Shown here: piece after piece, positions 1 to 64,000 of the stretch
Numbering within the stretch: position 1 is the stretch's first letter
How the letters are laid out: the number at the start of each line of letters is the position of its first letter
Source: an uncultured delta proteobacterium
GTDB taxonomy: Bacteria > Desulfobacterota > Desulfomonilia > Desulfomonilales > Desulfomonilaceae
DNA length: 64,000 nt
Reading direction: 5' to 3'
Assembly (NCBI GenBank): GCA_963741625.1
Contig: CAVUIT010000001.1
Coordinates: forward strand, 93,711 to 157,710
Notes under the pieces: generated by a model
What the model saw: only the letters and a program-made list of their open reading frames with translations
Database searches by the model: none
Told to the model about the DNA's origin: nothing
Translations under genes and position numbers: made by a program

Positions 1-1518
1 GGCCCCGGTCACAACAGCCACCTTGCCGTCAAAGCGGATCTCAGCCTCTTCGCCTTTCTCTGCTTCTTTTACGGGAAGCGGGATTGCTTTCCAAAAGTAG
101 CCGGTGAAGCCGCGTTCCTTGTCGGTGAGCCGCTTTCTGAATGAGAGCTTCACCGGTTGGCCCACTCGTACATCGGAAAGTTCGCAATCAGTGAAGTCGG
201 CCATGAATCGGCCGCCGCCTTCAAATTGCACCATGCCGTAGACAGCGGGAGGATCCACCGATACCGCCAGGAGATCTCCTGTGAAGCTCTTCACCGTCGC
301 AGGGACTTCCGCGAACTCATAGTCCTCCTGGGTGTACTTCCCGTGGCATGCCGGGTTCACACAGATGTCCATCTTTGGAAATTGCGGGGTCCCGCATTCC
401 GTGCATTTCCCGCCGACCATGCCCAGGATCATGTGGCGCTTCCGCCAGAGCACGGTCATTGCGGTTTGGGACGGAAATTCGGCACGAATCCCCATTTCTG
501 TCTGAATCAGGTCTCTGAACTTCAGGAATTTAGGATAATTGTCTACAACCTTCTTGTTCTCAAGAGACCCGGTAATGCCTGATCTTTTCTGAAGTTTCCG
601 TATGTTCTCGGTGACCTCAAAATAGAGGGCATCGCACCCCTGCCCGAATCCCGCGAGCAAAATCCGGTCGCCCGGCTTGGCTTGTTCAAGCGCCTGGACA
701 AACATGACAAGGGGATGGGCCGCGCCGGTTTCGCCGCAAACCTCATGAAGGTTGTCCGCCAACTTTTCCGAGCCTGCACCAAGCTTCTTGGCGATCTTTC
801 TATGTTCCGCCTTGAAAAAACAGGGGAAAACAAGTTTGTCCACATCGTCCATAGAGATTGAGAGCTTGTTGAACAGCCCGGCAACAGCCTCGGGTACGAT
901 CTTGGAGTACCCCTCGTCTCGGACCCAGCGTTCCTCCCACATGTAGTCGAATTTGTTCTTGTCGCCTCGAAAGTGATCCACGAAGTCGCAAGAAACTGAG
1001 TACGACCCCTTGAACTCCGCAATGACATCCCTGTCACCCACCAAAACAGACGCTGCGCCATCCCCGAACCACATTTCGTAGAAGTACGCGGCCTTGGCCT
1101 CTCTTTTGTCCGAAGCCGTGACCAGCACCTGCCTGGCATCACCGTGCCCGACGGTGGATAGCGCTGTGATCAGGCCGGTCGTGCCTGATTTGAGCGAGGA
1201 CGTTAAATCCTGCGCGATAATGTTGTCATTGAGGTTCAGGGCAGTCTTGACAACACCCGCATTCAAGCGGTCCGCAAACGGCAAAGTAGTGGAGCAGAGA
1301 TATATTGCATCTACTGCTTTCTTGTCTATCCCTTGAAGGCAGTCCTGGGACGCGGCCACGGCCATAGTAAGACTATCTTCATCCCAGTTACAGAATGATC
1401 GTTCACCCTGCGCAACCATGATGATGGCAGGTGCAAGCCAGCCCATACTCTGGAATATGCTCATGCGGTTGAGGCGCAGCCTTGGGATATAGCCGCCGTA
1501 TGAAGTGACGCCGATCAT
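1..1518 (-). CDS. Thiolase-fold HMG-CoA-synthase-like domain fused to a DUF35-type Zn-ribbon/OB-fold domain, running into an SDR Rossmann motif; 3' end lies beyond the window start
   Basis: Own translation from ATG 1518 (SD AGGAGA upstream): MIGVTSYGGYIPRLRLNRMSIFQ... Cys cluster GGKCTECGTPQFPKMDICVNPACHG. Last codons are IRFDGKVAVVTGA. The frame is open to position 1, which explains its absence from the ORF track. Confidence 0.75.
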   Translation of the reverse strand, partial: MIGVTSYGGYIPRLRLNRMSIFQSMGWLAPAIIMVAQGERSFCNWDEDSLTMAVAASQDCLQGIDKKAVDAIYLCSTTLPFADRLNAGVVKTALNLNDNIIAQDLTSSLKSGTTGLITALSTVGHGDARQVLVTASDKREAKAAYFYEMWFGDGAASVLVGDRDVIAEFKGSYSVSCDFVDHFRGDKNKFDYMWEERWVRDEGYSKIVPEAVAGLFNKLSISMDDVDKLVFPCFFKAEHRKIAKKLGAGSEKLADNLHEVCGETGAAHPLVMFVQALEQAKPGDRILLAGFGQGCDALYFEVTENIRKLQKRSGITGSLENKKVVDNYPKFLKFRDLIQTEMGIRAEFPSQTAMTVLWRKRHMILGMVGGKCTECGTPQFPKMDICVNPACHGKYTQEDYEFAEVPATVKSFTGDLLAVSVDPPAVYGMVQFEGGGRFMADFTDCELSDVRVGQPVKLSFRKRLTDKERGFTGYFWKAIPLPVKEAEKGEEAEIRFDGKVAVVTGA

Positions 1519-1539
1519 GGTTGGGTCTCCTGTCTTGGA

Positions 1540-2901
1540 TCAGAACCTGAACAGCTTCTCGATGAGCTGGGATTTCATGAGATCACCTTGGATTTTGAGC
1601 TTCCCGGAGGTGTAAGCCTGCATCGCGTTCAATTTGCGCTGCATGAGACTAAGGAAATCCTCAGCGGACATGAGAATGGTTGTAGTGGGGCTCGGATGTA
1701 CGCCCTCACCCGCCTCACAGCGCCCGTCTTTGACTGTCACATTCCAGTCGCCGCCGCCCGGCCCGGAAATCCGATACTGAAAGACAACATCTACCCCCGC
1801 TGCTTTGTCCGCCTGAAACGCCTCGGTGATGCGCTCAAACACGCTCTTAACGGTCATGCTTTGGGCCGGGGCCTGCTCTCCCTGTTTGGGAGCGAGAGCA
1901 TCCAGCATGGCTCCCAGTGCCATTGTTGCATTCTGTGATTCGACTGCGCCTTCCAGGGAGACTATCTTTTTGATGTTTTTTGCCACCTGTTCCGGAGTGG
2001 GGACCTGTTTGCCGTCACCGATGACCGTACCCGACCCGGTCAGGACTGCTGCTCGGCTGTAATAGCCCATCCCGGCGTTGTATATGGAGCCTGTAACCGG
2101 GCACTGCTCTGAACAGAGATATAGGACCAACGGGGCCACGAATTCGGGCTTCAGCTTTTCCTGAAGATCGGCCGGAAGGATGTCGTTGGTGAGACGTGTA
2201 GTGGCTACAGGAGCTATAGCGTTTACCTTGATGTTGTGCTTTTCTCCCTCGAGTTTGACGGTGTTCATCATTCCCACGAGAGCCATCTTCGCCGAGGAAT
2301 AGTTGGTCTGACCGAAATTGCCGTGCAGCCCGGCAGCGGAGGTGGTCACGATGATGCGGCCGTATCCCGTCTCCCGCATCTTCAAGAAGGCAGGGCGGCT
2401 AACGTTGTAAGCCCCATCAAGATGCACGGAAAGAACCGCGTCCCATTCAGTCGGCTCCATTTTGGCCAATGTCTTGTCCCTGAGTATCCCCGCGTTGTTG
2501 ATGAGAATGTCGACTCGACCGAAGACCTCGACGGCCTTGTTCACTATGGCTTCACCACCCTCGGGCGTGGCCACGGAATCGTAACTCGCGACGGCTTCGC
2601 CGCCGAGCGCTTTAATCTCCTCCACAACCTTGTCCGCTGGACTGGTAGCGCCTTGACCTGACCCGTCCCTTGCCCCTCCCAGGTCATTGACCACCACTTT
2701 GGCGCCGCGTTTCGCCAACTCAAGGGCGTATAGCCGGCCGAGCCCCGCGCCTGCCCCTGTGACGATGGCCACTCTGTCATCGAACCGAATGCCCTTCCGC
2801 CGCGAGCGCTTGTCCATCTCTTCTTGGCTGAGCCATTCCACGATGCCCCGATCTATGACCACTTCCCCGGTCTGCGCCGCTGATGGTCCTAAAGAGAGCA
2901 C
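1540..2901 (-). CDS. Short-chain dehydrogenase (MFE-2-type 3-hydroxyacyl-CoA dehydrogenase) with C-terminal SCP2 sterol-carrier domain
   Basis: Rossmann motif VAIVTGAGAGLG, catalytic YSSAK, SCP2-like tail YTSGKLKIQGDLMKSQLIEKLF. The first ~20 codons (AAQTGEVVIDRGIVEW) look like the end of the upstream hydratase fold. Confidence 0.85.
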   Translation of the reverse strand: MLSLGPSAAQTGEVVIDRGIVEWLSQEEMDKRSRRKGIRFDDRVAIVTGAGAGLGRLYALELAKRGAKVVVNDLGGARDGSGQGATSPADKVVEEIKALGGEAVASYDSVATPEGGEAIVNKAVEVFGRVDILINNAGILRDKTLAKMEPTEWDAVLSVHLDGAYNVSRPAFLKMRETGYGRIIVTTSAAGLHGNFGQTNYSSAKMALVGMMNTVKLEGEKHNIKVNAIAPVATTRLTNDILPADLQEKLKPEFVAPLVLYLCSEQCPVTGSIYNAGMGYYSRAAVLTGSGTVIGDGKQVPTPEQVAKNIKKIVSLEGAVESQNATMALGAMLDALAPKQGEQAPAQSMTVKSVFERITEAFQADKAAGVDVVFQYRISGPGGGDWNVTVKDGRCEAGEGVHPSPTTTILMSAEDFLSLMQRKLNAMQAYTSGKLKIQGDLMKSQLIEKLFRF

Positions 2902-3664
2902 GGCCTTCGTCGACCTTCCAGATCTGGGTCTTGATGGGCGTGCCTGGATAGATCGTGCGAGAAAATCGATTCCGGAATCGCGTCATGCGCTCCGGCTCAC
3001 CGGGGAAGAGTTTTTTGATCACCGCACGGCAAGCATAACCGTGCGTACACAGCCCATGCATGATCGGCTTTTCGAACCCGCTTGCCCGAGCAAAATCCGG
3101 GTCCACGTGTAGCGCGAATATGTCGCCTGAAAGACGATACAGAAGGGGTTGATCAGGTGAAGGGACTTCTTCTTCCTCGAAATCGGGTGCACGATCGGGG
3201 AATTCCACCGGGTCTTTCGGAGCGTCCGGACCGCCGAAGCCGCCGTCACGTCGGCAGAATAGCGTGAAAATGTTCGTGAAGAGCTTTTGACCGTTGGAGT
3301 GGTAGGTTTCGGCCTCAGCCACCACCAGCGCCCCTTTGTCCGCGCCCTTATCGTAAATGTGCGTGATCGCGCCTTCGGTCGACAGACGTCCTTCGGTGGG
3401 TATGGGATTGTGGAAGATAATGTCCTGTTCACCGTGTAGTATACCGGCTAAGTCCGCGTTCGAACTGAGCCCCACCTGGGCGAGGAAGTCAAAGACCGCG
3501 CCGATGGAGAAGCTGGGGACTACCTTCAGCCGGGTTTCGTAGCAGTAATCCAGGTCATCAAAGCCCGCCCCTACGCCCAGGGCGTAAAGGACCACGTCTT
3601 TCCAGTCATAGTCCTTGGTTACGGGGCCGATTTTCTTCCCGATGCTGTCGAGGTTTAGGGCCAT
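2777..3664 (-). CDS. MaoC-like double hot-dog (R)-specific enoyl-CoA hydratase; 3' end out of frame, probably the N-terminal part of a hydratase-SDR-SCP2 fusion
   Basis: 295-aa ORF with YRLSGDIFALHVDPDFA and PIMHGLCT motifs. The last ~35 aa are Arg/Gly-rich nonsense after a frame change near 2875-2885. Confidence 0.85.
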   Translation of the reverse strand: MALNLDSIGKKIGPVTKDYDWKDVVLYALGVGAGFDDLDYCYETRLKVVPSFSIGAVFDFLAQVGLSSNADLAGILHGEQDIIFHNPIPTEGRLSTEGAITHIYDKGADKGALVVAEAETYHSNGQKLFTNIFTLFCRRDGGFGGPDAPKDPVEFPDRAPDFEEEEVPSPDQPLLYRLSGDIFALHVDPDFARASGFEKPIMHGLCTHGYACRAVIKKLFPGEPERMTRFRNRFSRTIYPGTPIKTQIWKVDEGRALFRTISGADRGSGHRSGHRGMAQPRRDGQALAAEGHSVR

Positions 3665-3797
3665 CGAGTCCCTCCGTTACGGCTGAATTCTCGGTAAAGA
3701 CGGCAAGCTTGGGGGAATCTTCTTTGCGTAATGGATTTTTTTTTGCTCCGTTGAAGGCGGATTCGCCCCTACCCTATCCGGTAGCTCCTCAAGAAAC

Positions 3798-4512
3798 TCA
3801 GAGGCCCTGCTCGTTCTTCCGCACTGTCTCGGGCCGCGTCCCGGTGAACGCGGGCAAAAGGATGAACTTCAGAGTCTCTTTCACCATGGGAATGTATTCC
3901 TCCCTTGAGATCTTAAGCATGGAGCGGAAAAAGTTCTCACCCGACACGAAGTTGTGGATAGAGTTCATCAGCGCGTGGACTTGCATCCTGACGCGGTCCG
4001 GGAACATTCCTCTTGTCTCTGCAAAGGCCCATGGAGCGGGCGATGCCGGAAACGACTTCCGGTACATGAAAATCGAGGATCGATTCGTCTCTGGTCTTTC
4101 CAAAGTAGCGGAAGAGTATCAGGTTGGATATTTCGGGGTGCTCGAAGAGGTAATCGGTCATAAGATCAAGTGAGATTGCCAATCTCTCGGCTGCGGGGAG
4201 GCCGTGAATTATATTTTCCACTTCCAGCAACTTCTGCCGGAGGTCCTCGTTCATATCCAGGATGACCGCTTCGTATAGATCGCCCTTTTCACCCCAGTGA
4301 TAGTAGAGGGTGGAGATGTCGATCCCGACTTCTTCCGCGATCATGCGGGTAGTCGCTCCGTGAAAGCCGTATTCCCCGAAGATGCGTCGAGCCTTTGACA
4401 GTATTCTCCCCTTCATGGAATCGGGGTCTTTTCGGGCCTTTTCGAGGGGTGACACCATCGGATTATTCCAGTCAAGTCTTCCATCAATTGATGGAAACCA
4501 TGAACCAGGCAA
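3798..4512 (-). CDS. TetR/AcrR-family regulator, split by one frameshift (~4020-4030)
   Basis: ORFs 3937..4512 (HTH ARRIFGEYGFHGATTRMIAEEVGIDISTLYYHW) and 3798..4103 overlap in different frames. Start is TTG 4512 or ATG 4458. Confidence 0.7.
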
Positions 4513-4542
4513 AGAATGAAGTCAAGAGGAAATTGGTGACCC

Positions 4543-5425
4543 TTACACCCGCTCCTTGAACTCGACTCCCAACAACCCTTCCGGTCGAAGCAGGAGCACG
4601 ATAATGATCAACAGGAACGCGAAGGTATTCTTGAACGCAATGGAGACAAATCCGCCGGCCCAGGCTTCGGCAACGCCAAGGATGAGGCCGCCGACAATGG
4701 CTCCGGGGAGGCTGTTAAGACCACCAAGAATCGCAGCGGCAAAACCTTTGAGAAACGGCTCCAGCATGAAAAAAGGATCGAGGAATAGGACAGGGGCCAG
4801 AAAAAGCCCTGCCAGCACCCCGAGGAGAGAAGCGAGCCCCCAGGAAAGGGCCAGCACCATTCTCGTGGGTATGCCAAGGGTTTGGGCAGCGGGGAGGTTT
4901 TCGGAAGTGGCTCGCATGGCCAGGCCGAGCCGTGTCTTCTGAATGAGAAGATAGAATATGAAGCAACTGAAGAGACTGATGGCAAGCGTCCCGAGGCTCA
5001 ACTGACTTATGGTTATCGAGCCGAGGGTATAGATCTTGAATTCGGACAATGGGAAAGGAAACGCCTGCGGTTCGGTCACCGCCTGTATAGGAAACCACTC
5101 CCTGGATGATCAGGCCCAGTCCGAGAGTGAGAATGATCTGCCCGAGTTGCGTAGCGTCACGGCGTTGGGCAGGCACAAGGACACAGAAATAGAACGCCAT
5201 GGCCAGACCTGCGCCAAACAAAAGAGCCAGAACAGCCGCGACCGCGAAAGGGACCTTCATCCCGATCAGAGTGAAAGCCACTAAAGTCCCGATAGTTGTG
5301 ATATCACCGTGAGCGAAGTTCAGGATGCGGGTCGAACGATAGATCAATGCCAGCCCGAGGGCCACAAGAGAGTAGATACCACCCGTGGACAATCCCGAAA
5401 CGGTGTATTGCAGAAACTGTTCCAT
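4543..5425 (-). CDS. livH: Branched-chain amino acid ABC transporter permease LivH, split by one frameshift (~5075-5082)
   Basis: MEQFLQYTVSGLSTGGIYSLVALGLALIY... continues in ORF 4543..5079 (TEPQAFPFPL...LLRPEGLLG). SD AAGGAAG lies before ATG 5425. Confidence 0.8.
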
Positions 5426-5448
5426 ATATGCTTCCTTTTGCGGGAGGA

Positions 5449-6441
5449 TTACCTGAGAGGCCAGTTGCGCAAATAGAGTCGCATCTTCATCCACCTGCCA
5501 GCGAGTCCTTGCGGCTCGAAAATCAGGACCACGAGTATCGTCACCCCGAACACTACGGGGACCAACTCCTTATAAGAGCTGAAGAGCTGGGGCATCAGAA
5601 TAACGAAGGCTGCACCCATTATAGCGCCCTCCACCGAGGCCAGTCCTCCGATGATGACCGCCACGAACAGGGTTACGGACTCCGTGAACGTGAACATATT
5701 GGGTTCCAGATACCCTATGAAAAGAGCATACAGCCCACCCTGAATTCCGGTGAAGAACGAGCTGATGGCGAACGAGAGCAGTTTATAACGCGTGAGATTC
5801 ACGCCGATCACTTCCGCGGCGATGTCGTTATCCCGGATCGCAATAAAGGCCCGGCCCATATATGACGAAATGATGTTGTATGCCACGAGGGCAAAGATTA
5901 AAGCGATGATTAAGTTGAAATAATAGTTGAAGCTGATCTTCGACAGACCCAGTATCGGCGTCATCTTGGGGATGGTGAGTCCCATTCGCCCGCCGGAGAG
6001 CAGCTCGGAATTGGCAAAGATCTGGTACACCGCGATGCCGAATCCCATCGTGGCAATTGCCAGATAAGGCCCTTTCAGCCGAAGAGAAGGAAAACCGACA
6101 ATAATCCCGAAGAGCCCTGCGGTCATACCCGCACAAAGGAGCGTCACCGGCCAAGGCATACCAAACCTGGCCAGATGCCCGAAAGTATACGCTCCGATGG
6201 CCAGAAACCCGGCCTGACCGAAAGAGATCTGGCCCGTGTACCCGATAAGTAGATTCTGACCTATGGCGCCGATGGCGTAAATGCAGATGATGGTTGCAAT
6301 GTATGTCACGTGTTCGGGCACATACTGTCGCGGGAACCACGGGAGGAGGAACAGCGCCACAACCAGCGCACCGACCCACACGCGGGTCCAAGGTTTCCGG
6401 ATAAGTTGCAGCTCTTCTCGATAACTTTCAATCAGGTCCAT
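5449..6441 (-). CDS. livM: Branched-chain amino acid ABC transporter permease LivM
   Basis: 330-aa multi-TM ORF with GQNLLIGYTGQISFGQAGFLAIGAY signature. Confidence 0.85.
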   Translation of the reverse strand: MDLIESYREELQLIRKPWTRVWVGALVVALFLLPWFPRQYVPEHVTYIATIICIYAIGAIGQNLLIGYTGQISFGQAGFLAIGAYTFGHLARFGMPWPVTLLCAGMTAGLFGIIVGFPSLRLKGPYLAIATMGFGIAVYQIFANSELLSGGRMGLTIPKMTPILGLSKISFNYYFNLIIALIFALVAYNIISSYMGRAFIAIRDNDIAAEVIGVNLTRYKLLSFAISSFFTGIQGGLYALFIGYLEPNMFTFTESVTLFVAVIIGGLASVEGAIMGAAFVILMPQLFSSYKELVPVVFGVTILVVLIFEPQGLAGRWMKMRLYLRNWPLR

Positions 6442-6450
6442 GCTTCAGGC

Positions 6451-8251
6451 TCATTTCCGATACAGGGAGTCGATGAGGTCTGCGTAGCGTTTCTCAAGGA
6501 AACGCCTCTTCACTTTCTTCGTAGGCGTTACGTCTCCGTCTTCTTCATAGAAGCGCCTGGGGAGCAGCGCGAATTTCTTGATGCTCTCCACCTGGGAAAG
6601 TGTCTTGTTGACCTTGGCAACTTCCTGGTCGATTAACTTGATGATTTCCGGATTGCGGGTCAGGTCGGCAAACGTGGTAAACGGGACTCGGTTGTCCTGG
6701 GCAAACTTGGTAACGTTGTCTTCGTCGATGAGAACAAGGGCAACGAGAAACTTTCTCCCTTCTCCGATGACAACCGCATCTTGGATGTACGAGCTGAATT
6801 TCAACTTGTTTTCTATGAAGGCCGGAGTGATGTTCTTACCTCCAGCGGTGATTAGAATATCCTTCTTCCGATCCAGGATTTTGAGAAATCCGTCGTCCAG
6901 AGAGCCCACATCACCTGTGTGAAGCCATCCGTCCTTGATCGTCTCCGCGGTCAGCTCCGGTTCCTTGAAGTAACCCTTGAAGACCGGCCCGCCTTTAACC
7001 AGGACCTCCCCGTCCTCGGCAATTTTGATCTCCATACCGTCTATCGGCTCGCCCACATATCCCCAACGGGGACGGTCGATGCGCTGAATTGCGATCACTC
7101 CCGTGCTCTCGGTCTGCCCGTAGCCCTCTCTTAACGGGATACCCAGAGCGTTATAGTATTCGAAGAGTTCGGGCGACGCGGGTGCGGCCGCGCATACGGC
7201 CCATCGTATCCTTTCGAAGCCAAGTTGCCGCTTCAGATGGCAGAGGACCAGCCAGTACATCGGCCAATAGAGGAGCGCCCATTGGATTCGTTCCGAGCTG
7301 CCTTGCCGAGTCCTCACGTACCGCATACCGACTGCAACCGCCGCGCGATAAAGACTCTTTTTCAAGAAAGTCGAGTCGGACATGCGAATCTCGATCATGG
7401 AACCGAATTTCTCCCAGATACGCGGCACGCTGGCAAAGATTGTGGGGGATACTTCCCGGAGATTCTGCGGCAGCGTATCCATGCTCTCCACAAAATTCAC
7501 GGTGCCTCCAGACCAGACCGCCTGGAAGAGGGAGATCAGGTTTTCGTAAATGTGGGCCAAGGGCAGGTACGAGACCATCTCATCCCACTCGTGCGCCTGG
7601 TTGGCCGCCATGAAGGATTCAGTCACCGTCAATATATTGTGATGCGTGATCATGGCACCTTTGGGCCGACCGGTGGTTCCCGAAGTGTAGATAATCATGG
7701 CCGTGTCGTCCGGTTGAATTGCCGCGATCCGCCTGTTGACGATCTCCGGGTCTTCTTTGAGCTTTTCGCGTGCTTGCCGTACGAACTCGTCGAAAAACAT
7801 GAGCTTGGGATGAGTAAAACCCCACAACCCTTTGGGGTCCCAGATCACGACCTGAGCCAAGTCCAAGTCGGGTAGGATTTGCAGGACTTTGTCCACCTGT
7901 TCCTCGTTCTCAACGAACAGGATTTTGGACTCGGAATGTCCCACCACGTACGCGACCTGTTCCGCAGCCGAGGTTGGATACACTCCGCACGTCACCCCTC
8001 CTGCGGACATGGCCGCAAGGTGGCAGATCAGCCACTCTGGCCGATTATCTCCCAAAATGGCTACACGGTTCCCCGGCTCAAGCCCCAGAGCGATAAGGCC
8101 CGCAGCCACTTCCTGCACCTGCTTCCCGTACTGGCTCCAGGAGATTCGTTTCCAAATGCCTGTACTCTTTGTGCCTGAGCGCAACCCGATCTTTTCGGCG
8201 CTCAACCTGCTTGAAGAATAGTTCCGGAAAACTGACAGGTGCGGCCGGCAT
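6451..8251 (-). CDS. AMP-forming long-chain acyl-CoA ligase (FadD-like); N-terminus displaced by a frameshift (~8158-8165)
   Basis: IIYTSGTTGRPKGAMITHHN AMP-binding motif. Upstream frame from ATG 8251 (SD GGAG) reads MPAAPVSFPELFFKQVERRKDRVALRHKEY and rejoins GIWKRISWSQY. Confidence 0.8.
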
Positions 8252-8270
8252 TACCATCTCCTCTTCTCCT

Positions 8271-8370
8271 GTTTTGCAAGGGCACGGTCCCGCGTTTCGC
8301 GGGATGCCCCTACGGGCGGAAGCATCTGGGGGGTAGGGGCGGGTTTAAAACCCGTCCCTCCTTGCCCTGT
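8271..8370. repeat. REP-like palindromic insertion bracketed by a ~30-bp direct duplication of the livF-stop / ligase-RBS junction
   Basis: Hairpins GGTCCCGCG-ttt-CGCGGGA and GGGGCGGGTTTAAAACCCGTCCC. Flanks 8239-8270 and 8371-8403 share TGCGGCCG..ATTACCATCTCCT. Confidence 0.6.
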
Positions 8371-8385
8371 CCTGCGGCCGCTGAA

Positions 8386-9183
8386 TTACCATCTCCTTCT
8401 TTTCTTATAGAGCCGCCACCCTTTTGGAGAAGCCGCGGCCTCTCCACCCAGGCCCAGGTACAGCTCCTGAACGTCTTCGTTTTCCGATAGCTCCTTGGAA
8501 GTGCCTTCCAGGACGATTCGTCCGGCCTCCATTATGTATCCGTAATTGGCAATACTCAGAGCCAAACGAGCATTCTGCTCGACGAGCAGGATGGTTGTCC
8601 CGGCCTGGCTGATCTTGACCAGAGCGTCATAGACGACGCGGGCTACCATTGGCGCGAGCCCGAGGGACGGTTCATCCAGCATCAGAAGCTTGGGTCTGCG
8701 CAGCATAGCTCTTGCCATAGCCAGCATTTGCTGCTCCCCGCCGGAAAGCGTTTCGGACTGCTGATTTCCACGGCCTTTCAGAATGGGAAATAGTTCGTAC
8801 ACGTTTTGAAGATCATCCTGAATGGCATTGTCCCTCCGGCCCCAACAGCCCAGTTCCAAGTTTTCCCTCACGGTTAGCTCTCGGAACAGGCCCCTGTCCT
8901 CCGGCACGTACACGATTCCGAGGGAGGCGATGCGCTCCGGGGCAACCCTGTGAATGCGCCGGCCCGCGAATTCGATGGTCCCTTTCTTCGGCTGATCTTT
9001 GAGCAAGCCTGCTATGGTCTTGAGCAGCGTTGTTTTCCCCGCGCCGTTGGGACCGAGGACCGCAAAGATCTCCTTTTCCTTCACTTGCAGGGACAGGCCG
9101 TGGAGAGCGTAAATTCGGTCAAAGTAGAGCGTTTCAATGCTGGCGATTTTGAGGAGAGGTGTCGTGGTCTGGTCACCCGGCAT
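8386..9183 (-). CDS. livF: Branched-chain amino acid ABC transporter ATPase LivF
   Basis: Walker A GPNGAGKTT, signature LSGGEQQML, ATG at 9183. A ~20-aa C-terminal extension reads into the duplicated junction sequence. Confidence 0.85.
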   Translation of the reverse strand: MPGDQTTTPLLKIASIETLYFDRIYALHGLSLQVKEKEIFAVLGPNGAGKTTLLKTIAGLLKDQPKKGTIEFAGRRIHRVAPERIASLGIVYVPEDRGLFRELTVRENLELGCWGRRDNAIQDDLQNVYELFPILKGRGNQQSETLSGGEQQMLAMARAMLRRPKLLMLDEPSLGLAPMVARVVYDALVKISQAGTTILLVEQNARLALSIANYGYIMEAGRIVLEGTSKELSENEDVQELYLGLGGEAAASPKGWRLYKKRRRW

Positions 9184-9251
9184 GAAATGATTCCTTTGCT
9201 GAGGCTGGCTTGGAGGAACTTCAGACCGTAGGAGAATTCGGAAGAGTAGCC

Positions 9252-9283
9252 GGGGAAGACCTTTTTGCAAAAAGGTCCTCCCC
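9252..9283. repeat. Intergenic palindrome (REP-like)
   Basis: GGGGAAGACCTTTTTGCAAAAAGGTCCTCCCC between livG and livF. Confidence 0.5.
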
Positions 9284-9311
9284 GGACCCCTCCCCAAAAA
9301 CTCCTAATTCT

Positions 9312-10064
9312 TTACTGGTCGCCCAAATATGCCCGGATCACCTCCGGGTGACGTTGCACTTCCGCAGGAGTCCCCTGGGCGATTTCAAGTCCCGACTCAA
9401 AGGCCACCATGCGGTCCGCTAAGCGTGAGGCAATGCGGAGGTCGTGCTCCACCAGTAGGATCGAGGTCTTGAATCTGCCCCTGATCTCCATGATGCGATA
9501 GGCTGCTTCTTCCTTTTCTTCCGAAGTCAAGCCCGCGATCGGCTCATCCAAGAGTAGCAGGCTCGGTTCAAGAGCAAGGGCCCGGCCAAGCTCCACTCTC
9601 TTCTGGACCCCGTAAGGACAGTCCCCCACTCGGACGTGGCGGTAAGCCTGCAGGTCCAGGAAGTCTATGATTTCCTCTACGACTTCCCGATGCCGCAACT
9701 CCTCTTTCCTAATCCTGAAGAATGCGTGCAGAGGGTTTCTGCGGAACTTCGCATGGCGGCCCAGCATGAGGTTGTCCAGGACATCCATGTGCATGAACAG
9801 CCGCAGGTTTTGAAAAGTCCGCGCAATGCCTTTGCATGCTATGGCGTCGGGAGAGAGCCCAACGAGGCTCTCTCCCTTGAACAGCACCTCGCCGAACGTG
9901 GGCTGATACACGCCTGAGATACAATTAAACAGCGTGGTTTTACCTGACCCGTTGGGTCCTATGACGGTCAGGAGCTCATTCTCTTCGATGTGGAAATCTA
10001 TACCCGCAAGGGCTTGAATCCCGCCGAAGCTTATGAACAGCTTGTTGACTCTAAGGAGATCCAT
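9312..10064 (-). CDS. livG: Branched-chain amino acid ABC transporter ATPase LivG
   Basis: Walker A GPNGSGKTT, LLLLDEP Walker B, 250 aa. Confidence 0.85.
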   Translation of the reverse strand: MDLLRVNKLFISFGGIQALAGIDFHIEENELLTVIGPNGSGKTTLFNCISGVYQPTFGEVLFKGESLVGLSPDAIACKGIARTFQNLRLFMHMDVLDNLMLGRHAKFRRNPLHAFFRIRKEELRHREVVEEIIDFLDLQAYRHVRVGDCPYGVQKRVELGRALALEPSLLLLDEPIAGLTSEEKEEAAYRIMEIRGRFKTSILLVEHDLRIASRLADRMVAFESGLEIAQGTPAEVQRHPEVIRAYLGDQ

Positions 10065-10066
10065 TC

Positions 10067-11260
10067 CTAGAACCGCGGCTTGAAGATGGTGTAATCTTCG
10101 AGGGGAACGTGTTTCCCTTTTTGGGCCTGACTCATTCGGGAAGCGTTCACCCCATGCCTGCGATCCGGTGCGTATGTGACGGGAGCGCCTATGCCTTCGG
10201 GCTTCCAGTCTTTGACCTTCTCCATCCCTTTGATCATGCTTTCGGGGGTCAGTTCACGGCCTGCGTTCTTCAGACCTTCTACGAAGTGCATCATCGAAAC
10301 CGCGCCGAAAAGGGCCAGATACTCTTTTCCCTGGATCTTAGGGTCATACTTCTTCAAGATCTCCACAGCCTTGTCTGAAGCAGCATCCGCTCCCGGAATA
10401 CCGGAGTTGCCCGGAAGCGCGATATATGTGCCTTCCCAGACTTCGCCCGCGAGGCTGTACATGATGGGATCGCCCAGGGTAAAGGTGACCAAAGTCTTGG
10501 GCCTATAACCGATCTTTGCGATTTCTTTGAGTATGAGTGCTCCGTGCTTCATGGTCGTGTAGATCAGAAGAGCATCCGCTCCCGTCTCCTTCAGTTTGAG
10601 CGCATGGGTGCTCAACGCCGCCTCGGAAACTTCATAGGGAACGGCTCCCGCAAGTTGCGCTTTACCTTGAACAGCTTCGAGCCCTTTCCTCACACCGGAC
10701 AATGCCATTTTTCCGTAGTCGTCGTTCTGGTAGAAAAGTGCTATCTTTTTTGCTCCGAGCTTATTGACCGCGTATTTCGTGAGGTAATCCGCTTCATCTT
10801 CGTAATCCGGATACGCTACGAAAACGTATTTCAGCTTGTCTTTGGGCAGTTCGACCCAAATGCGGACGTCTCCATAAGCCGTAATCAAAGGGATTTTGTT
10901 TTCCGCGAAGAAATCTTTCGAGGCGTTGAGGATGGCGGTGCCCAGCAATCCGCAGACTGCGAAGACATTACCCTTCATCTCTTGAAGGTTGGCCAGAGCG
11001 CGCGTGGGATTGTAACCGTCGTCTTTCAGAACGACCTTGATTTTCCGGCCATTGACGCCGCCTTGATCGTTGACGTAGTCGGCCCAGGCCTTCATCCCCG
11101 CTCCGGTGACGCCCCAGAGAGCAGCGGGGCCGGACAGCGGAGTGGTCACCCCGACAACGACTTCCGTGTCGGTCACCCCGGGAACATCGGCCGCAGGGAC
11201 GATTCCAGGCGTGAGGAGAATCAGCGCTGTGAAAAGGAAAATCAACCCTTTGACATTCAT
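10067..11260 (-). CDS. Periplasmic substrate-binding protein, LivK/LivJ (type I PBP) family
   Basis: 397 aa, N-terminal signal peptide, first gene of the liv-like operon. Confidence 0.85.
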   Translation of the reverse strand: MNVKGLIFLFTALILLTPGIVPAADVPGVTDTEVVVGVTTPLSGPAALWGVTGAGMKAWADYVNDQGGVNGRKIKVVLKDDGYNPTRALANLQEMKGNVFAVCGLLGTAILNASKDFFAENKIPLITAYGDVRIWVELPKDKLKYVFVAYPDYEDEADYLTKYAVNKLGAKKIALFYQNDDYGKMALSGVRKGLEAVQGKAQLAGAVPYEVSEAALSTHALKLKETGADALLIYTTMKHGALILKEIAKIGYRPKTLVTFTLGDPIMYSLAGEVWEGTYIALPGNSGIPGADAASDKAVEILKKYDPKIQGKEYLALFGAVSMMHFVEGLKNAGRELTPESMIKGMEKVKDWKPEGIGAPVTYAPDRRHGVNASRMSQAQKGKHVPLEDYTIFKPRF

Positions 11261-11677
11261 GACAACACCTCCTTGTATTTACGGAGAGCTCGTTCACAGA
11301 AAGTCGCCTTCATGGAGCGACCGTGAGTGCGTTGAATGCGGGCCAAACCCCCGAGCGCGGGGATATTTCTTCAACCTCAAAGCGGTGTCAGATGTTGAGG
11401 CGCGTTTCGCTGTGGAAGTCCATTCTCAAGTGCCTGTCGGCAAATTCTGGGGAACGTGTTCCGCTTCAAAGGTGTGGCCTGAATTGACTCCACCTGTATC
11501 CTACTCACGTTGCAGAGAACGCACAAACTTATGCTGTTAAGCTATTAAGACCGGGAATTTGAATTTGTCCGAGAAAAGTTAGAAGCGATGGTTAAAGTAC
11601 ACGACTTCAACAGTGAGATCAACAGAAATGATGTGACAATCGTGACCATTCACTTACGCGGAGAATCGTCGGGTGCC

Positions 11678-11914
11678 TGTCATTGCGAGGAGTGAAACGA
11701 CGAAGCAATCTCATTGATGTGACCGCCCCACGCGGAACGCGGGATTGCCGGCCATTCGTCGTGCAGTACGGCGATCCGGCGATAGCGCCGGCGTCCCTGC
11801 CGGCTGAATGCACGACCGGCACGGAGGCCGGTCCTACTGGATTCCCGCGTACGCGGGAATGACGACGGGCGGGACCCTTCCCACTGGGGATTGCTTCGCT
11901 CCGCTCGCAATGAC
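11678..11914. repeat. Composite REP-like element bounded by inverted GTCATTGCGAGG...CTCGCAATGAC arms
   Basis: Left arm is GTCATTGCGAGGAGTGAAACGACGAAGCAATC. Right arm is GGATTGCTTCGCTCCGCTCGCAATGAC. Related arms recur at 56270-56620. Confidence 0.6.
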
Positions 11915-11999
11915 AATCTTTAGCCGGGACAACTGAGGGATTAGTCAAAACCATCTCTAAATAGGATCTTGTTCAGGAGGGTTCGGTATGCTGAACGAA

Positions 12000-13142
12000 T
12001 TAGAGAATCATCTTGGAGATGATCTCTTTCATGATCTCGGTCGTCCCGCCGCCGATGGACAATATGCGGCTGTCTCGGTATAGCCGCTCCACGAGGTACT
12101 CTCGCATGTACCCATAACCGCCGTGAATCTGTACCGCCTCACGGCAGACACGGTCGCAAATCTCCGCGGAGAAGATCTTGGCCATGGAGATCTCTTTCAC
12201 CATGTTTTCGCCGGCTTGGATCTTAGCCGCAACACGGTATGTGAATTCCCTGCTGATCTCCACCGAGGTAGCCATGTCCACCAGCTTGTGCCTGGTGACC
12301 TGAAAGCCTGTAAGCGGCCTCCCAAAAGCTTCCCTGACCCGCGCGTAATTGATGGACTCATCGAGAGCCAATTGAGCGGTGGCGTTTGCCATGAGGGCCA
12401 TGTACAACCGTTCTCTCTGGAAGTTGTGCATCAGACCGTAGAATGCCGACCCTTCCTCACCCAGGAGGTTTTCCACAGGCACCCGTACATCGTCCAAAGC
12501 CAGTTCGGCAGTATCCGACGCCCACCACCCCATCTTCCGAAGTTTCTTGGAGACTATGAAACCCGGGCTGTCGGTTTCCACAACCAGGAGGCTGACCCCT
12601 CGATGGCCCGGCCCTCCTGTACGAACTGCCATAGTCACAAAGTCGGCCCGCGTTCCGGAGGTGATCATAGTCTTCGAGCCGTTGACGATGTAATGGCTGC
12701 CATCGCGCACCGCACACGTACGGATGTTGGCCACATCCGATCCACCGCCTGGTTCCGTAACCCCAAGGGCAGCAATCTTTTCTCCCCGCAGGACCGGAGG
12801 TATGAATCGCGCTTTCTGCTCTGCGTTGCCAAGGGCGACAATGGGCGGCAGGGCAATCCCGTGAGACATAAGCCCCGCCGCCACTCCGCCCGATCCCGAC
12901 CGGATCAGCTCCTCGGTTACCACCACCACGTGGAAGATGTCGGTCTCGATGCCGCTCCACTCCTGTGGATAACAAACACCTAACAGGCCAACCTCAGCGG
13001 CTTTACGGTAAAGCTCCCGCGGGAACTCTCCCGCTTCCTCCCATGAATCCACGTGAGGCTTAATCTCCCGTTCGACGAACCTGGCGACCGTCTGCCTCAG
13101 GATGTGGTGGGTCTCCTGGAAGTAATCCAGACCAGCGTTCAT
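12000..13142 (-). CDS. Acyl-CoA dehydrogenase
   Basis: 380 aa, typical ACAD length and motifs (GVTEPGGGSD, IHGGYGYMREY). Confidence 0.85.
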   Translation of the reverse strand: MNAGLDYFQETHHILRQTVARFVEREIKPHVDSWEEAGEFPRELYRKAAEVGLLGVCYPQEWSGIETDIFHVVVVTEELIRSGSGGVAAGLMSHGIALPPIVALGNAEQKARFIPPVLRGEKIAALGVTEPGGGSDVANIRTCAVRDGSHYIVNGSKTMITSGTRADFVTMAVRTGGPGHRGVSLLVVETDSPGFIVSKKLRKMGWWASDTAELALDDVRVPVENLLGEEGSAFYGLMHNFQRERLYMALMANATAQLALDESINYARVREAFGRPLTGFQVTRHKLVDMATSVEISREFTYRVAAKIQAGENMVKEISMAKIFSAEICDRVCREAVQIHGGYGYMREYLVERLYRDSRILSIGGGTTEIMKEIISKMIL

Positions 13143-13174
13143 ACCCAGTTCCTTGCCGCTTTACAGGGAGATGC

Positions 13175-13975
13175 TCAAGCCAACGGAAAGAGATTCGGGA
13201 TGCGCTGCGCGGCCATGATATCCCCCGTGGCTTTGAGCTTGCCGGTCATGAACGCAGTCATGCCGTTCAAGGTACCGTTGCACATGGCAAGCCAGTCCAC
13301 ATCAGCCATCGTAAGGCTCACGCTCGGGCTCTCGTGCACGCCCTTACTAACCTGGCATGCGCTGTCTTTGATGACCACATTCCAGTCACCGGCTTGGTCG
13401 CCCGTGATATGAAACTGGTAGACCACGTTTAGACCTGAGGCGGCCGAGGGATTAAACACCTCCGGCATCTTTTCAAAAACCTCGTTCACAGTACTAAGTG
13501 CCATTTTCTTGTCCTCTCTGTTTTTCTTCCTTGAAAATAGTTGCTCGTGTTTTGGCGGTGGAATGACAACGGCTTCACCCGTGGCCACAATTTCTTCCCG
13601 CTGGTTGGTCCATACAAGCGACATGCGTACACGCCGCTTGTCCTCTAACTTTTCCGCGACCTCGGCCGTCGCGGTAATTGTGTCTCCAAAAAACGTAGGC
13701 GCCCGAAAGCGTGTGGTTATCTCAAGCGCTATGGTCCCCAAGCCGGGAAGCTTCATTCCCAGGACCGGAGCGATCAGACTCTGGGGGAGAGCGCCATGGG
13801 CAATGCGTTTGCCGAAAGATGTAAGACGAGCGAACTCCTCGTTAACGTGCATGGGATTGAAATCACCGCTTATCCCGGCAAAAAGGTACACGTCGGTCTC
13901 GGTAACGGTCTTGCTGAAGGACGCCTTCATGCCGACCTGAAGTTGATCGTAATTCAAACCCAGCTCAAATTGCAT
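13175..13975 (-). CDS. MaoC-like dehydratase (single hot-dog) fused to SCP2 domain
   Basis: FAGISGDFNPMHVNEEFA hydratase motif. C-terminal SCP2-like MTGKLKATGDIMAAQRIPNLF. Confidence 0.8.
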   Translation of the reverse strand: MQFELGLNYDQLQVGMKASFSKTVTETDVYLFAGISGDFNPMHVNEEFARLTSFGKRIAHGALPQSLIAPVLGMKLPGLGTIALEITTRFRAPTFFGDTITATAEVAEKLEDKRRVRMSLVWTNQREEIVATGEAVVIPPPKHEQLFSRKKNREDKKMALSTVNEVFEKMPEVFNPSAASGLNVVYQFHITGDQAGDWNVVIKDSACQVSKGVHESPSVSLTMADVDWLAMCNGTLNGMTAFMTGKLKATGDIMAAQRIPNLFPLA

Positions 13976-13996
13976 GCGAATTTGTCTCCCAAAGCC

Positions 13997-14885
13997 TCAT
14001 TTGTTGTCAAGCTTGAGCCTCGCCCGGCACTCTTCTACAGTGGCAGGCTCTCGCCCCTGGTCCCGGACCATTCGTGCCGCCTTCTCGACGAGGTCGCCGT
14101 TGGATTTTGCCATAACACCGGCGCTTAAGTAAAAATTATCTTCCAGGCCTACCCGTATGTTACCACCCAACCCGATTGCCGCGGCCACAAGGCGCCACTG
14201 ATCGAGGCTGATCCCGATGACCTCCCAGTCGCTTCCTGCAGGCAAGAGTTCCACCATGCGTACGAGGTTCGGGATCGTAGGGGGGATTCCTCCCAGCACG
14301 CCCATGATAAGGCTGTACCTGGTACGGCGGCTGTAGGAGCCCCATGTCAATCAACGGGAAAGAATTGCCGACCTGTCCAAGATCGAAGCACTCAAGTTCC
14401 GGCTTGGTACCGACCTCATTCATGGCACGGACAATTTCTATGATCTCGGAGAAGGGGTTGGGAAATACGAACTCAAAGACGAACTTCTTCTTTTCGGAAT
14501 GATATTTCGCGTAGTTCATCGACCCCATATTGAGGGCGCCGATCGCGGGCTTGACTGCTTGAATGTGCGCAATCTTCTGCTGTGTGGTGATATTGATTGC
14601 GCCGGTGGAGAAATTGATGATGATCGGGCAGGTCGCGGTAACGGCTTCATAGATGTTTCGGTAATCCTGGATTTCATAGCTCGGGAGACCTTCAGGGGTC
14701 CGCGCGTGGATATGTACCACAGCAGCCCCAGCCTCGTATGCACGTTTGGCTTCCGCCGCATAATCTTCGGGCGCGTAGGGAATGGCCGGACATTGGTCCC
14801 GATTGGCCACGACGCCCGACAGTGCGCATGTGATCATGCATGACCGCTCAAAATCTTGGTTGTCTTTTATCCAAAGTGACGGCAT
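13997..14885 (-). CDS. BKACE-family (3-keto-5-aminohexanoate cleavage-like, DUF849) enzyme, split by one frameshift (~14318-14322)
   Basis: ORF 14160..14885 (MITCALSGVV...HIHARTPEG) continues in ORF 13997..14350 (YSLIMGVLGGIPPT...GGNIRVGLEDN). Confidence 0.75.
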
Positions 14886-14901
14886 GCTTCAACGACCTCC
14901 C

Positions 14902-15675
14902 TTAACGCCCTCTCCACACGGGCTCTCGTTTCTCCAGGAACGCTGTCAGGCCCTCTCTCGCATCTTCGGTCCCTGCCACGATGCCGAACTGGGCGCAAAG
15001 GTAATCCAGCGCCTCATCCAGTTCCATGTCCTGGGTAGCTGCCAGAGCCTTTCGACCCAACCGCACCGCCAGCGGCGCTTTTGTCGAGATGGACTTCAAC
15101 GTTTCATCCACAACTCGATCCAGATCTTCGGCGGGAACGGCCCTGGTAACAAATCCAATATCCTCTGCCTCAGCGGCTGAAAGCATTCTGGCAGTGTAGA
15201 TCATTTCCAGCGCCTTTTTCCGCCTCGCGTTGCGAAATATCAGCGCGGTTATCATCATAGGAAACAGGCCCACATTGACTTCCGGGGTCCCGAACTTTAC
15301 CCCCTCCCGTGCGTAAACCATATCACAGGAAAGTATCAGCCCTATGCCGCCGGCCACACAGTGACCATTCACTCGGGCCGTGAGTGGTTTCGAGAATGAC
15401 GCGAATTTCTTGAGCAGTACCGTGAATTTCTCGATTCCTTCTGTATGGCCGTCCCCTCCGATGGTTGAGACGAGGTCCGCGCCCGAACAGAAAACCTTGT
15501 CACCCATCCCGGTCATGCAAACTCCCCGGACGTTGTCGTCCGCCTCGGCACGATCCAGGTACTCCAGAAATAGATCGATCATTTCCGGGCTCAGGGCATT
15601 GCTTCGCGACTCCCGGTTAATGGTCATCCACGCGATCTTGTCCTTCACTTCGTAAAGCAGATCCGGTTCACTCAT
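14902..15675 (-). CDS. Enoyl-CoA hydratase/isomerase (crotonase family; position fits methylglutaconyl-CoA hydratase)
   Basis: MSEPDLLYEVKDKIAWMTINRESRSNAL from ATG 15675. FCSGADL and GHCVAGGIGL motifs. Confidence 0.85.
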   Translation of the reverse strand: MSEPDLLYEVKDKIAWMTINRESRSNALSPEMIDLFLEYLDRAEADDNVRGVCMTGMGDKVFCSGADLVSTIGGDGHTEGIEKFTVLLKKFASFSKPLTARVNGHCVAGGIGLILSCDMVYAREGVKFGTPEVNVGLFPMMITALIFRNARRKKALEMIYTARMLSAAEAEDIGFVTRAVPAEDLDRVVDETLKSISTKAPLAVRLGRKALAATQDMELDEALDYLCAQFGIVAGTEDAREGLTAFLEKREPVWRGR

Positions 15676-15696
15676 CTTTGCTACCTTCCGGAGAAG

Positions 15697-15863
15697 TTCA
15701 CCGCAGAGATCGCGGAGAACGCAGAGGAATCCGTTTTCGTTCCGTTTGTATCGGACTGGTAGGTCGGGCCGTGCCCGACGCAGTCTGGCAACCACGGTTC
15801 GCCTTGCAGACGAGTGTGCAATTTATTTGTCATCTCTGCGTTCTCCGCGCACTCTGCGGTGAA
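15697..15863. mobile_element. ORF-less miniature element carrying the same ~31-bp terminal inverted repeats as the GxxExxY element at 19558-20013
   Basis: Left TIR is TTCACCGCAGAGATCGCGGAGAACGCAGAGGA. Right TIR is TCTCTGCGTTCTCCGCGCACTCTGCGGTGAA. About 100 bp lies between them with no ORF. Confidence 0.6.
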
Positions 15864-15884
15864 TGTGCCTTGCCCTGTGCACAG

Positions 15885-16394
15885 TTATCCTTCCGACTCG
15901 GCATCAATCTCGACAAGGATCTCTCCGGGACTCACCTGCGCGCCAACCTGCGTGTTGACGGCTCGAACCGTGCCTGAATATGGCGCGACTAAGGTCATCT
16001 CCATTTTCATGGCCGATACCACTACCAGACCCTGTCCCTTTACCACTTCACGGCCCACTTCCACGAGCACCCGCACCACCGATGCCGGGGTGGGAGGCGT
16101 GACCTCACACGGTGTCTCAGCAAAACCGCGAGCCTTCCGGCGTTCGACTATACCGGCATCCTGAACCAGTCTCGCCCGGCCATCGAGCCAAATCCAGCTC
16201 CCTTCCGAGGTACGGGCCACAAAAAGGTTCGCAGTCCGGCATCCGACACGGAGGTGGAGATGGTTGGGTGCAACCGCGCTCACAGTGACAGCTCGTGTTT
16301 CGCCTTCCAGTACCATGTTGGTAGAGCCTGAATCGTCCAAAGGGGCCGCGTCAACCGTGTAGATTTCCGGGCCTATTTTGACCTTGTATTCCAT
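15885..16394 (-). CDS. Biotin-carboxyl-carrier (biotinyl/lipoyl) C-terminal part of the carboxylase alpha subunit
   Basis: MEYKVKIG... with biotinylation motif SAMKMEM. Lies in a different frame from the upstream biotin carboxylase, 12 nt downstream of its stop. Confidence 0.8.
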   Translation of the reverse strand: MEYKVKIGPEIYTVDAAPLDDSGSTNMVLEGETRAVTVSAVAPNHLHLRVGCRTANLFVARTSEGSWIWLDGRARLVQDAGIVERRKARGFAETPCEVTPPTPASVVRVLVEVGREVVKGQGLVVVSAMKMEMTLVAPYSGTVRAVNTQVGAQVSPGEILVEIDAESEG

Positions 16395-16408
16395 GGTTCT
16401 GCCACTCC

Positions 16409-17908
16409 TCAGTGGCCTAAATCCCAGGTCCCGAGTCGCTGCCAGGGAGAAAGCCATTCATCGGCCCTTGCTCGCTCGTTCCCTTGAGGAGAAAATCCGG
16501 GACCAGCTATTTCATGAGCCACGAAGCCCAGCACGGCTAGATCATCCAAAACCCGGTCGGGCTGCCACTGAGCGAAGTTCTCCTCGATGAACCCCGTGTG
16601 GGTACGGCCTGACCGAAAAGGCTCCGAGGATACCACATCCACCAAGAATTCAATCGGAGTTTTGACGCCCAAGATTACGCACTCTTTCAAAGCGCGGATC
16701 ATTCGCTCCACAGCCGAAGGGCGATCCTCGGCCCATACCACAAGCTTACCCAGGATCGGGTCGTATTGAAGAGGCACCTGGAATCCTGCATATACTCCGT
16801 GGTCATACCGAATTCCCGGCCCTTCAGGCGCCCTGACAAAGAGGATCTGGCCCGGCGCGGGCATAAAGTTGCATGCGGGATCCTCCGCGTAGATACGGCA
16901 CTCGATCGCATGCCCCCGACGATTGACGTCCGCCTGGGTAAAAGGCAAAGGCTGCCCCGCGGCAACCTCGATTTGACGGCGAACCAGATCAAGACCGGTG
17001 GTCAGTTCCGTTATGGGGTGCTCGACCTGGAGCCGGGTATTGACCTCCAAGAAGTAGAACTCTCCGGACCTGTCCAAGAGGAACTCCACCGTACCCGCAT
17101 TGACATAACCCGCGGCACGGGCAGCAGCCACTGCGGCAGCGCCCATGCGGTCACGTAATTCATCGGTCAACGCGACTGAAGGGGTCTCTTCGATGATTTT
17201 TTGATGCCTGCGCTGTATCGAGCACTCACGCTCGAAGAGATGCACCACGTTGCCGTGAGCATCGGCCAGTATCTGAAATTCGACATGCCGAGGCTTATCC
17301 AAATATTTTTCCAGGTAGATGGACCCGTCGCCGAACGACGCCAGTGCCTCGCTTGCGGCCGTCTCCGCAGCCTCTGCCAAAGCGTCACGGCTCTCGACAA
17401 TTCGCATTCCCTTGCCGCCGCCGCCCGCTGCGGCCTTTACAAGGACCGGATAACCCAACTCCTCCGCCGCGGCACTGAGGTGAGAGTTGTCCGTGGCAGC
17501 CGTGGTCATGCCCGGTATGATAGGCACTTGATGTTCCATCATGAGCCGACGGGCTGTTGTCTTGTTGCCGAGCTTTGCCATGACTCCCGCGGGGGGGCCA
17601 ATGAAGACAAGATCTTCCGAAGCTACACGTTCTGCAAATGCCGGATTCTCAGCCAAGAAGCCGTACCCGGGATGAATCGCCTCCGCGCCGGTTTCTCGAG
17701 CCGCGGCTATAATTTTGTCTAAGTTGAGATAGCTGGAGGCCGGATCGGATTCTCCTAAGAACACCGCTTCGTCGGCAGTCAGAACGTGCAGCGCCTGACG
17801 GTCGGCTTCCGAATATACAGCCACAGTACGAATTCCCATTTCCACGGCTGTGCGCATGATGCGGACTGCGATTTCGCCCCGGTTGGCGATGAGTATTTTA
17901 GAAAACAT
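16409..17908 (-). CDS. Biotin carboxylase domain of acyl-CoA (methylcrotonyl-CoA-type) carboxylase alpha subunit
   Basis: MFSKILIANRGEIAVRI, ATP-grasp GGGGKGMR, 499 aa. Confidence 0.85.
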   Translation of the reverse strand: MFSKILIANRGEIAVRIMRTAVEMGIRTVAVYSEADRQALHVLTADEAVFLGESDPASSYLNLDKIIAAARETGAEAIHPGYGFLAENPAFAERVASEDLVFIGPPAGVMAKLGNKTTARRLMMEHQVPIIPGMTTAATDNSHLSAAAEELGYPVLVKAAAGGGGKGMRIVESRDALAEAAETAASEALASFGDGSIYLEKYLDKPRHVEFQILADAHGNVVHLFERECSIQRRHQKIIEETPSVALTDELRDRMGAAAVAAARAAGYVNAGTVEFLLDRSGEFYFLEVNTRLQVEHPITELTTGLDLVRRQIEVAAGQPLPFTQADVNRRGHAIECRIYAEDPACNFMPAPGQILFVRAPEGPGIRYDHGVYAGFQVPLQYDPILGKLVVWAEDRPSAVERMIRALKECVILGVKTPIEFLVDVVSSEPFRSGRTHTGFIEENFAQWQPDRVLDDLAVLGFVAHEIAGPGFSPQGNERARADEWLSPWQRLGTWDLGH

Positions 17909-17919
17909 CTGTCAGTCCT

Positions 17920-19536
17920 TCACATGCGGAACGTGCCGTGGCCCTGGTCGCGGTCGTCGAGCGAGGCATTGAGCGAAGCGGAAATCGCAAGACCCAGCAC
18001 ATCGCGGGTCATGGCCGGGTCCAAGATGCCGTCGTCCCACAGATTAGCGGTGCTGTAGTATGCGTTACCTTCATTCAGGGCCGACTGCATAATGGGCCCG
18101 CGTATCCCGTCGACTATCTCGGGAGGTAGGGGCGGCTGGCCTTCCCTGGCTAATTGGTCGTTCTTCACTGATACCAGGACATCCGCAGCCTGCTCACCGC
18201 CCATCACGCCTATCTGTGCGTTGGGCCACATCCAAAGGAAGCGAGGCGAATAAGCTCGCCCGCACATGCCGTAATTACCTGCGCCGAAAGAGGCCCCCAC
18301 AATGACGGTGAATTTCGGTACCGTCGCGGTGGAGACCGCGTGAACCATCTTGTGGCCGTCTTTCGTAATGCCGCCCCGCTCGTATTCCCGGCCGATTATG
18401 TAACCGTTGATGTTCTGGAGGAACAAGAGCGGGATACCCTGGCGATCGCAGAGCTGGATGAACTGGGTAGCCTTGAGCGAGCTATCCGAGAAGAGCACGC
18501 CGTTGTTTCCCAGTATTCCCACCTGATATCCGTGAATGTAAGCCCAGCCGCAAACCAGAGTAGGGCCATAAAGCGCTTTGAATTCCAGAAATTCGGAGCC
18601 GTCAACGATCCGAGCAATAATCTCTCTGACGTCGTACGGCGTAGAGATACTTTGTGGAACGATCCCCCAGATTTCCCGAGGATCATACAGCGGGTTCTTG
18701 GGAGGCCGCATAGGCACGCGGGCCTTTTCCTGCTGAGGCAGAATCGCGGTAATGTCACGGACGATTTGCAGGGCATGCTCGTCGTCCTCAGCGAAGTAAT
18801 CCGAAACGCCTGATTCCTGACAATGAACTCTTGCGCCGCCCAGATCTTCGGCCGTAACCTCTTCACCCGTGGCTGCCTTAACGAGCGGAGGCCCTCCGAG
18901 GAAGATCGCGCCCGTCCCGGTAACGTGAACCACATGGTCGGACATGGCCGGGATGTAAGCTCCGCCCGCTGTACATAACCCCATGACCGCGGTTATCTGC
19001 GGAATATTCATCTTCGACATCAATGCCTGGTTGTAAAAGATGCGGCCGCCATCATCCGCGTCCGGAAAAATCTCCGACTGGAGCGGCAAATAAGCCCCGC
19101 CGGAATCCACCAGCACGATCATTGGCAGCCGGTTCTCCATGGCAATGGTTTGGAAACGCAAGGTCTTCTTGACTCCCAGCGGATAGACCGTCCCGCCCTT
19201 GATCATGGGATCATTGGCATGGACTAAGACCTCGCGGCCTTGAACGAGTCCAATTCCTCCGCGGCTGCCCGCGCCATGAACCTTTCCGTCGTAAAGCCCT
19301 TTGGCCGCAAGTGGAGCAATCTCCAGCCAAGGCGTGTTCCGGTCCAGGAGCAGGTCTAGCCTTTTTTGGACCGGGAGCTTGCCCAGTTCGGCATTTCTGT
19401 GGAGGGCTTTCTCCGAACGATCTTCCCGGGCCTTTTTCATCTCAGCTTTGAGTTCGGCCACGAGTCGTTCCATGAGGGCATAATTGGCCTTGTACTCATC
19501 GCTTGCCGTGGAGATGCGAGTTTCAATAACTTCCAT
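17920..19536 (-). CDS. Carboxyltransferase (methylcrotonyl-CoA carboxylase beta subunit-like)
   Basis: Probable start MEVIETRISTASDEYKANY at 19536. About 538 aa, carboxyl_trans fold. Confidence 0.85.
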   Translation of the reverse strand: MEVIETRISTASDEYKANYALMERLVAELKAEMKKAREDRSEKALHRNAELGKLPVQKRLDLLLDRNTPWLEIAPLAAKGLYDGKVHGAGSRGGIGLVQGREVLVHANDPMIKGGTVYPLGVKKTLRFQTIAMENRLPMIVLVDSGGAYLPLQSEIFPDADDGGRIFYNQALMSKMNIPQITAVMGLCTAGGAYIPAMSDHVVHVTGTGAIFLGGPPLVKAATGEEVTAEDLGGARVHCQESGVSDYFAEDDEHALQIVRDITAILPQQEKARVPMRPPKNPLYDPREIWGIVPQSISTPYDVREIIARIVDGSEFLEFKALYGPTLVCGWAYIHGYQVGILGNNGVLFSDSSLKATQFIQLCDRQGIPLLFLQNINGYIIGREYERGGITKDGHKMVHAVSTATVPKFTVIVGASFGAGNYGMCGRAYSPRFLWMWPNAQIGVMGGEQAADVLVSVKNDQLAREGQPPLPPEIVDGIRGPIMQSALNEGNAYYSTANLWDDGILDPAMTRDVLGLAISASLNASLDDRDQGHGTFRM

Positions 19537-19557
19537 AAGACTACACCGAAGAGAATC

Positions 19558-20013
19558 ATTCACCGCGGAGAGCGCAGAGACCGCAGAGAAGAATTCTCTT
19601 TCAAATTGTTTACGAGACGACGTATTCCGCGTCGAAGCTCTATGACATTAAAGTTCAACAGCAAACCGATGGGAACGCCCGACAGTTTCAAATAGGAAAG
19701 AAGCTGAGCCTCGTGAATAGCCTCCAGTCTCTCGACCGCCTTGAGTTCAACAATCACCGAGTTCTCTACCAGCAGGTCAATCCGGTAACCGCAATCCAAA
19801 AGAATCTCTCGATACTTCACCGGTAGAACTTTTTGTCGTTCGAGTTTGAGCCCCCGTTCAGTCAGTTCATACGCGAGACAAGCCTCGTAGGTGGATTCCA
19901 GCAGACCTGGCCCGAGGTGGCGATGAACTTCAATCGCCGCACCAATTATGGTTTCCGTGGTTTTGTTATAGTCCATTATCAATCTCTGCGGTCTCAGCGC
20001 TCTCTGCGGTGAA
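19558..20013 (-). mobile_element. 456-bp unit: GxxExxY gene flanked by near-perfect 31-bp terminal inverted repeats
   Basis: 19558-19588 is TTCACCGCGGAGAGCGCAGAGACCGCAGAGA. 19983-20013 is TCTCTGCGGTCTCAGCGCTCTCTGCGGTGAA, its reverse complement apart from 3 mismatches. Confidence 0.6.
19560..19982 (-). CDS. GxxExxY protein (PD-(D/E)XK nuclease superfamily)
   Basis: 140 aa. Contains GPGLLESTYEACL (G-x-x-E-x-x-Y) and IDLLVENSVIVELK. Tail SSLRSLRSPR is encoded by the TIR. Confidence 0.8.
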   Translation of the reverse strand: MIMDYNKTTETIIGAAIEVHRHLGPGLLESTYEACLAYELTERGLKLERQKVLPVKYREILLDCGYRIDLLVENSVIVELKAVERLEAIHEAQLLSYLKLSGVPIGLLLNFNVIELRRGIRRLVNNLKENSSLRSLRSPR

Positions 20014-21152
20014 TCTGGTACTGGCTCAAAAGATCCTCAGCTATGGACATACGAGCGATCTCACATGTGGTGCCGGCAATCCCGGCGAACTTCGCTTCTC
20101 GATAGCATCGCTCGACCATGTTTCCACTTACGTACCCTTTTCCGGCCATGATCTGCATTGCCAGGGATGCCACCTTTTCCGACGCTTCCGCTGCAAAAAC
20201 CTTGGCGCAATGGAGCGTGGTCCGCGCCTCGGGATCTGCTTCCGCTGCCATCCACCCTGCCCGGTAGGTAAGAAGTTGGGCCGTCTGAGTGAGAGTCAGC
20301 ATTTCTGCCAGCTTGAATCTTATTTCCTGATAGCTGAAGATCGCCTTCCCCCCGCGGTTATTGGAACCTGCATATTGCCGAGCTTCCGCGACAAGGCTCT
20401 GCATAAGCCCTACCGAGCCCACAGCCAATACCATGTCTTCAACGCTGCGCAGAAAATCAAGAGGGGTCTGATCGTCGAATGGTCCGAGGACTCGTGATTG
20501 CGGTATCCGAACATTGTCCAACTCAATCGATGCCACTGCCAGCCCGTTGTACCCGAGGGTCTGAAGCCTTGGACCCACGATCAGGCCGGGAAGCCCTTTC
20601 TCGACCAGAAAAACCGCAGGCTGTTCACTGATATTTCCCACAACGGCCAGGCAGTCGGCTATGGGGCCGTTCGTGACAAAGCTCTTCTTGCCGCGTCAGC
20701 ACGAATTCCTGGCCGTCTTGGTATGCGGTCGTTCGGAAACCGGAGGGATCTTGAGTGTCCTCAGCTTCGCTTACCGCTACGGCGCCAATCAATTCGCCGC
20801 GCGAAAGCGGTTCGAGGATCTCTTGGACGTGGGCTGCCTCACCAAAGCCCGCGACCAATCCCCCGAAAAGCCGGGCAGATGTCTCCGCCGCAAGGAAAAG
20901 TGAACTCGATACCCGGGCCAACTCCTCCTGGCCCGCCATAAGTTCCATAGTCTGCGATGCGGCTGAAGGCCCTATGCCGACGCTCAGATATCCGACCTCC
21001 GCCAGCTTGCCCAGATACTCCCTTGTCAGGCGTTCCAGTTCGGGCAGCTCCGCGTGCTCAAGACTTTCTGCCATCGTCCGGCCAGCCTGATCGAAAAGGC
21101 CTGCCACACGGCTCTTGAAGTCTTTATTTTTCTCGGTCCAATCGAAATTCAC
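19994..21152 (-). CDS. Acyl-CoA dehydrogenase, split by one frameshift (~20692-20695); last codons and stop lie in the GxxExxY element TIR
   Basis: ORF 20625..21152 (VNFDWTEKNKDF...) rejoins ORF 19994..20641 via LTGKKSFVTNGPIADCLAVVGNISEQ when one nt is removed. Confidence 0.75.
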
Positions 21153-21317
21153 TGATTATTCCATTTCGTAAATTCGGTAACGTGTTTCGGTCAGATGTGG
21201 TGGGACAGGCATCTTGCCTGTCATTTCTTGGTCGACGGGCAAGATGCCTGTCCCACCAATCCACCGGAGTAGGTCGGGCGTGCCCGACGCAATCGGCGGC
21301 CACGGGTCGCCCTACAA
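21153..21317. repeat. REP-like insertion bracketed by a 25-bp direct duplication of the ACAD start region
   Basis: 19-bp-arm hairpin GTGGGACAGGCATCTTGCC...GGCAAGATGCCTGTCCCAC plus GTCGGGCGTGCCCGAC. Flanks 21128-21152 and 21318-21342 are 23/25 identical. Confidence 0.6.
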
Positions 21318-21353
21318 CTTTCTCGGTCCAATCGAAGTTCACGAGGCGAATCC

Positions 21354-22499
21354 TCACATGAGACGGGAGATAATCACCTTTTGGACGTCAGATGTGCCGC
21401 CGCCGATGGGCGCAAGGCGGCCGTCGCGGAAAACCCGCTCGACGTCATATTCGTGGCAGTAACCATAGCCTCCGAATATCAACATCGCGTCGTTTGTCGG
21501 GCCGAGCGACCAGTCTGCCACAAAGAGCTTGGCAACCGCGGCCTCGAGATGATTCAGCGGCCGACCCTGGTCCTTGCACCAGGCAATCCGATAAACCAGC
21601 GACCGTGCAGCCTCCAGGAAAATCTTCATGTCAGCCAACTTGTGTTTGATACCCTGAAAAGAGGCAATGGGCCTGCCGAATTGCTCTCTCTCCTGGGCAT
21701 ATCGCGTGCAGCGCTGTATGAGGAAGGAAATCGCGCCTACAAACGGTGCGAGCAGGGCGCTCCGGTCCCACTCTACCGTCTGCATGGCCATCAGGAATCC
21801 GTTGCCTTCGGAGCCCAACAGATTTTCCGCGGGAATGACGCAATCCTCGAATATCAATTCTGAGGTCGGTGAGGTCCGAACCCCCATCTTGATCAGTTGA
21901 CGACCCACTGAGAAGCCGGGCGTGCCTTTTTCCACGATGAAGGCCGATATGCCCGCATGACCCGCGGAAAGATCGGTCTTGGCATACACCACTGCCACGT
22001 CGGCTATGGCTCCATTGGTGATGAACATCTTCGTGCCGTTAAGGACCCAGGAGTCGCCCTTCCGCTCAGCCCGAGTCCTGAGAGAAGCCACGTCCGAGCC
22101 GGCATTCGGCTCAGTCAACCCCATGCAGCCGATCCATTCCCCGCTTGCCAGCCTGGGTATATATTTTCCGCGCTGAGCGTCGGTCCCGTGGGTGAAAATG
22201 GTATCCGCACACAGGTACGTGTGGGCCCCGTAGCTCAACGTCAGCCCTCCATCCACGCCGGCTTCGCCAAGGGCTTCCGCGGCCAGGACCGACGTAAGGA
22301 CGTCTGCTCCCCCACCTCCCAACTCCTCAGGGAAGTGCAGGCCCAGGATTCCGAATTCGCCCATTTTCTTCCAGGACTGCCTGTCAAATTCAGACCTGAG
22401 ATCATGCTCCTGGACGCGAGGGACAATTTCCCGTCGTGCGAACTTGAGGACCTGCTCCCTGAACATGATCTGCTCGTCTGTGAGCGCGAAATCCATCAA
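21354..22499 (-). CDS. Acyl-CoA dehydrogenase (isovaleryl-CoA dehydrogenase-like)
   Basis: 381 aa intact ORF. MMDFALTDEQIMFREQVLKFA..., first gene after the TetR. Confidence 0.85.
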   Translation of the reverse strand: MMDFALTDEQIMFREQVLKFARREIVPRVQEHDLRSEFDRQSWKKMGEFGILGLHFPEELGGGGADVLTSVLAAEALGEAGVDGGLTLSYGAHTYLCADTIFTHGTDAQRGKYIPRLASGEWIGCMGLTEPNAGSDVASLRTRAERKGDSWVLNGTKMFITNGAIADVAVVYAKTDLSAGHAGISAFIVEKGTPGFSVGRQLIKMGVRTSPTSELIFEDCVIPAENLLGSEGNGFLMAMQTVEWDRSALLAPFVGAISFLIQRCTRYAQEREQFGRPIASFQGIKHKLADMKIFLEAARSLVYRIAWCKDQGRPLNHLEAAVAKLFVADWSLGPTNDAMLIFGGYGYCHEYDVERVFRDGRLAPIGGGTSDVQKVIISRLM

Positions 22500-22520
22500 A
22501 TCTCCTTCAGCGGTAAGACC

Positions 22521-22660
22521 GGGGGAACCTTCTTGTAAAGAAGGTTCCCCCAGACCCCCTTCAAGAAACTCTAACCCTTGCCGGAATCCTCATTTCTCCT
22601 GTGGGAGAAATGAGGATTCCGGCAAAGGTTAGAAGTTCTTGGGAGGGGTTCGGGGAGACC
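22521..22660. repeat. Nested palindromic intergenic element
   Basis: GGGGGAACCTTCTT-gtaa-AGAAGGTTCCCCC (22521-22551). 23-bp-arm hairpin CTTGCCGGAATCCTCATTTCTCC-tgt-GGGAGAAATGAGGATTCCGGCAAAG (22577-22627). Confidence 0.6.
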
Positions 22661-22696
22661 GCGTTTCGTGGGGTTACAAGAAGGGCTCCCCGATTC

Positions 22697-23322
22697 TTAT
22701 TGCTTTGAATCCGAACGAGCGCCGTTCATGAAAACTTCCATGAGTCCTCTTTCGATTCGGTCCTTCTGGCCGGGACCTTTCAGGGGCTGGTTTTCAAGGA
22801 CCATGGCAGACACGAAACTCTCTAATGCGCCCAAAAAGAAGTAAGTCAGGTACCGAGCCTTTACGTCGGCCCGCAGAGCCTTCTTGCCCTGGGCCTGGGC
22901 AATGATTTTTTCCGTTCGGTCCATAAACACCTTGAACCATTCCAGACGCTCCGGCGTCAGATTGGCTGACGATCGGGAGATTTCGGTAATGAAGATGTGG
23001 ACCAGGTCCGGGCGTTGTTCGTACTGGTCGAGAAAGTATTTCACGATGGACCCGAGTTTTTGTTCCACCGGCTCGGACGGATTGCCGCACGGTCCATCAT
23101 GGCAAAGAGGCCCTCCCACCATTCCGTAATGATGGCATCGAACAAGTCTGATTTGCTTTTGAAGTAGTGATAGACAAGCCCGTACGAGATGTTCGCGGCC
23201 GTTGATATGTCTGTGATGCGTGCCTGGTGGAAGCCTTTTTCGCGGATCACTGCACACGCGGCGTCAAAGATGATAGCCACCTTGTCTTTCTTGGCGTTCT
23301 CGGTGCGCGGGTTTGGCTGCAT
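22697..23322 (-). CDS. TetR-family regulator, split by one frameshift (~23080-23092)
   Basis: ORF 23041..23322 has the HTH (REKGFHQARITDISTAANISYGLVYHYF). The C-terminal domain continues in ORF 22697..23257. Confidence 0.75.
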
Positions 23323-23340
23323 GCGCGGGAAATATCAGCT

Positions 23341-23362
23341 ATTGATTGATTTGTCAATCAAT
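23341..23362. promoter_or_regulatory. Candidate TetR operator
   Basis: Perfect 9-bp inverted arms ATTGATTGA-tttg-TCAATCAAT, 19 nt upstream of the TetR start at 23322. Confidence 0.5.
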
Positions 23363-23462
23363 TTTGCAAAACCACCTCAAGTCGTCTCCACTGAACAAGA
23401 CTGATGGAACTGTCGCGTCGGCTAGGCGGCTGCGACAGTTTTTCCTGTTCAGATCCTTCCCC

Positions 23463-23552
23463 AGCAACCGGGAAAGAATGCCCGGTCAGGTCCCCTACGT
23501 CCACAAGCCAAAGCCTCCGTTGGCCAAAATAAGTATGGTGTCCCCAGATTAC
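23463..23552 (+). repeat. Diverged right-end fragment of the R1 family (subfamily 2 end AAGTATGGTGTCCCCAGATTAC)
   Basis: AACCGGGAAAG...CCAAAATAAGTATGGTGTCCCCAGATTAC aligns with the last ~90 nt of R1 copies. Confidence 0.55.
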
Positions 23553-23585
23553 AGATTTCACCGGGAATGTCGCTAGAAAGCGACC

Positions 23586-23615
23586 TTGCAGAGATGTCCC
23601 CATTTGGGGTATAAT
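23586..23615 (+). promoter_or_regulatory. Sigma70-like promoter with overlapping palindromic operators for the MNT/HEPN pair
   Basis: TTGCAG-18 nt-TATAAT. Palindromes CCCCATTTGGGG (in the spacer) and CCCCATTATGGGG (over ATG 23626). Confidence 0.5.
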
Positions 23616-23625
23616 CAGCCCCATT

Positions 23626-24246
23626 ATGGGGACAGCGTCAGACAACCTCAGTTCAGCATTGTTCGGAAAAGTCCGATCTTCGGTGCTTGCGCTCCTCTTC
23701 TGCCATTACGAGAAATCTTTCTACTTCCGGGAAATAGAACGATCCGTCGGCATGGGACGGGGAGCAGTCCAGCGAAACTGGAAAATCTTGTCAATGCCGG
23801 ATTGATTGTCCGGCGGAAACAAGGGAACCAAGTTTACTATCAAGCCAACGCCAAATCAGCGATTTTTTCTGAACTCAAATCCATGATGATCAAGACCGCC
23901 GGAGTGGCCGATGTGCTACGGGAAGCACTGATACCTTTTGCGCAGACGAATAACAACGGCATTCATCTATGGTTCGCTCGCCAAAGGAACTGCGACTGCC
24001 GACAGTGACGTGGATGTTCTGTTATAGGGGATTTGGCGTTTTCAGAGGTCGTTGATCTTCTGGGATCGGCTCAGGAGTCCATAGGGACGAGAGGTCAACC
24101 CTTCCGTCTATCCGGTGGACGAGTTTGTCACAAAGATTTCGCAGGGACAGCATTTCGTCACTTCGCTCATTGACGAGCCGAAAATCTTCCTCATTGGAGA
24201 CGAGGATGTCTTTGGGAGACTGGTTGAGAAACGGCTGGCTCGTTGA
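23626..24246 (+). pseudogene. wHTH + minimal nucleotidyltransferase (MNT-type antitoxin), about 4 frameshifts
   Basis: Pieces read MGTASDNLSSALFGKVRSSVLALLF / NLENLVNAGLIVRRKQGNQVYY / AFIYGSLAKGTATADSDVDVL / IGDLAFSEVVDLLGSAQESIG / EVNPSVYPVDEFVTKISQGQHFVTSLIDEPKIFLIGDE in shifting frames. Confidence 0.65.
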
Positions 24247-24653
24247 ACACACGACCAGCCCGCGGAGATTGGCGAGCTGCTGGCGATAGCAGATCGAGAT
24301 CTCGCTGATTGCCGGGTACAAGGCCTCAGTCCTGAGTGGAGACTCAATATAGCCTATAACGCCGCTCTCCAGGCGTCAACGGCGGCATTGGCCGCCTGTG
24401 GATACCGGCTTCCAGAGAAGCTCATCATTATAGGGTCATTCAGAGCCTCGCTCTAACCATCGGGGCAGATGCCAGCCTGGTGAGACAGTTCGATTTGTTC
24501 CGGAAAAAGAGAAATATTGGAGGCTATGAGCGGGCTGGAACGGTGTCGGATAAAGAGGCAAATGAAATGATAGCCCTCGCTGAGCAGATCCGCAGGGAAG
24601 TGAGAGACTGGCTGGTTTCTTATCACCCCGATCTTGTTGTGTTTGAGCTGTGA
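24243..24653 (+). pseudogene. HEPN-domain toxin partner, about 2 frameshifts
   Basis: AEIGELLAIADRDLADCRVQGLSPEWRLNIAYNAALQASTAALAACGYR then REAHHYRVIQSLALTIGADASLVRQFDLFRKKRNIGGYE... Confidence 0.6.
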
Positions 24654-24748
24654 TTCCGGGGACACTACGCCTATTTCGGCTTACGACCGCGAATTAGGTA
24701 AGGTGTCCCCAGAATTCACAGAATTCAGTCCCCAGAATTCCCCGAAAC
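24654..24748 (+). repeat. Miniature element made only of R1-family ends (one left-type end, two tandem right-type ends)
   Basis: TTCCGGGGACACTACGCC ... GGTGTCCCCAGAATTCACAGAATTCAGTCCCCAGAATTCCCCGAAAC. Confidence 0.5.
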
Positions 24749-24789
24749 TCTATAAGACACCAGACTGGAAACGAAATGCGCCTCAACTC

Positions 24790-24879
24790 ATTGATAAAAA
24801 CGGGTTTACTCGAAGACGGAAGCAGCGTATTATCTGGAAGCAAAACCCTAGGGCGGGTTTACCTGTAAACCGTCTAAAC
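24790..24879 (+). repeat. R2 repeat, copy 1
   Basis: ATTGATAAAAA..GTTTACyCGAAGACGGAAGCAGCGTATTATCTGGAAGCAAAAC...GGGTTTA..AAACC.TCTAAAC, shared with 40689-40777. Confidence 0.7.
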
Positions 24880-24903
24880 GGAAGTTGGATTGCATAGGTG
24901 AGG

Positions 24904-26134
24904 ATGTCAGTGGACTGGATAGTCGTGAACAAGGAGTGGCTCTTCAGCGGCTTACTGGTCGCGATCCCCATTGGCTTGTTTGGTGGTTCTTTCACGGAGG
25001 AACCTCCATCGTTCCCAGGTTCAAAGATCGGGAGACAATTCGATCAATGTCCAAGCGGGCGGAAACATCAACTTTGGAAGCGGCGTGAAGGATGAGCGAT
25101 CAGACGCAAAAAGCCGGGGATAACTCAACGAACATCCAAGCCGGAAGTATCACAGTGCATCAGGGTCTTCGGTTACGGAAGTGAGGCAAATCGCCCTGGA
25201 CCTATTAGAGCGAACTTTTTCGAGCTCGCGGGTGATGCAAGGAATATTGCCCGCCAGCGAGCAGAGGAAGTTACAGAGAGATTTCTCAGGCAACTGCAAC
25301 AAGAGCATGAGGATGGTCTTAAGCAGGCGCAGGAACCTGATTTTCAATACTCTCTCTTGACAGTCCAGACAGAATACGCACGCTGCGGCGATAAAGAACT
25401 TGGCGACCTCCTGGTAGATCTGCTCGTCGATCGAACAAAGCACGAATCACGAAGCATCCTGCAAATTGTCCTGAACGAATCGCTTTCAGTCGCACCAAAG
25501 CTCACACCGGATCAACTCGCAGCGGTTAGCCTAATCTTTCTCTTCAGGTACACCATCAACCATGGGATACGGAACCATGAGACGTTGTGGGAATATCTTG
25601 ATCGACATGTTGCACCATTCGCTGAACTAATCAGTGACAAAGACGCTTGTTATCAACATCTCCAATACTCGGGGTGCGGAACAGTGGGCCTTGTTAAGGT
25701 GGATCTTGTGGATGTATTTAAACAGACATACGGTGGCCTCTTTTCAAACGGTTTTGACCGAAACCCAATTCCAAGGGAAGCAGTTGGCCGTGCCCTTGTC
25801 GCATCCCATATTCCTACCATGTCTGAACGACAACACACGCCGCCAAGTCAACGGAATCAATGAGGAAGTGATTCGTTCAGAATGTAAGCGCCTGGAATTG
25901 TCTGACGATGACATAAGTAAAATAGTAGGCCTTCATAACGAAACGCTCATGAACGCTCGACGAATTCAATAAGCAAATCATCGATGCCGCGCAGACATGC
26001 GCCGGATATTTGAGGTATGGTCAGCATCAAGTATGAGTCAGTTCACTCTCACGAGTGTGGGCATTGCAATTGGCCATGCCAACGTTAAGAAAAACGTAGG
26101 TGAGTTCACAGACTTGGCAATTTGGATTAACTAG
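24904..26134 (+). pseudogene. LPO_1073/Vpar_1526-like hypothetical protein (N-terminal TM helix, GDNSxNxQAG repeats), at least 5 frameshifts
   Basis: MSVDWIVVNKEWLFSGLLVAIPIGLFG / GDNSINVQAGGNINFG / QKAGDNSTNIQAGSITV / TVQTEYARCGDKELGDLLVDLLVDRTK... / FTLTSVGIAIGHANVKKNVGEFTDLAIWIN. Family assignment is from memory. Confidence 0.5.
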
Positions 26135-26173
26135 TCAAATGCAATCTAACTAGCCGCTGCGTAATGCGCAGCG

Positions 26174-26405
26174 TAATCGGGGCAGATAATACACAATCTT
26201 TTGTTGACGCTTCAGGCGCTTCTTCTCACCACTGTTTTATAGTTTGTAGCTCGATCAAGTTGGTCCCCAGCTATCTCCACCAGGGCACGCAGCGTGGTGC
26301 TCAGTTGATGGGACTTATTTCATTCCGCGGGACCTCAACATTGAACACCGGGAAATCCACCGGAAGCCGCTGCCGCAAAAAAACGGTATTATGTCCCTCG
26401 AAATC
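26174..26405 (+). repeat. R1 repeat copy A (most diverged left end)
   Basis: Aligns end to end with copy D. Left TAATCGGGGCAGATAAT, right GGTATTATGTCCCTCGAAATC. Confidence 0.9.
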
Positions 26406-26461
26406 TCAAAGCTATTTATGGACTCAAGCAACCCTAGGCGGTTGCGGGTTCGCTCTGATCT

Positions 26462-27169
26462 CTACTGGGGCAACTGCCAGAATGGCCCAGTCTTTCCGAT
26501 TTCCTCAAGGGTGGCCGGTACCTCATGGAAGTACTCGCTGCTGCGGGCTAACCAATCGTCGTCAAGACGCCTGCGAAAGAATTTCCCTGAGAAAAGTCGG
26601 AGCACGTCCTTGAGAGGGATAATTCCTTCAGCGGTCGCGGAATCAAATTGAGACCAATTCCTTACATGCTCTTCCGACCGGAAGAGATTCATTGTGCTTC
26701 AGGTGTGCGCCCAGTCTTCCATCCATTTCCGCAACGGGACTGAAACATAACCCACTATTTCCTCCGGTTCGATTTTCACGAAATCCCCATCAGACACTTC
26801 CACAGACACTGGATCGCCGCAATCTAAACACACACTATCAATTCGGATGGTCTTGCCCGGAAACAGCCAGCAAACTGCCAGCGATTCAAATCCTCATTGA
26901 CCAAACCATTTTTGCTTGCCATCAATGGTGATCCTATACTGAGTCGGAACATTACTGAAGGGCGCAAAGGAAGCTATCAGACTCGTATTGGGGTAGAGCC
27001 AACAACCAGGAATCTTTAGGTCGATCAGTTCATGGAGTCTTTGTCGGCCTTCGTCCGGTGATACTCCCAAGTCCTTCGCGATGTCCGTGTAATGGGGTGC
27101 GTGACCAGTGTCTATCAGCCCCCTCATAATGATTTGGAACGTCTTACCAAGCTGTGCTGGATCAGCCAT
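26462..27169 (-). CDS. Alkylmercury-lyase (MerB)-family protein, candidate selenoprotein with Sec at codons 92 and 157
   Basis: ORFs 26894..27169 and 26462..26692 are in the same frame. The intervening 201 nt is open except TGA 26894-26896 and TGA 26699-26701. Motifs WFGQ-U-GFES and HT-U-STMNLFRSEEHVRNW. Confidence 0.7.
26669..26686 (-). promoter_or_regulatory. SECIS-like hairpin downstream of the second UGA
   Basis: CUCUUCC-GGUC-GGAAGAG: perfect 7-bp stem, GGUC loop, starts 13 nt after the UGA. Confidence 0.6.
26852..26874 (-). promoter_or_regulatory. Weaker SECIS-like hairpin downstream of the first UGA
   Basis: UUUGCUGG-CUGUUU-CCGGGCAAG: 8 pairs including 2 G-U and one bulged G, 20-42 nt after the UGA. 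Confidence 0.35.
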
Positions 27170-27234
27170 AAGTCACCCCCCAATTCATTTGATTCGGCGG
27201 AACTGCCTTTGGGTATCATTATACCGTCGGGAAC

Positions 27235-27260
27235 TCTCGGGAGACTATACTTAATTCTCA
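27235..27260 (-). repeat. Solo R1-family end (subfamily 2), abutting copy B
   Basis: Reverse complement TGAGAATTAAGTATAGTCTCCCGAGA resembles AATAAGTATGGTGTCCCCAGA. Confidence 0.45.
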
Positions 27261-27270
27261 CTGGTGTACG

Positions 27271-27501
27271 TAATCGGGGGACATAATGCCAATAATGTGT
27301 TGACCTGTCAGGTGCTTTTTCTTACCACTGCCTTATCGTTTGTAGCTCGAGCAGATTGGTCCCCAGCTATCTCGACCATGGCACGCAGCGTGGTGTTCGG
27401 TCGATAGGACCTATTTTCATTCGCGGGACCTGAACACTGAACACCGGGAAATCCACTGGAAGCCGCTGCCGCAAAAAAACGGTATTATGTCCCCCGAAAT
27501 C
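27271..27501 (+). repeat. R1 repeat copy B
   Basis: About 94% identical to copy D. TIRs TAATCGGGGGACATAATGCC / GGTATTATGTCCCCCGAAATC. Confidence 0.9.
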
Positions 27502-27653
27502 TCAACTTCTGATCGCCTCAAAGAACGAAGAGGCAATCAATGTAGTGCCAAGGAACCCTCGCGGCTAATGTATCCTACTTATATCTCTTAACTTAATCTT
27601 TCAAACTGTCGAAGATGGGTTTGACACACGCTGACGGAGCGGTGACCTGCCCC

Positions 27654-29433
27654 TCAAGACCCTGATACCGGCTCGTAGGGCCGCTTCATCGTCGGCGGGG
27701 CGAACAGCCTTAAAAATTTCCCAAAGGCAATTGCGCTCCCTGGGTTGTATTCGAAGCCTGCCAGGGCCCTCAGCGGGTTGCGGATTTTGGCCAACATCTC
27801 CTTCCAAGCCCCGGAGTCCGCGGTCACCTTGAGGTCCAGGTTCATGCGCTCCAGGTCTTGGATGGAACGTGGCCGTATTTCCGCCACGCCGTGTCGCACG
27901 TGAATGGTGAAAGCTTCTCTGGCGTCGGGAAAGACCATCCCAACTATTTGATTCACCTCGGCAGCGGCCTTGGGATCCAGGTTGACGGCCAACGACTCCA
28001 TGAAGCTCTGCACAGGAATGCGATGGACCGCCTCGGGCGAAGGTTTGGCCGTGGTGCGAGACACGAAGCCGTCTCGGATTTCCAGAGCCTCGCTGAGGTA
28101 ATAGTTTCGGGCATTCGGGTTTTGTTCTTTTTCAGCGAGGGCTGTCAGGGCCCTGATCCGAACGTCTTTGGCTTCCTGGTTTTCGGGGTTGAGTTGAATT
28201 AGGTTGTCGGTGAGCTGCAAGGCCGCTTGATACTGTTTCTCTTCCAAAAGCTCCCGAGCATGCCGGAGCAGTTCCTTTTCTCCTCCCGCCAACCTGGCCA
28301 TGAGCTTGGCTTGCTCCTTGCGGGTCAGAGGCTCGAGGTCGGCCGAATCGCCGTCAAACCAGCCCAGGGTTCCCGTAAACATGGAACGTACCGACCAGGA
28401 GACTTTGCCGTAAAAAGGCTGGAGGTACGGCTCCTCTGCCAGGTGAGGCGGCAGCTTAATGTATTCGGCCATTTCATCCGGAGTCAGGCCCGCGTTGATA
28501 CACCGGATGGATTGATCGTGGACGTATTGAATCGCGTCCCGGTAATTGGTGAGGATTTCCTGGATCTTCTGGGCACCGATGATCGGGCGGGTGTGGCATG
28601 GTACCAGATATTGCGGATTCAGGTCCCGCATCTTGTCCACGCTTTGGTACCAGTGCTTAAGGTTGCGGAAGCTTGTACCTCGGATAGTATAGAGATTGGG
28701 AAAAGCCCAGTAGTAATTGTCTCCGGCGATCAGCGTCTTCTGCTCGGGCAGCCAGACCATGATGTGATCGTCAGTTTCGCCTGGGGCATAGATCAGCTTG
28801 AACTTGACCCCGGCTTCTTCCGCTTCCAGCGTATCGGCAAAGATCTTAGTGGGTCGGACAAAGCCGAGCTTGCTGTCGGGCTTCATTCCGACAAAGGGTC
28901 CAACACCCACGTTGAGCACCTGACCAGGGGCGAGAAAGTTGCCGTAATCCGCGATGACCGTGAACCGATGATAGGTCCGATCTCAGTGAAGAGCCGTTTG
29001 ACTTGATCCTGAGTGGTCTCGTGAGCGTAGACCTCGGGCTTTCCTCCAGCCGTGAAGACCTCCGCGCCGAAGACATGGTCGGGATGAGAATGGGTATAAA
29101 TGATCGCCTTGACCGGTTTGGAGGTAATCTTCCTGAATTCGGCCAGGACTTCGGCTGCTTCTTCCATAGTGGTCATGGTGTCAACGATGATCACCCCGTC
29201 TGGCCTTCGATCATGATGCAATTTGAGATGCCGTAACCGATGGCCACGTAGAGGTTGTCGCCAACCTTTTCCACGCCTTTCCGGAATATCTTGCTATGCT
29301 CCTCCAGGGACTTGTTCGCACCAACCGGGATCGGAGCGTGAGCTTTCTTGACCGAGCGGCCGGCATAGAACCAAACCCCAGCCAGCCCTACCACCACGAT
29401 AACGAGGACGCCGGCGAGAATCATCTTGAGCAT
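27654..29433 (-). pseudogene. Alkyl/aryl-sulfatase (MBL-fold, SdsA1/BDS1-like, SCP2-like C-terminus) with N-terminal TM anchor; two frameshifts (~29205 and ~28900-28960)
   Basis: Three consecutive ORFs (29191..29577, 28883..29221, 27654..28919) read MLKMILAGVLV... / IYTHSHPDHVFG / APGETDDHIMVWLP... in order. Confidence 0.75.
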
Positions 29434-29663
29434 GAACGGACTCCCTGCAACTTGATTGGGGAGACCGGTAATACCGCGGTGGCAAAACCGGGTCAAGCAT
29501 CGACAAAGCCTCAAACTCAAAGTAGTTGCCAAGACGTCTTTCCATTCCAAGTGGCTGAAACAATACATCCTATCCAACTTCCCGCCTGTATACCAAGCCC
29601 CAGGAATGTTGCCGCACTCCGGCAGTCTTACTTAGGAAGATGGTTCGGTCGGTCGTCCAGGCT

Positions 29664-29894
29664 TAATCGGGGGACATAACACCAATATTGTGTTGACGTG
29701 TCAGGTGCTTTTTCTTACCACTGCTTTATCGTTTGTAGCTCCAGCAGGTTGGTCCCCAGCTATCTCTACCCGGCACGCAGCGTGGTTTTCAGTCGATGGG
29801 ACCTATTTTCATTCGGCGGGACATGAACATTGAACACCGGGAAATCCACCGGAAGCCGCTGCCGCAAAAAAATGGTATTATGTCCCCAGAAATC
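29664..29894 (+). repeat. R1 repeat copy C
   Basis: Full-length alignment to copy D. Central palindrome TGAC-gt-GTCA. Confidence 0.9.
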
Positions 29895-30513
29895 GTAATA
29901 GAGATCCACTTACCCTTAAATATATTTTTCTGATTCTGAGCTGATATGATGATGCGAGTAATCCAGGCCGGGCAGACGTTCGTGAACCCCCCGCACTTTC
30001 CTCATCGGCACATTGTTAGAGGCGGTCAAAATTGATCTGGCTAAGCCTGAGGGACACTTAGAGAGAGCACTTGGTAGCTCGGGTTCCATGCAGTAGCTCA
30101 CAGTGCGGGAAACATCTGGCAGCCGCAGTTGTCAAACTGAATAGAGAGGTGGAGCCACGAAAACGTACCGATTTGTTACTGCGACACATCGTGGTGTTTT
30201 TGATGAAACTCTTCAGGAGGCTATCGAGGCTTTCAATGAGATGAAGCAAGAAGGGCTTTCGCCGTAAATTCGACATGGTTAGCTCGCGAGTACTTTCCGG
30301 CCTAAATTGGGGCTCAAATTCGAGCAGTGGCGCGTGACGCATTATATTTTGGCTCCGCTCATCATTGTGTTCGCGTATTGATTCATTCCCTGGAAACCTT
30401 CCGTGTGTGTCACTTCCAGAGTGCAACCGATCATCTCATCGATTTGTACGAAATGTTCAGCGGATTGATTCCGGAGGGTTCCATTTACAACCCAATCTCA
30501 ACGGAAGGTCAAA

Positions 30514-30774
30514 ATGCCGATTTATGAATACCAGTGCGAGAGGTGTGGTAGCGGATTTGAGAAATGGCAGAAATTCTCAGACCCGGTAGCTGACAAATGC
30601 CCGACATGCGGAGGAAAATCGCGGAGATTGATCTCGCAGTCTACGTTCGTGCTCAAGGGAACCGGGTGGTACGTTACGGATTACGGAAGAAAAGACAGTA
30701 GTTCTTCTAGACAGACCCCGCCCAAGAAAGAATCTTCCTCAGAGACCAAGACCTCGAGCTCGGATGCCGGATAG
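30514..30774 (+). CDS. FmdB-family zinc-ribbon protein
   Basis: MPIYEYQCERCG...CPTCGG two CxxC pairs. SD GGAAGG before the ATG. Confidence 0.8.
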   Translation: MPIYEYQCERCGSGFEKWQKFSDPVADKCPTCGGKSRRLISQSTFVLKGTGWYVTDYGRKDSSSSRQTPPKKESSSETKTSSSDAG

Positions 30775-31333
30775 AGGTCAAGGACGAAAAGGGAGAATAC
30801 GTCTGAGTAGGTCGCCTTCTGCGGGCCGAATATCGGGCCACCAACACGCATGCGGAGATTCGTCTGTCAGCGTAAATCGTTGAGGGGAGGGGTCCGACGA
30901 GTCTGTGATCAAGAGCACCGTTAGAATGGATGATCTAAGCTGCTTGATTGGAGGCGAGATCGTTCCACTTCGAAGGGGGTTGATCATTTTCCAATGGTGC
31001 CACGCGGCAGTTTTATTAGGCTTCGAAGGAACGCAGCGCGAGTATGGGATACCGGTTTATTCCTCATCTAGCACTCTGAGAACCCGTTGGAGCAACTCCT
31101 TGAACCTTAAGGGCAATCTGTTTTCCCTTTTTAGTGTGAAGTCAGGATTTAGAGGGGAGTTTCGGCTCCTCATTGGCCATTGACCATCGTTGAGCCGGGA
31201 TTGAACACTGAATTTACAGGATACGACCAGTCGCGATAGGTGAGGATTGGGTTTGCTTCAAGCCTTGTGAATAGTTCGCGATAACGGTTGCCCGGCACTT
31301 ACGTCATATTTCAGATGTCCTTAGATACATTCA

Positions 31334-32566
31334 TCAAAATTCAAGTGGCAGCTCAACCGGTCGTCCAGTGGCCACGGATTGCCGAGCCAATTCGTAGGCC
31401 TCGTTGTATTGATTGGCCACCAATTCCCATGAAACTACCTCGTCCAGATATTTCTTGAGGTTTTCGCCCAGGCGCAGTCGGAGCTGTTCGTCACAAGCCA
31501 TCGTGACTACGTGGTCCCTCAACATAGCCTTGTTGGTGAACAGCAACCCGCCTCCACTTTCCAGCGTTTGAGCCGTCAGTCCCTCCATTGGGGCTGTGGT
31601 TATATATGGTTTGTTGAGCGCAATAATCCGGTCAAGTGTTCCGGATTGGGTCTCGTCGGTAGAGGGCAGGACTATGAAATCACAAATGGCCATAACCTTG
31701 TAAACTATTTCTCCACGTGGAACGAACTCAAAGTAATGGGCAAGCCCTTTCCCTTCCAGCACCTTCAATTGCTCGCGGTAGTGATAGTAGTCTGGGAGAT
31801 GGTTAGGATCTCTCATAGTTCCCGCGGCCAAAAGGTCCCAGTTTTGTCCGGTCCTATCAAGGATTTCGGCATGAATGTCTTCCCACATGGAAGTCAGGAT
31901 ATCCCATCGCTTGTTTGACTGTATCCATCCGACCATGCCCACAAGGTGTTCGCCGAGGAATGGGACCTTGTCCAAGCCCAGCTCTTCCTTGAGCGCTGGC
32001 ACATCCTCCATTCCCCAGCGCCTATCAGGCCTGGCGCCTTCAGGCACAACCATGACGTTCCTCGGCGTTCGCCAGCCTTCCCCGACGAAAATCCAGTCCA
32101 AGCGCCATTTCTGATAATGGCACTTGAGTAGTACTACCCTTGCTCGTTCGCACATCTTGTAGACGAAATCCGCCTCAAAATCCGTCAGCCTACCATGCAC
32201 GGTATGGGGCTCAACAATAGTAGGAAATTCATTGATTGCGTCGAGCAGATCCAGGAACCCTTCGTTTCCGTCTCCATGTCCCCTTGAGTCATAGTGCTCG
32301 TACAGACCATATTCGTGTTGCAGATGGACTGCGTACGGGCGCAGTTGATACACTTTTCTCGCAACGGTTTTCCACCAATCCCTCTGGGACATGTCAATAA
32401 TGGGAAATACGCCTTCCCCTTGGCCGTCAGTATGACTTATTACCAATACTTCCCTTTCCGGGTTGGCCTTCTGGACGAATTCTCTTGCTTCCTCAACGAA
32501 AGTCGCGATTCCACACAAACGAGGCGGATAGCTTGAAATCATGACTATGGGGTCTGAATCGCTCAT
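31334..32566 (-). CDS. Glycosyltransferase (GT4-like, GT-B fold)
   Basis: 410-aa intact ORF. N-terminal ISSYPPRLCGIATF, C-terminal E-x7-E-type region. Confidence 0.75.
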   Translation of the reverse strand: MSDSDPIVMISSYPPRLCGIATFVEEAREFVQKANPEREVLVISHTDGQGEGVFPIIDMSQRDWWKTVARKVYQLRPYAVHLQHEYGLYEHYDSRGHGDGNEGFLDLLDAINEFPTIVEPHTVHGRLTDFEADFVYKMCERARVVLLKCHYQKWRLDWIFVGEGWRTPRNVMVVPEGARPDRRWGMEDVPALKEELGLDKVPFLGEHLVGMVGWIQSNKRWDILTSMWEDIHAEILDRTGQNWDLLAAGTMRDPNHLPDYYHYREQLKVLEGKGLAHYFEFVPRGEIVYKVMAICDFIVLPSTDETQSGTLDRIIALNKPYITTAPMEGLTAQTLESGGGLLFTNKAMLRDHVVTMACDEQLRLRLGENLKKYLDEVVSWELVANQYNEAYELARQSVATGRPVELPLEF

Positions 32567-32682
32567 TGAATGTCCTTTTCCCTGTTGTTAGGGCGCTCCG
32601 GTTCCCCCGAATCCATTAGATTCGTGGCCGCGCAGCCCACAAAAATACCTTTGATTCTGTTGGAGGCATTGCATGCCGGCTA

Positions 32683-32772
32683 TTGCTCGTCTAAGACAAT
32701 TCATTACCTTTCCCCGATGGTCACTGCGCCCTAAAAAGCGCCATGCTGATCGTGGAAGGAGCAGGGGTACCC
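32683..32772 (-). repeat. R3 leader element, copy 1 (117-206 nt upstream of the glycosyltransferase start)
   Basis: About 85% identical, apart from one 13-nt indel, to 43528-43627 upstream of the radical SAM gene. Confidence 0.7.
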
Positions 32773-33249
32773 CGGTGACTCTCTAAACCTAAGCGATACG
32801 ATCATGCGTTGTGACAATCTGATCAGCTCTATATCGCTTGCACTTGAGGCGAAGTCATTTCACGAGCTGCGATGAGAATACCCTCACCGGTTAGCAAGCT
32901 ACGTTCATTTCTCTCGGAGGTGAGGAGTTTGAAGTTCTGGGTATAGTAGTGAAGAGGACCCAACAAGTTCGCGAGGGTAATAAAAGCCAAGGATTGCCAA
33001 CTCAGGAAGACCTGGCGTCGAACCTCTGTCCAAAATAACTCGAGCAGAATTGATAAGTGATGTGAGATTTACCATTTAGTGAGCTCCTTTCAATCTTCAC
33101 TATAAGTTTGACATCCGACTTAAGCCAGAGTTCCCAGGTGGGCAAGGATTTCTTGGAGGTCACCGATTCTGTGGGGAAAGCAGATCTGTCTAAGGTACTG
33201 AGTCACGCGGACGTACAGAGACAGACGTCGCGTATGGAGCCTTGCAGCG

Positions 33250-33481
33250 TAATCGGGGGACATAACACCAATATTGTGTTGACATGTCAGGTGCTTTTTC
33301 TTACCACTGCTTTATCGTTTGTAGCTCGAGCAGGTTGGTCCCCGGCTATCTCCACCATGGCACGCAGCGTGGTGTTCAGTCGATGGGACCTATTTTCATT
33401 CCGCGGGACATGAACATTGAACACCGGGAAATCCACTGGAAGCCGCTGCCGCAAAAAAACGGTATTATGTCCCCCGAAATT
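33250..33481 (+). repeat. R1 repeat copy D (used here as reference)
   Basis: TAATCGGGGGACATAACACC...GGTATTATGTCCCCCGAAATT. Internal 8-bp helix GGTGTTCA...TGAACACC. Confidence 0.9.
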
Positions 33482-33498
33482 TTTCGGGAGAGGCGTGC

Positions 33499-34238
33499 AT
33501 GGCGATGTGGCGAAGAGACACGTTGAGATCGAGGTTTTTGCGATCCCTCATCCCTGAAAGAATACCCTGGTTTGCTGCCCGCCTATACGACCAAATTGCC
33601 CGCAGCGCAATCGAGACCTACTACAAGGGAGTGGCCGAGCTTGTCACGGCCCACCAAGTCAAGGATTGGTCTTGGATATTGGTACCGGTCCGGGATATCT
33701 CCCCATTGAGATCGCCAAGAGGGCACCCCGGATCACAGTAGTTGGAATCGACTCGTCAAAAGCACTGGTGCGGATAGCTCAAAAAAATGCGAAGAGGGAG
33801 GGCCTGTCGGATCGAGTCCGATTCGTGAAATGCGATGGCAACAGGCTCGACTTTGCAGATGATTCATACGACCTGGTGATCAGCACGGGTTCCCTCCATG
33901 CGTGGAAAAATCCGGTGCTAGTAATCAACGAATGCTTCAGGGTCCTGAAAGCTGGGTGTGAAGCCTGGTTATTGGATCCGGCACAGATCATCACCCCGGA
34001 GGCTCAGCAGCTCCTGGGGAGAGGCCTCAATGCGGTGGACAGGCTTGCTAACTGGTGGGGCTCTTTCACTTCCAAGCTCACGCCACCCTACACTGTAAGG
34101 GAGGTTGAGGAGATTATCCGCCGGACAAATTTTAAGAAAGGGACCGTTGCGGAAGGAAAATGGCTTACCGTCAAGCTGAAAAAGCATGCCAGTCCGGCAA
34201 CCGAAGCTCATCAGCGACCTCATCGTAATCAACGTTGA
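33499..34238 (+). CDS. Class I SAM-dependent methyltransferase, one frameshift (~33665)
   Basis: ORF 33499..33741 joins ORF 33666..34238 at motif I VLDIGTGPGYL. The stop TGA overlaps the first bases of R1-E. Confidence 0.75.
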
Positions 34239-34467
34239 ATCGGGGACATAACACCAATATTGTGTTGACACGTCAGGTGCCTTTTCTTACCACTGCTTTA
34301 TCGTTTGTAGCTCGAGCAGGTTGGTCCCCAGCTATCTCCACCATGGCACGCAGCGTGGTGTTCAGTCGATGGGACTTATTTTCGTTCGCGGGACATGAAC
34401 ATTGAACACCGGGAAATCCGACTGGAAGCCGCTGCCGCAAAGAACTGCTATTTGGTCCCCCGAAATC
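34237..34467 (+). repeat. R1 repeat copy E
   Basis: Full length. Right end diverged (GCTATTTGGTCCCCCGAAATC). Confidence 0.9.
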
Positions 34468-34483
34468 GACAGCCCCGGCTCAC

Positions 34484-34513
34484 CAAGATAAGTATGGTGT
34501 CCCCGGAATTACG
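34484..34513 (+). repeat. Extra subfamily-2 right end directly after copy E
   Basis: CAAGATAAGTATGGTGTCCCCGGAATTACG, near-identical to 23524-23552. Confidence 0.6.
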
Positions 34514-34667
34514 CTCTTTTGAACTGTATCCTATCCTTCCATCCGTACCACCACCAAAGAAGAAATCTGTGTTTGATTGGTTCGCTCGTTATTAAGGCAA
34601 ATCTCCCGGACCTTGGAGTCTGCTGCCCGCATCGGCTCGGGTATAAATGTCGGAATATCGAAAGCGG

Positions 34668-35420
34668 TCAGAAATACCGAATTCCTTTGCTGTGATACCC
34701 CTGCGGGTTTATGGTCAGGTAGTGAATTTGACCGCCAATCCCAGGAAGCAGGTTGCTCAGACGATAAATCTCTGCAACCGTTTTGATCTGGAAGATTAGA
34801 TAGCTGGCACGATCTTCGAGGTCTTGAGAATGGGGGATTAAGACTCCTATCGGGCGCAAGTGGGTAAATACACTTTCTAAAGAAGCAAAAATCTCTGCAT
34901 GAAAGCGAATGTCCCCGTTGCGAATTAAATATGCCGGATTCTGCACAAAAATGTCCGGCGGTACGTTGTGATTGGCATTGAAACGAGTAGCATCAACGTA
35001 GATACCGCGAGATTCCAGAGTCCGGCAGAAACCATCATGTATGTGGTAAAAAGAGGGAGTCGGCGTTCCATTAAAGTCGTCAAAACCTGCCAAATGAAAG
35101 CCTAAGCACCTGTTGCCCCTTGGGGGCGAGGGAATCCTGTCGTTCAACTGACTAGCCAACTCGCCTGCGAAGTCATGCAAATTATCAATCCCCTGATTGG
35201 ACGCAATGAATGCGGATAGCCATTGATCGGTCGGGGTATTTTCAATTTCCCCTTCTCCCCAGCAAGAAATTCCAGCATTGAGGTACGGCACTTGTTGCAG
35301 TTTGCGGGCCACGCCAGGAACAATTTGAGCCAAGCCAGTGCGGGTATTAATTACCTTTACCGCGGAATCGGCAGCCATTGCGATTCCGAAACTAGTCAAC
35401 TCTGTAAGAATTAATGTCAT
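34668..35420 (-). CDS. Hypothetical protein, possibly Ntn-hydrolase/proteasome-beta-like
   Basis: 250-aa intact ORF. N-terminus MTLILTE..FGIAMAADSA resembles the T1 nucleophile pattern. The assignment is weak. Confidence 0.5.
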   Translation of the reverse strand: MTLILTELTSFGIAMAADSAVKVINTRTGLAQIVPGVARKLQQVPYLNAGISCWGEGEIENTPTDQWLSAFIASNQGIDNLHDFAGELASQLNDRIPSPPRGNRCLGFHLAGFDDFNGTPTPSFYHIHDGFCRTLESRGIYVDATRFNANHNVPPDIFVQNPAYLIRNGDIRFHAEIFASLESVFTHLRPIGVLIPHSQDLEDRASYLIFQIKTVAEIYRLSNLLPGIGGQIHYLTINPQGYHSKGIRYF

Positions 35421-35628
35421 ATTTGTTCGTCTCCTTCAGAGATGATTTGGTATTATAGAGCAACTCACTGGATCTAAAAAGAAATTTAGCGATATAACGA
35501 GTCGGAATTATGGATCCCAAGAGCAAAAAATGTAAGAGACCCTGCCCTTCCAACGACGATGCCGTCATAAATCTCATAAGCGATGTCATAACTATTGCCA
35601 CGACCACAGATAAACAAATAAGCAACAT
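35392..35628 (-). CDS. Small membrane protein (hypothetical)
   Basis: 78 aa, hydrophobic N-terminus, in an AT-rich segment. Overlaps the downstream ORF start by 29 nt. Confidence 0.3.
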   Translation of the reverse strand: MLLICLSVVVAIVMTSLMRFMTASSLEGQGLLHFLLLGSIIPTRYIAKFLFRSSELLYNTKSSLKETNKYDINSYRVD

Positions 35629-35827
35629 ATAATAAGACTCAAACTTACTCTTCCGATAGAATACTTAGCGGAAAAAATAACTTCATCTTGCGCCGCATCT
35701 ATTGGAGCATTTTGGATCACGATCATTCCTCCTAAAGTAAGCGCGAATTGTGTGCCACATATTAACCTGAATTATGCGGCGACCAACCCGCCCATCAGTA
35801 GGCTTCACTGTCGCCTTCAGCCGAGGC

Positions 35828-36403
35828 CTACGTCTTTCCATAGTATCGTTTTGCTTCTTCCATCACTCTGACGACAAACTCCGTCTTCCCCTCAGTGTAG
35901 GCCAAGCGATCATGGGGGTACGTTGCTGCAAGCCGATTTTTTAGCTGGCTGTACTCCTCGGCCACGTCGGGATGCTCGATGAGGTAGTCTCTGAAAAGCA
36001 GCCTATCCCAGTGCTCGAAATGGCTTTCAATCATGTGAATATGGTGAGTGCGGTTACCCCTTGAATCCCGCTTGATGAACCATGCGTAGAATGGAGGAAT
36101 ATTGCCTGCCCAAGTGGGTCTCCAGAAATACTCATACCCCTGGGACTCAAGGATTGGGACTATCCTTCTTTTGGTCTCCTGCAGGTCGGTGACTTCCACC
36201 AGCATGTCGATAATGGGCTTGGCCGCCAGGCCCGGCACAGCGGTGCTTCCGAAATGCTCGATCCTTCCTATCAGCTCACCAGGGAGGCAGGATAGGAGGT
36301 GTTCTTTCTCCTGGCGGAACATGGAGGGCCATCGAGGATCATAGGGCACGACGGCAACATATTCCTGCACTGCTGTCTGTATTCGCTCCTCAAGTAACTC
36401 CAT
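35828..36403 (-). CDS. GrpB-family (UPF0157) protein
   Basis: VVPYDPRWPSMF, IEHFGSTAVPGLAAKPIIDM, HHIHM motifs. The longer track ORF borrows its ATG from R1-F. Confidence 0.8.
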   Translation of the reverse strand: MELLEERIQTAVQEYVAVVPYDPRWPSMFRQEKEHLLSCLPGELIGRIEHFGSTAVPGLAAKPIIDMLVEVTDLQETKRRIVPILESQGYEYFWRPTWAGNIPPFYAWFIKRDSRGNRTHHIHMIESHFEHWDRLLFRDYLIEHPDVAEEYSQLKNRLAATYPHDRLAYTEGKTEFVVRVMEEAKRYYGKT

Positions 36404-36449
36404 TTCGAGCCTTCCTTTTGACCCGATCATACTTATTGGAAGGTGTGCG

Positions 36450-36681
36450 TGATCGGGGGACATGATACCAATATCGTGTTGACATGTCAGGTGCTTTTTT
36501 TTACCACTGCTTTATCGTTTGCAGAGCAAACTGGTTGGTCCCCGGCTATCTCCACCCTGGCACGCAGCGTAGTGTTCAGTTGATGAGACTTATTTTTCTT
36601 TGGCGGGACCGGAACATTGTACGCCGGGAAATCCACTGGAAGCCGCTGCCGCAAAAAAACCGTATTATGTCCTCCAAAATC
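36450..36681 (+). repeat. R1 repeat copy F
   Basis: Full length, about 87% identical to D. Preceded by an ATACTTATTGG solo-end fragment (36420-36439). Confidence 0.9.
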
Positions 36682-37039
36682 CCCAAGAAATTTGGCGACC
36701 CAGGCCCTGGGCCTTTTCGCCCTCTACTGTATCTATAGTACGCACTTTCAACTCAACTCTTGTCCGCGCTTATAATGGCTTTCAGAGCCACAAATAGCCT
36801 GATAGCACGGCTCAGGGGCCATCCGAAACTGCCTGTCCGAAGTAGTCCTCCGACACGTCGGGGAAGTAGATTTGGAGTCTAATCGTCCCAGCGCGGGTCC
36901 TGTTGCAAACGTTTCAACCTCTTTCGGCCACAGAACCTTTTGACTTAGAGACCTTGCAGAGATAATCTGAATAATGGAAGTGGTTTATTTTTCTATTCTG
37001 CAAATTTGTGACGACGCAGTGTCTCACGGGGGAAGTGCC

Positions 37040-40000
37040 ATGCAGGACGAAGATGTAATTCGCAAGGAATTGCTGGCGGAATTGGAGGTCCTGCGCCGAA
37101 GGATTGCAGAATTTGAGGTCCAGGAAGCACGGACCAGGCGCTGGGTGGAATTGGTCCAGCGAGTCAATGCCTTGAAAGAAGATCTGCTGACTCATGGGAG
37201 CTTGGACGAAAAGCTCAAGCGCATAACGGATGGGTTGGTGGAAATCTTCGGCGCAGACTTTGCTCGCATCTGGATAACGAAGCCGGGAGATCGCTGTGAT
37301 TCGGATTGCGTTCACGCTAAGGTAACAGAAGGGTCTCATGTCTGCCGCCAGCGGAATCGCTGCCTTCACCTCATGGCAAGTTCAGGCCGCTACACCCACA
37401 TTGACGGTAAGTTGCACCGACGAGTCCCTTTCGATTGTTACAAGATTGGCCGCATAGCCTCGGGCGCTGAACCCAAATTCCTCACGAATGATGTCGCTAA
37501 CGATCTGAGTATTCACGATCAGGGCTGGGCGAGAGAATTGGGTTTGGTTTCAGTTTCGCGGGATACCGCCTTTTGTCAGCGGATGCGAAGCCCATCGGCG
37601 TGATGGCCCTGTTCTCTAAGTGTGCCTTTTCCTCCGATGAAGCGGCGATGCTTGAAGGTCTGGCGAATACCTCTTCTCAGGTGGTCCAGGCAGCGATGGT
37701 GGATGAAGCTCGGAGGGAAAGCGAAAACCGCTACAGTAGGCTTGTCGAGAGCACGGACACTGGATTCGTCGAGTTAGACGCCTCAGGACGAGTCGTTCAA
37801 GCGAACGATCCATACTGCGCGTATGGCTGGAGCCTCAAGAACCGAAGAGCTAATCGGCCGTTCCGTTCCCGATTGGACTGCCCCTGAATGTATCGCAGAA
37901 AACGATGCTGCCGTTCAGCTATGCTTAAAACAAGGGCACATTTCCGATTTCGAGACCACCTATTTGAGGGCTGATGGATCGAGGGCGAGAATTCTTATAA
38001 ACGCTACCACAGAAGACAGTCCAGAGGGTCGGAAGATAGTGACCCTGTGCAGAAATATCACCGAGCGCAAGAAGGCCGAGGAGGCGGCAGATCGAGCCAA
38101 CCAGGAATGGGAACGAACGTTCAATGCCATTTCAGACCTCGTTATGGTTCTGGACGATCAACACAAGATTCTCCGGGCAAACAAGGCTATGGCTGATGCT
38201 CTTGGGATGACGGAGCAGGCGTTGATAGGAAGACTCTGCTTTGAACTTGTGCATGGAGAAAAAGAACCCCCCGTTTTTTGTCCCCACTCTCAGCTTCTTA
38301 CCGACGGTGAAGAACATTCAGCGGAAGTGGTGGAACCTCGTCTCGGAGGGATATATGACGTTCGAGTTTCTCCGCTGGTCGGTCAAAATGGTCAGGTCAT
38401 AGGTTCGGTTCATGTCACTCGCGACATCACCGAGCGCAAACTGGCCGGAGAACGACTTCTGTTGTTGAACTTTGCCCTGGACCATGTGCGGGACGCGGCC
38501 TATCTCATCGACGAGAACTCACGTTTCCTCTATGTCAACGATGAGGCATGCCGGGCGCTGAGCTACAATCGCGAGGAACTCCTCGGAGGCATGAGCGTGC
38601 TTGATATCGGTCCCGGCTGGACTGAGGAGCGCTGGACAGGACACTGGCATGAGCTGAAAGCGAGTGGCTCGCTGACCTTCGAGGCTTTCCACAAAGCAAG
38701 GGATGGACATGTTTTTCCGGTGGAGATCACCGCCAACATATTCCACTATCATGGGGCCGACTACAACGTTGCCCTGGCCCGGGATATTACCGAGCGCAAA
38801 CTGACCGAGAGAGAATTGCAGAGGTCTAACGACCTGCTCCGGGCCATCATTGAGGCCGCACCGACGGCGATCATCGGTCTGGATCTGGACGGAAATGTGC
38901 GAACGGTGTGGAATCCTGCGGCTGAGAAGATGCTTGGCTGGAGCGCGGACGAGGCCATGGGCCGCCCGCTCCCGAGCGTGCCTGTGGAAAGTCAGGAGGA
39001 GTTCAGGGGCTTTCGAGAACGGATACGCAGTGGTAAGACCCTCGATGGCGTGGAAGTCAGACGACAGAAGCGCGACGGGACACCTATCGATTACAGCATC
39101 TATGCCTCGCCCCTGCATGACACCGAGGGCCGCATCACCGGCAACATTTGCGTGCTGGTGGACATCACTGAACGCAAGCAGGCCGAACAGGAAAAGGAGA
39201 AGTTGCAGGCGCAACTTCTTCAGGCCCAGAAGATGGAAGCCATCGGAACTCTTGCAGGCGGTATTGCCCACGATTTTAACAATCTTCTTCAGGTAGTCCT
39301 TGGCTACTCCGATATACTGCTCTTCGACAAGAAGCCTTCAGACCCTGATTACGAGAGACTTCATGCCATACGACAGGCCGGTAGGCATGGCAGTGAATTG
39401 GCAAACAGGATTCTTGCCTTCAGCAGAAGGTTGGAGCCCAACGCCCACCCAGTAAACCTGAACAATGAAATAAGACGCGTCCAAAAGATGCTTGAGCGGA
39501 CGGTTCCCAAGATGATTCGAATTGAAATCCTCTTGGCCGATAACCTCATGACCGTCAATGCAGATCCGGGCCAGATGGAACAGATACTTCTAAACCTTGC
39601 GGTAAATGCTCAACATGCAATGCCCGACGGAGGGCGACTGACCATTGAGACGGCAAACGTAACTTTGGATGAGGACTATTCACGAACCCATCTTGATGCG
39701 GAACCCGGGAAATATGTCCTGCTTACGGTCTCCGACACGGGCCACGGGATGGACAAGGAAGTGGTGGAGCACATCTTCGAGCCGTTCTACATGACCAAGG
39801 GACCCGGCGAGGGAACCGGGCTCGGACTTGCAATGGTGTTCGGTATAGTTAAGAGTCATAAAGGTCACATCAGCTGTTACAGCGAACCCGGCAGTGGAAC
39901 CACGTTCAGGATTTATCTCCCGGCCATTGTCCAAGAGATTGAACAGGATGTTCCTGTTACCCAGCAGATGCCTGCTTTTGGAACTGAAACCATTCTGCTT

Positions 40001-40375
40001 GTGGATGACGAGAAATCCATTCGCAAGCTCGGGGAACAGATGCTCAGAATGGCAGGATACAGAGTATTGACGGCAACCAACGGAAGAGAGGCTCTCGAAG
40101 TTTATCGTTCCAACCAAGCCAAAATAGCCCTTGTGCTTCTGGATCTGATGATGCCGGAGATGGGTGGCAAGCAGTGCCTGGAGGAACTTCTCAAGATCAA
40201 TCCGAGAGTTAAAGTGGTAATTGCCAGCGGGTACTCGCCCAATGGACCGACCAAGGAAGCGCTTACCTCGGGGGCAAAGGGATTTGTCAACAAACCATAC
40301 GATATAAGGCAGGTTCTGGAGGTCGTCCGCGCAGTCCTTGATGAAGAACAAGGGAGGCCGCAGGTGTCTGATTGA
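37040..40375 (+). CDS. GAF-multiPAS hybrid sensor histidine kinase with C-terminal receiver; two frameshifts (~37570, ~37825)
   Basis: ORFs 36974..37603 (GAF), 37573..37887 and 37823..40375 follow on. H-box GGIAHDFNNLLQVV, HATPase GLGLAMV, REC LLVDDE...DLMMPEMGG. Confidence 0.8.
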
Positions 40376-40452
40376 TGGCTTACATCCGAAACCGGCCTTC
40401 TAAAACCGGCCTGGCCCCCCAAAACTGGTCCAGATTCTGAGTTAGGATTGAG

Positions 40453-40681
40453 TGATCGGGGGACACAATACCAATATTGTGCTGAGGGGAAGTGCTTTTT
40501 CTTACCACTCCTTTATCGTTTGTAGCTCGAGCAGGTTGATCCACAGCTATCTCTACATGGCACGCAGCGTGGGGTTCAGTCGATGGGACCTGTTTGCATT
40601 CGGCGGGATCTGAACTTTGAACTCCGGGAAATCCATTGGAAGCCGCCGTCGCAAGAGACCGGTATTATGCACCCAGAAATC
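40453..40681 (+). repeat. R1 repeat copy G (central palindrome replaced)
   Basis: Full length, about 80-85% identical to D. Confidence 0.85.
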
Positions 40682-40688
40682 ACAACCT

Positions 40689-40777
40689 ATTGATAAAAAA
40701 AGTTTACCCGAAGACGGAAGCAGCGTATTATCTGGAAGCAAAACGCGAAAGCGGGTTTATGTGGAAACCATCTAAAC
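40689..40777 (+). repeat. R2 repeat, copy 2
   Basis: See 24790-24879. It again sits between an R1-family right end and a gene for a TM protein. Confidence 0.7.
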
Positions 40778-40814
40778 AGCACTTCGACAAGAAGGCAGAT
40801 ATGACGAGAGATCG

Positions 40815-41044
40815 ATGAAGCATTCTGGTTTCCCGCCAAACGGTATGGATGGGGGTGGGGTCCACCCAAGCGTTGGCAGGGATGGCTTGTTCTGATGTTG
40901 TATTTCCTTTTAATCGCGTTGTGTGCAGCATTCTTCCTGCGGCACGACCGGGTCGTCGCATTTCTCTCCTGCACCGCAATTCTGACGGCTGCACTCTTGT
41001 TGGTGTGTTGGATCAAGGGCGAGAGGCCTCAGTGGCGTTGGTGA
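40815..41044 (+). CDS. Small two-TM membrane protein (KRYGWGWGPPKRWQGW motif), start displaced by a frameshift (~40835)
   Basis: Frame 3 reads AKRYGWGWGPPKRWQGWLVLMLYFLLIALCAAFFL...WIKGERPQWRW*. The only ATG (40815) is in another frame. Confidence 0.45.
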
Positions 41045-41172
41045 GTCAAATAGAATCGTCGAACAAGCCATTGCAGCCGATCGCGCGAGGAACGCGCTCC
41101 GGCTGAACGGCGGCGTTAGGATGCGGAGGCCTTATAGATTGCGAACTGAGCATCATAGAGGAGAACACGACA

Positions 41173-41331
41173 GTGAAATCCAGATGTGCAAGATGTAGGT
41201 TTAGGAACTATGCGGAGCGAAAGCCAAATTCACTAATTGCCCGGATTTGGCGATGGCACACCGGGTGGTGTCCGGGCTGGAAAGCCTACCAAAGAGAATT
41301 GGCTGAGAAAGCAAACGCTAAGACATCCTAA
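41173..41331 (+). CDS. Small Cys-rich protein (CxxC ... WCPGW)
   Basis: 52 codons from GTG: VKSRCARCRFRNYAERKPNSLIARIWRWHTGWCPGWKAYQRELAEKANAKTS*. Below the ORF-track size cutoff. Confidence 0.4.
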   Translation: MKSRCARCRFRNYAERKPNSLIARIWRWHTGWCPGWKAYQRELAEKANAKTS

Positions 41332-41436
41332 CCACTCAATGCAGCGGATGAGGCAGGCCGCTCCGCTGATCTCGGCCGTTCGCATTTCCGCGAAATCTGT
41401 TTAAGCTGAAGTTCTGCAAGAGAAAGGAGATAAGGA

Positions 41437-41937
41437 ATGAGACACACAAGTCTGGTGGTGGCGGCAGTCGCTGTAGTCGCGCTTCTGGCTCATGCTTCGG
41501 CACAGGCACAGGAGTTGAAGAAACTCAATCTCGACGACGCTTCGGTGATTGGACTCACAATCCAGACCGATGAGCAGGTCAAGACTGAAGGCAAAGCATC
41601 CATCAAGATCACGACGGCCTGGCCGACTATAGTATGCTTGAGCGAAGTCGCTGGACTGGATGTCGAGGAAGCCAAGCTCGTGTACAAGGCGAAGGTGAAA
41701 ACTGAACTCGAAGGCGATGCTTTCCTCGAGATGTGGGTTCAGGTCGGTGGCGGCCAGTTCTTCTCCAAAGGAATGAACGACCCTGTCAAGGGCAAGTCAG
41801 ACTGGAAAACGATCCAGACTCCATTCATGTTCCAGAAGGGCCAGAAACCCGATAAGGTCACACTCAACATCGTGATCAATGGCAAGGGGACCGTCTGGGT
41901 TGACGACATTGTTCTGTCCAAGGAGGCGCTGAAATAG
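41437..41937 (+). CDS. Secreted protein of unknown function
   Basis: 166 aa, signal peptide MRHTSLVVAAVAVVALLAHASAQA, SD GGAGA upstream. Confidence 0.65.
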   Translation: MRHTSLVVAAVAVVALLAHASAQAQELKKLNLDDASVIGLTIQTDEQVKTEGKASIKITTAWPTIVCLSEVAGLDVEEAKLVYKAKVKTELEGDAFLEMWVQVGGGQFFSKGMNDPVKGKSDWKTIQTPFMFQKGQKPDKVTLNIVINGKGTVWVDDIVLSKEALK

Positions 41938-42035
41938 GATTGCAGAACCAGAGAGTCCACTATACGCCGGGCCTGCGGCTGGCTCGCCGCCAGTGACTCC
42001 CAACAGGCCCAACCAGACGCTTCGTAAGCCGGGCG

Positions 42036-42114
42036 TAATCCGGGGGCATAATACTGATATTGTGTTGACGCGTCAGGTGCTTCTTCTTACCACTGCTTTA
42101 TCGTTTGTAGCTCG
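42036..42114 (+). repeat. R1 repeat copy H: 5' 79-bp fragment only
   Basis: TAATCCGGGGGCATAATACTGATATTGTGTTGACGCGTCAGGTGCTTCTTCTTACCACTGCTTTATCGTTTGTAGCTCG, then homology stops. Confidence 0.85.
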
Positions 42115-43392
42115 GACGGGTGTCTGCAAGGCCTTTTTCCGGTAACTGAGATTCACGGCGACCCGATACGGAATCCCCCGCCAGCTGCGGAACACCCGCT
42201 TCAGAATGTTGGGAAGGGTGTACGTCTGCCGGAAAATCCAATTATAACCCTCCTGCAGTTCTTCGACAGTCATATTGACAGGCTGAAATACAACCTCACT
42301 TGTGTGATACTTTGACCAATCTCGTTCCAGAATGCGTTGATCCTTCTCCATTCTGTCGTATAAGCGTGTCCCGGGGAACGGTGTGAGGATATGATACTGG
42401 GCAACGGCAATCCGATTTTTCATGACAAAATCAAGGGTGTGCTGAAAAACGGAAGGATCGTCATTATCCAGGCCGAATATAAAGCTCCCGATAACATTGA
42501 TACCCGCACGATGAATTTTGCTGATGGCTTCTTCGTAATCTTCGGCCTTACTCCATGGTTTGTTGATGCCCTTGAGATTATTCTGGGAAAGGCTCTCAAG
42601 ACCGATAAAGGCATATCGCCCGCCGCTTTTTGCATACAGCCGAAGGAGTTCATCGTCCTTGGCAAAAGTAATGGAGGTCTGCCCGCCCCATTTCTTTTTC
42701 AGGGGGATCAAACCGCTGAACAGCTCCTTCGCATAATCGGGCTGCCCGCAAATGTTATCATCGGCAAATAAAAAGTGCCCTGAGTCGAATGTGCGGATTT
42801 CATCCAGCACCTCTGCTACGGGCCGCGTTCGGAACTTACGTCCGAATACACCTGTGACGGCGCAGTAATCACAATTGTAAGGACAGCCCCTTGTGGCCTG
42901 AATTGTGTAATAATTCGTATACATGGCCTTGTTGAGCAGCTCCAGTCGGGGAATTTTCATCTTTGCCATCGTGCACAGCGTGTCTGAGTGATAGGTGGTT
43001 TGCATTGATCCTGATTCAAAATCGATTAATAGCTGTTTCCATATCTCCTCGGCCTCCCCGATCACGACTGCGTCGGCATGTTTGAGGGCCTCCTCCGGCA
43101 TCGCGCTGACATGGACACCCCCCAAAACCACGGGAATACCTCTTTTCCTGAATTCATCAGCTATGGCATAGGTACTGGGAATCTCCGCCGTATAGCCGGT
43201 GATGCCTACCAGATCAACCTTCTGTTCGTAATCTAACGGAGCCACACGAGCATCATGAATGGCGACATTCCAACCCGGCGGCGTGAGCGCTGCCACTGTC
43301 GGCAACCCCAAGGCCACAATGCCCGCTTTCCCGTGCCGGACCTTTCCCCAATAACCACCTTCACTTTTGGGAAACACCAAGAGCAACTTCAT
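42073..43392 (-). CDS. B12-binding-domain radical SAM protein (class B)
   Basis: CPYNCDYC radical SAM motif, N-terminal cobalamin-binding fold. The last 14 codons (ATNDKAVVRRST*) are encoded by R1-H. Confidence 0.85.
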   Translation of the reverse strand: MKLLLVFPKSEGGYWGKVRHGKAGIVALGLPTVAALTPPGWNVAIHDARVAPLDYEQKVDLVGITGYTAEIPSTYAIADEFRKRGIPVVLGGVHVSAMPEEALKHADAVVIGEAEEIWKQLLIDFESGSMQTTYHSDTLCTMAKMKIPRLELLNKAMYTNYYTIQATRGCPYNCDYCAVTGVFGRKFRTRPVAEVLDEIRTFDSGHFLFADDNICGQPDYAKELFSGLIPLKKKWGGQTSITFAKDDELLRLYAKSGGRYAFIGLESLSQNNLKGINKPWSKAEDYEEAISKIHRAGINVIGSFIFGLDNDDPSVFQHTLDFVMKNRIAVAQYHILTPFPGTRLYDRMEKDQRILERDWSKYHTSEVVFQPVNMTVEELQEGYNWIFRQTYTLPNILKRVFRSWRGIPYRVAVNLSYRKKALQTPVRATNDKAVVRRST

Positions 43393-43527
43393 AAAATCAT
43401 TATCTCCTCTAAGGACTAGCTAAAGCCTGGCGGACAACCGCTGGAGGAGTGCAAGAGGTCTTGGCTGCGCTTTCCAGATACCGGTGCCGCGAGACTCATG
43501 AACCATCTTAGCACAGGAAGCGGGCTT

Positions 43528-43627
43528 TTGCTCGTCTAAGAAGATTCACTGCCATTCCCCGATGTACTGCGCCCCAAAAAGCGACCTGAATAGCGCCCTG
43601 CTGATCGTGGAAGGAACCGGCGTACCC
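43528..43627 (-). repeat. R3 leader element, copy 2 (136-235 nt upstream of the radical SAM start)
   Basis: TTGCTCGTCTAAGA..ATTCA..CC.TTCCCCGATG..ACTGCGCCC.AAAAAGCG...CTGATCGTGGAAGGA shared with 32683-32772. Confidence 0.7.
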
Positions 43628-43633
43628 TCGGCG

Positions 43634-43672
43634 CTGAATTCTGAATTCTGGGGATACCCTACTTAATTCTCA
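43634..43672 (-). repeat. Solo R1-family end (subfamily 2), opposite orientation to 23524-23552
   Basis: Reverse complement TGAGAATTAAGTAGGGTATCCCCAGAATTCAGAATTCAG. Confidence 0.55.
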
Positions 43673-43850
43673 GTGCCGTCACCCGCCGTTAGAAGGTGCT
43701 ACCGAAACTCCGAGGATGAACGCGGGATCACCCACTATTTACAGAGAAGCTTTTTGCGGCACATGATCAACTTCGGGGTCTTTATGGCAATCGCTGGGTG
43801 TAGACGTTGGGCCTCGCGGCGCTTTCTTGCCAAGGCCCTTCCCATGACAG

Positions 43851-43875
43851 GCAGGAGCGCATGATGCGCTCCTGC
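43851..43875. other. Perfect 12-bp-arm palindrome downstream of the DUF4331 gene (possible terminator or operator)
   Basis: GCAGGAGCGCAT-g-ATGCGCTCCTGC, with no U-tract. A second imperfect 16-bp-arm hairpin lies at 43930-43965. Confidence 0.3.
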
Positions 43876-44006
43876 GGCACGCTTGAGCGGCCGCTGGGCC
43901 AAATGCGTCTAGTGCGTTGTAACAGGTGATGTGGTAGGTGTTTGCAGTTGCAAATGCCTACCACATAAGGGTTGACGGACCACTAGTCCCCTACTCTGGG
44001 GGCGGG

Positions 44007-45017
44007 TCAGGGGATCGCGTGCGGTGTGCCGAGGTATGGGAAAACCGTGAGGATGTCGGTGTGCGGCTTGAGGCCGGTGGGGGGAATATCTCCCTTGGAG
44101 AGGAAGGCGAGGCGATGATTGATGACGTCGTCAGTAAAAACGCGGCCGTTTGGATACTTCGCGGGCTTCAAAGGATCGAAGCACAGCATGTCGGGCAGAA
44201 TGCGGTGAGCGTCGATCGCGGCGATTGCTTCTTCGCGGGTGTAATTGCCCGTATGCCCCATCAAGTGAACAAACTGATCCGTCCAACGCTTGCGATCGTT
44301 GACCGGCTCGCTGGCGTTGAATTCCAATTTGGTGTCGTCGGTATTGAAGAAGCTGCTGACGCTCGGGTGGCCAGCGCGATCGACATGAAGCAGCTTGCCG
44401 TCCTTGCGCACGCTGCACCGCCCCCAGATCCGGATCTCCGGGTTCGGGCCTAGCTCGCTTGTCGGCAGCTCGATCACTGTCGAGAACACATTGGCTTCCG
44501 TATTTGAATCCACGCCGGTCCACGGAGATTTGCCGCCCAGGTGGGGTGCAGTGAAATTTCTGCCGCCCGAGGTATCGAACAGATTCTTGATTCCGTCGTA
44601 GTCGAAAAAGAAAGCGTCGCTGCGAGTACCGGCGAAGAACGTGTAGGCGCTGGACTTGACGATGTTGGGGTTGGCGCCGAAGGAGACCTCGGCATCGGCG
44701 ATGATCTTCGTCCCAACAGCTTCGACCGAGCGGGATTCCGCGCCTTTTGCCACGAAGACGTTCACGGTCTGCATACCGTTTTGCGGTGGCGCGAACACGT
44801 AACTGATCGCGATGTCCGCCAGGCAGTCTTCGTCGTTGTCAATGTTGAGGCGGTAGATGGCGTCAGGATGGAGCGCGTCGGCACTCGGATTTGCATTGAG
44901 GATGATCGCAGTCCTCGACGGGTCAGTGGGCGACTGGAACGCATAGAGGTCGCAGAGGTCGAGTCTTTGGTCCCCTAGAGGTGGACCGAGACTGAGTCCA
45001 GTAAAATGGTTCGACAT
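44007..45017 (-). CDS. DUF4331-family protein
   Basis: 336 aa intact. DLCDLYAF.SPTDP....IILNANP...IYRLNIDNDEDCLADI matches the DUF4331 N-terminal pattern as I remember it. Confidence 0.65.
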   Translation of the reverse strand: MSNHFTGLSLGPPLGDQRLDLCDLYAFQSPTDPSRTAIILNANPSADALHPDAIYRLNIDNDEDCLADIAISYVFAPPQNGMQTVNVFVAKGAESRSVEAVGTKIIADAEVSFGANPNIVKSSAYTFFAGTRSDAFFFDYDGIKNLFDTSGGRNFTAPHLGGKSPWTGVDSNTEANVFSTVIELPTSELGPNPEIRIWGRCSVRKDGKLLHVDRAGHPSVSSFFNTDDTKLEFNASEPVNDRKRWTDQFVHLMGHTGNYTREEAIAAIDAHRILPDMLCFDPLKPAKYPNGRVFTDDVINHRLAFLSKGDIPPTGLKPHTDILTVFPYLGTPHAIP

Positions 45018-45440
45018 GATGTTCTCCTTTCGCGATGTTAGATTGGCGCCTCAGCCAGGAAGCTGCAGCCCCGTGCTCGCGCGATATAGCAGTTGTTGGT
45101 AACTTTGATGCCGGAAATCCGATTCAGATTCGGTGACTTGACAATCTTTCAAGTGAAATTGTATCTGAACCTTTTATGCCTGTATCCTTCGAGAAATTGT
45201 TGGGCAAGCTAAACCCCCTTTGTGAAGCTTGCCGCCACGAGGATGCTGTATGCCTGCTAATTCATTCCCGCAATTCCACGCTGGGCCCTAACTTTTATGT
45301 ATAATTTGAGCCTAGTCTTGGCTACTCATCTTGCACTTCTTATGCCAAGCCTTTATGCCCTTTATGATAAACCATATTAGCCTGGTTTATTGATGACTTG
45401 GACTGCTTGAGAGACATGCCGCTAAGTTGGGCACTATTCT

Positions 45441-45883
45441 TTGATCACCCCTCTTTGGGCGTTCATTGCCCTTCCAAGGCTCCAATGGGCCATTTTAGCC
45501 CAAGCCTCATCGCCCACGTCGACGGATAAGTCACATTTAGCCCGATTTTCTGTATGCGCTCTCATCACCGTGGCACTGGCTGCCGAGGCAGCCAAACGAG
45601 CCGCCAATTACCGTGAAGGTTATCGACAATGGCACCTCGTGCAGTCATTGGTCGTCCAGAAAGGCCACGAAGACTTAGAAATGTTCAGAGGCATTCATCA
45701 TATCTATGCCAACAAGACGGCGTTTGAGGCGCTGACAAAAGGCAAGCCTTATCCGGATGGAGCGGTCTTCGTCATCGATGTGCTTGATGCAACCGAACAG
45801 GACAATGTTGTTACCGAAGGCCTCGCAGCGGCTTTCATGATTCGTCGTTACTTCTTGGCCGCGAGAGTTGGCGCCAGGGCCTG
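45441..45883 (+). pseudogene. Cytochrome P460-family gene, 3'-truncated (no CxxCH)
   Basis: YRQWHLVQSLVV...GIHHIYANKTAFEALTKGKPYPDGAVFVIDVLDA. The ORF then runs antisense into the kinase 3' end. Confidence 0.5.
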
Positions 45884-46940
45884 TCAGTCTTCATCTAGAA
45901 CCTCGCGCACCGTAGCTAGAAGCTCTCGCATGTCATACGGCTTATTGACGAAGCCCTTGGCTCCGACAGCCAAGGCTTCATTGCTGGAACCGCTGACGGA
46001 ATAGCCGCTCGCGATCAACACCCTTGCCTGTATATCAATCTTGAGGATCTCTTCGAGGCACTGTTTGCCTCCCATTTCCGGCATAATAAGGTCCAAAATC
46101 ACGAGAGAGATGTCTTGCCGGCCAGCCCTATAAACTTGCAAAGCGTCCTTTCCGTTGGCTGCCGTAAGCACTCTGTAACCGGCTCGGGTCAGAATCCTTC
46201 CGCCAATGTCCCTGACCAAAGCTTCGTCATCCACGAGAAGAATGGTCTCGCTCCCTCCTCGCGGAACCGGCTGCACCAATGCTTCTTCGGCTTTGGATTC
46301 AGAAATCAGCGCAGGAAAGTAAATTTTGAACGTGGTACCGACGTCAGGTTCGCTGTAGCATGCTATGTGCCCGCGATGTTCTTTCACAATGCCATAGACC
46401 ATTGCCAAAACAAGACCGGTCCCTTTCCCAGGCCCTTTGGTGGTATAGAACGGCTCAAATATGTGCTCCAGCGTCTTCTTGTCCATGCCTTGTCCACTAT
46501 CCGACACGGTGAGCAACGCATAGTGACCTGGCGCTATTTCTAGATGCGTTTTGCAATAGTCTTCATCCAGAAAAACATTTTCGGTCGCAATAACCAGCTT
46601 GCCTCCTTCCGGCATGGCATCTCTTGCATTGATAGCAAGATTCATGAGGATTTGCCCTATTTGGGTCGGATCCGCGTTGATCGCGGCCAGATTGCTGTCC
46701 AGAACAAGCTCTATCTCGATCATCCTCGGGACCGTCCTGTACAACAATTCTCTGACCTGATCTATTTGATGGTTTAGATTTAGCGGACGGGGCTTGGTTT
46801 CGGTCTTTCTGCTGAATGTTAGAAGCCTGTTCACGAGCTCAGCTCCATTTCGAGCTGCCTGGTTGATTCTGTTGAGGTCATCTTTCAAGCGGGTATCCAA
46901 CCCTTCGCTCAGAGAAAGCAATTCGGAGTATCTATAGCAT
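45884..46940 (-). CDS. C-terminal part (rest of DHp, HATPase, receiver) of a hybrid sensor kinase interrupted by the IS630 remnant
   Basis: YSELLSLSEG...NLAINARDAMPEGG...GTGLVLAMV...LLVDDE...DLIMPEMGG. About 65% identical to the tail of the 37040-40375 kinase. Confidence 0.8.
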
Positions 46941-47014
46941 CTTATCAAGTATGCCTCACAAATAAATCTATTCGGTGCCGGCCTGCTGAAAGACCGCTTC
47001 ATCCCCGTAGAGCA

Positions 47015-47473
47015 CTACACCGCGTTCACGCCGGGCTTTTTTTTGATCTCAGGAAGTTCGTTGCGTAACCAGGTCCTCTGAAGATTCTCATCTGCCCTCG
47101 AAAGACTTCTCCCCGGATATTGGACCGAATAACCCAGTCGATGAAGAATTCGGCCCATGTGGTCAGGGTGATATGAGATGCCGAAAAGATCTTTCACCAG
47201 TTTTACCACAATCGAAGCCGTCCAAACGCCGGTGTCGAGACCGACCTCTTGTGGTCCCGCTTCGATGATCCTCGATAACTCGGTCTTCTGGGCGTCGGTA
47301 AGCCTCGATTTTCCGCCTTGGAAAGGCCCTTTTCCCAATCCCGGAATACCTCCGCTGCGGAATCGGTGAATCCAGTCTTGAACGGTGCGTCGTCCCACCC
47401 CGATCATATTTGCAGCGTCAATCTCTCGATTGCCCTGACTGACAAGCAGCAGTGCTTGAATGCGAAGGCACAT
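47015..47473 (-). mobile_element. IS630-family transposase fragment (HTH/wHTH N-terminal region only, no DDE domain)
   Basis: RIQALLLVSQGNREIDAANMIGVGRRTVQDWIHRFRSGGIPGL...LWT-type VWTASIVVKLVKDLFGISY...IKKKPG then stop. Confidence 0.75.
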
Positions 47474-50190
47474 CTAGAACCACCTGAAGGAGGTTGTTGA
47501 AATCATGGGCAATACCTCCAGCCAAGGTGCCAATGGCTTCCATTTTTTGGGCTTGAAGGAGTTGCTTTTCAAGGAGCGCTTCTCTCGTCACATCTCGCTT
47601 CACCGCCACATAATTTACGATCCGGCCGGACGGATCCCGTACGGGGGAAATCGTGACATCCTCTTCGTATGCGCTGCCGTCCTTTCGCTTCTTGGTCAGG
47701 CGGCCTGCCCACGTCTCTCCCTTGAGGAGGGTGTTCCACAGGTCCGCGTAGTCCTCCCCCTGATATTCATCGCTTCGCAACAAGCTTGGTTTCCCGTTGA
47801 TGACTTCGGCGCTGGAGTAACCCGTCATACGCTCGAAAGCCGGGTTAACGTATTGGATATCCCCCTGGGGATCTGTTATGACGATAGCCTCTGCGGCCTG
47901 TTCTACCGCTGTGGCCAGCCGCCGTTGGACAGCTTGCGCCCTCTTTCGAGCCGATATGTCGCGAAATATCGCCTGCACCAAGGGCTTGCCTTCTTGAATC
48001 ACCGGGACAGCGGCAACTTCAACATCTATCTCGGTGCCGTCGAGCCGTACGAATCTTTCTTCGATGACAGGCTGCGGATTTCCGGTCTCCAACATCTCGG
48101 CCACACGAGCCTCTACTATTTGCCAATAATCCGGATGCACAAGATCTCTAAGGGCCTTGCCCACAAGTTCCTCGGGATTGGAAGCGCCCAAGAGCCTTGC
48201 CGCGCCTCTGTTGGCCAGAATAATATTGCGGCCATGATGGACCAAAATTCCGTCCGGTGACAAATCCACCAAAAGGCGGTATCTCTCCTCACTCGCTTGA
48301 AGTTTACTTTTGGTTCTCACTGCCCTGATCCCGAAGGACAAGTCCGCGGCCAGCTCGCTCAACAGCTCTATTTCTTCTTGATCAAAAGCGTTCGCTTGTG
48401 ATGCGTAAATACTTAAGGCTCCGAAGCACTTTCCCTCTCCAATCAGCGGCAATGCTATGGAGGAAAGGTAGCCGCGTTTGGTCGCTTCAAGGCGCCAAAG
48501 CTCGTCCCCTCCGGGGCCGGTCGCTGTTTGGCGGTCCACCGACGGAGCTAGAGTTTGGATGCATAATCCGGTGGCTCCGCAGCCAAGTTCATCTTCAGCC
48601 AATGTCACCCTTACTTTATCCAAGAAACCTTCATCAAGACCGTACTTCGCCACCGGCCGCACGGTTTGGTTCGCGTTCGCGCTGGACAAATCCCACCCAC
48701 GCCATCGCATACCCACCAACTTCCACCAGTATGCGGCATATTTCTGTCATAAGCGCTGATTCGTTCTCGGCCCTGATCACAATCTGATTGCAGTCGCTAA
48801 GGGTCCTGAGGGCGCGACTAATCTTGAGCACCGACTGCTCCGCACGCTTTCTTTCTGCGATCTCTGCGGTCAAATCATCGTTAGAGCGCTTGAGCTGCGC
48901 CGTTCTCGCCTTGACCTGTTCTTCCAGGTCCTGATGCCAATTTTGAACACGTGCGATCATAGAGTTGAAAGCATTAGCCAAAATGCCTACTTCAGCCGGC
49001 CCGTTTATTGGAGTTCTAGCGCTAAGGTTGCCGGCTTCGACTTCCTGAACCGTAGAACAGAGTCTTCGGATCGGGCGCGATATTCGGTTCGAAGCAAGGA
49101 TTACCATCAGTACCGCGGTGACGAAGCCCAGTATAGCCACGAGGGAGGAACGAGCAATCTGGCGCCATACAGGGCCAAACACTTCCTCTTGGTCACGTTT
49201 GACAATCATCCCCCAACCACTATCCGGGGTCACTCTGAGGTGTCTGTACGCAGCGAGAACCGGAATACCTCGGTAGTCTTCCGCAGCCACTATTCCTTCA
49301 TTTCCGTGGCTGGCAAGAGCGGCCGGTTTGTCAGTGACTCTATATCCCAGTATATTAGCTCGGCTTCCGTCCTTGAGAGGGAATTTAAGGGACATCAGAA
49401 TGAGCCCATCCTGGTTGATGAGCACGATGTCTCCCGTCTCTCCCAAGCCTTCACCCGTATAGAGCATGGGCTTCAAGAATTCTTCGGTATCCACGTACAC
49501 GGAGACGACCGCGGTCGGAGCAGCTTCTCCTTCATTGTCAGAAGGGGCAGTTTTGAGTACTCGGGATATTATGAGATAAGGCTTGTTGTCCAACGGGTCC
49601 TTCGCAACTTCGACCGATTCGTCATAGCCTTCGGTGAGAGCGGTGATGAAGAACCTTTTGTCAGAGACATTAGTATCCAGTTCTTTTTCTTTGGTTGAGA
49701 CGAGAACCAGGCCCGTCTTTGCATCTGCCACTCGTATCTTTGCGAACAGAGGGTAGGAACTCAACGCTAGATGAAGCTCATGGAGGGCATTCCGATAAGT
49801 CGTTTCGTTTTGGAGCTCATTACTTAGTTCGTCGCCGCTCTTTCCGGTCGGCCCTTCATGGCTCATTAGTTCGCGGAGACGGACAATGGCAATCACAAAG
49901 GAGTTATCCCGGCATATCTTCTTGACATCGTCTTTCCGTTCCGTGAGCCAGAGTTCGAAACGCTCTTTCTTCAAGTCAGCGACCAGGCTGAGGCTTCTCA
50001 ATACTTGGTCGCGTTCAAGATCGTACGTGCCTCTGTATCTGGTAAAAGGGATGCCGAATGTGTTCACCATGCCGACCAAGAACAAGGTGGCGGCCATCGG
50101 TACACAGAATGCTATCAGCATTCTTGATCGCAGTCCGAGAAACCCTTTCGGAGGTGTGGATGGAAAAGGGGCGGCAGACTCCTGGTTCAT
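47474..50190 (-). CDS. N-terminal part of the interrupted hybrid kinase: TM-Cache-like sensor-TM-HAMP-GAF-PAS-PAS-H-box; one frameshift (~48700)
   Basis: ORFs 48634..50190 and 47418..48719 overlap in different frames inside the GAF domain. The part ends GGIAHDFNNLLQVVL, then IS-derived sequence. Confidence 0.75.
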
Positions 50191-51335
50191 CGCCGCCCTC
50201 CTATTTCATAGTCGAATTCGTTGAGGCGGTACTTTCTAGCGTGTCCGAGGACTTCCTTTATGATCTTGAGGTCAAATTGTCTCTCGACGTCTCTCCATTC
50301 GGTTGTCTGAGGAATTCGGCCCATAGCCTTGAGAAATTCAAACTCCCTGCGCAGGTGTCCGTTTTCCCGGAGATCTTCTTCGGCAACGATAGGAACCAGG
50401 TTCAAATCACCGGATTCAGCAATTATTCCGCTAAATTGCTCGGGGGACATGGCGACCCTTTCTCTTGTGAAGACCTCGCCCGTTTGAATCGCCCACTCGC
50501 TCGACTGCCGAACATGTTGGCTATCGGACTGCATCCACCGTATGGCACGAATCTCCGCGGCCAAAATTTCTCGTACAGCCTCAGGATGGTTAACTGCAAA
50601 ATCTCTTGCAAATACCACGAATCCCAAGTACCGACTCCTATGAATTACCGCCGCGCCCGGCCTGCTCTTCAAAGCGATTGAAACAGCAGGCTCCCAGGCT
50701 GCAAAGGCGTCTATGTGGCCCGCCTGGAATGCCCTCGGAATCTCGGTTACATCCATAGGAACGAGATTGACTTGAGTCTCAGAAAGTCCTTCGGACAACA
50801 ACTCTTCCAACAACGCATGGTGAGAAAAGGACCCGGATGGATAGGCGACGCGCATGCCCTTCAGATCTTTCACAAGTATGAAACGATTGGCCACTATCGA
50901 ATTGAAGCCTCGGTCGACCAAAGCGGGGATTGTCACTGCCATATTGGAAGCGATTGTGAGCGTTGGCATGTCGCCGAGCATTCCGCCATGGAGATCCCCA
51001 CTGCGAATAAAAAAGTTTACATCCTCTCCTTTCAGGAATGCGTGAAAGTGCATCACCAGGCCCAGTTCGCGGAGCTTATCACGGAGAATACCATCCCGCT
51101 TCATGAGTTCAGCGACATTGCCTTCAAAGATCCACAAAGGCTGAATTCCAAAATGAAGTGCGCCTTTGTCCTTTTCGAATCGGTAGGTGGAATAAACAGG
51201 GTGACGACTCAAATCGAAGGAAGCCGAAATCAGTGGGGATTTGATGTCTCCTTTCAGCGCGAATATGACGGCGGCCGATACGATCAAGCCAACAAGGAGG
51301 GCTCCCACGATGAGTTTAACCTTGACGCCTGTCAT
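50187..51335 (-). CDS. Membrane-anchored periplasmic binding protein (NMT1/SsuA-like), translationally coupled to the kinase
   Basis: 382 aa, N-terminal TM helix. Its stop overlaps the kinase ATG (ATGA). Confidence 0.65.
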   Translation of the reverse strand: MTGVKVKLIVGALLVGLIVSAAVIFALKGDIKSPLISASFDLSRHPVYSTYRFEKDKGALHFGIQPLWIFEGNVAELMKRDGILRDKLRELGLVMHFHAFLKGEDVNFFIRSGDLHGGMLGDMPTLTIASNMAVTIPALVDRGFNSIVANRFILVKDLKGMRVAYPSGSFSHHALLEELLSEGLSETQVNLVPMDVTEIPRAFQAGHIDAFAAWEPAVSIALKSRPGAAVIHRSRYLGFVVFARDFAVNHPEAVREILAAEIRAIRWMQSDSQHVRQSSEWAIQTGEVFTRERVAMSPEQFSGIIAESGDLNLVPIVAEEDLRENGHLRREFEFLKAMGRIPQTTEWRDVERQFDLKIIKEVLGHARKYRLNEFDYEIGGRR

Positions 51336-51902
51336 TCAATTTCCCCTGAGATGCGGCAGATCTGAAAGCTGTCACGCCTTGAAGGAGCAGTACAGAAGAC
51401 TATTCACTCGCCTGGATTAGCAGGTGCTCCCCTTAACTTCTCAGGTATCTCTGAAGCAGCAACTCATAGAAAACTTCTAGCTGGTATCTGTCTTCTCCAC
51501 GGACGGTATCCGGTGCCACTTGGATGGAGATTGGCACAGCAGAGACAGCAAGAAAACTAATATTAGTTTAACACAAGATGGTGCGACGAAACAAGAGATA
51601 TGGCGGTGAGACAGTCCCACGTGCATTGGAATGACGGGCAAGTAGGGAGCCGCATGCTATGCCTAAATCCGGGCGTACGCATCGGTCCGCCCCTATCTTG
51701 CCTTTGGGTGCCACGGAAATCTTGCCGGCCCTACTGAGTGTTGTCGCAACTGATGGGTCACGCATTTGAAGAGCAGACCTGACGCCCATATGACCCCTAT
51801 ACAAAAGACTCCACATCTGATTAACTCGGAAGAGTCACCGGCAACTTTCACGCTGTTTTTGTCCGAGGTTAGGTTGGGAATTCAATCTGGAGGTGGCTTG
51901 CA

Positions 51903-53015
51903 ATGCGCAGATCGACCGTCAAGAAGGCCAGGGCAGCCGGCAGGCTTTTGGCTACCCGCATGGACGGGAAAAAATCCAAGAAGGCCGGCCTGCCGCCGGG
52001 CACACTCGTTCATGTGGGAGAAGAGTTCATCGAGAAAAGTAAGATTTCCGTCATCGCCTACGACGAAACGTCATGCCAAGAGAAGGAAATTACGAATGTC
52101 TCCGATCTGGCGCCATTTAAAGATAGCCGGACCACGACCTGGATCAATGTTGACGGTATCCACGATGTGACTACCGTTGAAGCGCTTGGCGAATTGTTTC
52201 ATTTGCACCCTCTTGTGCTCGAAGATATTGTGAATGCCACTCAGCGGCCGAAAATAGAAGATGCCGGTGATTACGTCTTTATCGTTATGAAAGCGCTGGA
52301 TTATAGTGAGGAATCTGACGAGATAGCTCTCAGGCAACTAAGCCTCGTCATCGGTCCCTCGGTTCTGCTTTCCTTTCAGGAAAGAGAAGGAGACCTGTTC
52401 AATCCGGTGAGGGAAAGACTGAAGGGGGGTAATGTTCGTATCAGGAAAAGCGGAGCCGATTATCTTGCTTATTCCCTCATTGATACTGTGGTTGACAACT
52501 ATTTCGCAATCCTGGAAAAGCTTTCCGAAAAAATGGAAGTGCTGGAAGAAGAGCTGGTAAAGAACCCGGGCCGTGAAACTTTGCAAGGGATTCATCGGAT
52601 GAAGACCGACATGATCTACCTCCGCAGATCAATCTGGCCCTTGAGAGAGGTGGTCAACACATTGGGACGCGGCGAGTCGGCACTGATCAAGGACTCCACG
52701 CTACCATATCTCAGAGACGTTTACGATCACACGATTCACGCGATCGATACACTGGAGACATTTAGGGATATAGTTTCCGGCATGCTGGATATATATCTAT
52801 CGAGTGTGAGCAACAGGCTCAACGAAATTATGAAGGTTCTGACCATTATCGCCACGATCTTTATACCGCTGACATTTTTGAGCGGATGGTACGGAATGAA
52901 TTTCAAGGACATGCCGGAATTAGCCTGGCGTTGGGGCTATCCTATGGTAATTTGTATTGCGCTTGCGGTGGCGACTACTATGTTGATTTATTTCAGGCGC
53001 AAGAAGTGGTTGTGA
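51903..53015 (+). CDS. corA: Magnesium/cobalt transporter CorA
   Basis: 370 aa, WYGMNF signature, two C-terminal TM helices. Confidence 0.85.
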   Translation: MRRSTVKKARAAGRLLATRMDGKKSKKAGLPPGTLVHVGEEFIEKSKISVIAYDETSCQEKEITNVSDLAPFKDSRTTTWINVDGIHDVTTVEALGELFHLHPLVLEDIVNATQRPKIEDAGDYVFIVMKALDYSEESDEIALRQLSLVIGPSVLLSFQEREGDLFNPVRERLKGGNVRIRKSGADYLAYSLIDTVVDNYFAILEKLSEKMEVLEEELVKNPGRETLQGIHRMKTDMIYLRRSIWPLREVVNTLGRGESALIKDSTLPYLRDVYDHTIHAIDTLETFRDIVSGMLDIYLSSVSNRLNEIMKVLTIIATIFIPLTFLSGWYGMNFKDMPELAWRWGYPMVICIALAVATTMLIYFRRKKWL

Positions 53016-53142
53016 ATTTCCACGGCCTGAGGCAAACGTGCTTTTGGAGCAGACCGATGCCACGCTCGGAACATAAGGGCCGGTTGGGTTGACAAAGGTT
53101 TGAACGGGGTATACACCCGGCATTCGAATGGCCGGAGGGCAC

Positions 53143-53652
53143 ATGAATACATTGTTTTACTTGTGTTTTACCGTAATTGGATCTCTTGTTCTGGCCGCGA
53201 CCGTCTCCGCCGGAAACAAGCAGATAGTCGGCTGGGTGGAAAAGGCTCGGATTTCCCCGGGCAATTTGGTCCTTAAAGCTAAGATGGACAGCGGAGCCGA
53301 TAATTCTTCCCTAAACGTGCCGAACGTTGATGAGTTTGAACGTAATGGTGAAAAATGGGTGCGATTCGAGTTAGTCAACGAGCAGGGTCAAAGCGTGGTC
53401 ATCGAACGAAGGCTAGTGCGCACCGCGAGGATAAAGCGCCATCGGGGCATGCGTCAGGAAAGGCCGGTCGTGCGCATGGGCATTTGCGTCGGCAATTACT
53501 ACAGAGAAGCTGAAGTTAATCTCGTCGACCGCAGCAAGTTCAAGTATCCATTGCTTATCGGTCGCAGCTTCATGGGGGACAACCTGGTAATTGATCCTTC
53601 CGCACAGTTTACTCTGGAACCAGGGTGCGGGGAGCAACCGAGCGTTGAATAA
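53143..53652 (+). CDS. Retropepsin-like aspartic protease (COG4067/RimB-like)
   Basis: Signal peptide, then AKMDSGADNSSL (D-S-G) and LLIGRSFM motifs. Confidence 0.65.
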   Translation: MNTLFYLCFTVIGSLVLAATVSAGNKQIVGWVEKARISPGNLVLKAKMDSGADNSSLNVPNVDEFERNGEKWVRFELVNEQGQSVVIERRLVRTARIKRHRGMRQERPVVRMGICVGNYYREAEVNLVDRSKFKYPLLIGRSFMGDNLVIDPSAQFTLEPGCGEQPSVE

Positions 53653-55180
53653 ACTCCATCTCTATATATTGGCCCTTATCCTTACAGCTCTTGGTGTTGG
53701 GCTATTTATCTACAAGGCTTATGTTTTGGGCTTCCCGCTGGCGCCCCGAACGAAAGTCCAGGTCTGGAATGTTGAGGCGCGAATCAATTTCGTGGCCCAG
53801 GACAAACCCGTTAAGCTCTCAATGTTTATCCCCAGCAGCACTAGACGCTTCGCGATCGCGGACGAACACTTTATCTCCAGCGGCTACGGACTTGTAGCAT
53901 CCGTGGAAGAAGGCAACCGGAAGGCTGTCTGGGCGATCCGCCAGGCACGTAGGGAACAAAACATTTATTATCAGGCAGTCGTACGTGCGGTGCGCACAAA
54001 GGCTCCGAGAATAGAAGAGGAAGCACCCGAGGTCGCCAGCTCCAACTTTGAAGGCCCCCGTCTTGAAGCGGCAAAATCTCTCATTGCCGAAATCCAGGCC
54101 AAGTCCGCGGATACTCAAAGCTTTGTGGCGGAAATGCTCAAGAGGCTAAATTACCCTGAGCCCGGCAACAATGTGGCCCTGCTTGTGGGTCCGAAGCCCA
54201 CTCTGCCTACGAAGGTGGAGGTGGCTGTACGACTGCTGGCGCAGGCCGGTATACCTGCCAGGGTCGTGCAAGGCATACGTCTTCAGGAAGAAAAGCACGA
54301 TTTTTCAAAGAAAACCAATCTGCTGCATTGGCTGGAGGTTTACGACAAGAAGCAGTGGCTCTCCTTCGATCCCCTGCGCGGCAAAACGCCTGTGCCGGAT
54401 GACTGGCTCCGCTGGTGGAGCGGACCGCAAAACCTGGTGCAGCTGGAAGGCGGAAGCAAGCTCAATGTGGTGGTCTCGGTGAGCCCCAAGGTTGAGGAGG
54501 GGATCTCAGCAGCCGTCTTACGGGGCGAGATCTCTAAACCCCTCTTGTTGAAACTCTCTCTCTTTGGCCTGCCTGTGAACACTCAGGCCGTTTACCGGGT
54601 CATGCTCCTCGTTCCTATCGGAGCATTTATATTGGTAATATTGCGCAATATTGTGGGAATCAAAACTTTCGGAACTTTTATGCCGGTGCTCATTGCCCTT
54701 TCCTTCCGGGAAACTGGGCTGTTATGGGGCATTTTCCTATTCACTTTGATAGTGGCGACGGGTCTAGCTATACGATTCTATATGGAACGGCTCAAGTTGT
54801 TGCTCGTACCGCGGCTCGCCGCTGTGCTCATTGTTGTGGTCCTTTTGATGGCTGCCCTAACTGTTTTGACGAACAGTATCGGTATACATCGCGGGCTGTC
54901 CGTGTCCCTGTTTCCCATGGTCATTCTGACCATGACCATCGAAAGAATGTCTATTGTGTGGGAGGAGCGAGGCCCCGGAGAAGCCCTGGTGGCAGGGTTT
55001 GGCAGTCTGGTGACCGCGGCCCTGGCTTTTTTGGTTATGAACGTAAAATATGTAGAGCATTTGGTGTTTGTATTTCCTGAGCTGCTACTGGTCCTGTTGG
55101 CTGCCACCCTGCTTCTGGGACGGTACTCGGGCTATCGTTTGATGGACCTCTATCGATTCAGCGCACTGGCTAAAGGCTGA
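53645..55180 (+). CDS. Inactive-transglutaminase-like domain fused to a 7-TM domain
   Basis: About 510 aa. N-terminal TM, soluble domain, then multiple TM helices. Start (TTG 53645) is uncertain. Confidence 0.6.
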   Translation: MNKLHLYILALILTALGVGLFIYKAYVLGFPLAPRTKVQVWNVEARINFVAQDKPVKLSMFIPSSTRRFAIADEHFISSGYGLVASVEEGNRKAVWAIRQARREQNIYYQAVVRAVRTKAPRIEEEAPEVASSNFEGPRLEAAKSLIAEIQAKSADTQSFVAEMLKRLNYPEPGNNVALLVGPKPTLPTKVEVAVRLLAQAGIPARVVQGIRLQEEKHDFSKKTNLLHWLEVYDKKQWLSFDPLRGKTPVPDDWLRWWSGPQNLVQLEGGSKLNVVVSVSPKVEEGISAAVLRGEISKPLLLKLSLFGLPVNTQAVYRVMLLVPIGAFILVILRNIVGIKTFGTFMPVLIALSFRETGLLWGIFLFTLIVATGLAIRFYMERLKLLLVPRLAAVLIVVVLLMAALTVLTNSIGIHRGLSVSLFPMVILTMTIERMSIVWEERGPGEALVAGFGSLVTAALAFLVMNVKYVEHLVFVFPELLLVLLAATLLLGRYSGYRLMDLYRFSALAKG

Positions 55181-55185
55181 AAGCG

Positions 55186-56145
55186 ATGTTTGGAACTGTC
55201 AGGGCATTCAAGAAGAGAGGCGTGCTGGCCATAAACAAGCGAAATGCGGATTACACATTGAAATACAATCCGCGGAGGCTTTATCCGCTCGTTGACGACA
55301 AACTGCGCACCAAACAACTAGCTCAAGCCAACGGTATCGCGGTACCCGACCTGTACGCAGTGGTCGAGGTGGCGGGACAGGTCCACGCTTTACCAGAAAA
55401 ACTCAAGGAGCATTCTGATTTCGTGATTAAACCTGCTCAAGGGAGCGGTGGAGAGGGGATTTTGGTTATTGCCGACCGTCTTAACGGTAAGCTTAAGAAG
55501 CCTGATGGGGTCATCATAACCTGGGAGGAACTGAACCACCACGTCTTTAATGTTCTAAGTGGATTATACAGTTTGGGAGGCCAACCTGACCAAGCCCTGG
55601 TCGAGTATCGAGTCAAATTCGCGCCGGTGTTCGAGGAGATCAGCTATCAGGGCGTGCCTGATATTCGCATCATTGTTTTGATGGGCGTTCCCGTCATGTC
55701 TATGGTTCGTCTGCCCACTCGATTGTCGGACGGGAAGGCCAATCTGCATCAGGGGGCTATAGGCGTGGGAATCGATATAGCCACAGGGACTACTCTAGGC
55801 GGGGTCCTTGGAAACGATATAGTGACCGAACATCCGGACACAGGGCGGCCGGTCACCGGCCTGACCATTCCGGATTGGGACGACTTGCTGAAGCTGGCTG
55901 CACGGTGTAGTGACCTGACAGGCCTGGGATATCAAGGTGTCGACATAGTCCTGGACAAAGACAGAGGGCCTCTGATTCTTGAACTGAATGCCCGCCCCGG
56001 TCTGAATATTCAGATAGCAAACAACGCGGGCCTTCTATTGCGACTGGAGCTGGTAGAACAGTGCCACTCCGAATTGCACACCGTTGAGCAGCGTATCGCA
56101 TTCGCGAAGCATCACTTTCGTGCCACCGACATCCCGCCGGGTTAA
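55186..56145 (+). CDS. RimK-related alpha-L-glutamate ligase-like ATP-grasp protein
   Basis: 319 aa. INKRNADYTLKYNPRRLYPLVDDKLRTK N-terminus, ATP-grasp core. Confidence 0.8.
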   Translation: MFGTVRAFKKRGVLAINKRNADYTLKYNPRRLYPLVDDKLRTKQLAQANGIAVPDLYAVVEVAGQVHALPEKLKEHSDFVIKPAQGSGGEGILVIADRLNGKLKKPDGVIITWEELNHHVFNVLSGLYSLGGQPDQALVEYRVKFAPVFEEISYQGVPDIRIIVLMGVPVMSMVRLPTRLSDGKANLHQGAIGVGIDIATGTTLGGVLGNDIVTEHPDTGRPVTGLTIPDWDDLLKLAARCSDLTGLGYQGVDIVLDKDRGPLILELNARPGLNIQIANNAGLLLRLELVEQCHSELHTVEQRIAFAKHHFRATDIPPG

Positions 56146-56249
56146 GGCCGGAAGACCGAAAAGCCTGGCAATATGGCGGTCTCTAAAAGTTTTGTTCGAA
56201 CTGCTTGTGCCGGAATGGAATCAGAGACAAGATTCTTGGCGATTGCCAT

Positions 56250-56620
56250 GTCTCAGCCCCGCGCGGAACGCGGGGTCATTGCGAGGAGTGAAATCCCCCG
56301 TTCCGTGGGAAAGCAATCTCATCGGTGGAACAGGCATCTGAGACTGTCTCAAAACCAGAAACTAGGCTAGGAAATGACGCGGATCCGGTAGGGGCGGTTC
56401 TCGGACCGCCCGGAATCAGGGCGCAGTCCCACGTCCCGCGGGACGCCCCTACGCCAAGAAAGTCTCCGGAGGCCATTTCGAGACAGTTTCATCTTGCATG
56501 TCATTCGTCACCCCGCACTCCGATTCGGGGTCCAGTCTGTCCTCGCGTGTCGTCTGCGCGGGACCGTCCCACCGAAGAAGGAATTGCTCCGGCAAGCACC
56601 CCGCAATGACAGTTTTGAAC
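56250..56620. repeat. Cluster of REP-like palindromic units
   Basis: CCCGCGCGGAACGCGGGGTCATTGCGAGGAGTGAAA..., GGTAGGGGCGGTTCTCGGACCGCCC, ...CACCCCGCAATGAC. Same families as at 11678-11914. Confidence 0.55.
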
Positions 56621-56732
56621 TTTCGTGTTGCCGATTTCGAGATCAAACGGGCATCACTTTTGGGAATCCGTATAAGTTTACTAAGAATGCTTCTAACGCT
56701 TTGAGTTGCCGAAGGAACAGAAAATATTATCA

Positions 56733-57672
56733 CTAAAGGTTCTTCGAGGTTATACCGCCTGCGGGACCAGTGTAAGGTCGAACGCGGCCTAGTTCGACTC
56801 TATTGAAGTTTCCTTGCCGATTGCCACGGGCTTGCACCAAGGCTGGCACGCGGGAATTTGAGGCCGGTTTCCGAGTCGTTGTAACAACCTTTGTATCGGG
56901 AGCCACAGTCACCGGCACACTCATTTTGCGAGGGCCGATCTTCTTACCGTGAGCAGAGGGTTTGGCCCAACTCGATGCTTTACCGGCAACGGGGTCGATT
57001 CCATCCCGCCGTCCCCCGACCGGATATACATTCGCCCCATTAAAGCCGAGATGCTGGAAGTCAACCCCCAGCTCAATCCGGTACACCCGCTGGGGCTCAG
57101 TGCGCTTTGCTACCTTCAGAACGATCAACCCATTAACATCCTCGACAGATTTTATGAGAAGCTCCGAACCGACAGCATGAGCAACAACCGGGGCATTTTG
57201 AGGTACTCACAGAAGTGGGGTGCTTGGTAGGCGCTTTCACAGGCTCCGCATTTCCCTGGATTCGCGGCTGGGACTGCCATTCTCCCAACAGAACAATAAG
57301 GTAGTTGTCTATCTGGCGGACCTTGTGATCGGGTACCGGGGCAGTCCCGAAATCCAAAACGACCTGCGCGCCGTTACGCGTGTTGGCAATGCGGACCTGC
57401 AGGGCCGAATCCTTCTCCAATCCCGTGACCCGAGGCTCCTGCGTCACACCGGCGGCAGGGATGCCTATTACTAATCTCGAAGGACTAGCCATTACGCCCA
57501 CCGTATGGCTGCCAATTTGCCTCTCTGATTTTATGGCTACGCGTCGTAAGTCGGGCGAGGCGCTGACTTCAGTTATCGCATTAGAGGCCAACACACTGGA
57601 AGTACAAATGATAGTAGAAAGGGCGCATACAGCAAATATGATCGGAATGAGAACTTTGATCCGTAAAATCAT
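56733..57672 (-). CDS. Secreted protein with two AMIN domains, one frameshift (~57130-57200)
   Basis: ORF 57133..57672 has a signal peptide plus AMIN-like LRRVAIKSE...RLVIGIPAAG. ORF 56733..57128 holds a second AMIN-like unit LIVLKVAKRTEPQRVYRIELGV. Confidence 0.5.
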
Positions 57673-57808
57673 GGCAACCTCTCATGAGCAAGAACTCCCA
57701 GAAGGGAGCCAAGCTTGGCGCGATACTATCACATGGAAAGATGCCAAGTCAACTAATTATGGAAATACAATAAATTATGCTTAAATGATAATGTAAAATA
57801 GAGGGTGA

Positions 57809-58501
57809 TCAGGCGCCCGGTCCGACCGCTTGTCCCCCAGGGCCTGGGGACGGTGGCTCCAATATCTCGCAGGCTTTACCGGGCTCTTGCTCGGTTAAGT
57901 GCTGCTGGAGACGGGCGGCAGGAATCCTTTTGAGCACAAGGAAGGGTTCCAGTTTTTCGGATTCTTTGTTCCAGATGTACTGTTTCAGTTCAAAAAAGCC
58001 TTGGCCTCGTTCATAGAGAATGACCCACCATTCAGCTTGCTTGACCGCATAGCAGATCTTTATCTTCTGCACCTCGGGAGAGGCCTTAGCCACTACAATC
58101 GCCGCATCTCTAACTTTCTGATCTTCCCATTCCTGCTCTGCAGGTCCGCTTTGCCCACCAGGTGGCTGAAGCGGCTCATCTAGTTTTGGTTGCCGGTCTT
58201 TTGGCTCCGGCTTCTCCGAGAAAGGGTTGTCAGCGTTCACTGCCGGCATCTGCGCGGCGGGCCCCGGTTTGACAGAACCATACTCCGGGGTCCTTGCGGT
58301 TTGTGAAGTCGGCGCGACCTCTTGGGGGATGATGGGTTTGATCAGAGATCCACTTTCAGTCCTCATTTCAGATTGGGAGGTACTCGGGTTCTGCAACGGC
58401 TCGCCGGCGTTTCTAATTGCTTCCTGGGACGGAACTATGCATCCTGAACCGCACAACGCACCAATCCATAATAGACTTGTTATGAGAACCCCGCGCCTCA
58501 T
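57809..58501 (-). CDS. Lipoprotein of unknown function
   Basis: Signal peptide with lipobox-like LCGSGC. Pro/Gln-rich linker. Confidence 0.6.
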   Translation of the reverse strand: MRRGVLITSLLWIGALCGSGCIVPSQEAIRNAGEPLQNPSTSQSEMRTESGSLIKPIIPQEVAPTSQTARTPEYGSVKPGPAAQMPAVNADNPFSEKPEPKDRQPKLDEPLQPPGGQSGPAEQEWEDQKVRDAAIVVAKASPEVQKIKICYAVKQAEWWVILYERGQGFFELKQYIWNKESEKLEPFLVLKRIPAARLQQHLTEQEPGKACEILEPPSPGPGGQAVGPGA

Positions 58502-58899
58502 GGAGTTTCTGCTGACCTCATTTCTATGCGGTTTTGCGTGACCAGCCTGCCAGGGACAAGGCTATCAGTGGCCACACGGGCCCTCATGCCCGGGGGTTAT
58601 ACTTAGTCTGATTTTCCTGCGGTGACCAGAGAAAAATGGGTGATACGTAACCATTCACTGACGCGGGGAGCATCGAAACATGCAGAATGTCTATCTATCG
58701 GCAGAGAAACCTGAGAAGAGCCCAACCAAACGACCCGCGCCGCGATCTCTGCGATCTCAGTCGTGAGAGATCTCCCGTCTTCCTGGATGAACCTCCCGTA
58801 TGGCTGAATGATTAGGGTGATACGAGTCTGCTTCCAGAGGAAGGGCAATCGGGGAGCCCTTTATCGCAAGAATGCCCCCCGCTTTGAATCCAGAGGCCC

Positions 58900-59139
58900 T
58901 CAAAAACCTTCTGCTTGAATGTAAATCCTGTGAGCATCAGGATGTTTGCTCGCAGCGGGAGCCGAGGGACCGCACCCCGGGGGGGGCATCTGCGGAAGCG
59001 CCTTGGGAATTGGGCCTCTATCCAGACCGAACTGGTTGGCCACAGCATCAAAAACGTACCTGAGAAGTCCGAGCGCGTGGGATGATGCTGGAAAACTCAA
59101 CATAACCGCCAGGATCCCTATCAAGATTTTCGTTTTCAT
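58900..59139 (-). CDS. Small secreted protein (hypothetical)
   Basis: MKTKILIGILAVMLSFPASSHA signal peptide. The downstream frames are unclear. Confidence 0.3.
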   Translation of the reverse strand: MKTKILIGILAVMLSFPASSHALGLLRYVFDAVANQFGLDRGPIPKALPQMPPPGCGPSAPAASKHPDAHRIYIQAEGF

Positions 59140-59772
59140 GACAAACTTTCCATCATTATTTTAAGCTATTAATTATAGTACTTCATCTAAAATGTCAACC
59201 ATTATCTACCAAGAGCTTTGTCCCGTGATCGCGCAAACGGAGGGTTACCGGATTTTGCCGGTTTTCCGTGGCGCTGGCATACATGGCGGAGGACAGTACG
59301 GCGGCGGCGGCGGCCCGTACGTCAGATAATGAGGTGGAATGCGACAGGGAAACGTCGGGGCTACACACAAAAAGTACCAGGCGCCATGCTCTTTCATGCC
59401 CATCAGGGTGGTGTCCAATGGAGGCGTAGAGGCGCCCCCCGTACCGCCGCCATGGGACGGCTGCACACAATTGCAGGAGAACCGCAATGGTAATTGAAAC
59501 TAAAGTGAGAGTCTTCATTTCGTCACCCTGTTATTATTTCAATGTGATATAGGTCTATTATATCAAAACAAGAACTTATTTTCAAGCATATATCTCCTTG
59601 ACCATAAAATGTCCTGCAAAACGCTCATAAGAGGGATAGCTCCCGGAAAATGGCCGCTGCCACAAGATCATTTGTGGCCCTTAAATCCCGGATGATTTAC
59701 AATCTTGTGCCACCGATTCTATCTGGTGGTAATAGTAACACCCGATTAGTAGTCCCGCGAAAGTGAGCACTC

Positions 59773-60568
59773 ATGGAATGGCCGCTATTTGTAGCGAAGA
59801 GCATTATTGGGGGCGCTCTCAACCCTATATGCATATCACTCTTACTTTGTCTGACCGGCGCAGCTCTGTGGATTCTGCGGCCGCGTAGGCGTGTCGGCTT
59901 CATCCTGGTGTTGAGCGGATCATTAGTGTTGCTGGTCATGTCCTTGCCTTTGACCGGCGATCGGCTGGTGCGCTCACTCGAACTCAAGGCAGGAGAATAC
60001 GCAGATCCGGGAGAACTTTCGCGCAACGACGTGAAGTGGATCGTGGTTCTCGGAGGAGACCTTCGGGGAGGGGAATTATCGCCGGCAGATCGCGTAGCCT
60101 ACAGTTCGCTTGTGCGGGTGATGGAAGGGATACGTTTGTGGAAGGCCATGCCCGATAGCAAGCTGGTACTTTCCGGTGGGACCTACTCTCCGCGAAAGAT
60201 GACCACAGGACTTGGGATGGCCTTATTGGCCCGTGAACTAGGCGTGCCTCAAAAAGCGATTGTGGTGGAGAGCCAGTCTTGGGATACCGAAGGCGAGGCA
60301 CGGCTTCTGAAGCCCATCCTGGGGGAAAATAGGTTTGCGTTGGTAACGTCCGCCTACCACATGAGGCGATCGGTCTTGAGTTTCAAGCGCATGGGTCTGG
60401 ACCCAATCCCCGCGCCGGCAGATTTCATGACAAAGGGGGGGTTCCAACTGAGCGTCCGCACCTTCCTGCCATCCCCAATGGCCCTGGAGTTGTCCCAAAC
60501 AGCAATCCACGAGGACCCTGGGGACCTTGTGGCTCACCATAAAGGGCCTGTTCAAGTGATTAGTCCCG
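59773..60568 (+). CDS. DUF218 (YdcF/ElyC-like) membrane protein, C-terminus displaced by a frameshift (~60515)
   Basis: VVLGG...LVTSAYHMRRS DUF218 core. An alternative frame gives LGTLWLTIKGLFK* ending at 60568. Confidence 0.7.
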
Positions 60569-60651
60569 CAAAGGCGGGTCTAAAACCCACCCTTACCGAG
60601 CAAGTTATATTTGGCAATAAGGTTAAGTGTGGAGATCGACGGCGGACAACA

Positions 60652-61182
60652 TCATTCGGAAGTAAGGGCGGAGCATCGAGCGTTTAACACCGTCCTCAGT
60701 GCAGTCAGTTTTTGATTTGCCTCGTCCAGCTCTTGTTTTTCGGTATCTGTAAGACCGGAAAACAGGCTGTGTTCCCTTTTCTTGAGCGCATTGACCTTGC
60801 GCAACAATTGAACCAGCGTCAGCCTGAGATCAGCGCAGCTCCCAGTGACTTGATCTCCTGTCCTGGATTTTATTGCTCCGAGTGTCCTGGGAGGTTGTTG
60901 TTTCTCACCCGACCGACTGTGTGGTGCTGTGGGGACCCTCCGTATTCGGTCCCTCAGTTCATCCGCACTGTAAGTCAAGCGGGGCTGAGGAGGATCTTGA
61001 ACCGCCCGCGGCCATCCGTGGAACGCGCCCATATTACCTCCAGGAGCTTTGCTCCCAATTTCAGTGGTCTTTTGTTCCATTCCGCCTGAATGGCCAACCG
61101 CCCCCGGCACGCTTTCCATACACCAGAGAAAGAGGGTCACCACGATTAGAGGCTTCCAGCGGTGAATGCGTCGGTCTGTCAT
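60652..61182 (-). CDS. Hypothetical secreted protein
   Basis: MTDRRIHRWKPLIVVTLFLWCMESVPGAVG signal-like N-terminus, coiled-coil tail. Confidence 0.4.
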   Translation of the reverse strand: MTDRRIHRWKPLIVVTLFLWCMESVPGAVGHSGGMEQKTTEIGSKAPGGNMGAFHGWPRAVQDPPQPRLTYSADELRDRIRRVPTAPHSRSGEKQQPPRTLGAIKSRTGDQVTGSCADLRLTLVQLLRKVNALKKREHSLFSGLTDTEKQELDEANQKLTALRTVLNARCSALTSE

Positions 61183-61512
61183 AGGAATCGGCTCTGTTTT
61201 CGGGTTGTCCCTCGCCATAATTCTTGGGTCTACCCCTTCCGGCAGACCATACCACAAGTGTGCTCGAAACTTAAGGCTTTTAAGATAACCAATTATAATA
61301 ATTGCCACTGTTTCCGCAGGCTTTGAGTTGAGCCTAGTTCCCACCCCTTCTCGACTGGAGAGTCTTCAAGTATAAGATCATTAAATATCAGTATGTTATA
61401 TATATAAACTATAAAAAGGTTTGATTATAAAAATTGTCTGTTTACAGTTATCCTCCGATTATGGTATGATATAGCCAGTAATCAATGTGACTAATAAATT
61501 AAGGTAGTTATT

Positions 61513-62592
61513 TTGGTGAATTTACTGGATATATTTGTTAAGTGGAGATTAACCGCCCTCTGTCTCCTGGGCCTAATGCTCGGAGGGTGTATCGGCTTGA
61601 TTCCTTCCCCCTTCAGACCTTCCCCCGGGCCGCAGAAGGCCCCGCAGGCCGCGGACCTTGCCGAAGCCTTTGATATCGTGTGCAGGAACTATCGCCTCGG
61701 GCCCGATGACCAGATCGGGTTGCTCTTTCAAACCGAATGGAACATCCCCGTGGGGACCTACAAGCTCGATACGCTCGATCAAATAGGCATCAAGTTCATC
61801 CTTGATCCTCAGCTCAATGAGACTGTGACTATCCGACCCGATGGAATGATCACTCTTCAGGCCATTGGGGAGGTCCAAGCCGTAGGCCTGACCCCGGACC
61901 AACTCGCTAAACGGATCGAACAAAAGTTTCTGGACGCCCACATATTCAGCAAAGACGAAACACGGGGAGAGCTGAAGAATTACCGGTTGGTAACGGTTCA
62001 TGTGAACACCTTCTACGAGAAGGTGAAGAAGCTTACAGACTCTTTGACAACCCTTACCGGCGGCAGCCAGACCGGTCTCACTGTGAAACCTGACGGGACC
62101 ATCGATCTCCCCCTAATAAATGAACGGGTCTTATGCGTAGGGCACACTGTCAGAGAGGTGGAGAACACCATCAACAGGCTCTACAGGGCCGGGCCTCTCG
62201 AACATGTGGTAGCTTCCTTGTCGCTCACATCAGCCAAGTCGCGCAAGTTTTATGTGCTCGGCGAAGTCGGCACTCAAGGGGCCATCCCGTACACTCAACC
62301 GGTCACGGCTCTGCACGCTCTTGCCATGGCAGGGGGACACAACCGGGACACCGCGGACCTCACGAGCGTGATCCTAATATCCAAGAACATTTACGGCAAG
62401 CCTATTGGTCGTCGGCTGGACCTAAAGAGAATTCTTGATGTGGGAGACTTGGGCTCTAACATCATGATCAAACCCTATGATGTCATTTATGTTCCAAGAA
62501 CTTACATCTCCGACCTCAACCTTTTCATCGTTCAGTACCTCAATGCGATTACCAACATCAAAGCCTTCGCCGACAACCTGCGCGGCACATGA
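61513..62592 (+). CDS. Polysaccharide export protein (Wza-like: PES plus SLBB domains), lipoprotein
   Basis: Lipobox LGGC. DDQIGLLF...IRPDGMITLQAIGEVQAVGLT motif. Confidence 0.8.
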   Translation: MVNLLDIFVKWRLTALCLLGLMLGGCIGLIPSPFRPSPGPQKAPQAADLAEAFDIVCRNYRLGPDDQIGLLFQTEWNIPVGTYKLDTLDQIGIKFILDPQLNETVTIRPDGMITLQAIGEVQAVGLTPDQLAKRIEQKFLDAHIFSKDETRGELKNYRLVTVHVNTFYEKVKKLTDSLTTLTGGSQTGLTVKPDGTIDLPLINERVLCVGHTVREVENTINRLYRAGPLEHVVASLSLTSAKSRKFYVLGEVGTQGAIPYTQPVTALHALAMAGGHNRDTADLTSVILISKNIYGKPIGRRLDLKRILDVGDLGSNIMIKPYDVIYVPRTYISDLNLFIVQYLNAITNIKAFADNLRGT

Positions 62593-62915
62593 CAGAAGAA
62601 GGCCGTTAAGAGCCAGCGTTGTTGAAAATCCCCCGGAATCTTTTCATGCCAAAAGACCGGGTAGCCGCCCACCATCCACCTGCTGTTTAGGCTGCCATCT
62701 GAGATTGACCCTGCCCTGAATTTCCGTTATACAAATCCTAATCTGTTTCCGCCTTAACTTTAGCTGCATGGAAATTGTGACTTAAATTCATGCTGTGCCG
62801 TGCGACGCAGCTACGCCGCGGGCACGTCACGATGTGTCTCTTTTTTTAGCTTAACTGCGCGCTAGCACTCATTTTCCAAGGGCCACAGTACGCGAGGTAA
62901 TGGTAAGCCCTAAAT

Positions 62916-63683
62916 ATGGTATCGACTACTCACCGCCAAAAACGCCGTAAGTTGTTCATCGTGTTGCCGACCTACAATGAGGAGATCCGAGTTGGTCAGC
63001 TCCTGGATGGTATCGACGAGACCTTGTACGAGGCTGGGTTTCCTTACCATGTTCTTGTCGTGGACGATGGCAGCACCGATGCAACCGCGGCTATCGTCAA
63101 AGAGCGATCGGGCCGGATGCCTATCACGCTAACGTCTCACAGCCGCAACGAAGGGTTAGGCGAAACAATTCGTGATGGGCTTAACACTGCCGCCAGCTTG
63201 GCTGACGAGAGGGACATCATCCTCACAATGGACGCTGATGACACCCATGCGCCTGGTTTGATTCTTCGCATGGCAAGGATGATATGGGAGGGGCACGATG
63301 TGGTCATCGCCTCACGGTATCAGCCGGGCTCCAGGACGATCGGAGTCCCTATGCTGAGGAGATTTCTAAGTTATGCAGGCTCCCTTTTTCTACGAATCTT
63401 GTTTCCCACCAGTGGCGTTAAGGATTTTACATGCGGATATCGGGCTTATCGTGCGGCCGTGCTCCAGCGAGCCATCGAATATTACGGCCCAGATTTTTTG
63501 AATCAAAAAGGTTTTGAATGCATGGTGGACATCCTACTTAAGCTCCGCCGTATGAACACTATCTTCGGCGAGGTTCCCATGATACTGCGTTATGATCTGA
63601 AGCAAGGCGTCTCAAAGATGAAAGTAACCCGCACCATTGTTAGTACTCTTCGACTCATCGCCAGGCGGAGGTTCGTGGCTTGA
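62916..63683 (+). CDS. Family 2 glycosyltransferase (dolichyl-phosphate-mannose-synthase-like)
   Basis: FIVLPTYNEE, VVDDGSTD, MDADDTH motifs. Confidence 0.85.
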   Translation: MVSTTHRQKRRKLFIVLPTYNEEIRVGQLLDGIDETLYEAGFPYHVLVVDDGSTDATAAIVKERSGRMPITLTSHSRNEGLGETIRDGLNTAASLADERDIILTMDADDTHAPGLILRMARMIWEGHDVVIASRYQPGSRTIGVPMLRRFLSYAGSLFLRILFPTSGVKDFTCGYRAYRAAVLQRAIEYYGPDFLNQKGFECMVDILLKLRRMNTIFGEVPMILRYDLKQGVSKMKVTRTIVSTLRLIARRRFVA

Positions 63684-64000
63684 CGCCCGTAAACACAGGC
63701 CGGTTCGAAGAAGCTTACTTCAAGAAGAACTACGTCAACTATTACAGACAAAACCCTGTTCGCAAACTGACATTTTATCGAAGCCTTGTTGAATCTGCCG
63801 TTCAAGGGATTGAGCGGCCGCGATTACTGGAAGTGGGATGCGCTTTTGGCCTTTTTCTTGCCGTGCTCAACCCTGAATGGGACCTCCACGGGATTGACAT
63901 AAGCAAATTCGGAATTCAAAAGGCTAGAGAAAGCCTTCTCCAAGCCCGAGTAGAGGTTTGGGATGGGACATCCGTTCCTTTTGAGGGGCAGTTCAACGTT
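63680..64000 (+). CDS. Class I SAM-dependent methyltransferase, 5' part (runs off the window end)
   Basis: Own translation: TPVNTGRFEEAYFKKNYVNYY...LLEVGCAFGLFL (motif I). Start (TTG 63680) is uncertain. Confidence 0.6.
   Translation, partial: MTPVNTGRFEEAYFKKNYVNYYRQNPVRKLTFYRSLVESAVQGIERPRLLEVGCAFGLFLAVLNPEWDLHGIDISKFGIQKARESLLQARVEVWDGTSVPFEGQFNV

Follow-up and report, generated by a model that had tools for sequence, protein, structure and literature searches.

The stretch of DNA that we analysed (64 kb; hereafter the window, or W) carries a hypervariable island located between a TetR/acyl-CoA dehydrogenase flank (TetR/fatty-acid operon) and corA. The conserved left flank ends at a TetR operator-like palindrome, TTGATTGATTTGTCAATCAA (23340..23367), directly beyond which the variable island begins; W and the related genomes A, B, L073 and L074 are collinear through ...CAATCAATTT and then diverge, which sets the left border. 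On the other side, the conserved right flank starts with corA (51800..53015, + strand), and corA and the transglutaminase genes are collinear among W, L068, A and B. The island is punctuated by a non-coding repeat of 231 bp, R1, whose copies have no open reading frame (ORF) in common. Repeat finding, MAFFT and BLAST revealed seven full copies and one 79-bp fragment in the window, all on the + strand, confirming the positions and strand reported in a sequence-only reading of this DNA. The window copies are 86-95% identical to copy D, and a 20-base R1 pattern had seven matches in the window and none in 100 shuffles. BLAST detected no further R1 in the 64 kb with E<0.1; the claim that the repeat occurs nowhere else therefore holds for the window but not for genomes, since a second R1/R2 region was found in a related genome. 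R1 is the longest of at least three non-coding families with the common termini GAAWTC-N-GGGGACA, the others being R2 (~155 bp) and hairpin sites of ~70 bp.

Near the left border, a motif scan detected a solo R2-type right end (AAGTATGGTGTCCCCAGATTAC, family D6; 23505..23548, +). It is followed by a module that, as read from the sequence, contains a nucleotidyltransferase/HEPN-type toxin-antitoxin pair in split ORFs (23549..24647, +), whose orthologues in L073 and L076 match NTP_transf_2/Polbeta in Pfam. This MNT/HEPN module is 92-93% identical in L073 and L076 (93% in L076), while the L076 flank is only 81% identical to that of W; one R1 copy of L076 reaches 97%. A short hairpin site of 74 bp with R1/R2-type ends, GATTCCGGGGACAC...GTGTCCCCAGAATTC, lies immediately downstream (24648..24721, +), and the homology of W with L073 and L076 stops exactly at this site. 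R1-A (26174..26405, +) is diverged, with 23 changes from the consensus, and precedes a MerB-like gene (26406..27270, −) that is fragmented, being in pieces even in an Illumina contig; this module is common to A, B, L068 and L092 at 91-94% identity. Between R1-B (27271..27501, +) and R1-C (29664..29894, +) lies an alkyl sulfatase, split into three ORF pieces (27502..29663, −), that has metallo-beta-lactamase, dimerisation and C-terminal domains; in genome A it is placed after the gene for a 250-aa protein and not after MerB. The next module (29895..33249) comprises a Zn-ribbon protein and a group-1 glycosyltransferase and has counterparts of 96-98% identity in A, B, L069 and L092; upstream of it, A, B and L073 have R1(1-68), and W has a full R1 plus 113 bp. 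R1-D (33250..33481, +) is near-consensus, with four changes. The ribosome-binding site of a SAM methyltransferase, present as two ORF pieces (33482..34236, +), is found 18 bp past R1-D, and the ORF runs to 34238, so that its last two bases belong to R1-E (34237..34467, +), whose right end is degenerate.

Directly past R1-E, the motif scan placed another R2-type right end of family D6 (34484..34507, +). The adjoining module (34508..36449, −) encodes the 250-aa protein, to which Pfam assigns no family, and GrpB; its counterparts in A, B and L092 are 95.6-98.8% identical. R1-F (36450..36681, +) and R1-G (40453..40681, +) enclose a 209-aa ORF and a PAS/histidine kinase/receiver hybrid kinase (36682..40452, +). 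Beyond R1-G, a D5 leader-like repeat, small membrane ORFs and a 166-aa secreted protein form a module (40682..42035, +) with a degenerate GAAATC box inside it, at 41379-41398; the portion 41392-42004 alone comes after an R1 in L068 and A. R1-H (42036..42114, +), defined by alignment and BLAST, comprises R1 positions 1-79, from the 5' side, and is joined to the 3' end of a B12-binding radical SAM gene (42073..43392, −): the stop codon (42073-42075) lies within R1-H, and the minus strand of R1 supplies the final 14 codons. A, B, L068 and L092 have this fusion as well. In the window, the array closes with an R2 fragment (positions 6-97; 43644..43734, +). Because sibling elements with R1-type ends were found outside 26.2-42.1 kb, the extent previously given for the array is too short, and the repeat-punctuated region runs from ~23.4 to 43.7 kb.

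The sulfatase, glycosyltransferase, methyltransferase, GrpB, kinase and radical SAM assignments come from Pfam, which gave no match for the labels MerB-like and Ntn-like used in the sequence-only reading. Its module sizes of 0.76-3.8 kb agree with the gaps that we measured between R1 copies (755-3771 bp; copy spacing 985-4003 bp, on one strand throughout), and the ORF ends bear out the overlap of the methyltransferase stop with R1-E and the location of the radical SAM stop inside R1-H. Pfam scans of all large ORFs likewise found no recombinase in the window, as had been stated. The proposal that the copies sit between modules was right in that the units vary among relatives, but some junctions are without R1 (window positions 41392 and 30008). 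Genes lie on both strands, in modules of one to four genes and up to 3.8-6 kb, and several of them begin 20-80 bp from an R1 end.

The inverted repeats and outer boxes described for R1 are real: the ends are complementary over 17 nt at 94%, extendable to 26 nt at 81%, and the boxes GYGTRATC (left) and GAAATC (right) are conserved. When R1 was folded, only the 17-21 bp ends paired, the interior of ~190 nt being non-palindromic (z = −1.9 and −2.4). In the 74-bp short site, almost the entire length paired as a hairpin of −19 kcal/mol, with z = −5.8 (+ strand) and −6.3 (− strand). Since R1 folds only at its ends and the 74-bp site from end to end, the family is mixed in its folding. The best Rfam hit to R1, mir-1000 (E=1.3, 15.5 bits), reached neither the gathering threshold nor E<=1, and compensatory changes affected only 2/43 predicted pairs (covariation term +0.56). 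Variants are 1.8 times more frequent in the ends of R1 than in its interior, which is unusual for a transposon, whose ends are the functional part. The copies are 85-99% of consensus and often truncated, at positions 68, 79, 135 or 168-170; derivatives by internal deletion and by insertion are present, and unequal R2/R1 hybrids also occur. Copies lie nearest to the consensus and not to one another, and their phylogeny is star-like. Site length ranges from 65 to ~500 bp with conserved ends, and many copies have tandem duplications of their terminal boxes. A sigma-70-like promoter pointing outward was recognised at the left end in 20/40 copies, and a GG-N10-GC motif in 19/40. Right-end box variants accompany particular modules, AGAATTC with module X (A, B, L073, L076 and L070) and GAAATT with the methyltransferase (W, A and L066), and each toxin-antitoxin module has a short site downstream.

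At least eight Desulfomonilaceae assemblies (W, A, B, L073, L074, L076, L068 and L092 were compared) possess the island, with differing modules in differing order. The units bounded by R1 thus vary in presence and position as had been anticipated; an identical module order in relatives, which would argue against mobility, was looked for, and the order differs. With modules lost, gained and reordered at R1, the island therefore behaves like a cassette array. The modules of W and A are 88.8% (sulfatase) to 98.8% (250-aa gene) identical, with 88-97% in the flank, and in general modules and R1 are more alike between genomes than the flanks. R1 keeps ~90-98% identity between lineages with core DNA diverged to 81%, and near-consensus copies also occur where the flanks are only 81% identical. 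Of the R1/R2 elements with a length of 60 bp or more, 60 were scored in 15 contigs; all of them are co-oriented within their contig, and loci L088-L092 contained no exception. The known range of the R1/R2 family is two genomic regions only, and a more distant relative has an R1-free variable island at the same place. L088 and L089 represent one locus in two genomes, with flanks 97-100% identical, around a block of R1 and one toxin-antitoxin pair that is only 85-92% identical and whose border falls within ~20 bp of the R1 end; this is a whole-element replacement. In genome B, an isolated GCGTAATC box occurs exactly at the flank junction. True positional orthologues of R1 have ~17-19 derived variants in common, and R1 copies are also stably inherited at some positions.

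Two deletions could be mapped within R1. W has R1-F, the kinase module and R1-G where B and L092 have a single R1. On its left, this single copy has the R1-F markers 2G and 16G, in L092 only; beginning at position 38 it has the R1-G markers 38G, 92A, 96A, 108T and 110del, in both B and L092. The crossover is thereby located at R1 positions 16-38. In L068, MerB is followed by a hybrid R1(1-79) and then the radical SAM gene; 49C, a marker of the radical-SAM-type fragment, is missing from this hybrid, which puts the crossover at positions 49-79. A further copy, A2, is a mosaic with 18G on its left, as in the copy that follows MerB in W, and the pre-X markers 226A and 230T on its right. Deletion of the module between two direct R1 copies has taken place. 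Since the crossovers are at differing positions inside R1, they point to homologous recombination between copies, based on two mapped events with few markers in a set of assemblies of which some are long-read with indel errors. The difference between the two intervals speaks against the integron-style site-specific recombination that the layout had suggested.

We compared the array with known systems of gene capture. By definition, a CALIN has two or more attC sites on one strand with a spacing below 4 kb (PMC4889954), and at least two R1 sites lie on one strand within that distance in the window. Co-oriented, imperfectly palindromic sites of variable length and fixed ends between modules, a short member that forms a clean single-strand hairpin, toxin-antitoxin cassettes, strain-specific content and order at a fixed chromosomal locus and the lack of a nearby integrase would all suit an integron array parted from its integrase, with R1 as an unusually long attC. 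However, the AAC/GTT triplet, which is the best conserved feature of attC (PMC4889954), is conserved on neither strand in 24-40 aligned copies, where the boxes read GYGTRATC and GAAATC or GAATTC. The attC fold (R box, spacer, L box and a loop of 20-100 nt) does not fit R1, whose ~190-nt interior is better conserved than its ends; instead of cassettes that mostly have a single promoterless ORF, all in one direction and with the site at the 3' end, there are multi-gene or 3.8-kb modules on both strands; and the crossovers (two events, few markers) are not at one fixed position. Pfam identified no integrase or recombinase family in the large window ORFs, no recombinase label appears among the precomputed Pfam annotations of the A, B and L092 loci reaching corA (L090-L092) or among the Pfam-labelled genes of the TetR-side loci L073 and L076, and there is no intI between the flanks in W, A, B and L092, nor intI or attI at the array ends. 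The earlier rejection of a canonical integron is upheld by the absence of an integrase, including in three complete TetR-to-corA arrays, the missing core and the mixed gene directions, and a CALIN is extremely unlikely. In Acinetobacter plasmids, pdif (XerC/XerD) modules place genes, including toxin-antitoxin pairs, between short inverted sites, and the two R1 ends would similarly alternate in orientation as C/D and D/C sites; in contrast to pdif, the R1/R2 ends have no 11-6-11 Xer-type site (by eye, the left arm is 8/11 like a XerC arm and the XerD arm is unrecognisable). A site-specific cassette system other than the integron is possible, though we consider it unlikely. In such a system, a candidate recombinase encoded elsewhere would act on R1, R2 and the short hairpins as attachment sites that differ in length, have conserved ends and fold as single-strand hairpins; each site would form one unit with the module next to it, and the homologous events would be secondary. 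The range of site lengths with conserved ends, the strong hairpin of the short site and its place after each toxin-antitoxin module, the universal co-orientation, the box variants that move with the downstream module, the homology that breaks off exactly at the short site, the L088/L089 block bounded at an R1 terminus, the tandem terminal boxes, the solitary box of genome B and the near-consensus R1 of lineages with 81% flank identity are consistent with it. Against it stand the two differing crossover intervals, the untidy junctions (truncations and unequal hybrids), the non-palindromic interior that is better conserved than the ends, the relative with a variable island without such sites, and the lack of a recombinase at or near any examined array end. 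A fuller claim is rather doubtful: R1, R2 and the 70-bp hairpins, with their hairpin ends, variable length and lack of an AAC/GTT core, would serve gene capture of an origin independent of integrons, and a candidate Desulfomonilaceae recombinase, probably single-strand-acting, would recombine them and build co-oriented arrays at more than one chromosomal hotspot.

If R1 were an ordinary MITE family, mobilised by a DDE transposase and landed in the intergenic spaces of an independently variable island, its size (231 bp), inverted ends of 17 nt, lack of coding capacity, deletion derivatives, sibling families, star-like phylogeny and outward promoter would be accounted for, and so would the variability of the island in an R1-free relative. 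Correia/CREE, ERIC and Tn3-derived TIMEs are similar in being non-coding elements of 150-250 bp with inverted ends, subfamilies, internal-deletion variants, near-consensus copies and an outward sigma-70-like promoter, and in serving as substrates of homologous recombination. In contrast to them, R1 is concentrated in two plasticity regions, has conserved flanking boxes that are part of the repeat itself, and is co-oriented in 60/60 scored elements, when random orientation would be expected of a dispersing MITE. We found no target-site duplications at R1 copies, even near-consensus ones, and nothing is shared outside the conserved boxes at any copy, including the near-consensus L010 copy outside the main array. 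To our knowledge R1 has no partner transposase; an insertion sequence with the expected ends (GAAWTCNGGGGACA) was absent from ~200 kb of related loci, no plasmid matched, and viral contigs gave an R1 match at chance level only. An ordinary MITE is therefore very improbable. The better conservation of the interior, the promoter and GG-N10-GC motif in about half of the copies and the gene starts close to R1 ends might instead reflect a non-mobile cis-acting element (a portable promoter, an insulator or a small RNA) selected beside each module. Yet R1 has no Rfam match, no covariation and a weak fold (z about −2); the genes on either side face either way, so there is no consistent regulatory geometry; and copies at 85-99% of consensus with frequent truncation indicate that selection on each copy is weak. 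Cis selection would not account for the co-orientation or the inverted ends, and this explanation is very improbable.

The reading that we prefer, to which we give an even chance, is that lineage-specific, hairpin-ended mobile repeats serve as portable homology for the exchange of modules. The elements would be seeded, and occasionally renewed, by an end-recognising enzyme encoded elsewhere; no such transposase or recombinase was found across the window and ~200 kb of related loci. Two direct R1 copies then recombine and the module between them is lost, as in the mapped cases. The excised circle may reintegrate, or a double crossover with DNA of another strain may insert or swap a module, and these events would leave every copy in one orientation. 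Because R1 is ~90-98% identical where core DNA has diverged to 81%, it could let modules cross between lineages whose flanks have too little homology. Repeats of the MITE type are known hotspots of homologous recombination and may carry outward promoters (PMC10969869). Portable homology leaves a remainder: homologous recombination can account neither for the termini that R1, R2 and the 70-bp sites have in common, nor for the tandemly duplicated terminal boxes, nor for the junctions at the short sites, which are too short for RecA. The minimal mobile elements and intergenic mosaic elements of Neisseria combine conserved flanking genes around strain-specific cassettes with small repeats at the junctions and homologous exchange; here, unlike in Neisseria, homology comes from the repeats themselves as well as from the flanking genes, and the repeats form long co-oriented arrays.

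If portable homology is correct, a small repeat lends homologous recombination an integron-like power, by which modules would be lost, regained and passed between lineages too diverged in their core DNA. This would be a simple and possibly widespread route of accessory-gene turnover in uncultured soil and sediment bacteria. Integron finders based on attC would miss such arrays because their sites have no attC core. If a dedicated recombinase exists, it would represent a second, independent system of cassette capture. Either way, the locus offers a natural experiment, with one island in different states across at least eight public assemblies.

The repeat R1, a non-coding element of ~231 bp, was recovered by repeat finding, alignment and BLAST as seven full copies (R1-A to R1-G, starting at 26174, 27271, 29664, 33250, 34237, 36450 and 40453) and one 79-bp 5′ fragment, R1-H (42036-42114). 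All lie on the plus strand, with 86-95% identity to copy D, and BLAST found no further match in the 64-kb window. A 20-base internal R1 pattern occurs 7 times in the window and 0 times in 100 shuffles. The inverted ends described from the sequence alone (of the type GAAWTCNGGGGACA) were borne out, since 17 nt show 94% complementarity, extendable to 26 nt, and the outer boxes GYGTRATC (left) and GAAATC (right) are kept. As had also been claimed, genes end at the repeats: the methyltransferase ORF stops two bases into R1-E, and the radical-SAM stop codon lies inside R1-H, the final 14 codons of this gene being R1 sequence in reverse. A recombinase or transposase domain was absent from all large ORFs of the window. 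Many window genes are split into adjacent ORF pieces, such as those for TetR (186 instead of 208 aa), acyl-CoA dehydrogenase, sulfatase and methyltransferase (19994-21152, 22697-23257, 26406-27270, 27654-29577 and 33499-34238). This probably reflects indel errors from assembling long reads; some are true pseudogenes, given that the MerB-like gene is in pieces in an Illumina contig (L068) too.

The sequence-only reading overlooked sibling elements that carry the terminal motif of R1, GGGGACA adjoining a GAAWTC box. These are a 74-bp short site (24648-24721) that folds as a near-perfect hairpin (z = −5.8 and −6.3), two right ends standing alone (23505-23548 and 34484-34507), and a fragment of a second family, R2 (43644-43734), of which a complete copy (L038 1573-1733) is ~155 bp long with a terminal stem of 28 bp. 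The repeat-punctuated region therefore spans about 23.4 to 43.7 kb. In many independent copies the terminal boxes are tandemly doubled, CCCCNGAAWTC at right ends and GTAATC at left ends (window 24704-24745, 26150-26180, 34222-34245 and 42020-42045; L068 3300-3325; L008 425-450; L037 1455-1480), a pattern that could be left by recombination or could offer proteins repeated binding sites. Some R1 copies contain nested insertions, 190-270 bp long, at R1 positions 198 and 168 (L040 7232-7420, from genome A; L066 3706-3895; L091, from genome B, reverse complement 13642-13906); these abound in perfect GC palindromes, and R1 thus appears to be a target for other small elements.

Regarding the R1 interior, its about 190 nt are not palindromic (z about −2). 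A search of Rfam with R1 and the D5 repeat (gathering threshold and E ≤ 1-10) returned nothing below E = 1, the sole hit being mir-1000 (E = 1.3), and RNAalifold on 24 R1 copies revealed no covariation and left even the ends unpaired in the consensus fold. A coding function was rejected, given that the start codons of the small internal ORFs are lost in some copies. Of 40 R1 copies, 20 have a minus-strand sigma-70-like promoter (−35 CTGACA, 17 nt, −10 TATTAT) that points outward from the left end, the rate expected by chance being 0.0005 per strand; outward promoters are a common trait of bacterial MITEs (PMC10969869). This predicted promoter may matter for the genes left of R1; it does not account for the array. 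D5 itself is a 93-nt repeat with 83% identical copies (24797-24889 and 40695-40787) located just 3′ of the hairpin site or R1-G, upstream of small membrane-protein ORFs, and L068 has the 3′ part of D5 after an R1 as well (3322-3352); a role as a common leader or regulatory RNA is possible. Additionally, the glycosyltransferase and radical-SAM genes, which both lie on the minus strand, have upstream regions (32666-32772 and 43511-43627) with two blocks in common at 80-85% identity, suggesting a common promoter/leader or a duplicated module backbone. A near-perfect 18-bp palindrome (43929-43966; 89% complementary, 2-nt spacer) immediately precedes the DUF4331 gene and probably represents an operator or terminator.

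Comparison with related loci showed an island with fixed borders and variable content. The left flank is collinear up to a TetR operator-like palindrome (window 23367) in the window's version (W), genomes A and B, L073, L074 and L076, and all differ beyond it; on the right, the island is bounded by corA (W, L068, A, B and L092). Between these borders the module sets overlap but differ, as does their order: the sulfatase comes after the MerB-like gene in W and after a 250-aa gene in A; a further unit, module X, occurs in A, B, L073, L076 and L070 and is absent from W; MerB leads directly to the radical-SAM gene in L068; and the hybrid kinase module of W is missing from B and L092. An identical order in relatives had been proposed as evidence against cassette mobility; since the order differs, the cassette behavior was not refuted. 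Identity between W and A ranges by module from 88.8% to 98.8% (flank 88-97%), and L076 is only 81% identical to W in the flank, 93% in the MNT/HEPN toxin-antitoxin module and 97% in one R1 copy. Because identity is uneven relative to the flanks, lineages exchange both modules and repeats. An accessory island occupies this TetR-adjacent site also in L075 (1-9700), from a more distant relative whose TetR is 77% identical; it has FRG, nucleoside deoxyribosyltransferase-like, MNT, CDI toxin/immunity and phage major-capsid genes and neither R1 nor R2, and the site is therefore a hotspot by itself. No tRNA or tmRNA attachment site was found in the window. In L073 (12795-12850 of the reverse complement) and L076 (about 4049-4105 of the reverse complement), the array contains a diverged second copy of the 55-bp TetR-operator palindrome region (window 23316-23370), separated by 2.1 kb from the one in the flank; by this comparison, W looks like a deletion between two such copies. 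Genome A alone has a HerA/DUF87-type ATPase gene where the array meets corA (L090 6600-8096).

When 185,579 species were scanned with one genome per species, R1 was present in only three genomes, the 'delta proteobacterium' MAGs A (MFD09730.bin.3.152, CAWBBA01) and B (MFD05942.bin.3.322, CAWEJR01) and one Desulfomonilaceae MAG, the remaining 50-odd matches being due to chance. A metagenome scan yielded six more contigs, and additional assemblies were reached via the neighboring TetR gene and cassette proteins; the route via the PaaY gene was dropped as a source of empty sites, as it led to a more distant, R1-free organism with different synteny. Proteins of the window itself had no entry in the assembly index. 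A plasmid collection gave no match, and two scans of viral contigs gave zero hits and one chance-level hit. Within each contig, all scored R1 and R2 pieces (60 bp or longer) share one orientation (60/60, 15 contigs), a count that includes many orthologous positions, and L088-L092, beyond the scored set, showed no exception. Only two genomic regions with these repeats are known, the TetR-corA island and one around a CBS/acetyl-CoA synthetase operon by lptD (B, L089 and L065); therefore, independent seeding events may be few.

Recombination between repeat copies could be reconstructed for two events. In place of R1-F, the kinase module and R1-G of W, both B and L092 have one R1, which carries the F markers 2G and 16G at its left end (visible in L092 only) and, from position 38 onward, the G markers 38G, 92A, 96A, 108T and 110del in both. 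The single copy is the recombination product of the two direct copies F and G, which crossed over within positions 16-38. The second event is found in L068, where MerB is followed by a hybrid R1(1-79) and then by the radical-SAM gene; the marker 49C, present in 4/4 radical-SAM-type fragments, is missing from this hybrid, which therefore places the crossover between positions 49 and 79. For this reason, a single fixed crossover at positions 18-22, derived from four events, was dropped. The R1 copy A2 of genome A is a mosaic, with the left marker 18G common to the post-MerB copy R1-B and pre-X markers at its right, whereas positional orthologues without exchange have about 17-19 derived variants in common. 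That the crossover positions differ between the two events indicates homologous recombination rather than a fixed-site enzyme.

The cassette-like character of the array stood, and the two crossovers fit homologous recombination instead of a site-specific mechanism. It is not a canonical integron: no intI lies between the flanks of W, A, B and L092, and the AAC/GTT triplet, the best conserved attC feature (PMC4889954), is absent from the R1 end boxes. The attC loop measures 20-100 nt, in contrast to the non-palindromic R1 interior of about 190 nt and, unlike integron cassettes, the array has genes on both strands and some multi-gene modules; what it shares with CALINs is the operational trait of sites on one strand <4 kb apart. 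R1 resembles MITEs in its size, inverted ends, non-coding nature, deletion and insertion derivatives, sibling families and copies closest to consensus. However, target-site duplications are lacking even at the youngest copy (L010, one change from consensus), there are no copies in mixed orientation, and no partner transposase was found. Furthermore, R1 ends are 1.8× richer in variants than the interior (0.11-0.12 vs. 0.063 per site per copy; chi-square p = 3e-10, ignoring the shared ancestry of the copies). Other readings of the ends were rejected: Xer/dif because there is no second arm, an IS200/IS605-type element because the ends are mutually inverted repeats and not two local hairpins, and Tn3-type ends with a 5-bp duplication because TAATC and GAAAT, the flanking sequences, do not form direct repeats. 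Neither a weak IS1595 match (25357-25863, E = 0.004) nor an ISL3 Zn-ribbon/HTH adjoining R1 in L037 is a transposase catalytic domain; the latter is N-terminal in a class A penicillin-binding protein ORF between one R1 and one R2 copy (L037 2006-5398), which could be a genuine fusion or an artefact of ORF calling.

Homologous recombination leaves several features unexplained: three families with an identical type of ends; short sites that are too short for RecA and yet lie exactly where inter-genome homology stops; tandem terminal boxes at many copies; an isolated GCGTAATC box at the flank junction of genome B; right-end box variants that move together with the downstream module; and a replacement block between L088 and L089 (R1 and one toxin-antitoxin pair 85-92% identical, flanks 97-100%) with its boundary within about 20 bp of the R1 end. 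These suggest that, at least to seed and renew the elements, some enzyme acts on their ends; the scans made did not find it. A dedicated site-specific recombination system, which the end-linked features favor and the shifting crossovers oppose, is a live rival that we consider rather unlikely.

Taken together, the observation is confirmed and extended, its interpretation is partly supported, and the stretch is a cassette-like array that is neither an integron nor a plain MITE. The best explanation, held with middling confidence, is that hairpin-ended, non-autonomous repeats, moved by a putative enzyme, would populate the module junctions and, because they are co-oriented and well conserved, would serve as portable homology through which bounded modules could be deleted, inserted and exchanged between lineages.

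What the first reader, a model, noticed from the sequence alone, without database searches (positions are those of the whole stretch)
26462..27169. MerB-family ORF with two in-frame UGA codons at the two catalytic-Cys positions, each followed by a SECIS-like hairpin: candidate double-selenocysteine lyase
ORF-track pieces 26894..27169 and 26462..26692 are in the same frame. The 201 nt between them is open, so the 235-codon frame 27169->26462 is interrupted only by TGA at codon 92 (26896-26894) and codon 157 (26701-26699). The translation reads ...DGKQKWFGQ-U-GFESLAV... and ...EDWAHT-U-STMNLFRSEEHVRNW.... Characterised MerB uses Cys96, Asp99 and Cys159. Here the equivalents are U92, E95 and U157, with 65-residue spacing against 63. 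The second motif fits the family pattern C-x4-FF-x-S-x-EH-x-x-x-W. Thirteen nt after the second UGA lies CUCUUCC-GGUC-GGAAGAG, a perfect 7-bp stem with a GGUC apical loop like the E. coli fdhF SECIS. After the first UGA there is a weaker bulged 8-pair stem with a CUGUUU loop, 20-42 nt downstream. Every other gene disruption in this window is an indel. These two are in-frame changes at functionally equivalent sites. I do not know of a characterised enzyme in this family with Sec at both nucleophile positions.
Basis: partly seen in the sequence, partly recalled or inferred. Interest (0 to 1): 0.85.

Follow-up and report, generated by a model that had tools for sequence, protein, structure and literature searches.

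The report
Double-selenocysteine MerB-like lyase gene
This gene encodes a relative of the bacterial methylmercury-cleaving enzyme MerB in which both metal-gripping cysteines are replaced by selenocysteine, each inserted at a recoded UGA stop codon; the same arrangement is conserved in more than 160 sequences from other anaerobes and is missing from the current selenoprotein catalogue.

Summary
The minus-strand frame 27169->26462 is a 235-codon MerB-family ORF (Pfam PF03243, E=1.5e-22). It is interrupted only by TGA at codons 92 and 157, and these align with MerB Cys96 and Cys159.

It is not a pseudogene. Of 170 homologous loci fetched, 162 have TGA at both columns, always 64 codons apart, with an open and conserved frame beyond them. 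Rare homologues have Cys there instead.

Synonymous sites are saturated along the gene except in two troughs, codons 96-100 and 162-166. Each trough covers a hairpin starting 12-13 nt after a UGA, with a G(G/U)-containing loop that fits the bacterial SECIS consensus. The first is a different, nearer hairpin (26882-26866).

A natural Cys/Cys homologue models confidently as a MerB fold.

The family is neither canonical MerB nor SaoL, the known single-Sec (CU-motif) MerB-like selenoprotein. It has no conserved operon and is absent from a 2026 catalogue of 119 families.

Sec-decoding machinery, selenium incorporation and substrate could not be tested here.

Verdict: a real, widespread, uncatalogued double-Sec variant of a known kind.

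The parts
26462..27169 (-). MerB-like selenoprotein gene: 235 sense codons plus TAG stop; N-terminal winged-helix part followed by the MerB core
   Evidence: A natural Cys/Cys homologue models as a MerB fold. The window protein is 91% identical to those of L008 and L009.
27173..27180 (-). Shine-Dalgarno-like GGGGGUGA, 3 nt upstream of the ATG
   Evidence: Read directly from the sequence; function is inferred.
26894..26896 (-). UGA codon 92, read as Sec (U92); aligns with MerB Cys96
   Evidence: TGA at this column in 164 of 170 loci that cover it; Cys (TGC/TGT) in the others.
26885..26887 (-). GAA codon 95 (Glu95), invariant; aligns with the MerB proton donor Asp99
26866..26882 (-). SECIS 1: GCUGGCA-GUU-UGCUGGC, +12..+28 after UGA1. 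Most homologues have GCUGGC-GGUCU-GCUGGC.
   Evidence: Synonymous entropy collapses at codons 96-100. 95.7% of cells are paired. The hairpin is degraded in several forms with Cys at site 1.
26819..26830 (-). Codons 114-117, invariant C-L-D-C motif; possible second thiol pair, role unknown
   Evidence: Invariant in alignments A1, A3 and A4. Synonymous sites vary freely here, so the constraint is on the protein.
26699..26701 (-). UGA codon 157, read as Sec (U157); aligns with MerB Cys159
   Evidence: TGA in 166 of 168 loci that cover it. 117 of the top 120 protein clusters have UGA here.
26669..26686 (-). SECIS 2: CUCUUCC-GGUC-GGAAGAG, +13..+30 after UGA2
   Evidence: Codons 162-166 are almost fixed as CTC TTC CGG TCG GAA in the unique U/U sequences analysed (151, 145). 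96.1% of cells are paired, with 2 pairs showing double changes. Core MFE is -9.1 kcal/mol. The hairpin is intact in every homologue that keeps UGA2 and decays in Cys/Cys forms.
27268..27501 (-). Upstream copy of a ~235-nt repeat that brackets the gene
26172..26405 (-). Downstream copy of the same ~235-nt repeat

Best explanation
The ORF is a functional gene for a 235-residue MerB-fold protein made by two selenocysteine insertions.

Recoding (inferred from the established bacterial mechanism). As the ribosome reaches each UGA, a hairpin whose stem begins 12-13 nt downstream recruits SelB-GTP-Sec-tRNA(Sec). The hairpins are 26882-26866 and 26686-26669. Each has a 6-7 bp stem and a GGUC, GGUCU or GUU loop that starts 18-19 nt after the UGA. 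The codon is therefore read as Sec rather than stop.

Protein (homology shown, chemistry inferred). The product places two selenolates (U92, U157) and an invariant carboxylate (E95) where MerB has Cys96, Cys159 and Asp99. By analogy it should bind a soft metal(loid) centre of an organometallic substrate between the two Se atoms and protonate the leaving carbon through Glu95. That is a protonolytic carbon-metal lyase, with methylmercury-type compounds the most obvious substrates.

Context. The gene stands alone with no mer operon, so any release or hand-off of the bound metal must differ from MerB-to-MerA transfer. The invariant C114-x-D-C117 motif is a candidate acceptor.
For: Shown here:
- MerB family and fold.
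- Both TGAs are conserved in 162 of 170 loci, always 64 codons apart, with no other stops and 76-90 further codons before the true stop.
- Cys sits at the same columns in rare homologues.
- The protein is conserved after each UGA while synonymous sites are saturated. Majority-residue fractions are 0.79, 0.76 and 0.72 for the three segments. G182 is invariant and uses all four codons.
- The eight lowest synonymous-entropy columns of 163 all lie in codons 96-100 or 162-166.
- Both hairpins meet the published bSECIS constraints on loop, stem and spacing (PMC13188914).
- Hairpin 2 is intact wherever UGA2 is kept. Hairpin 1 is degraded in 5 of 9 forms with Cys at site 1, only partly in L172.
- TGA is the ordinary stop for 27 of 41 long ORFs in the window.

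From the literature:
- Desulfomonile tiedjei, in the family of the closest relatives, has a Sec-containing selD and another selenoprotein (PMC5389517; Haft & Gwadz).
- Selenium nucleophiles cleave Hg-C bonds faster than their sulfur analogues (PMC11639659).
Against: - No selA, selB, selC or selD was seen in the window or in any of the held loci, and the rest of the genome was not available.
- Rfam has no matching SECIS model.
- Covariation is weak because the stems hardly vary: not significant for hairpin 1 and marginal for hairpin 2.
- Hairpin 1 persists in four forms with Cys at site 1, so part of its conservation could be inheritance or protein constraint.
- No operon context points to a substrate.
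- A diselenolate should bind Hg(II) very tightly, which argues against fast turnover with mercury.
Confidence: 0.85

Rival explanations
1. The UGAs and hairpins are real recoding signals, but in some hosts they are read as cysteine. The proposed route is the SelC-like tRNA(Cys) with a UCA anticodon plus the SelB paralogue described in Syntrophobacterales and Desulfobacterales. The protein would then be Cys/Cys, or a mixture that depends on selenium supply.
For: PMC5389517 reports selC* tRNA(Cys) genes, some carrying an opal (UCA) anticodon, next to a second selB in exactly these orders. Many of the U/U loci come from these lineages. Cys is functionally tolerated at both sites in natural homologues.
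Against: The paper found the complete selA-D apparatus in all genomes that carry selC. Keeping UGA at both sites in 162 loci, against very few TGC/TGT, implies an advantage over simply encoding Cys. This was not tested for the window's genome.
Confidence: 0.07
2. Selenium-gated expression: termination at UGA1 or UGA2 is the main outcome. The 91-residue winged-helix fragment or the 156-residue fragment is the principal product, and full-length protein is a minor one.
For: Bacterial Sec insertion is generally inefficient (established knowledge), and two sites compound this. The N-terminal 91 residues form a separate helical domain in the model.
Against: The segments after each UGA are as conserved as the first one (0.76 and 0.72 against 0.79) and carry invariant residues. 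The catalytic pair needs both segments. Truncated products may exist but cannot explain this conservation.
Confidence: 0.05
3. The gene is a pseudogene with two nonsense mutations, or the TGAs are sequencing or assembly errors.
For: The window carries other disrupted genes, for example the frameshifted alkyl sulfatase at 27654-29577.
Against: The same two TGAs occur in 162 independent loci from many assemblies and technologies, with an intact frame and purifying selection.
Confidence: 0.01
4. UGA is a sense codon (Trp or Gly) in this organism, as JGI and ENA gene calls imply by placing W at both sites.
For: About 53 of the top 120 database proteins show W at both positions.
Against: Those W residues are TGA in the DNA. 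TGA terminates 27 of 41 long ORFs in the window, and some homologues of this gene also end in TGA. The aligned residue in homologues and in MerB is Cys, not Trp.
Confidence: 0.01

Closest known systems
SaoL (NCBIfam NF040728), the MerB-like organometallic lyase selenoprotein of the SAO locus (Haft & Gwadz 2022, bioRxiv 10.1101/2022.07.06.499078)
   Same: Both belong to the MerB superfamily (PF03243). Both have Sec at the position of MerB Cys159. Both are found in anaerobes, and both are truncated at the UGA in sequence databases.
   Different: - SaoL has one Sec, in a CU dipeptide, and keeps Cys and Asp at the positions of MerB Cys96 and Asp99. This family has Sec at both nucleophile positions (or Cys...Sec), Glu instead of Asp, and no CU motif (T/A-U-S).
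- The window protein scores 52 bits against a cut-off of 140.
- There is no conserved nine-gene SAO neighbourhood.
Canonical organomercurial lyase MerB (EC 4.99.1.2; PDB 3F0O, 3F0P; MerB2 5C17)
   Same: The fold matches (Foldseek E about 1e-10, TM 0.58-0.69). The three active-site positions align.
   Different: - The triad is Sec/Glu/Sec instead of Cys/Asp/Cys.
- About 20% sequence identity.
- Scores of 36-39 bits against cut-offs of 193-200.
- No merA, merR, merT or merP neighbours.
- Extra invariant CxDC motif and a C-terminal helical extension.
Bacterial SECIS elements, e.g. E. coli fdhF (bSECIS consensus model, PMC13188914)
   Same: Each is an in-ORF hairpin just after the UGA with a small apical loop starting with G(G/U). 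The loops begin 18-19 nt after the UGA, and the loop is GGUC as recalled for fdhF.
   Different: The stems are short (6-7 bp) with no extended lower helix conserved. There are two separate elements in one ORF. No Rfam model matches.
Other double selenoproteins (e.g. MbdU NF045648, UxxU metal-binding protein, VhuD; Table 1 of PMC13188914)
   Same: They have two Sec residues per chain, and several are implicated in metal binding.
   Different: The folds are unrelated. In most of them the two Sec lie close together in the sequence, whereas here they are 65 residues apart and meet only in the folded active site. No NCBIfam hit to any of them.

Membership tests
Pfam MerB (PF03243) superfamily | HMM score above the gathering threshold | tested here: met
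   80.3 bits against 27, E=1.5e-22, residues 71-192.
Pfam MerB (PF03243) superfamily | MerB three-dimensional fold | tested here: met
   An AF2 model of the natural Cys/Cys homologue P0022 (55% identical to the window protein) has pLDDT 94. The only significant PDB matches are MerB and MerB2. The window protein itself could not be submitted.
Canonical organomercurial lyase MerB (NF033555 / NF009710) | Equivalog HMM score above the curated cut-off | tested here: not met
   36.2 bits against 200, and 38.8 against 193.
Canonical organomercurial lyase MerB (NF033555 / NF009710) | Cys96 / Asp99 / Cys159 catalytic triad | tested here: not met
   The aligned columns hold UGA, Glu and UGA. The residues are chemically analogous but not the defining ones.
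Canonical organomercurial lyase MerB (NF033555 / NF009710) | Location in a mer operon (merA, merR, merT, merP) | tested here: not met
   No neighbour family recurs in more than 17 of 168 loci. The window neighbours are an alkyl sulfatase and repeats.
Canonical organomercurial lyase MerB (NF033555 / NF009710) | Hg-C protonolysis activity | not testable with these tools
   Needs an enzyme assay.
SaoL (NF040728) | Equivalog HMM score of at least 140 bits | tested here: not met
   52.1 bits.
SaoL (NF040728) | CU dipeptide at the second nucleophile | tested here: not met
   The context is H-T-U-S in the window and mostly Y-A-U-S in homologues.
SaoL (NF040728) | Conserved SAO gene neighbourhood | tested here: not met
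   No conserved neighbourhood was found. Individual Sao families were not searched by HMM.
Bacterial selenoprotein gene | In-frame UGA aligned with Cys in homologues, with the ORF conserved downstream | tested here: met
Bacterial selenoprotein gene | [quoted passage not shown] | tested here: met
   7-bp stem, GGUC loop, 19 nt spacing, -9.1 kcal/mol. Criteria taken.
Bacterial selenoprotein gene | bSECIS after UGA1 (same criteria) | tested here: met
   7-bp stem with a GUU loop in the window; 6 bp with GGUCU in most homologues. Spacing is 18 nt. MFE is -6.9 for the 17-nt core and -9.3 for the 37-nt context, so the energy criterion is met only with flanks.
Bacterial selenoprotein gene | selA, selB, selC and selD present in the same genome | not testable with these tools
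   None was seen in the 64-kb window or in 1.7 Mb of held loci, and whole genomes could not be fetched. The literature shows a Sec system in Desulfomonile tiedjei.
Bacterial selenoprotein gene | Selenium actually incorporated | not testable with these tools
   Needs 75Se labelling or mass spectrometry.

The most novel reading that the evidence does not exclude
This uncatalogued double-selenocysteine MerB-like enzyme is widespread in the same anaerobic lineages that methylate mercury: Desulfomonilaceae, Syntrophales and Desulfobacterales, with Cys/Sec forms in Anaerolineae and Acidobacteriota. It could be a mer-operon-independent degrader or sequestering agent for methylmercury or other organometal(loid)s in anoxic sediments and soils. 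If so, it would be a missing player in net methylmercury budgets, hidden from merB surveys because gene callers truncate it.
Probability: 0.12. Interest if true: 0.9.

Novelty: new variant of a known kind. Interest (0 to 1): 0.62.

Why it matters
- Selenoprotein biology. The family would add an abundant entry to the prokaryotic selenoproteome. It is a rare case in which both members of a catalytic nucleophile pair are Sec, far apart in the sequence, each with its own SECIS.
- Mercury biogeochemistry. Surveys that identify merB by intact Cys96/Asp99/Cys159 would miss these genes, because NCBI records end at residue 155 or split into fragments and JGI/ENA records show W at both sites. The enzymes behind anaerobic, mer-independent methylmercury degradation are still unidentified (PMC10114901). 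A selenolate-based MerB relative in sulfate reducers and syntrophs is a concrete, testable candidate.
- Annotation. The two nearly invariant hairpins give a simple DNA signature for correcting hundreds of database entries.

Tried and rejected
- Rfam at gathering thresholds over the window and at E<=10 over 26600-26950 gave no SECIS or other credible family.
- tRNA scans of the window and all loci found no tRNA-Sec.
- Motif scans of six-frame translations of 1.7 Mb for SelA, SelD and SelB signatures gave only two spurious hits.
- Neighbourhood clustering of 168 loci found no conserved partner gene, so no operon-based functional inference is possible.
- Formal covariation counts were not significant for hairpin 1 and marginal for hairpin 2, because the stems barely vary. 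I therefore relied on synonymous-site constraint and the Cys-form contrast.
A natural Cys/Cys homologue was used instead.
- A metagenome scan meant to collect forms with Cys at site 1 returned almost only U/U forms. Cys forms had to be fetched one at a time, leaving only nine controls.
- A scan of the window for other TGA read-through candidates found no second selenoprotein gene.

Full report
**1. The observation**

- On the minus strand, the frame from ATG 27169 to TAG 26464-26462 has 235 sense codons. It is interrupted only by TGA at 26896-26894 (codon 92) and TGA at 26701-26699 (codon 157).
- With Cys placed at the two sites, the protein hits Pfam MerB PF03243 at E=1.5e-22 (80.3 bits, cut-off 27).
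- Pairwise and profile alignments to solved MerB and MerB2 chains place codon 92 on Cys96, Glu95 on Asp99 and codon 157 on Cys159. These are the active-site residues named by Haft & Gwadz.

**2. Not a pseudogene**

- A protein search returned 498 relatives.
- Full-length JGI/ENA entries carried W at both columns. NCBI, ENA and Logan entries of ~155 residues carried Cys at the first column and ended just before the second. Three clusters had Cys at both.
- Reading the DNA showed that the W residues are TGA, and that the 155-residue forms stop at a TGA followed by an open, homologous frame.
The best 80 loci are almost all MAGs of Thermodesulfobacteriota or 'delta proteobacteria'. Desulfomonilaceae are closest, at 84-91% identity.
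- A JGI metagenome scan gave 80 more loci.
- Of 170 loci and paralogues classified, 162 are TGA/TGA, 4 are Cys/TGA, 2 are Cys/Cys and 2 are cut off by the contig end. One further Cys/TGA locus, L170, was fetched afterwards. Four more Cys/TGA loci (L171-L174) were fetched afterwards.
- In every U/U locus there are exactly 64 codons between the TGAs, no other stop, and 76-90 codons before the true stop. The true stop is itself sometimes TGA.
- No form with Sec at site 1 and Cys at site 2 was seen.

**3. Translation continues past both UGAs**

- In 145 unique U/U coding sequences, the mean majority-residue fraction is 0.79 for codons 1-91, 0.76 for codons 93-156 and 0.72 for codons 158-235.
- Synonymous sites are saturated: the median ratio of observed to expected codon entropy is 0.94.
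- For example, G182 is invariant yet uses all four Gly codons about equally.
- This is purifying selection on the protein in all three segments.
- TGA is the normal stop for 27 of 41 long ORFs in the window. A code in which UGA is a sense codon is therefore excluded.

**4. Two SECIS elements**

- The same entropy scan shows two troughs and no others. The eight lowest of 163 informative columns are codons 100, 164, 165, 163, 96, 162, 166 and 97.
- After UGA2, codons 162-166 are essentially fixed as CTC TTC CGG TCG GAA. Arg is always CGG and Ser always TCG, each out of six possible codons.
  - They form CUCUUCC-GGUC-GGAAGAG, at window 26686-26669.
- After UGA1, codons 96-100 are TCG CTG GCR GTY TGC.
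  - They form GCUGGC-RGUYU-GCUGGC, at window 26882-26866.
- Both hairpins meet the published bacterial SECIS constraints quoted:
  - stems of 6-7 bp;
  - loops of 3-5 nt beginning with G followed by G or U;
  - 18 and 19 nt between the UGA and the loop;
  - MFE of -9.1 kcal/mol for hairpin 2. For hairpin 1 it is -6.9 for the core and -9.3 with flanks.
- Variation that does occur is mostly pair-preserving, such as G-U to A-U or C-G to U-G, plus one C-G to U-A double change. 96% of cells are paired, against 18-64% when the partners are slid.
- Formal covariation is only marginal for hairpin 2 and not significant for hairpin 1, because the stems hardly vary.
- The best control is internal.
  - All seven distinct Cys/UGA forms keep hairpin 2 perfectly.
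  - Hairpin 1 is retained in four forms with Cys at site 1 (L001, L117, L170, L174).
  - Hairpin 1 is degraded by synonymous and non-synonymous changes in L171 and L173, and partly in L172.
  - In the Cys/Cys forms hairpin 1 is broken in both; hairpin 2 is lost in L168 and partly retained (6 bp) in L169.
It is not the conserved element.
- Rfam has no matching model.

**5. The protein**

- AlphaFold2 on the natural Cys/Cys homologue P0022, with a 51-sequence alignment, gave pLDDT 94 and pTM 0.89.
- Its only significant PDB neighbours are MerB and MerB2, at E from 7e-11 to 2e-7 and TM 0.58-0.69.
- Invariant or near-invariant residues include E95, the C114-L-D-C117 motif, M160, F163, R164 and S165.
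- Part of the 'LFRSEEH' and 'SLAVCW' conservation is RNA-driven, because those codons are the SECIS stems.
- The mechanistic reading is inferred from homology and was not tested: two selenolates plus the Glu95 proton donor cleave a carbon-metal bond, as in MerB.

**6. Family membership**

- NCBIfam scores are far below the equivalog cut-offs: SaoL 52 against 140, and MerB 39 against 193 and 36 against 200.
- SaoL, described by Haft & Gwadz 2022, is the only MerB-like selenoprotein in the literature I could search. It has a single Sec in a CU motif at the Cys159 position and sits in a nine-gene SAO locus.
- The present family lacks the CU motif, and has Sec (or Cys) at the Cys96 position and Glu instead of Asp.
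- It has no conserved neighbour at all: the most frequent neighbouring family occurs in 17 of 168 loci.
- The May 2026 catalogue of 119 prokaryotic selenoprotein families lists only SaoL under MerB, and nothing that resembles this family.
- NCBI names its members 'hypothetical protein' or a truncated 'organomercurial lyase'.

**7. What could not be shown**

- No Sec machinery lies in the window or in the 1.7 Mb of loci held, and whole genomes could not be fetched.
- The literature shows a Sec-containing selD and other selenoproteins in Desulfomonile tiedjei.
- It also describes a tRNA(Cys) with a UCA anticodon, plus a SelB paralogue, in Syntrophobacterales and Desulfobacterales. A minority possibility remains that some hosts insert Cys at these UGAs.
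- Substrate and activity are unknown. A diselenolate should hold Hg(II) very tightly, so turnover with mercury is uncertain.

**8. Surroundings**

- The window is ordinary deltaproteobacterial chromosome, with fatty-acid metabolism, ABC transport and PAS histidine kinases.
- The gene is bracketed by two copies of a ~235-nt repeat with 15-nt terminal inverted repeats.
  - Seven same-orientation copies lie between 26172 and 40697, mostly with one gene between successive copies.
  - The same repeat-gene-repeat unit occurs in L009 and L013.

**9. Verdict**

- This is a real, conserved and widespread gene with two Sec-coding UGAs at the two MerB nucleophile positions, each with its own SECIS.
- It is a new variant of a known kind: MerB-like selenoproteins are known, but the double-Sec pair and this family are not catalogued.
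- Interest is moderate to high. It would rise sharply if the enzyme proves to act on methylmercury in anoxic environments.

Noticed in passing
window 26172-26405, 27268-27501, 29660-29894, 33247-33481, 34233-34466, 36447-36681, 40449-40681: There are seven same-orientation copies of a ~235-nt repeat, with 85% mean column identity and 15-nt terminal inverted repeats GGGGGACATAATACC...GGTATTATGTCCCCC. Each unit folds as one long imperfect hairpin and has no Rfam match. Mostly one gene or gene remnant lies between successive copies: the MerB-like gene, an alkyl sulfatase, a methyltransferase, GrpB and a PAS kinase. It could be MITE-like or a cassette-array boundary element. The same repeat-gene-repeat unit is in L009 and L013.
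   Followed up: partly
window 27654-29577 (-): The gene upstream of the MerB-like gene is an alkyl sulfatase (metallo-beta-lactamase, dimerisation and SCP2-like C-terminal domains). It is split into three overlapping ORFs in different frames (27654-28919, 28883-29221, 29191-29577), which suggests frameshifts or long-read indel errors.
   Followed up: partly
database proteins P0001-P0052 (JGI/ENA) and P0053-P0120 (NCBI, ENA, Logan): There is a systematic annotation artefact. Many JGI/ENA gene calls translate this family with UGA as Trp, giving W at both catalytic sites. Other pipelines truncate Cys/Sec forms at residue ~155 and split U/U forms into fragments of 91, 64 and 78 residues.
   Followed up: yes
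L061 (6032-6227 and 6912-7107); L065 (about 6537): L061 carries two adjacent U/U paralogues of the gene, about 880 bp apart and 57% and 61% identical to the window protein. L065 has a second, distant MerB-like match (34% identity) 3.7 kb upstream of its U/U copy.
   Followed up: no
window 24797-24889 and 40695-40787: A 93-nt direct repeat (83% identity) lies at the two outer edges of the repeat-rich region. One copy directly abuts the last 235-nt repeat.
   Followed up: no
window 23586-26160: The stretch downstream of the gene has only short ORFs. Two of them look, by eye, like toxin-antitoxin-type small genes (an HTH-like ORF at 23586-24008 and a possible HEPN-like ORF at 24480-24653). GC is lower here (0.50-0.52 against 0.55-0.57 in the left part of the window).
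   Followed up: no
codon 100 (window 26870-26872) and codons 162-167: Cys100 (always TGC, never TGT) and the LFRSEE motif look like conserved protein features. They sit inside the SECIS stems and change freely in Cys forms (C100 becomes T or S; E166/E167 become R, G or D). Their conservation is therefore at least partly an RNA constraint.
   Followed up: yes
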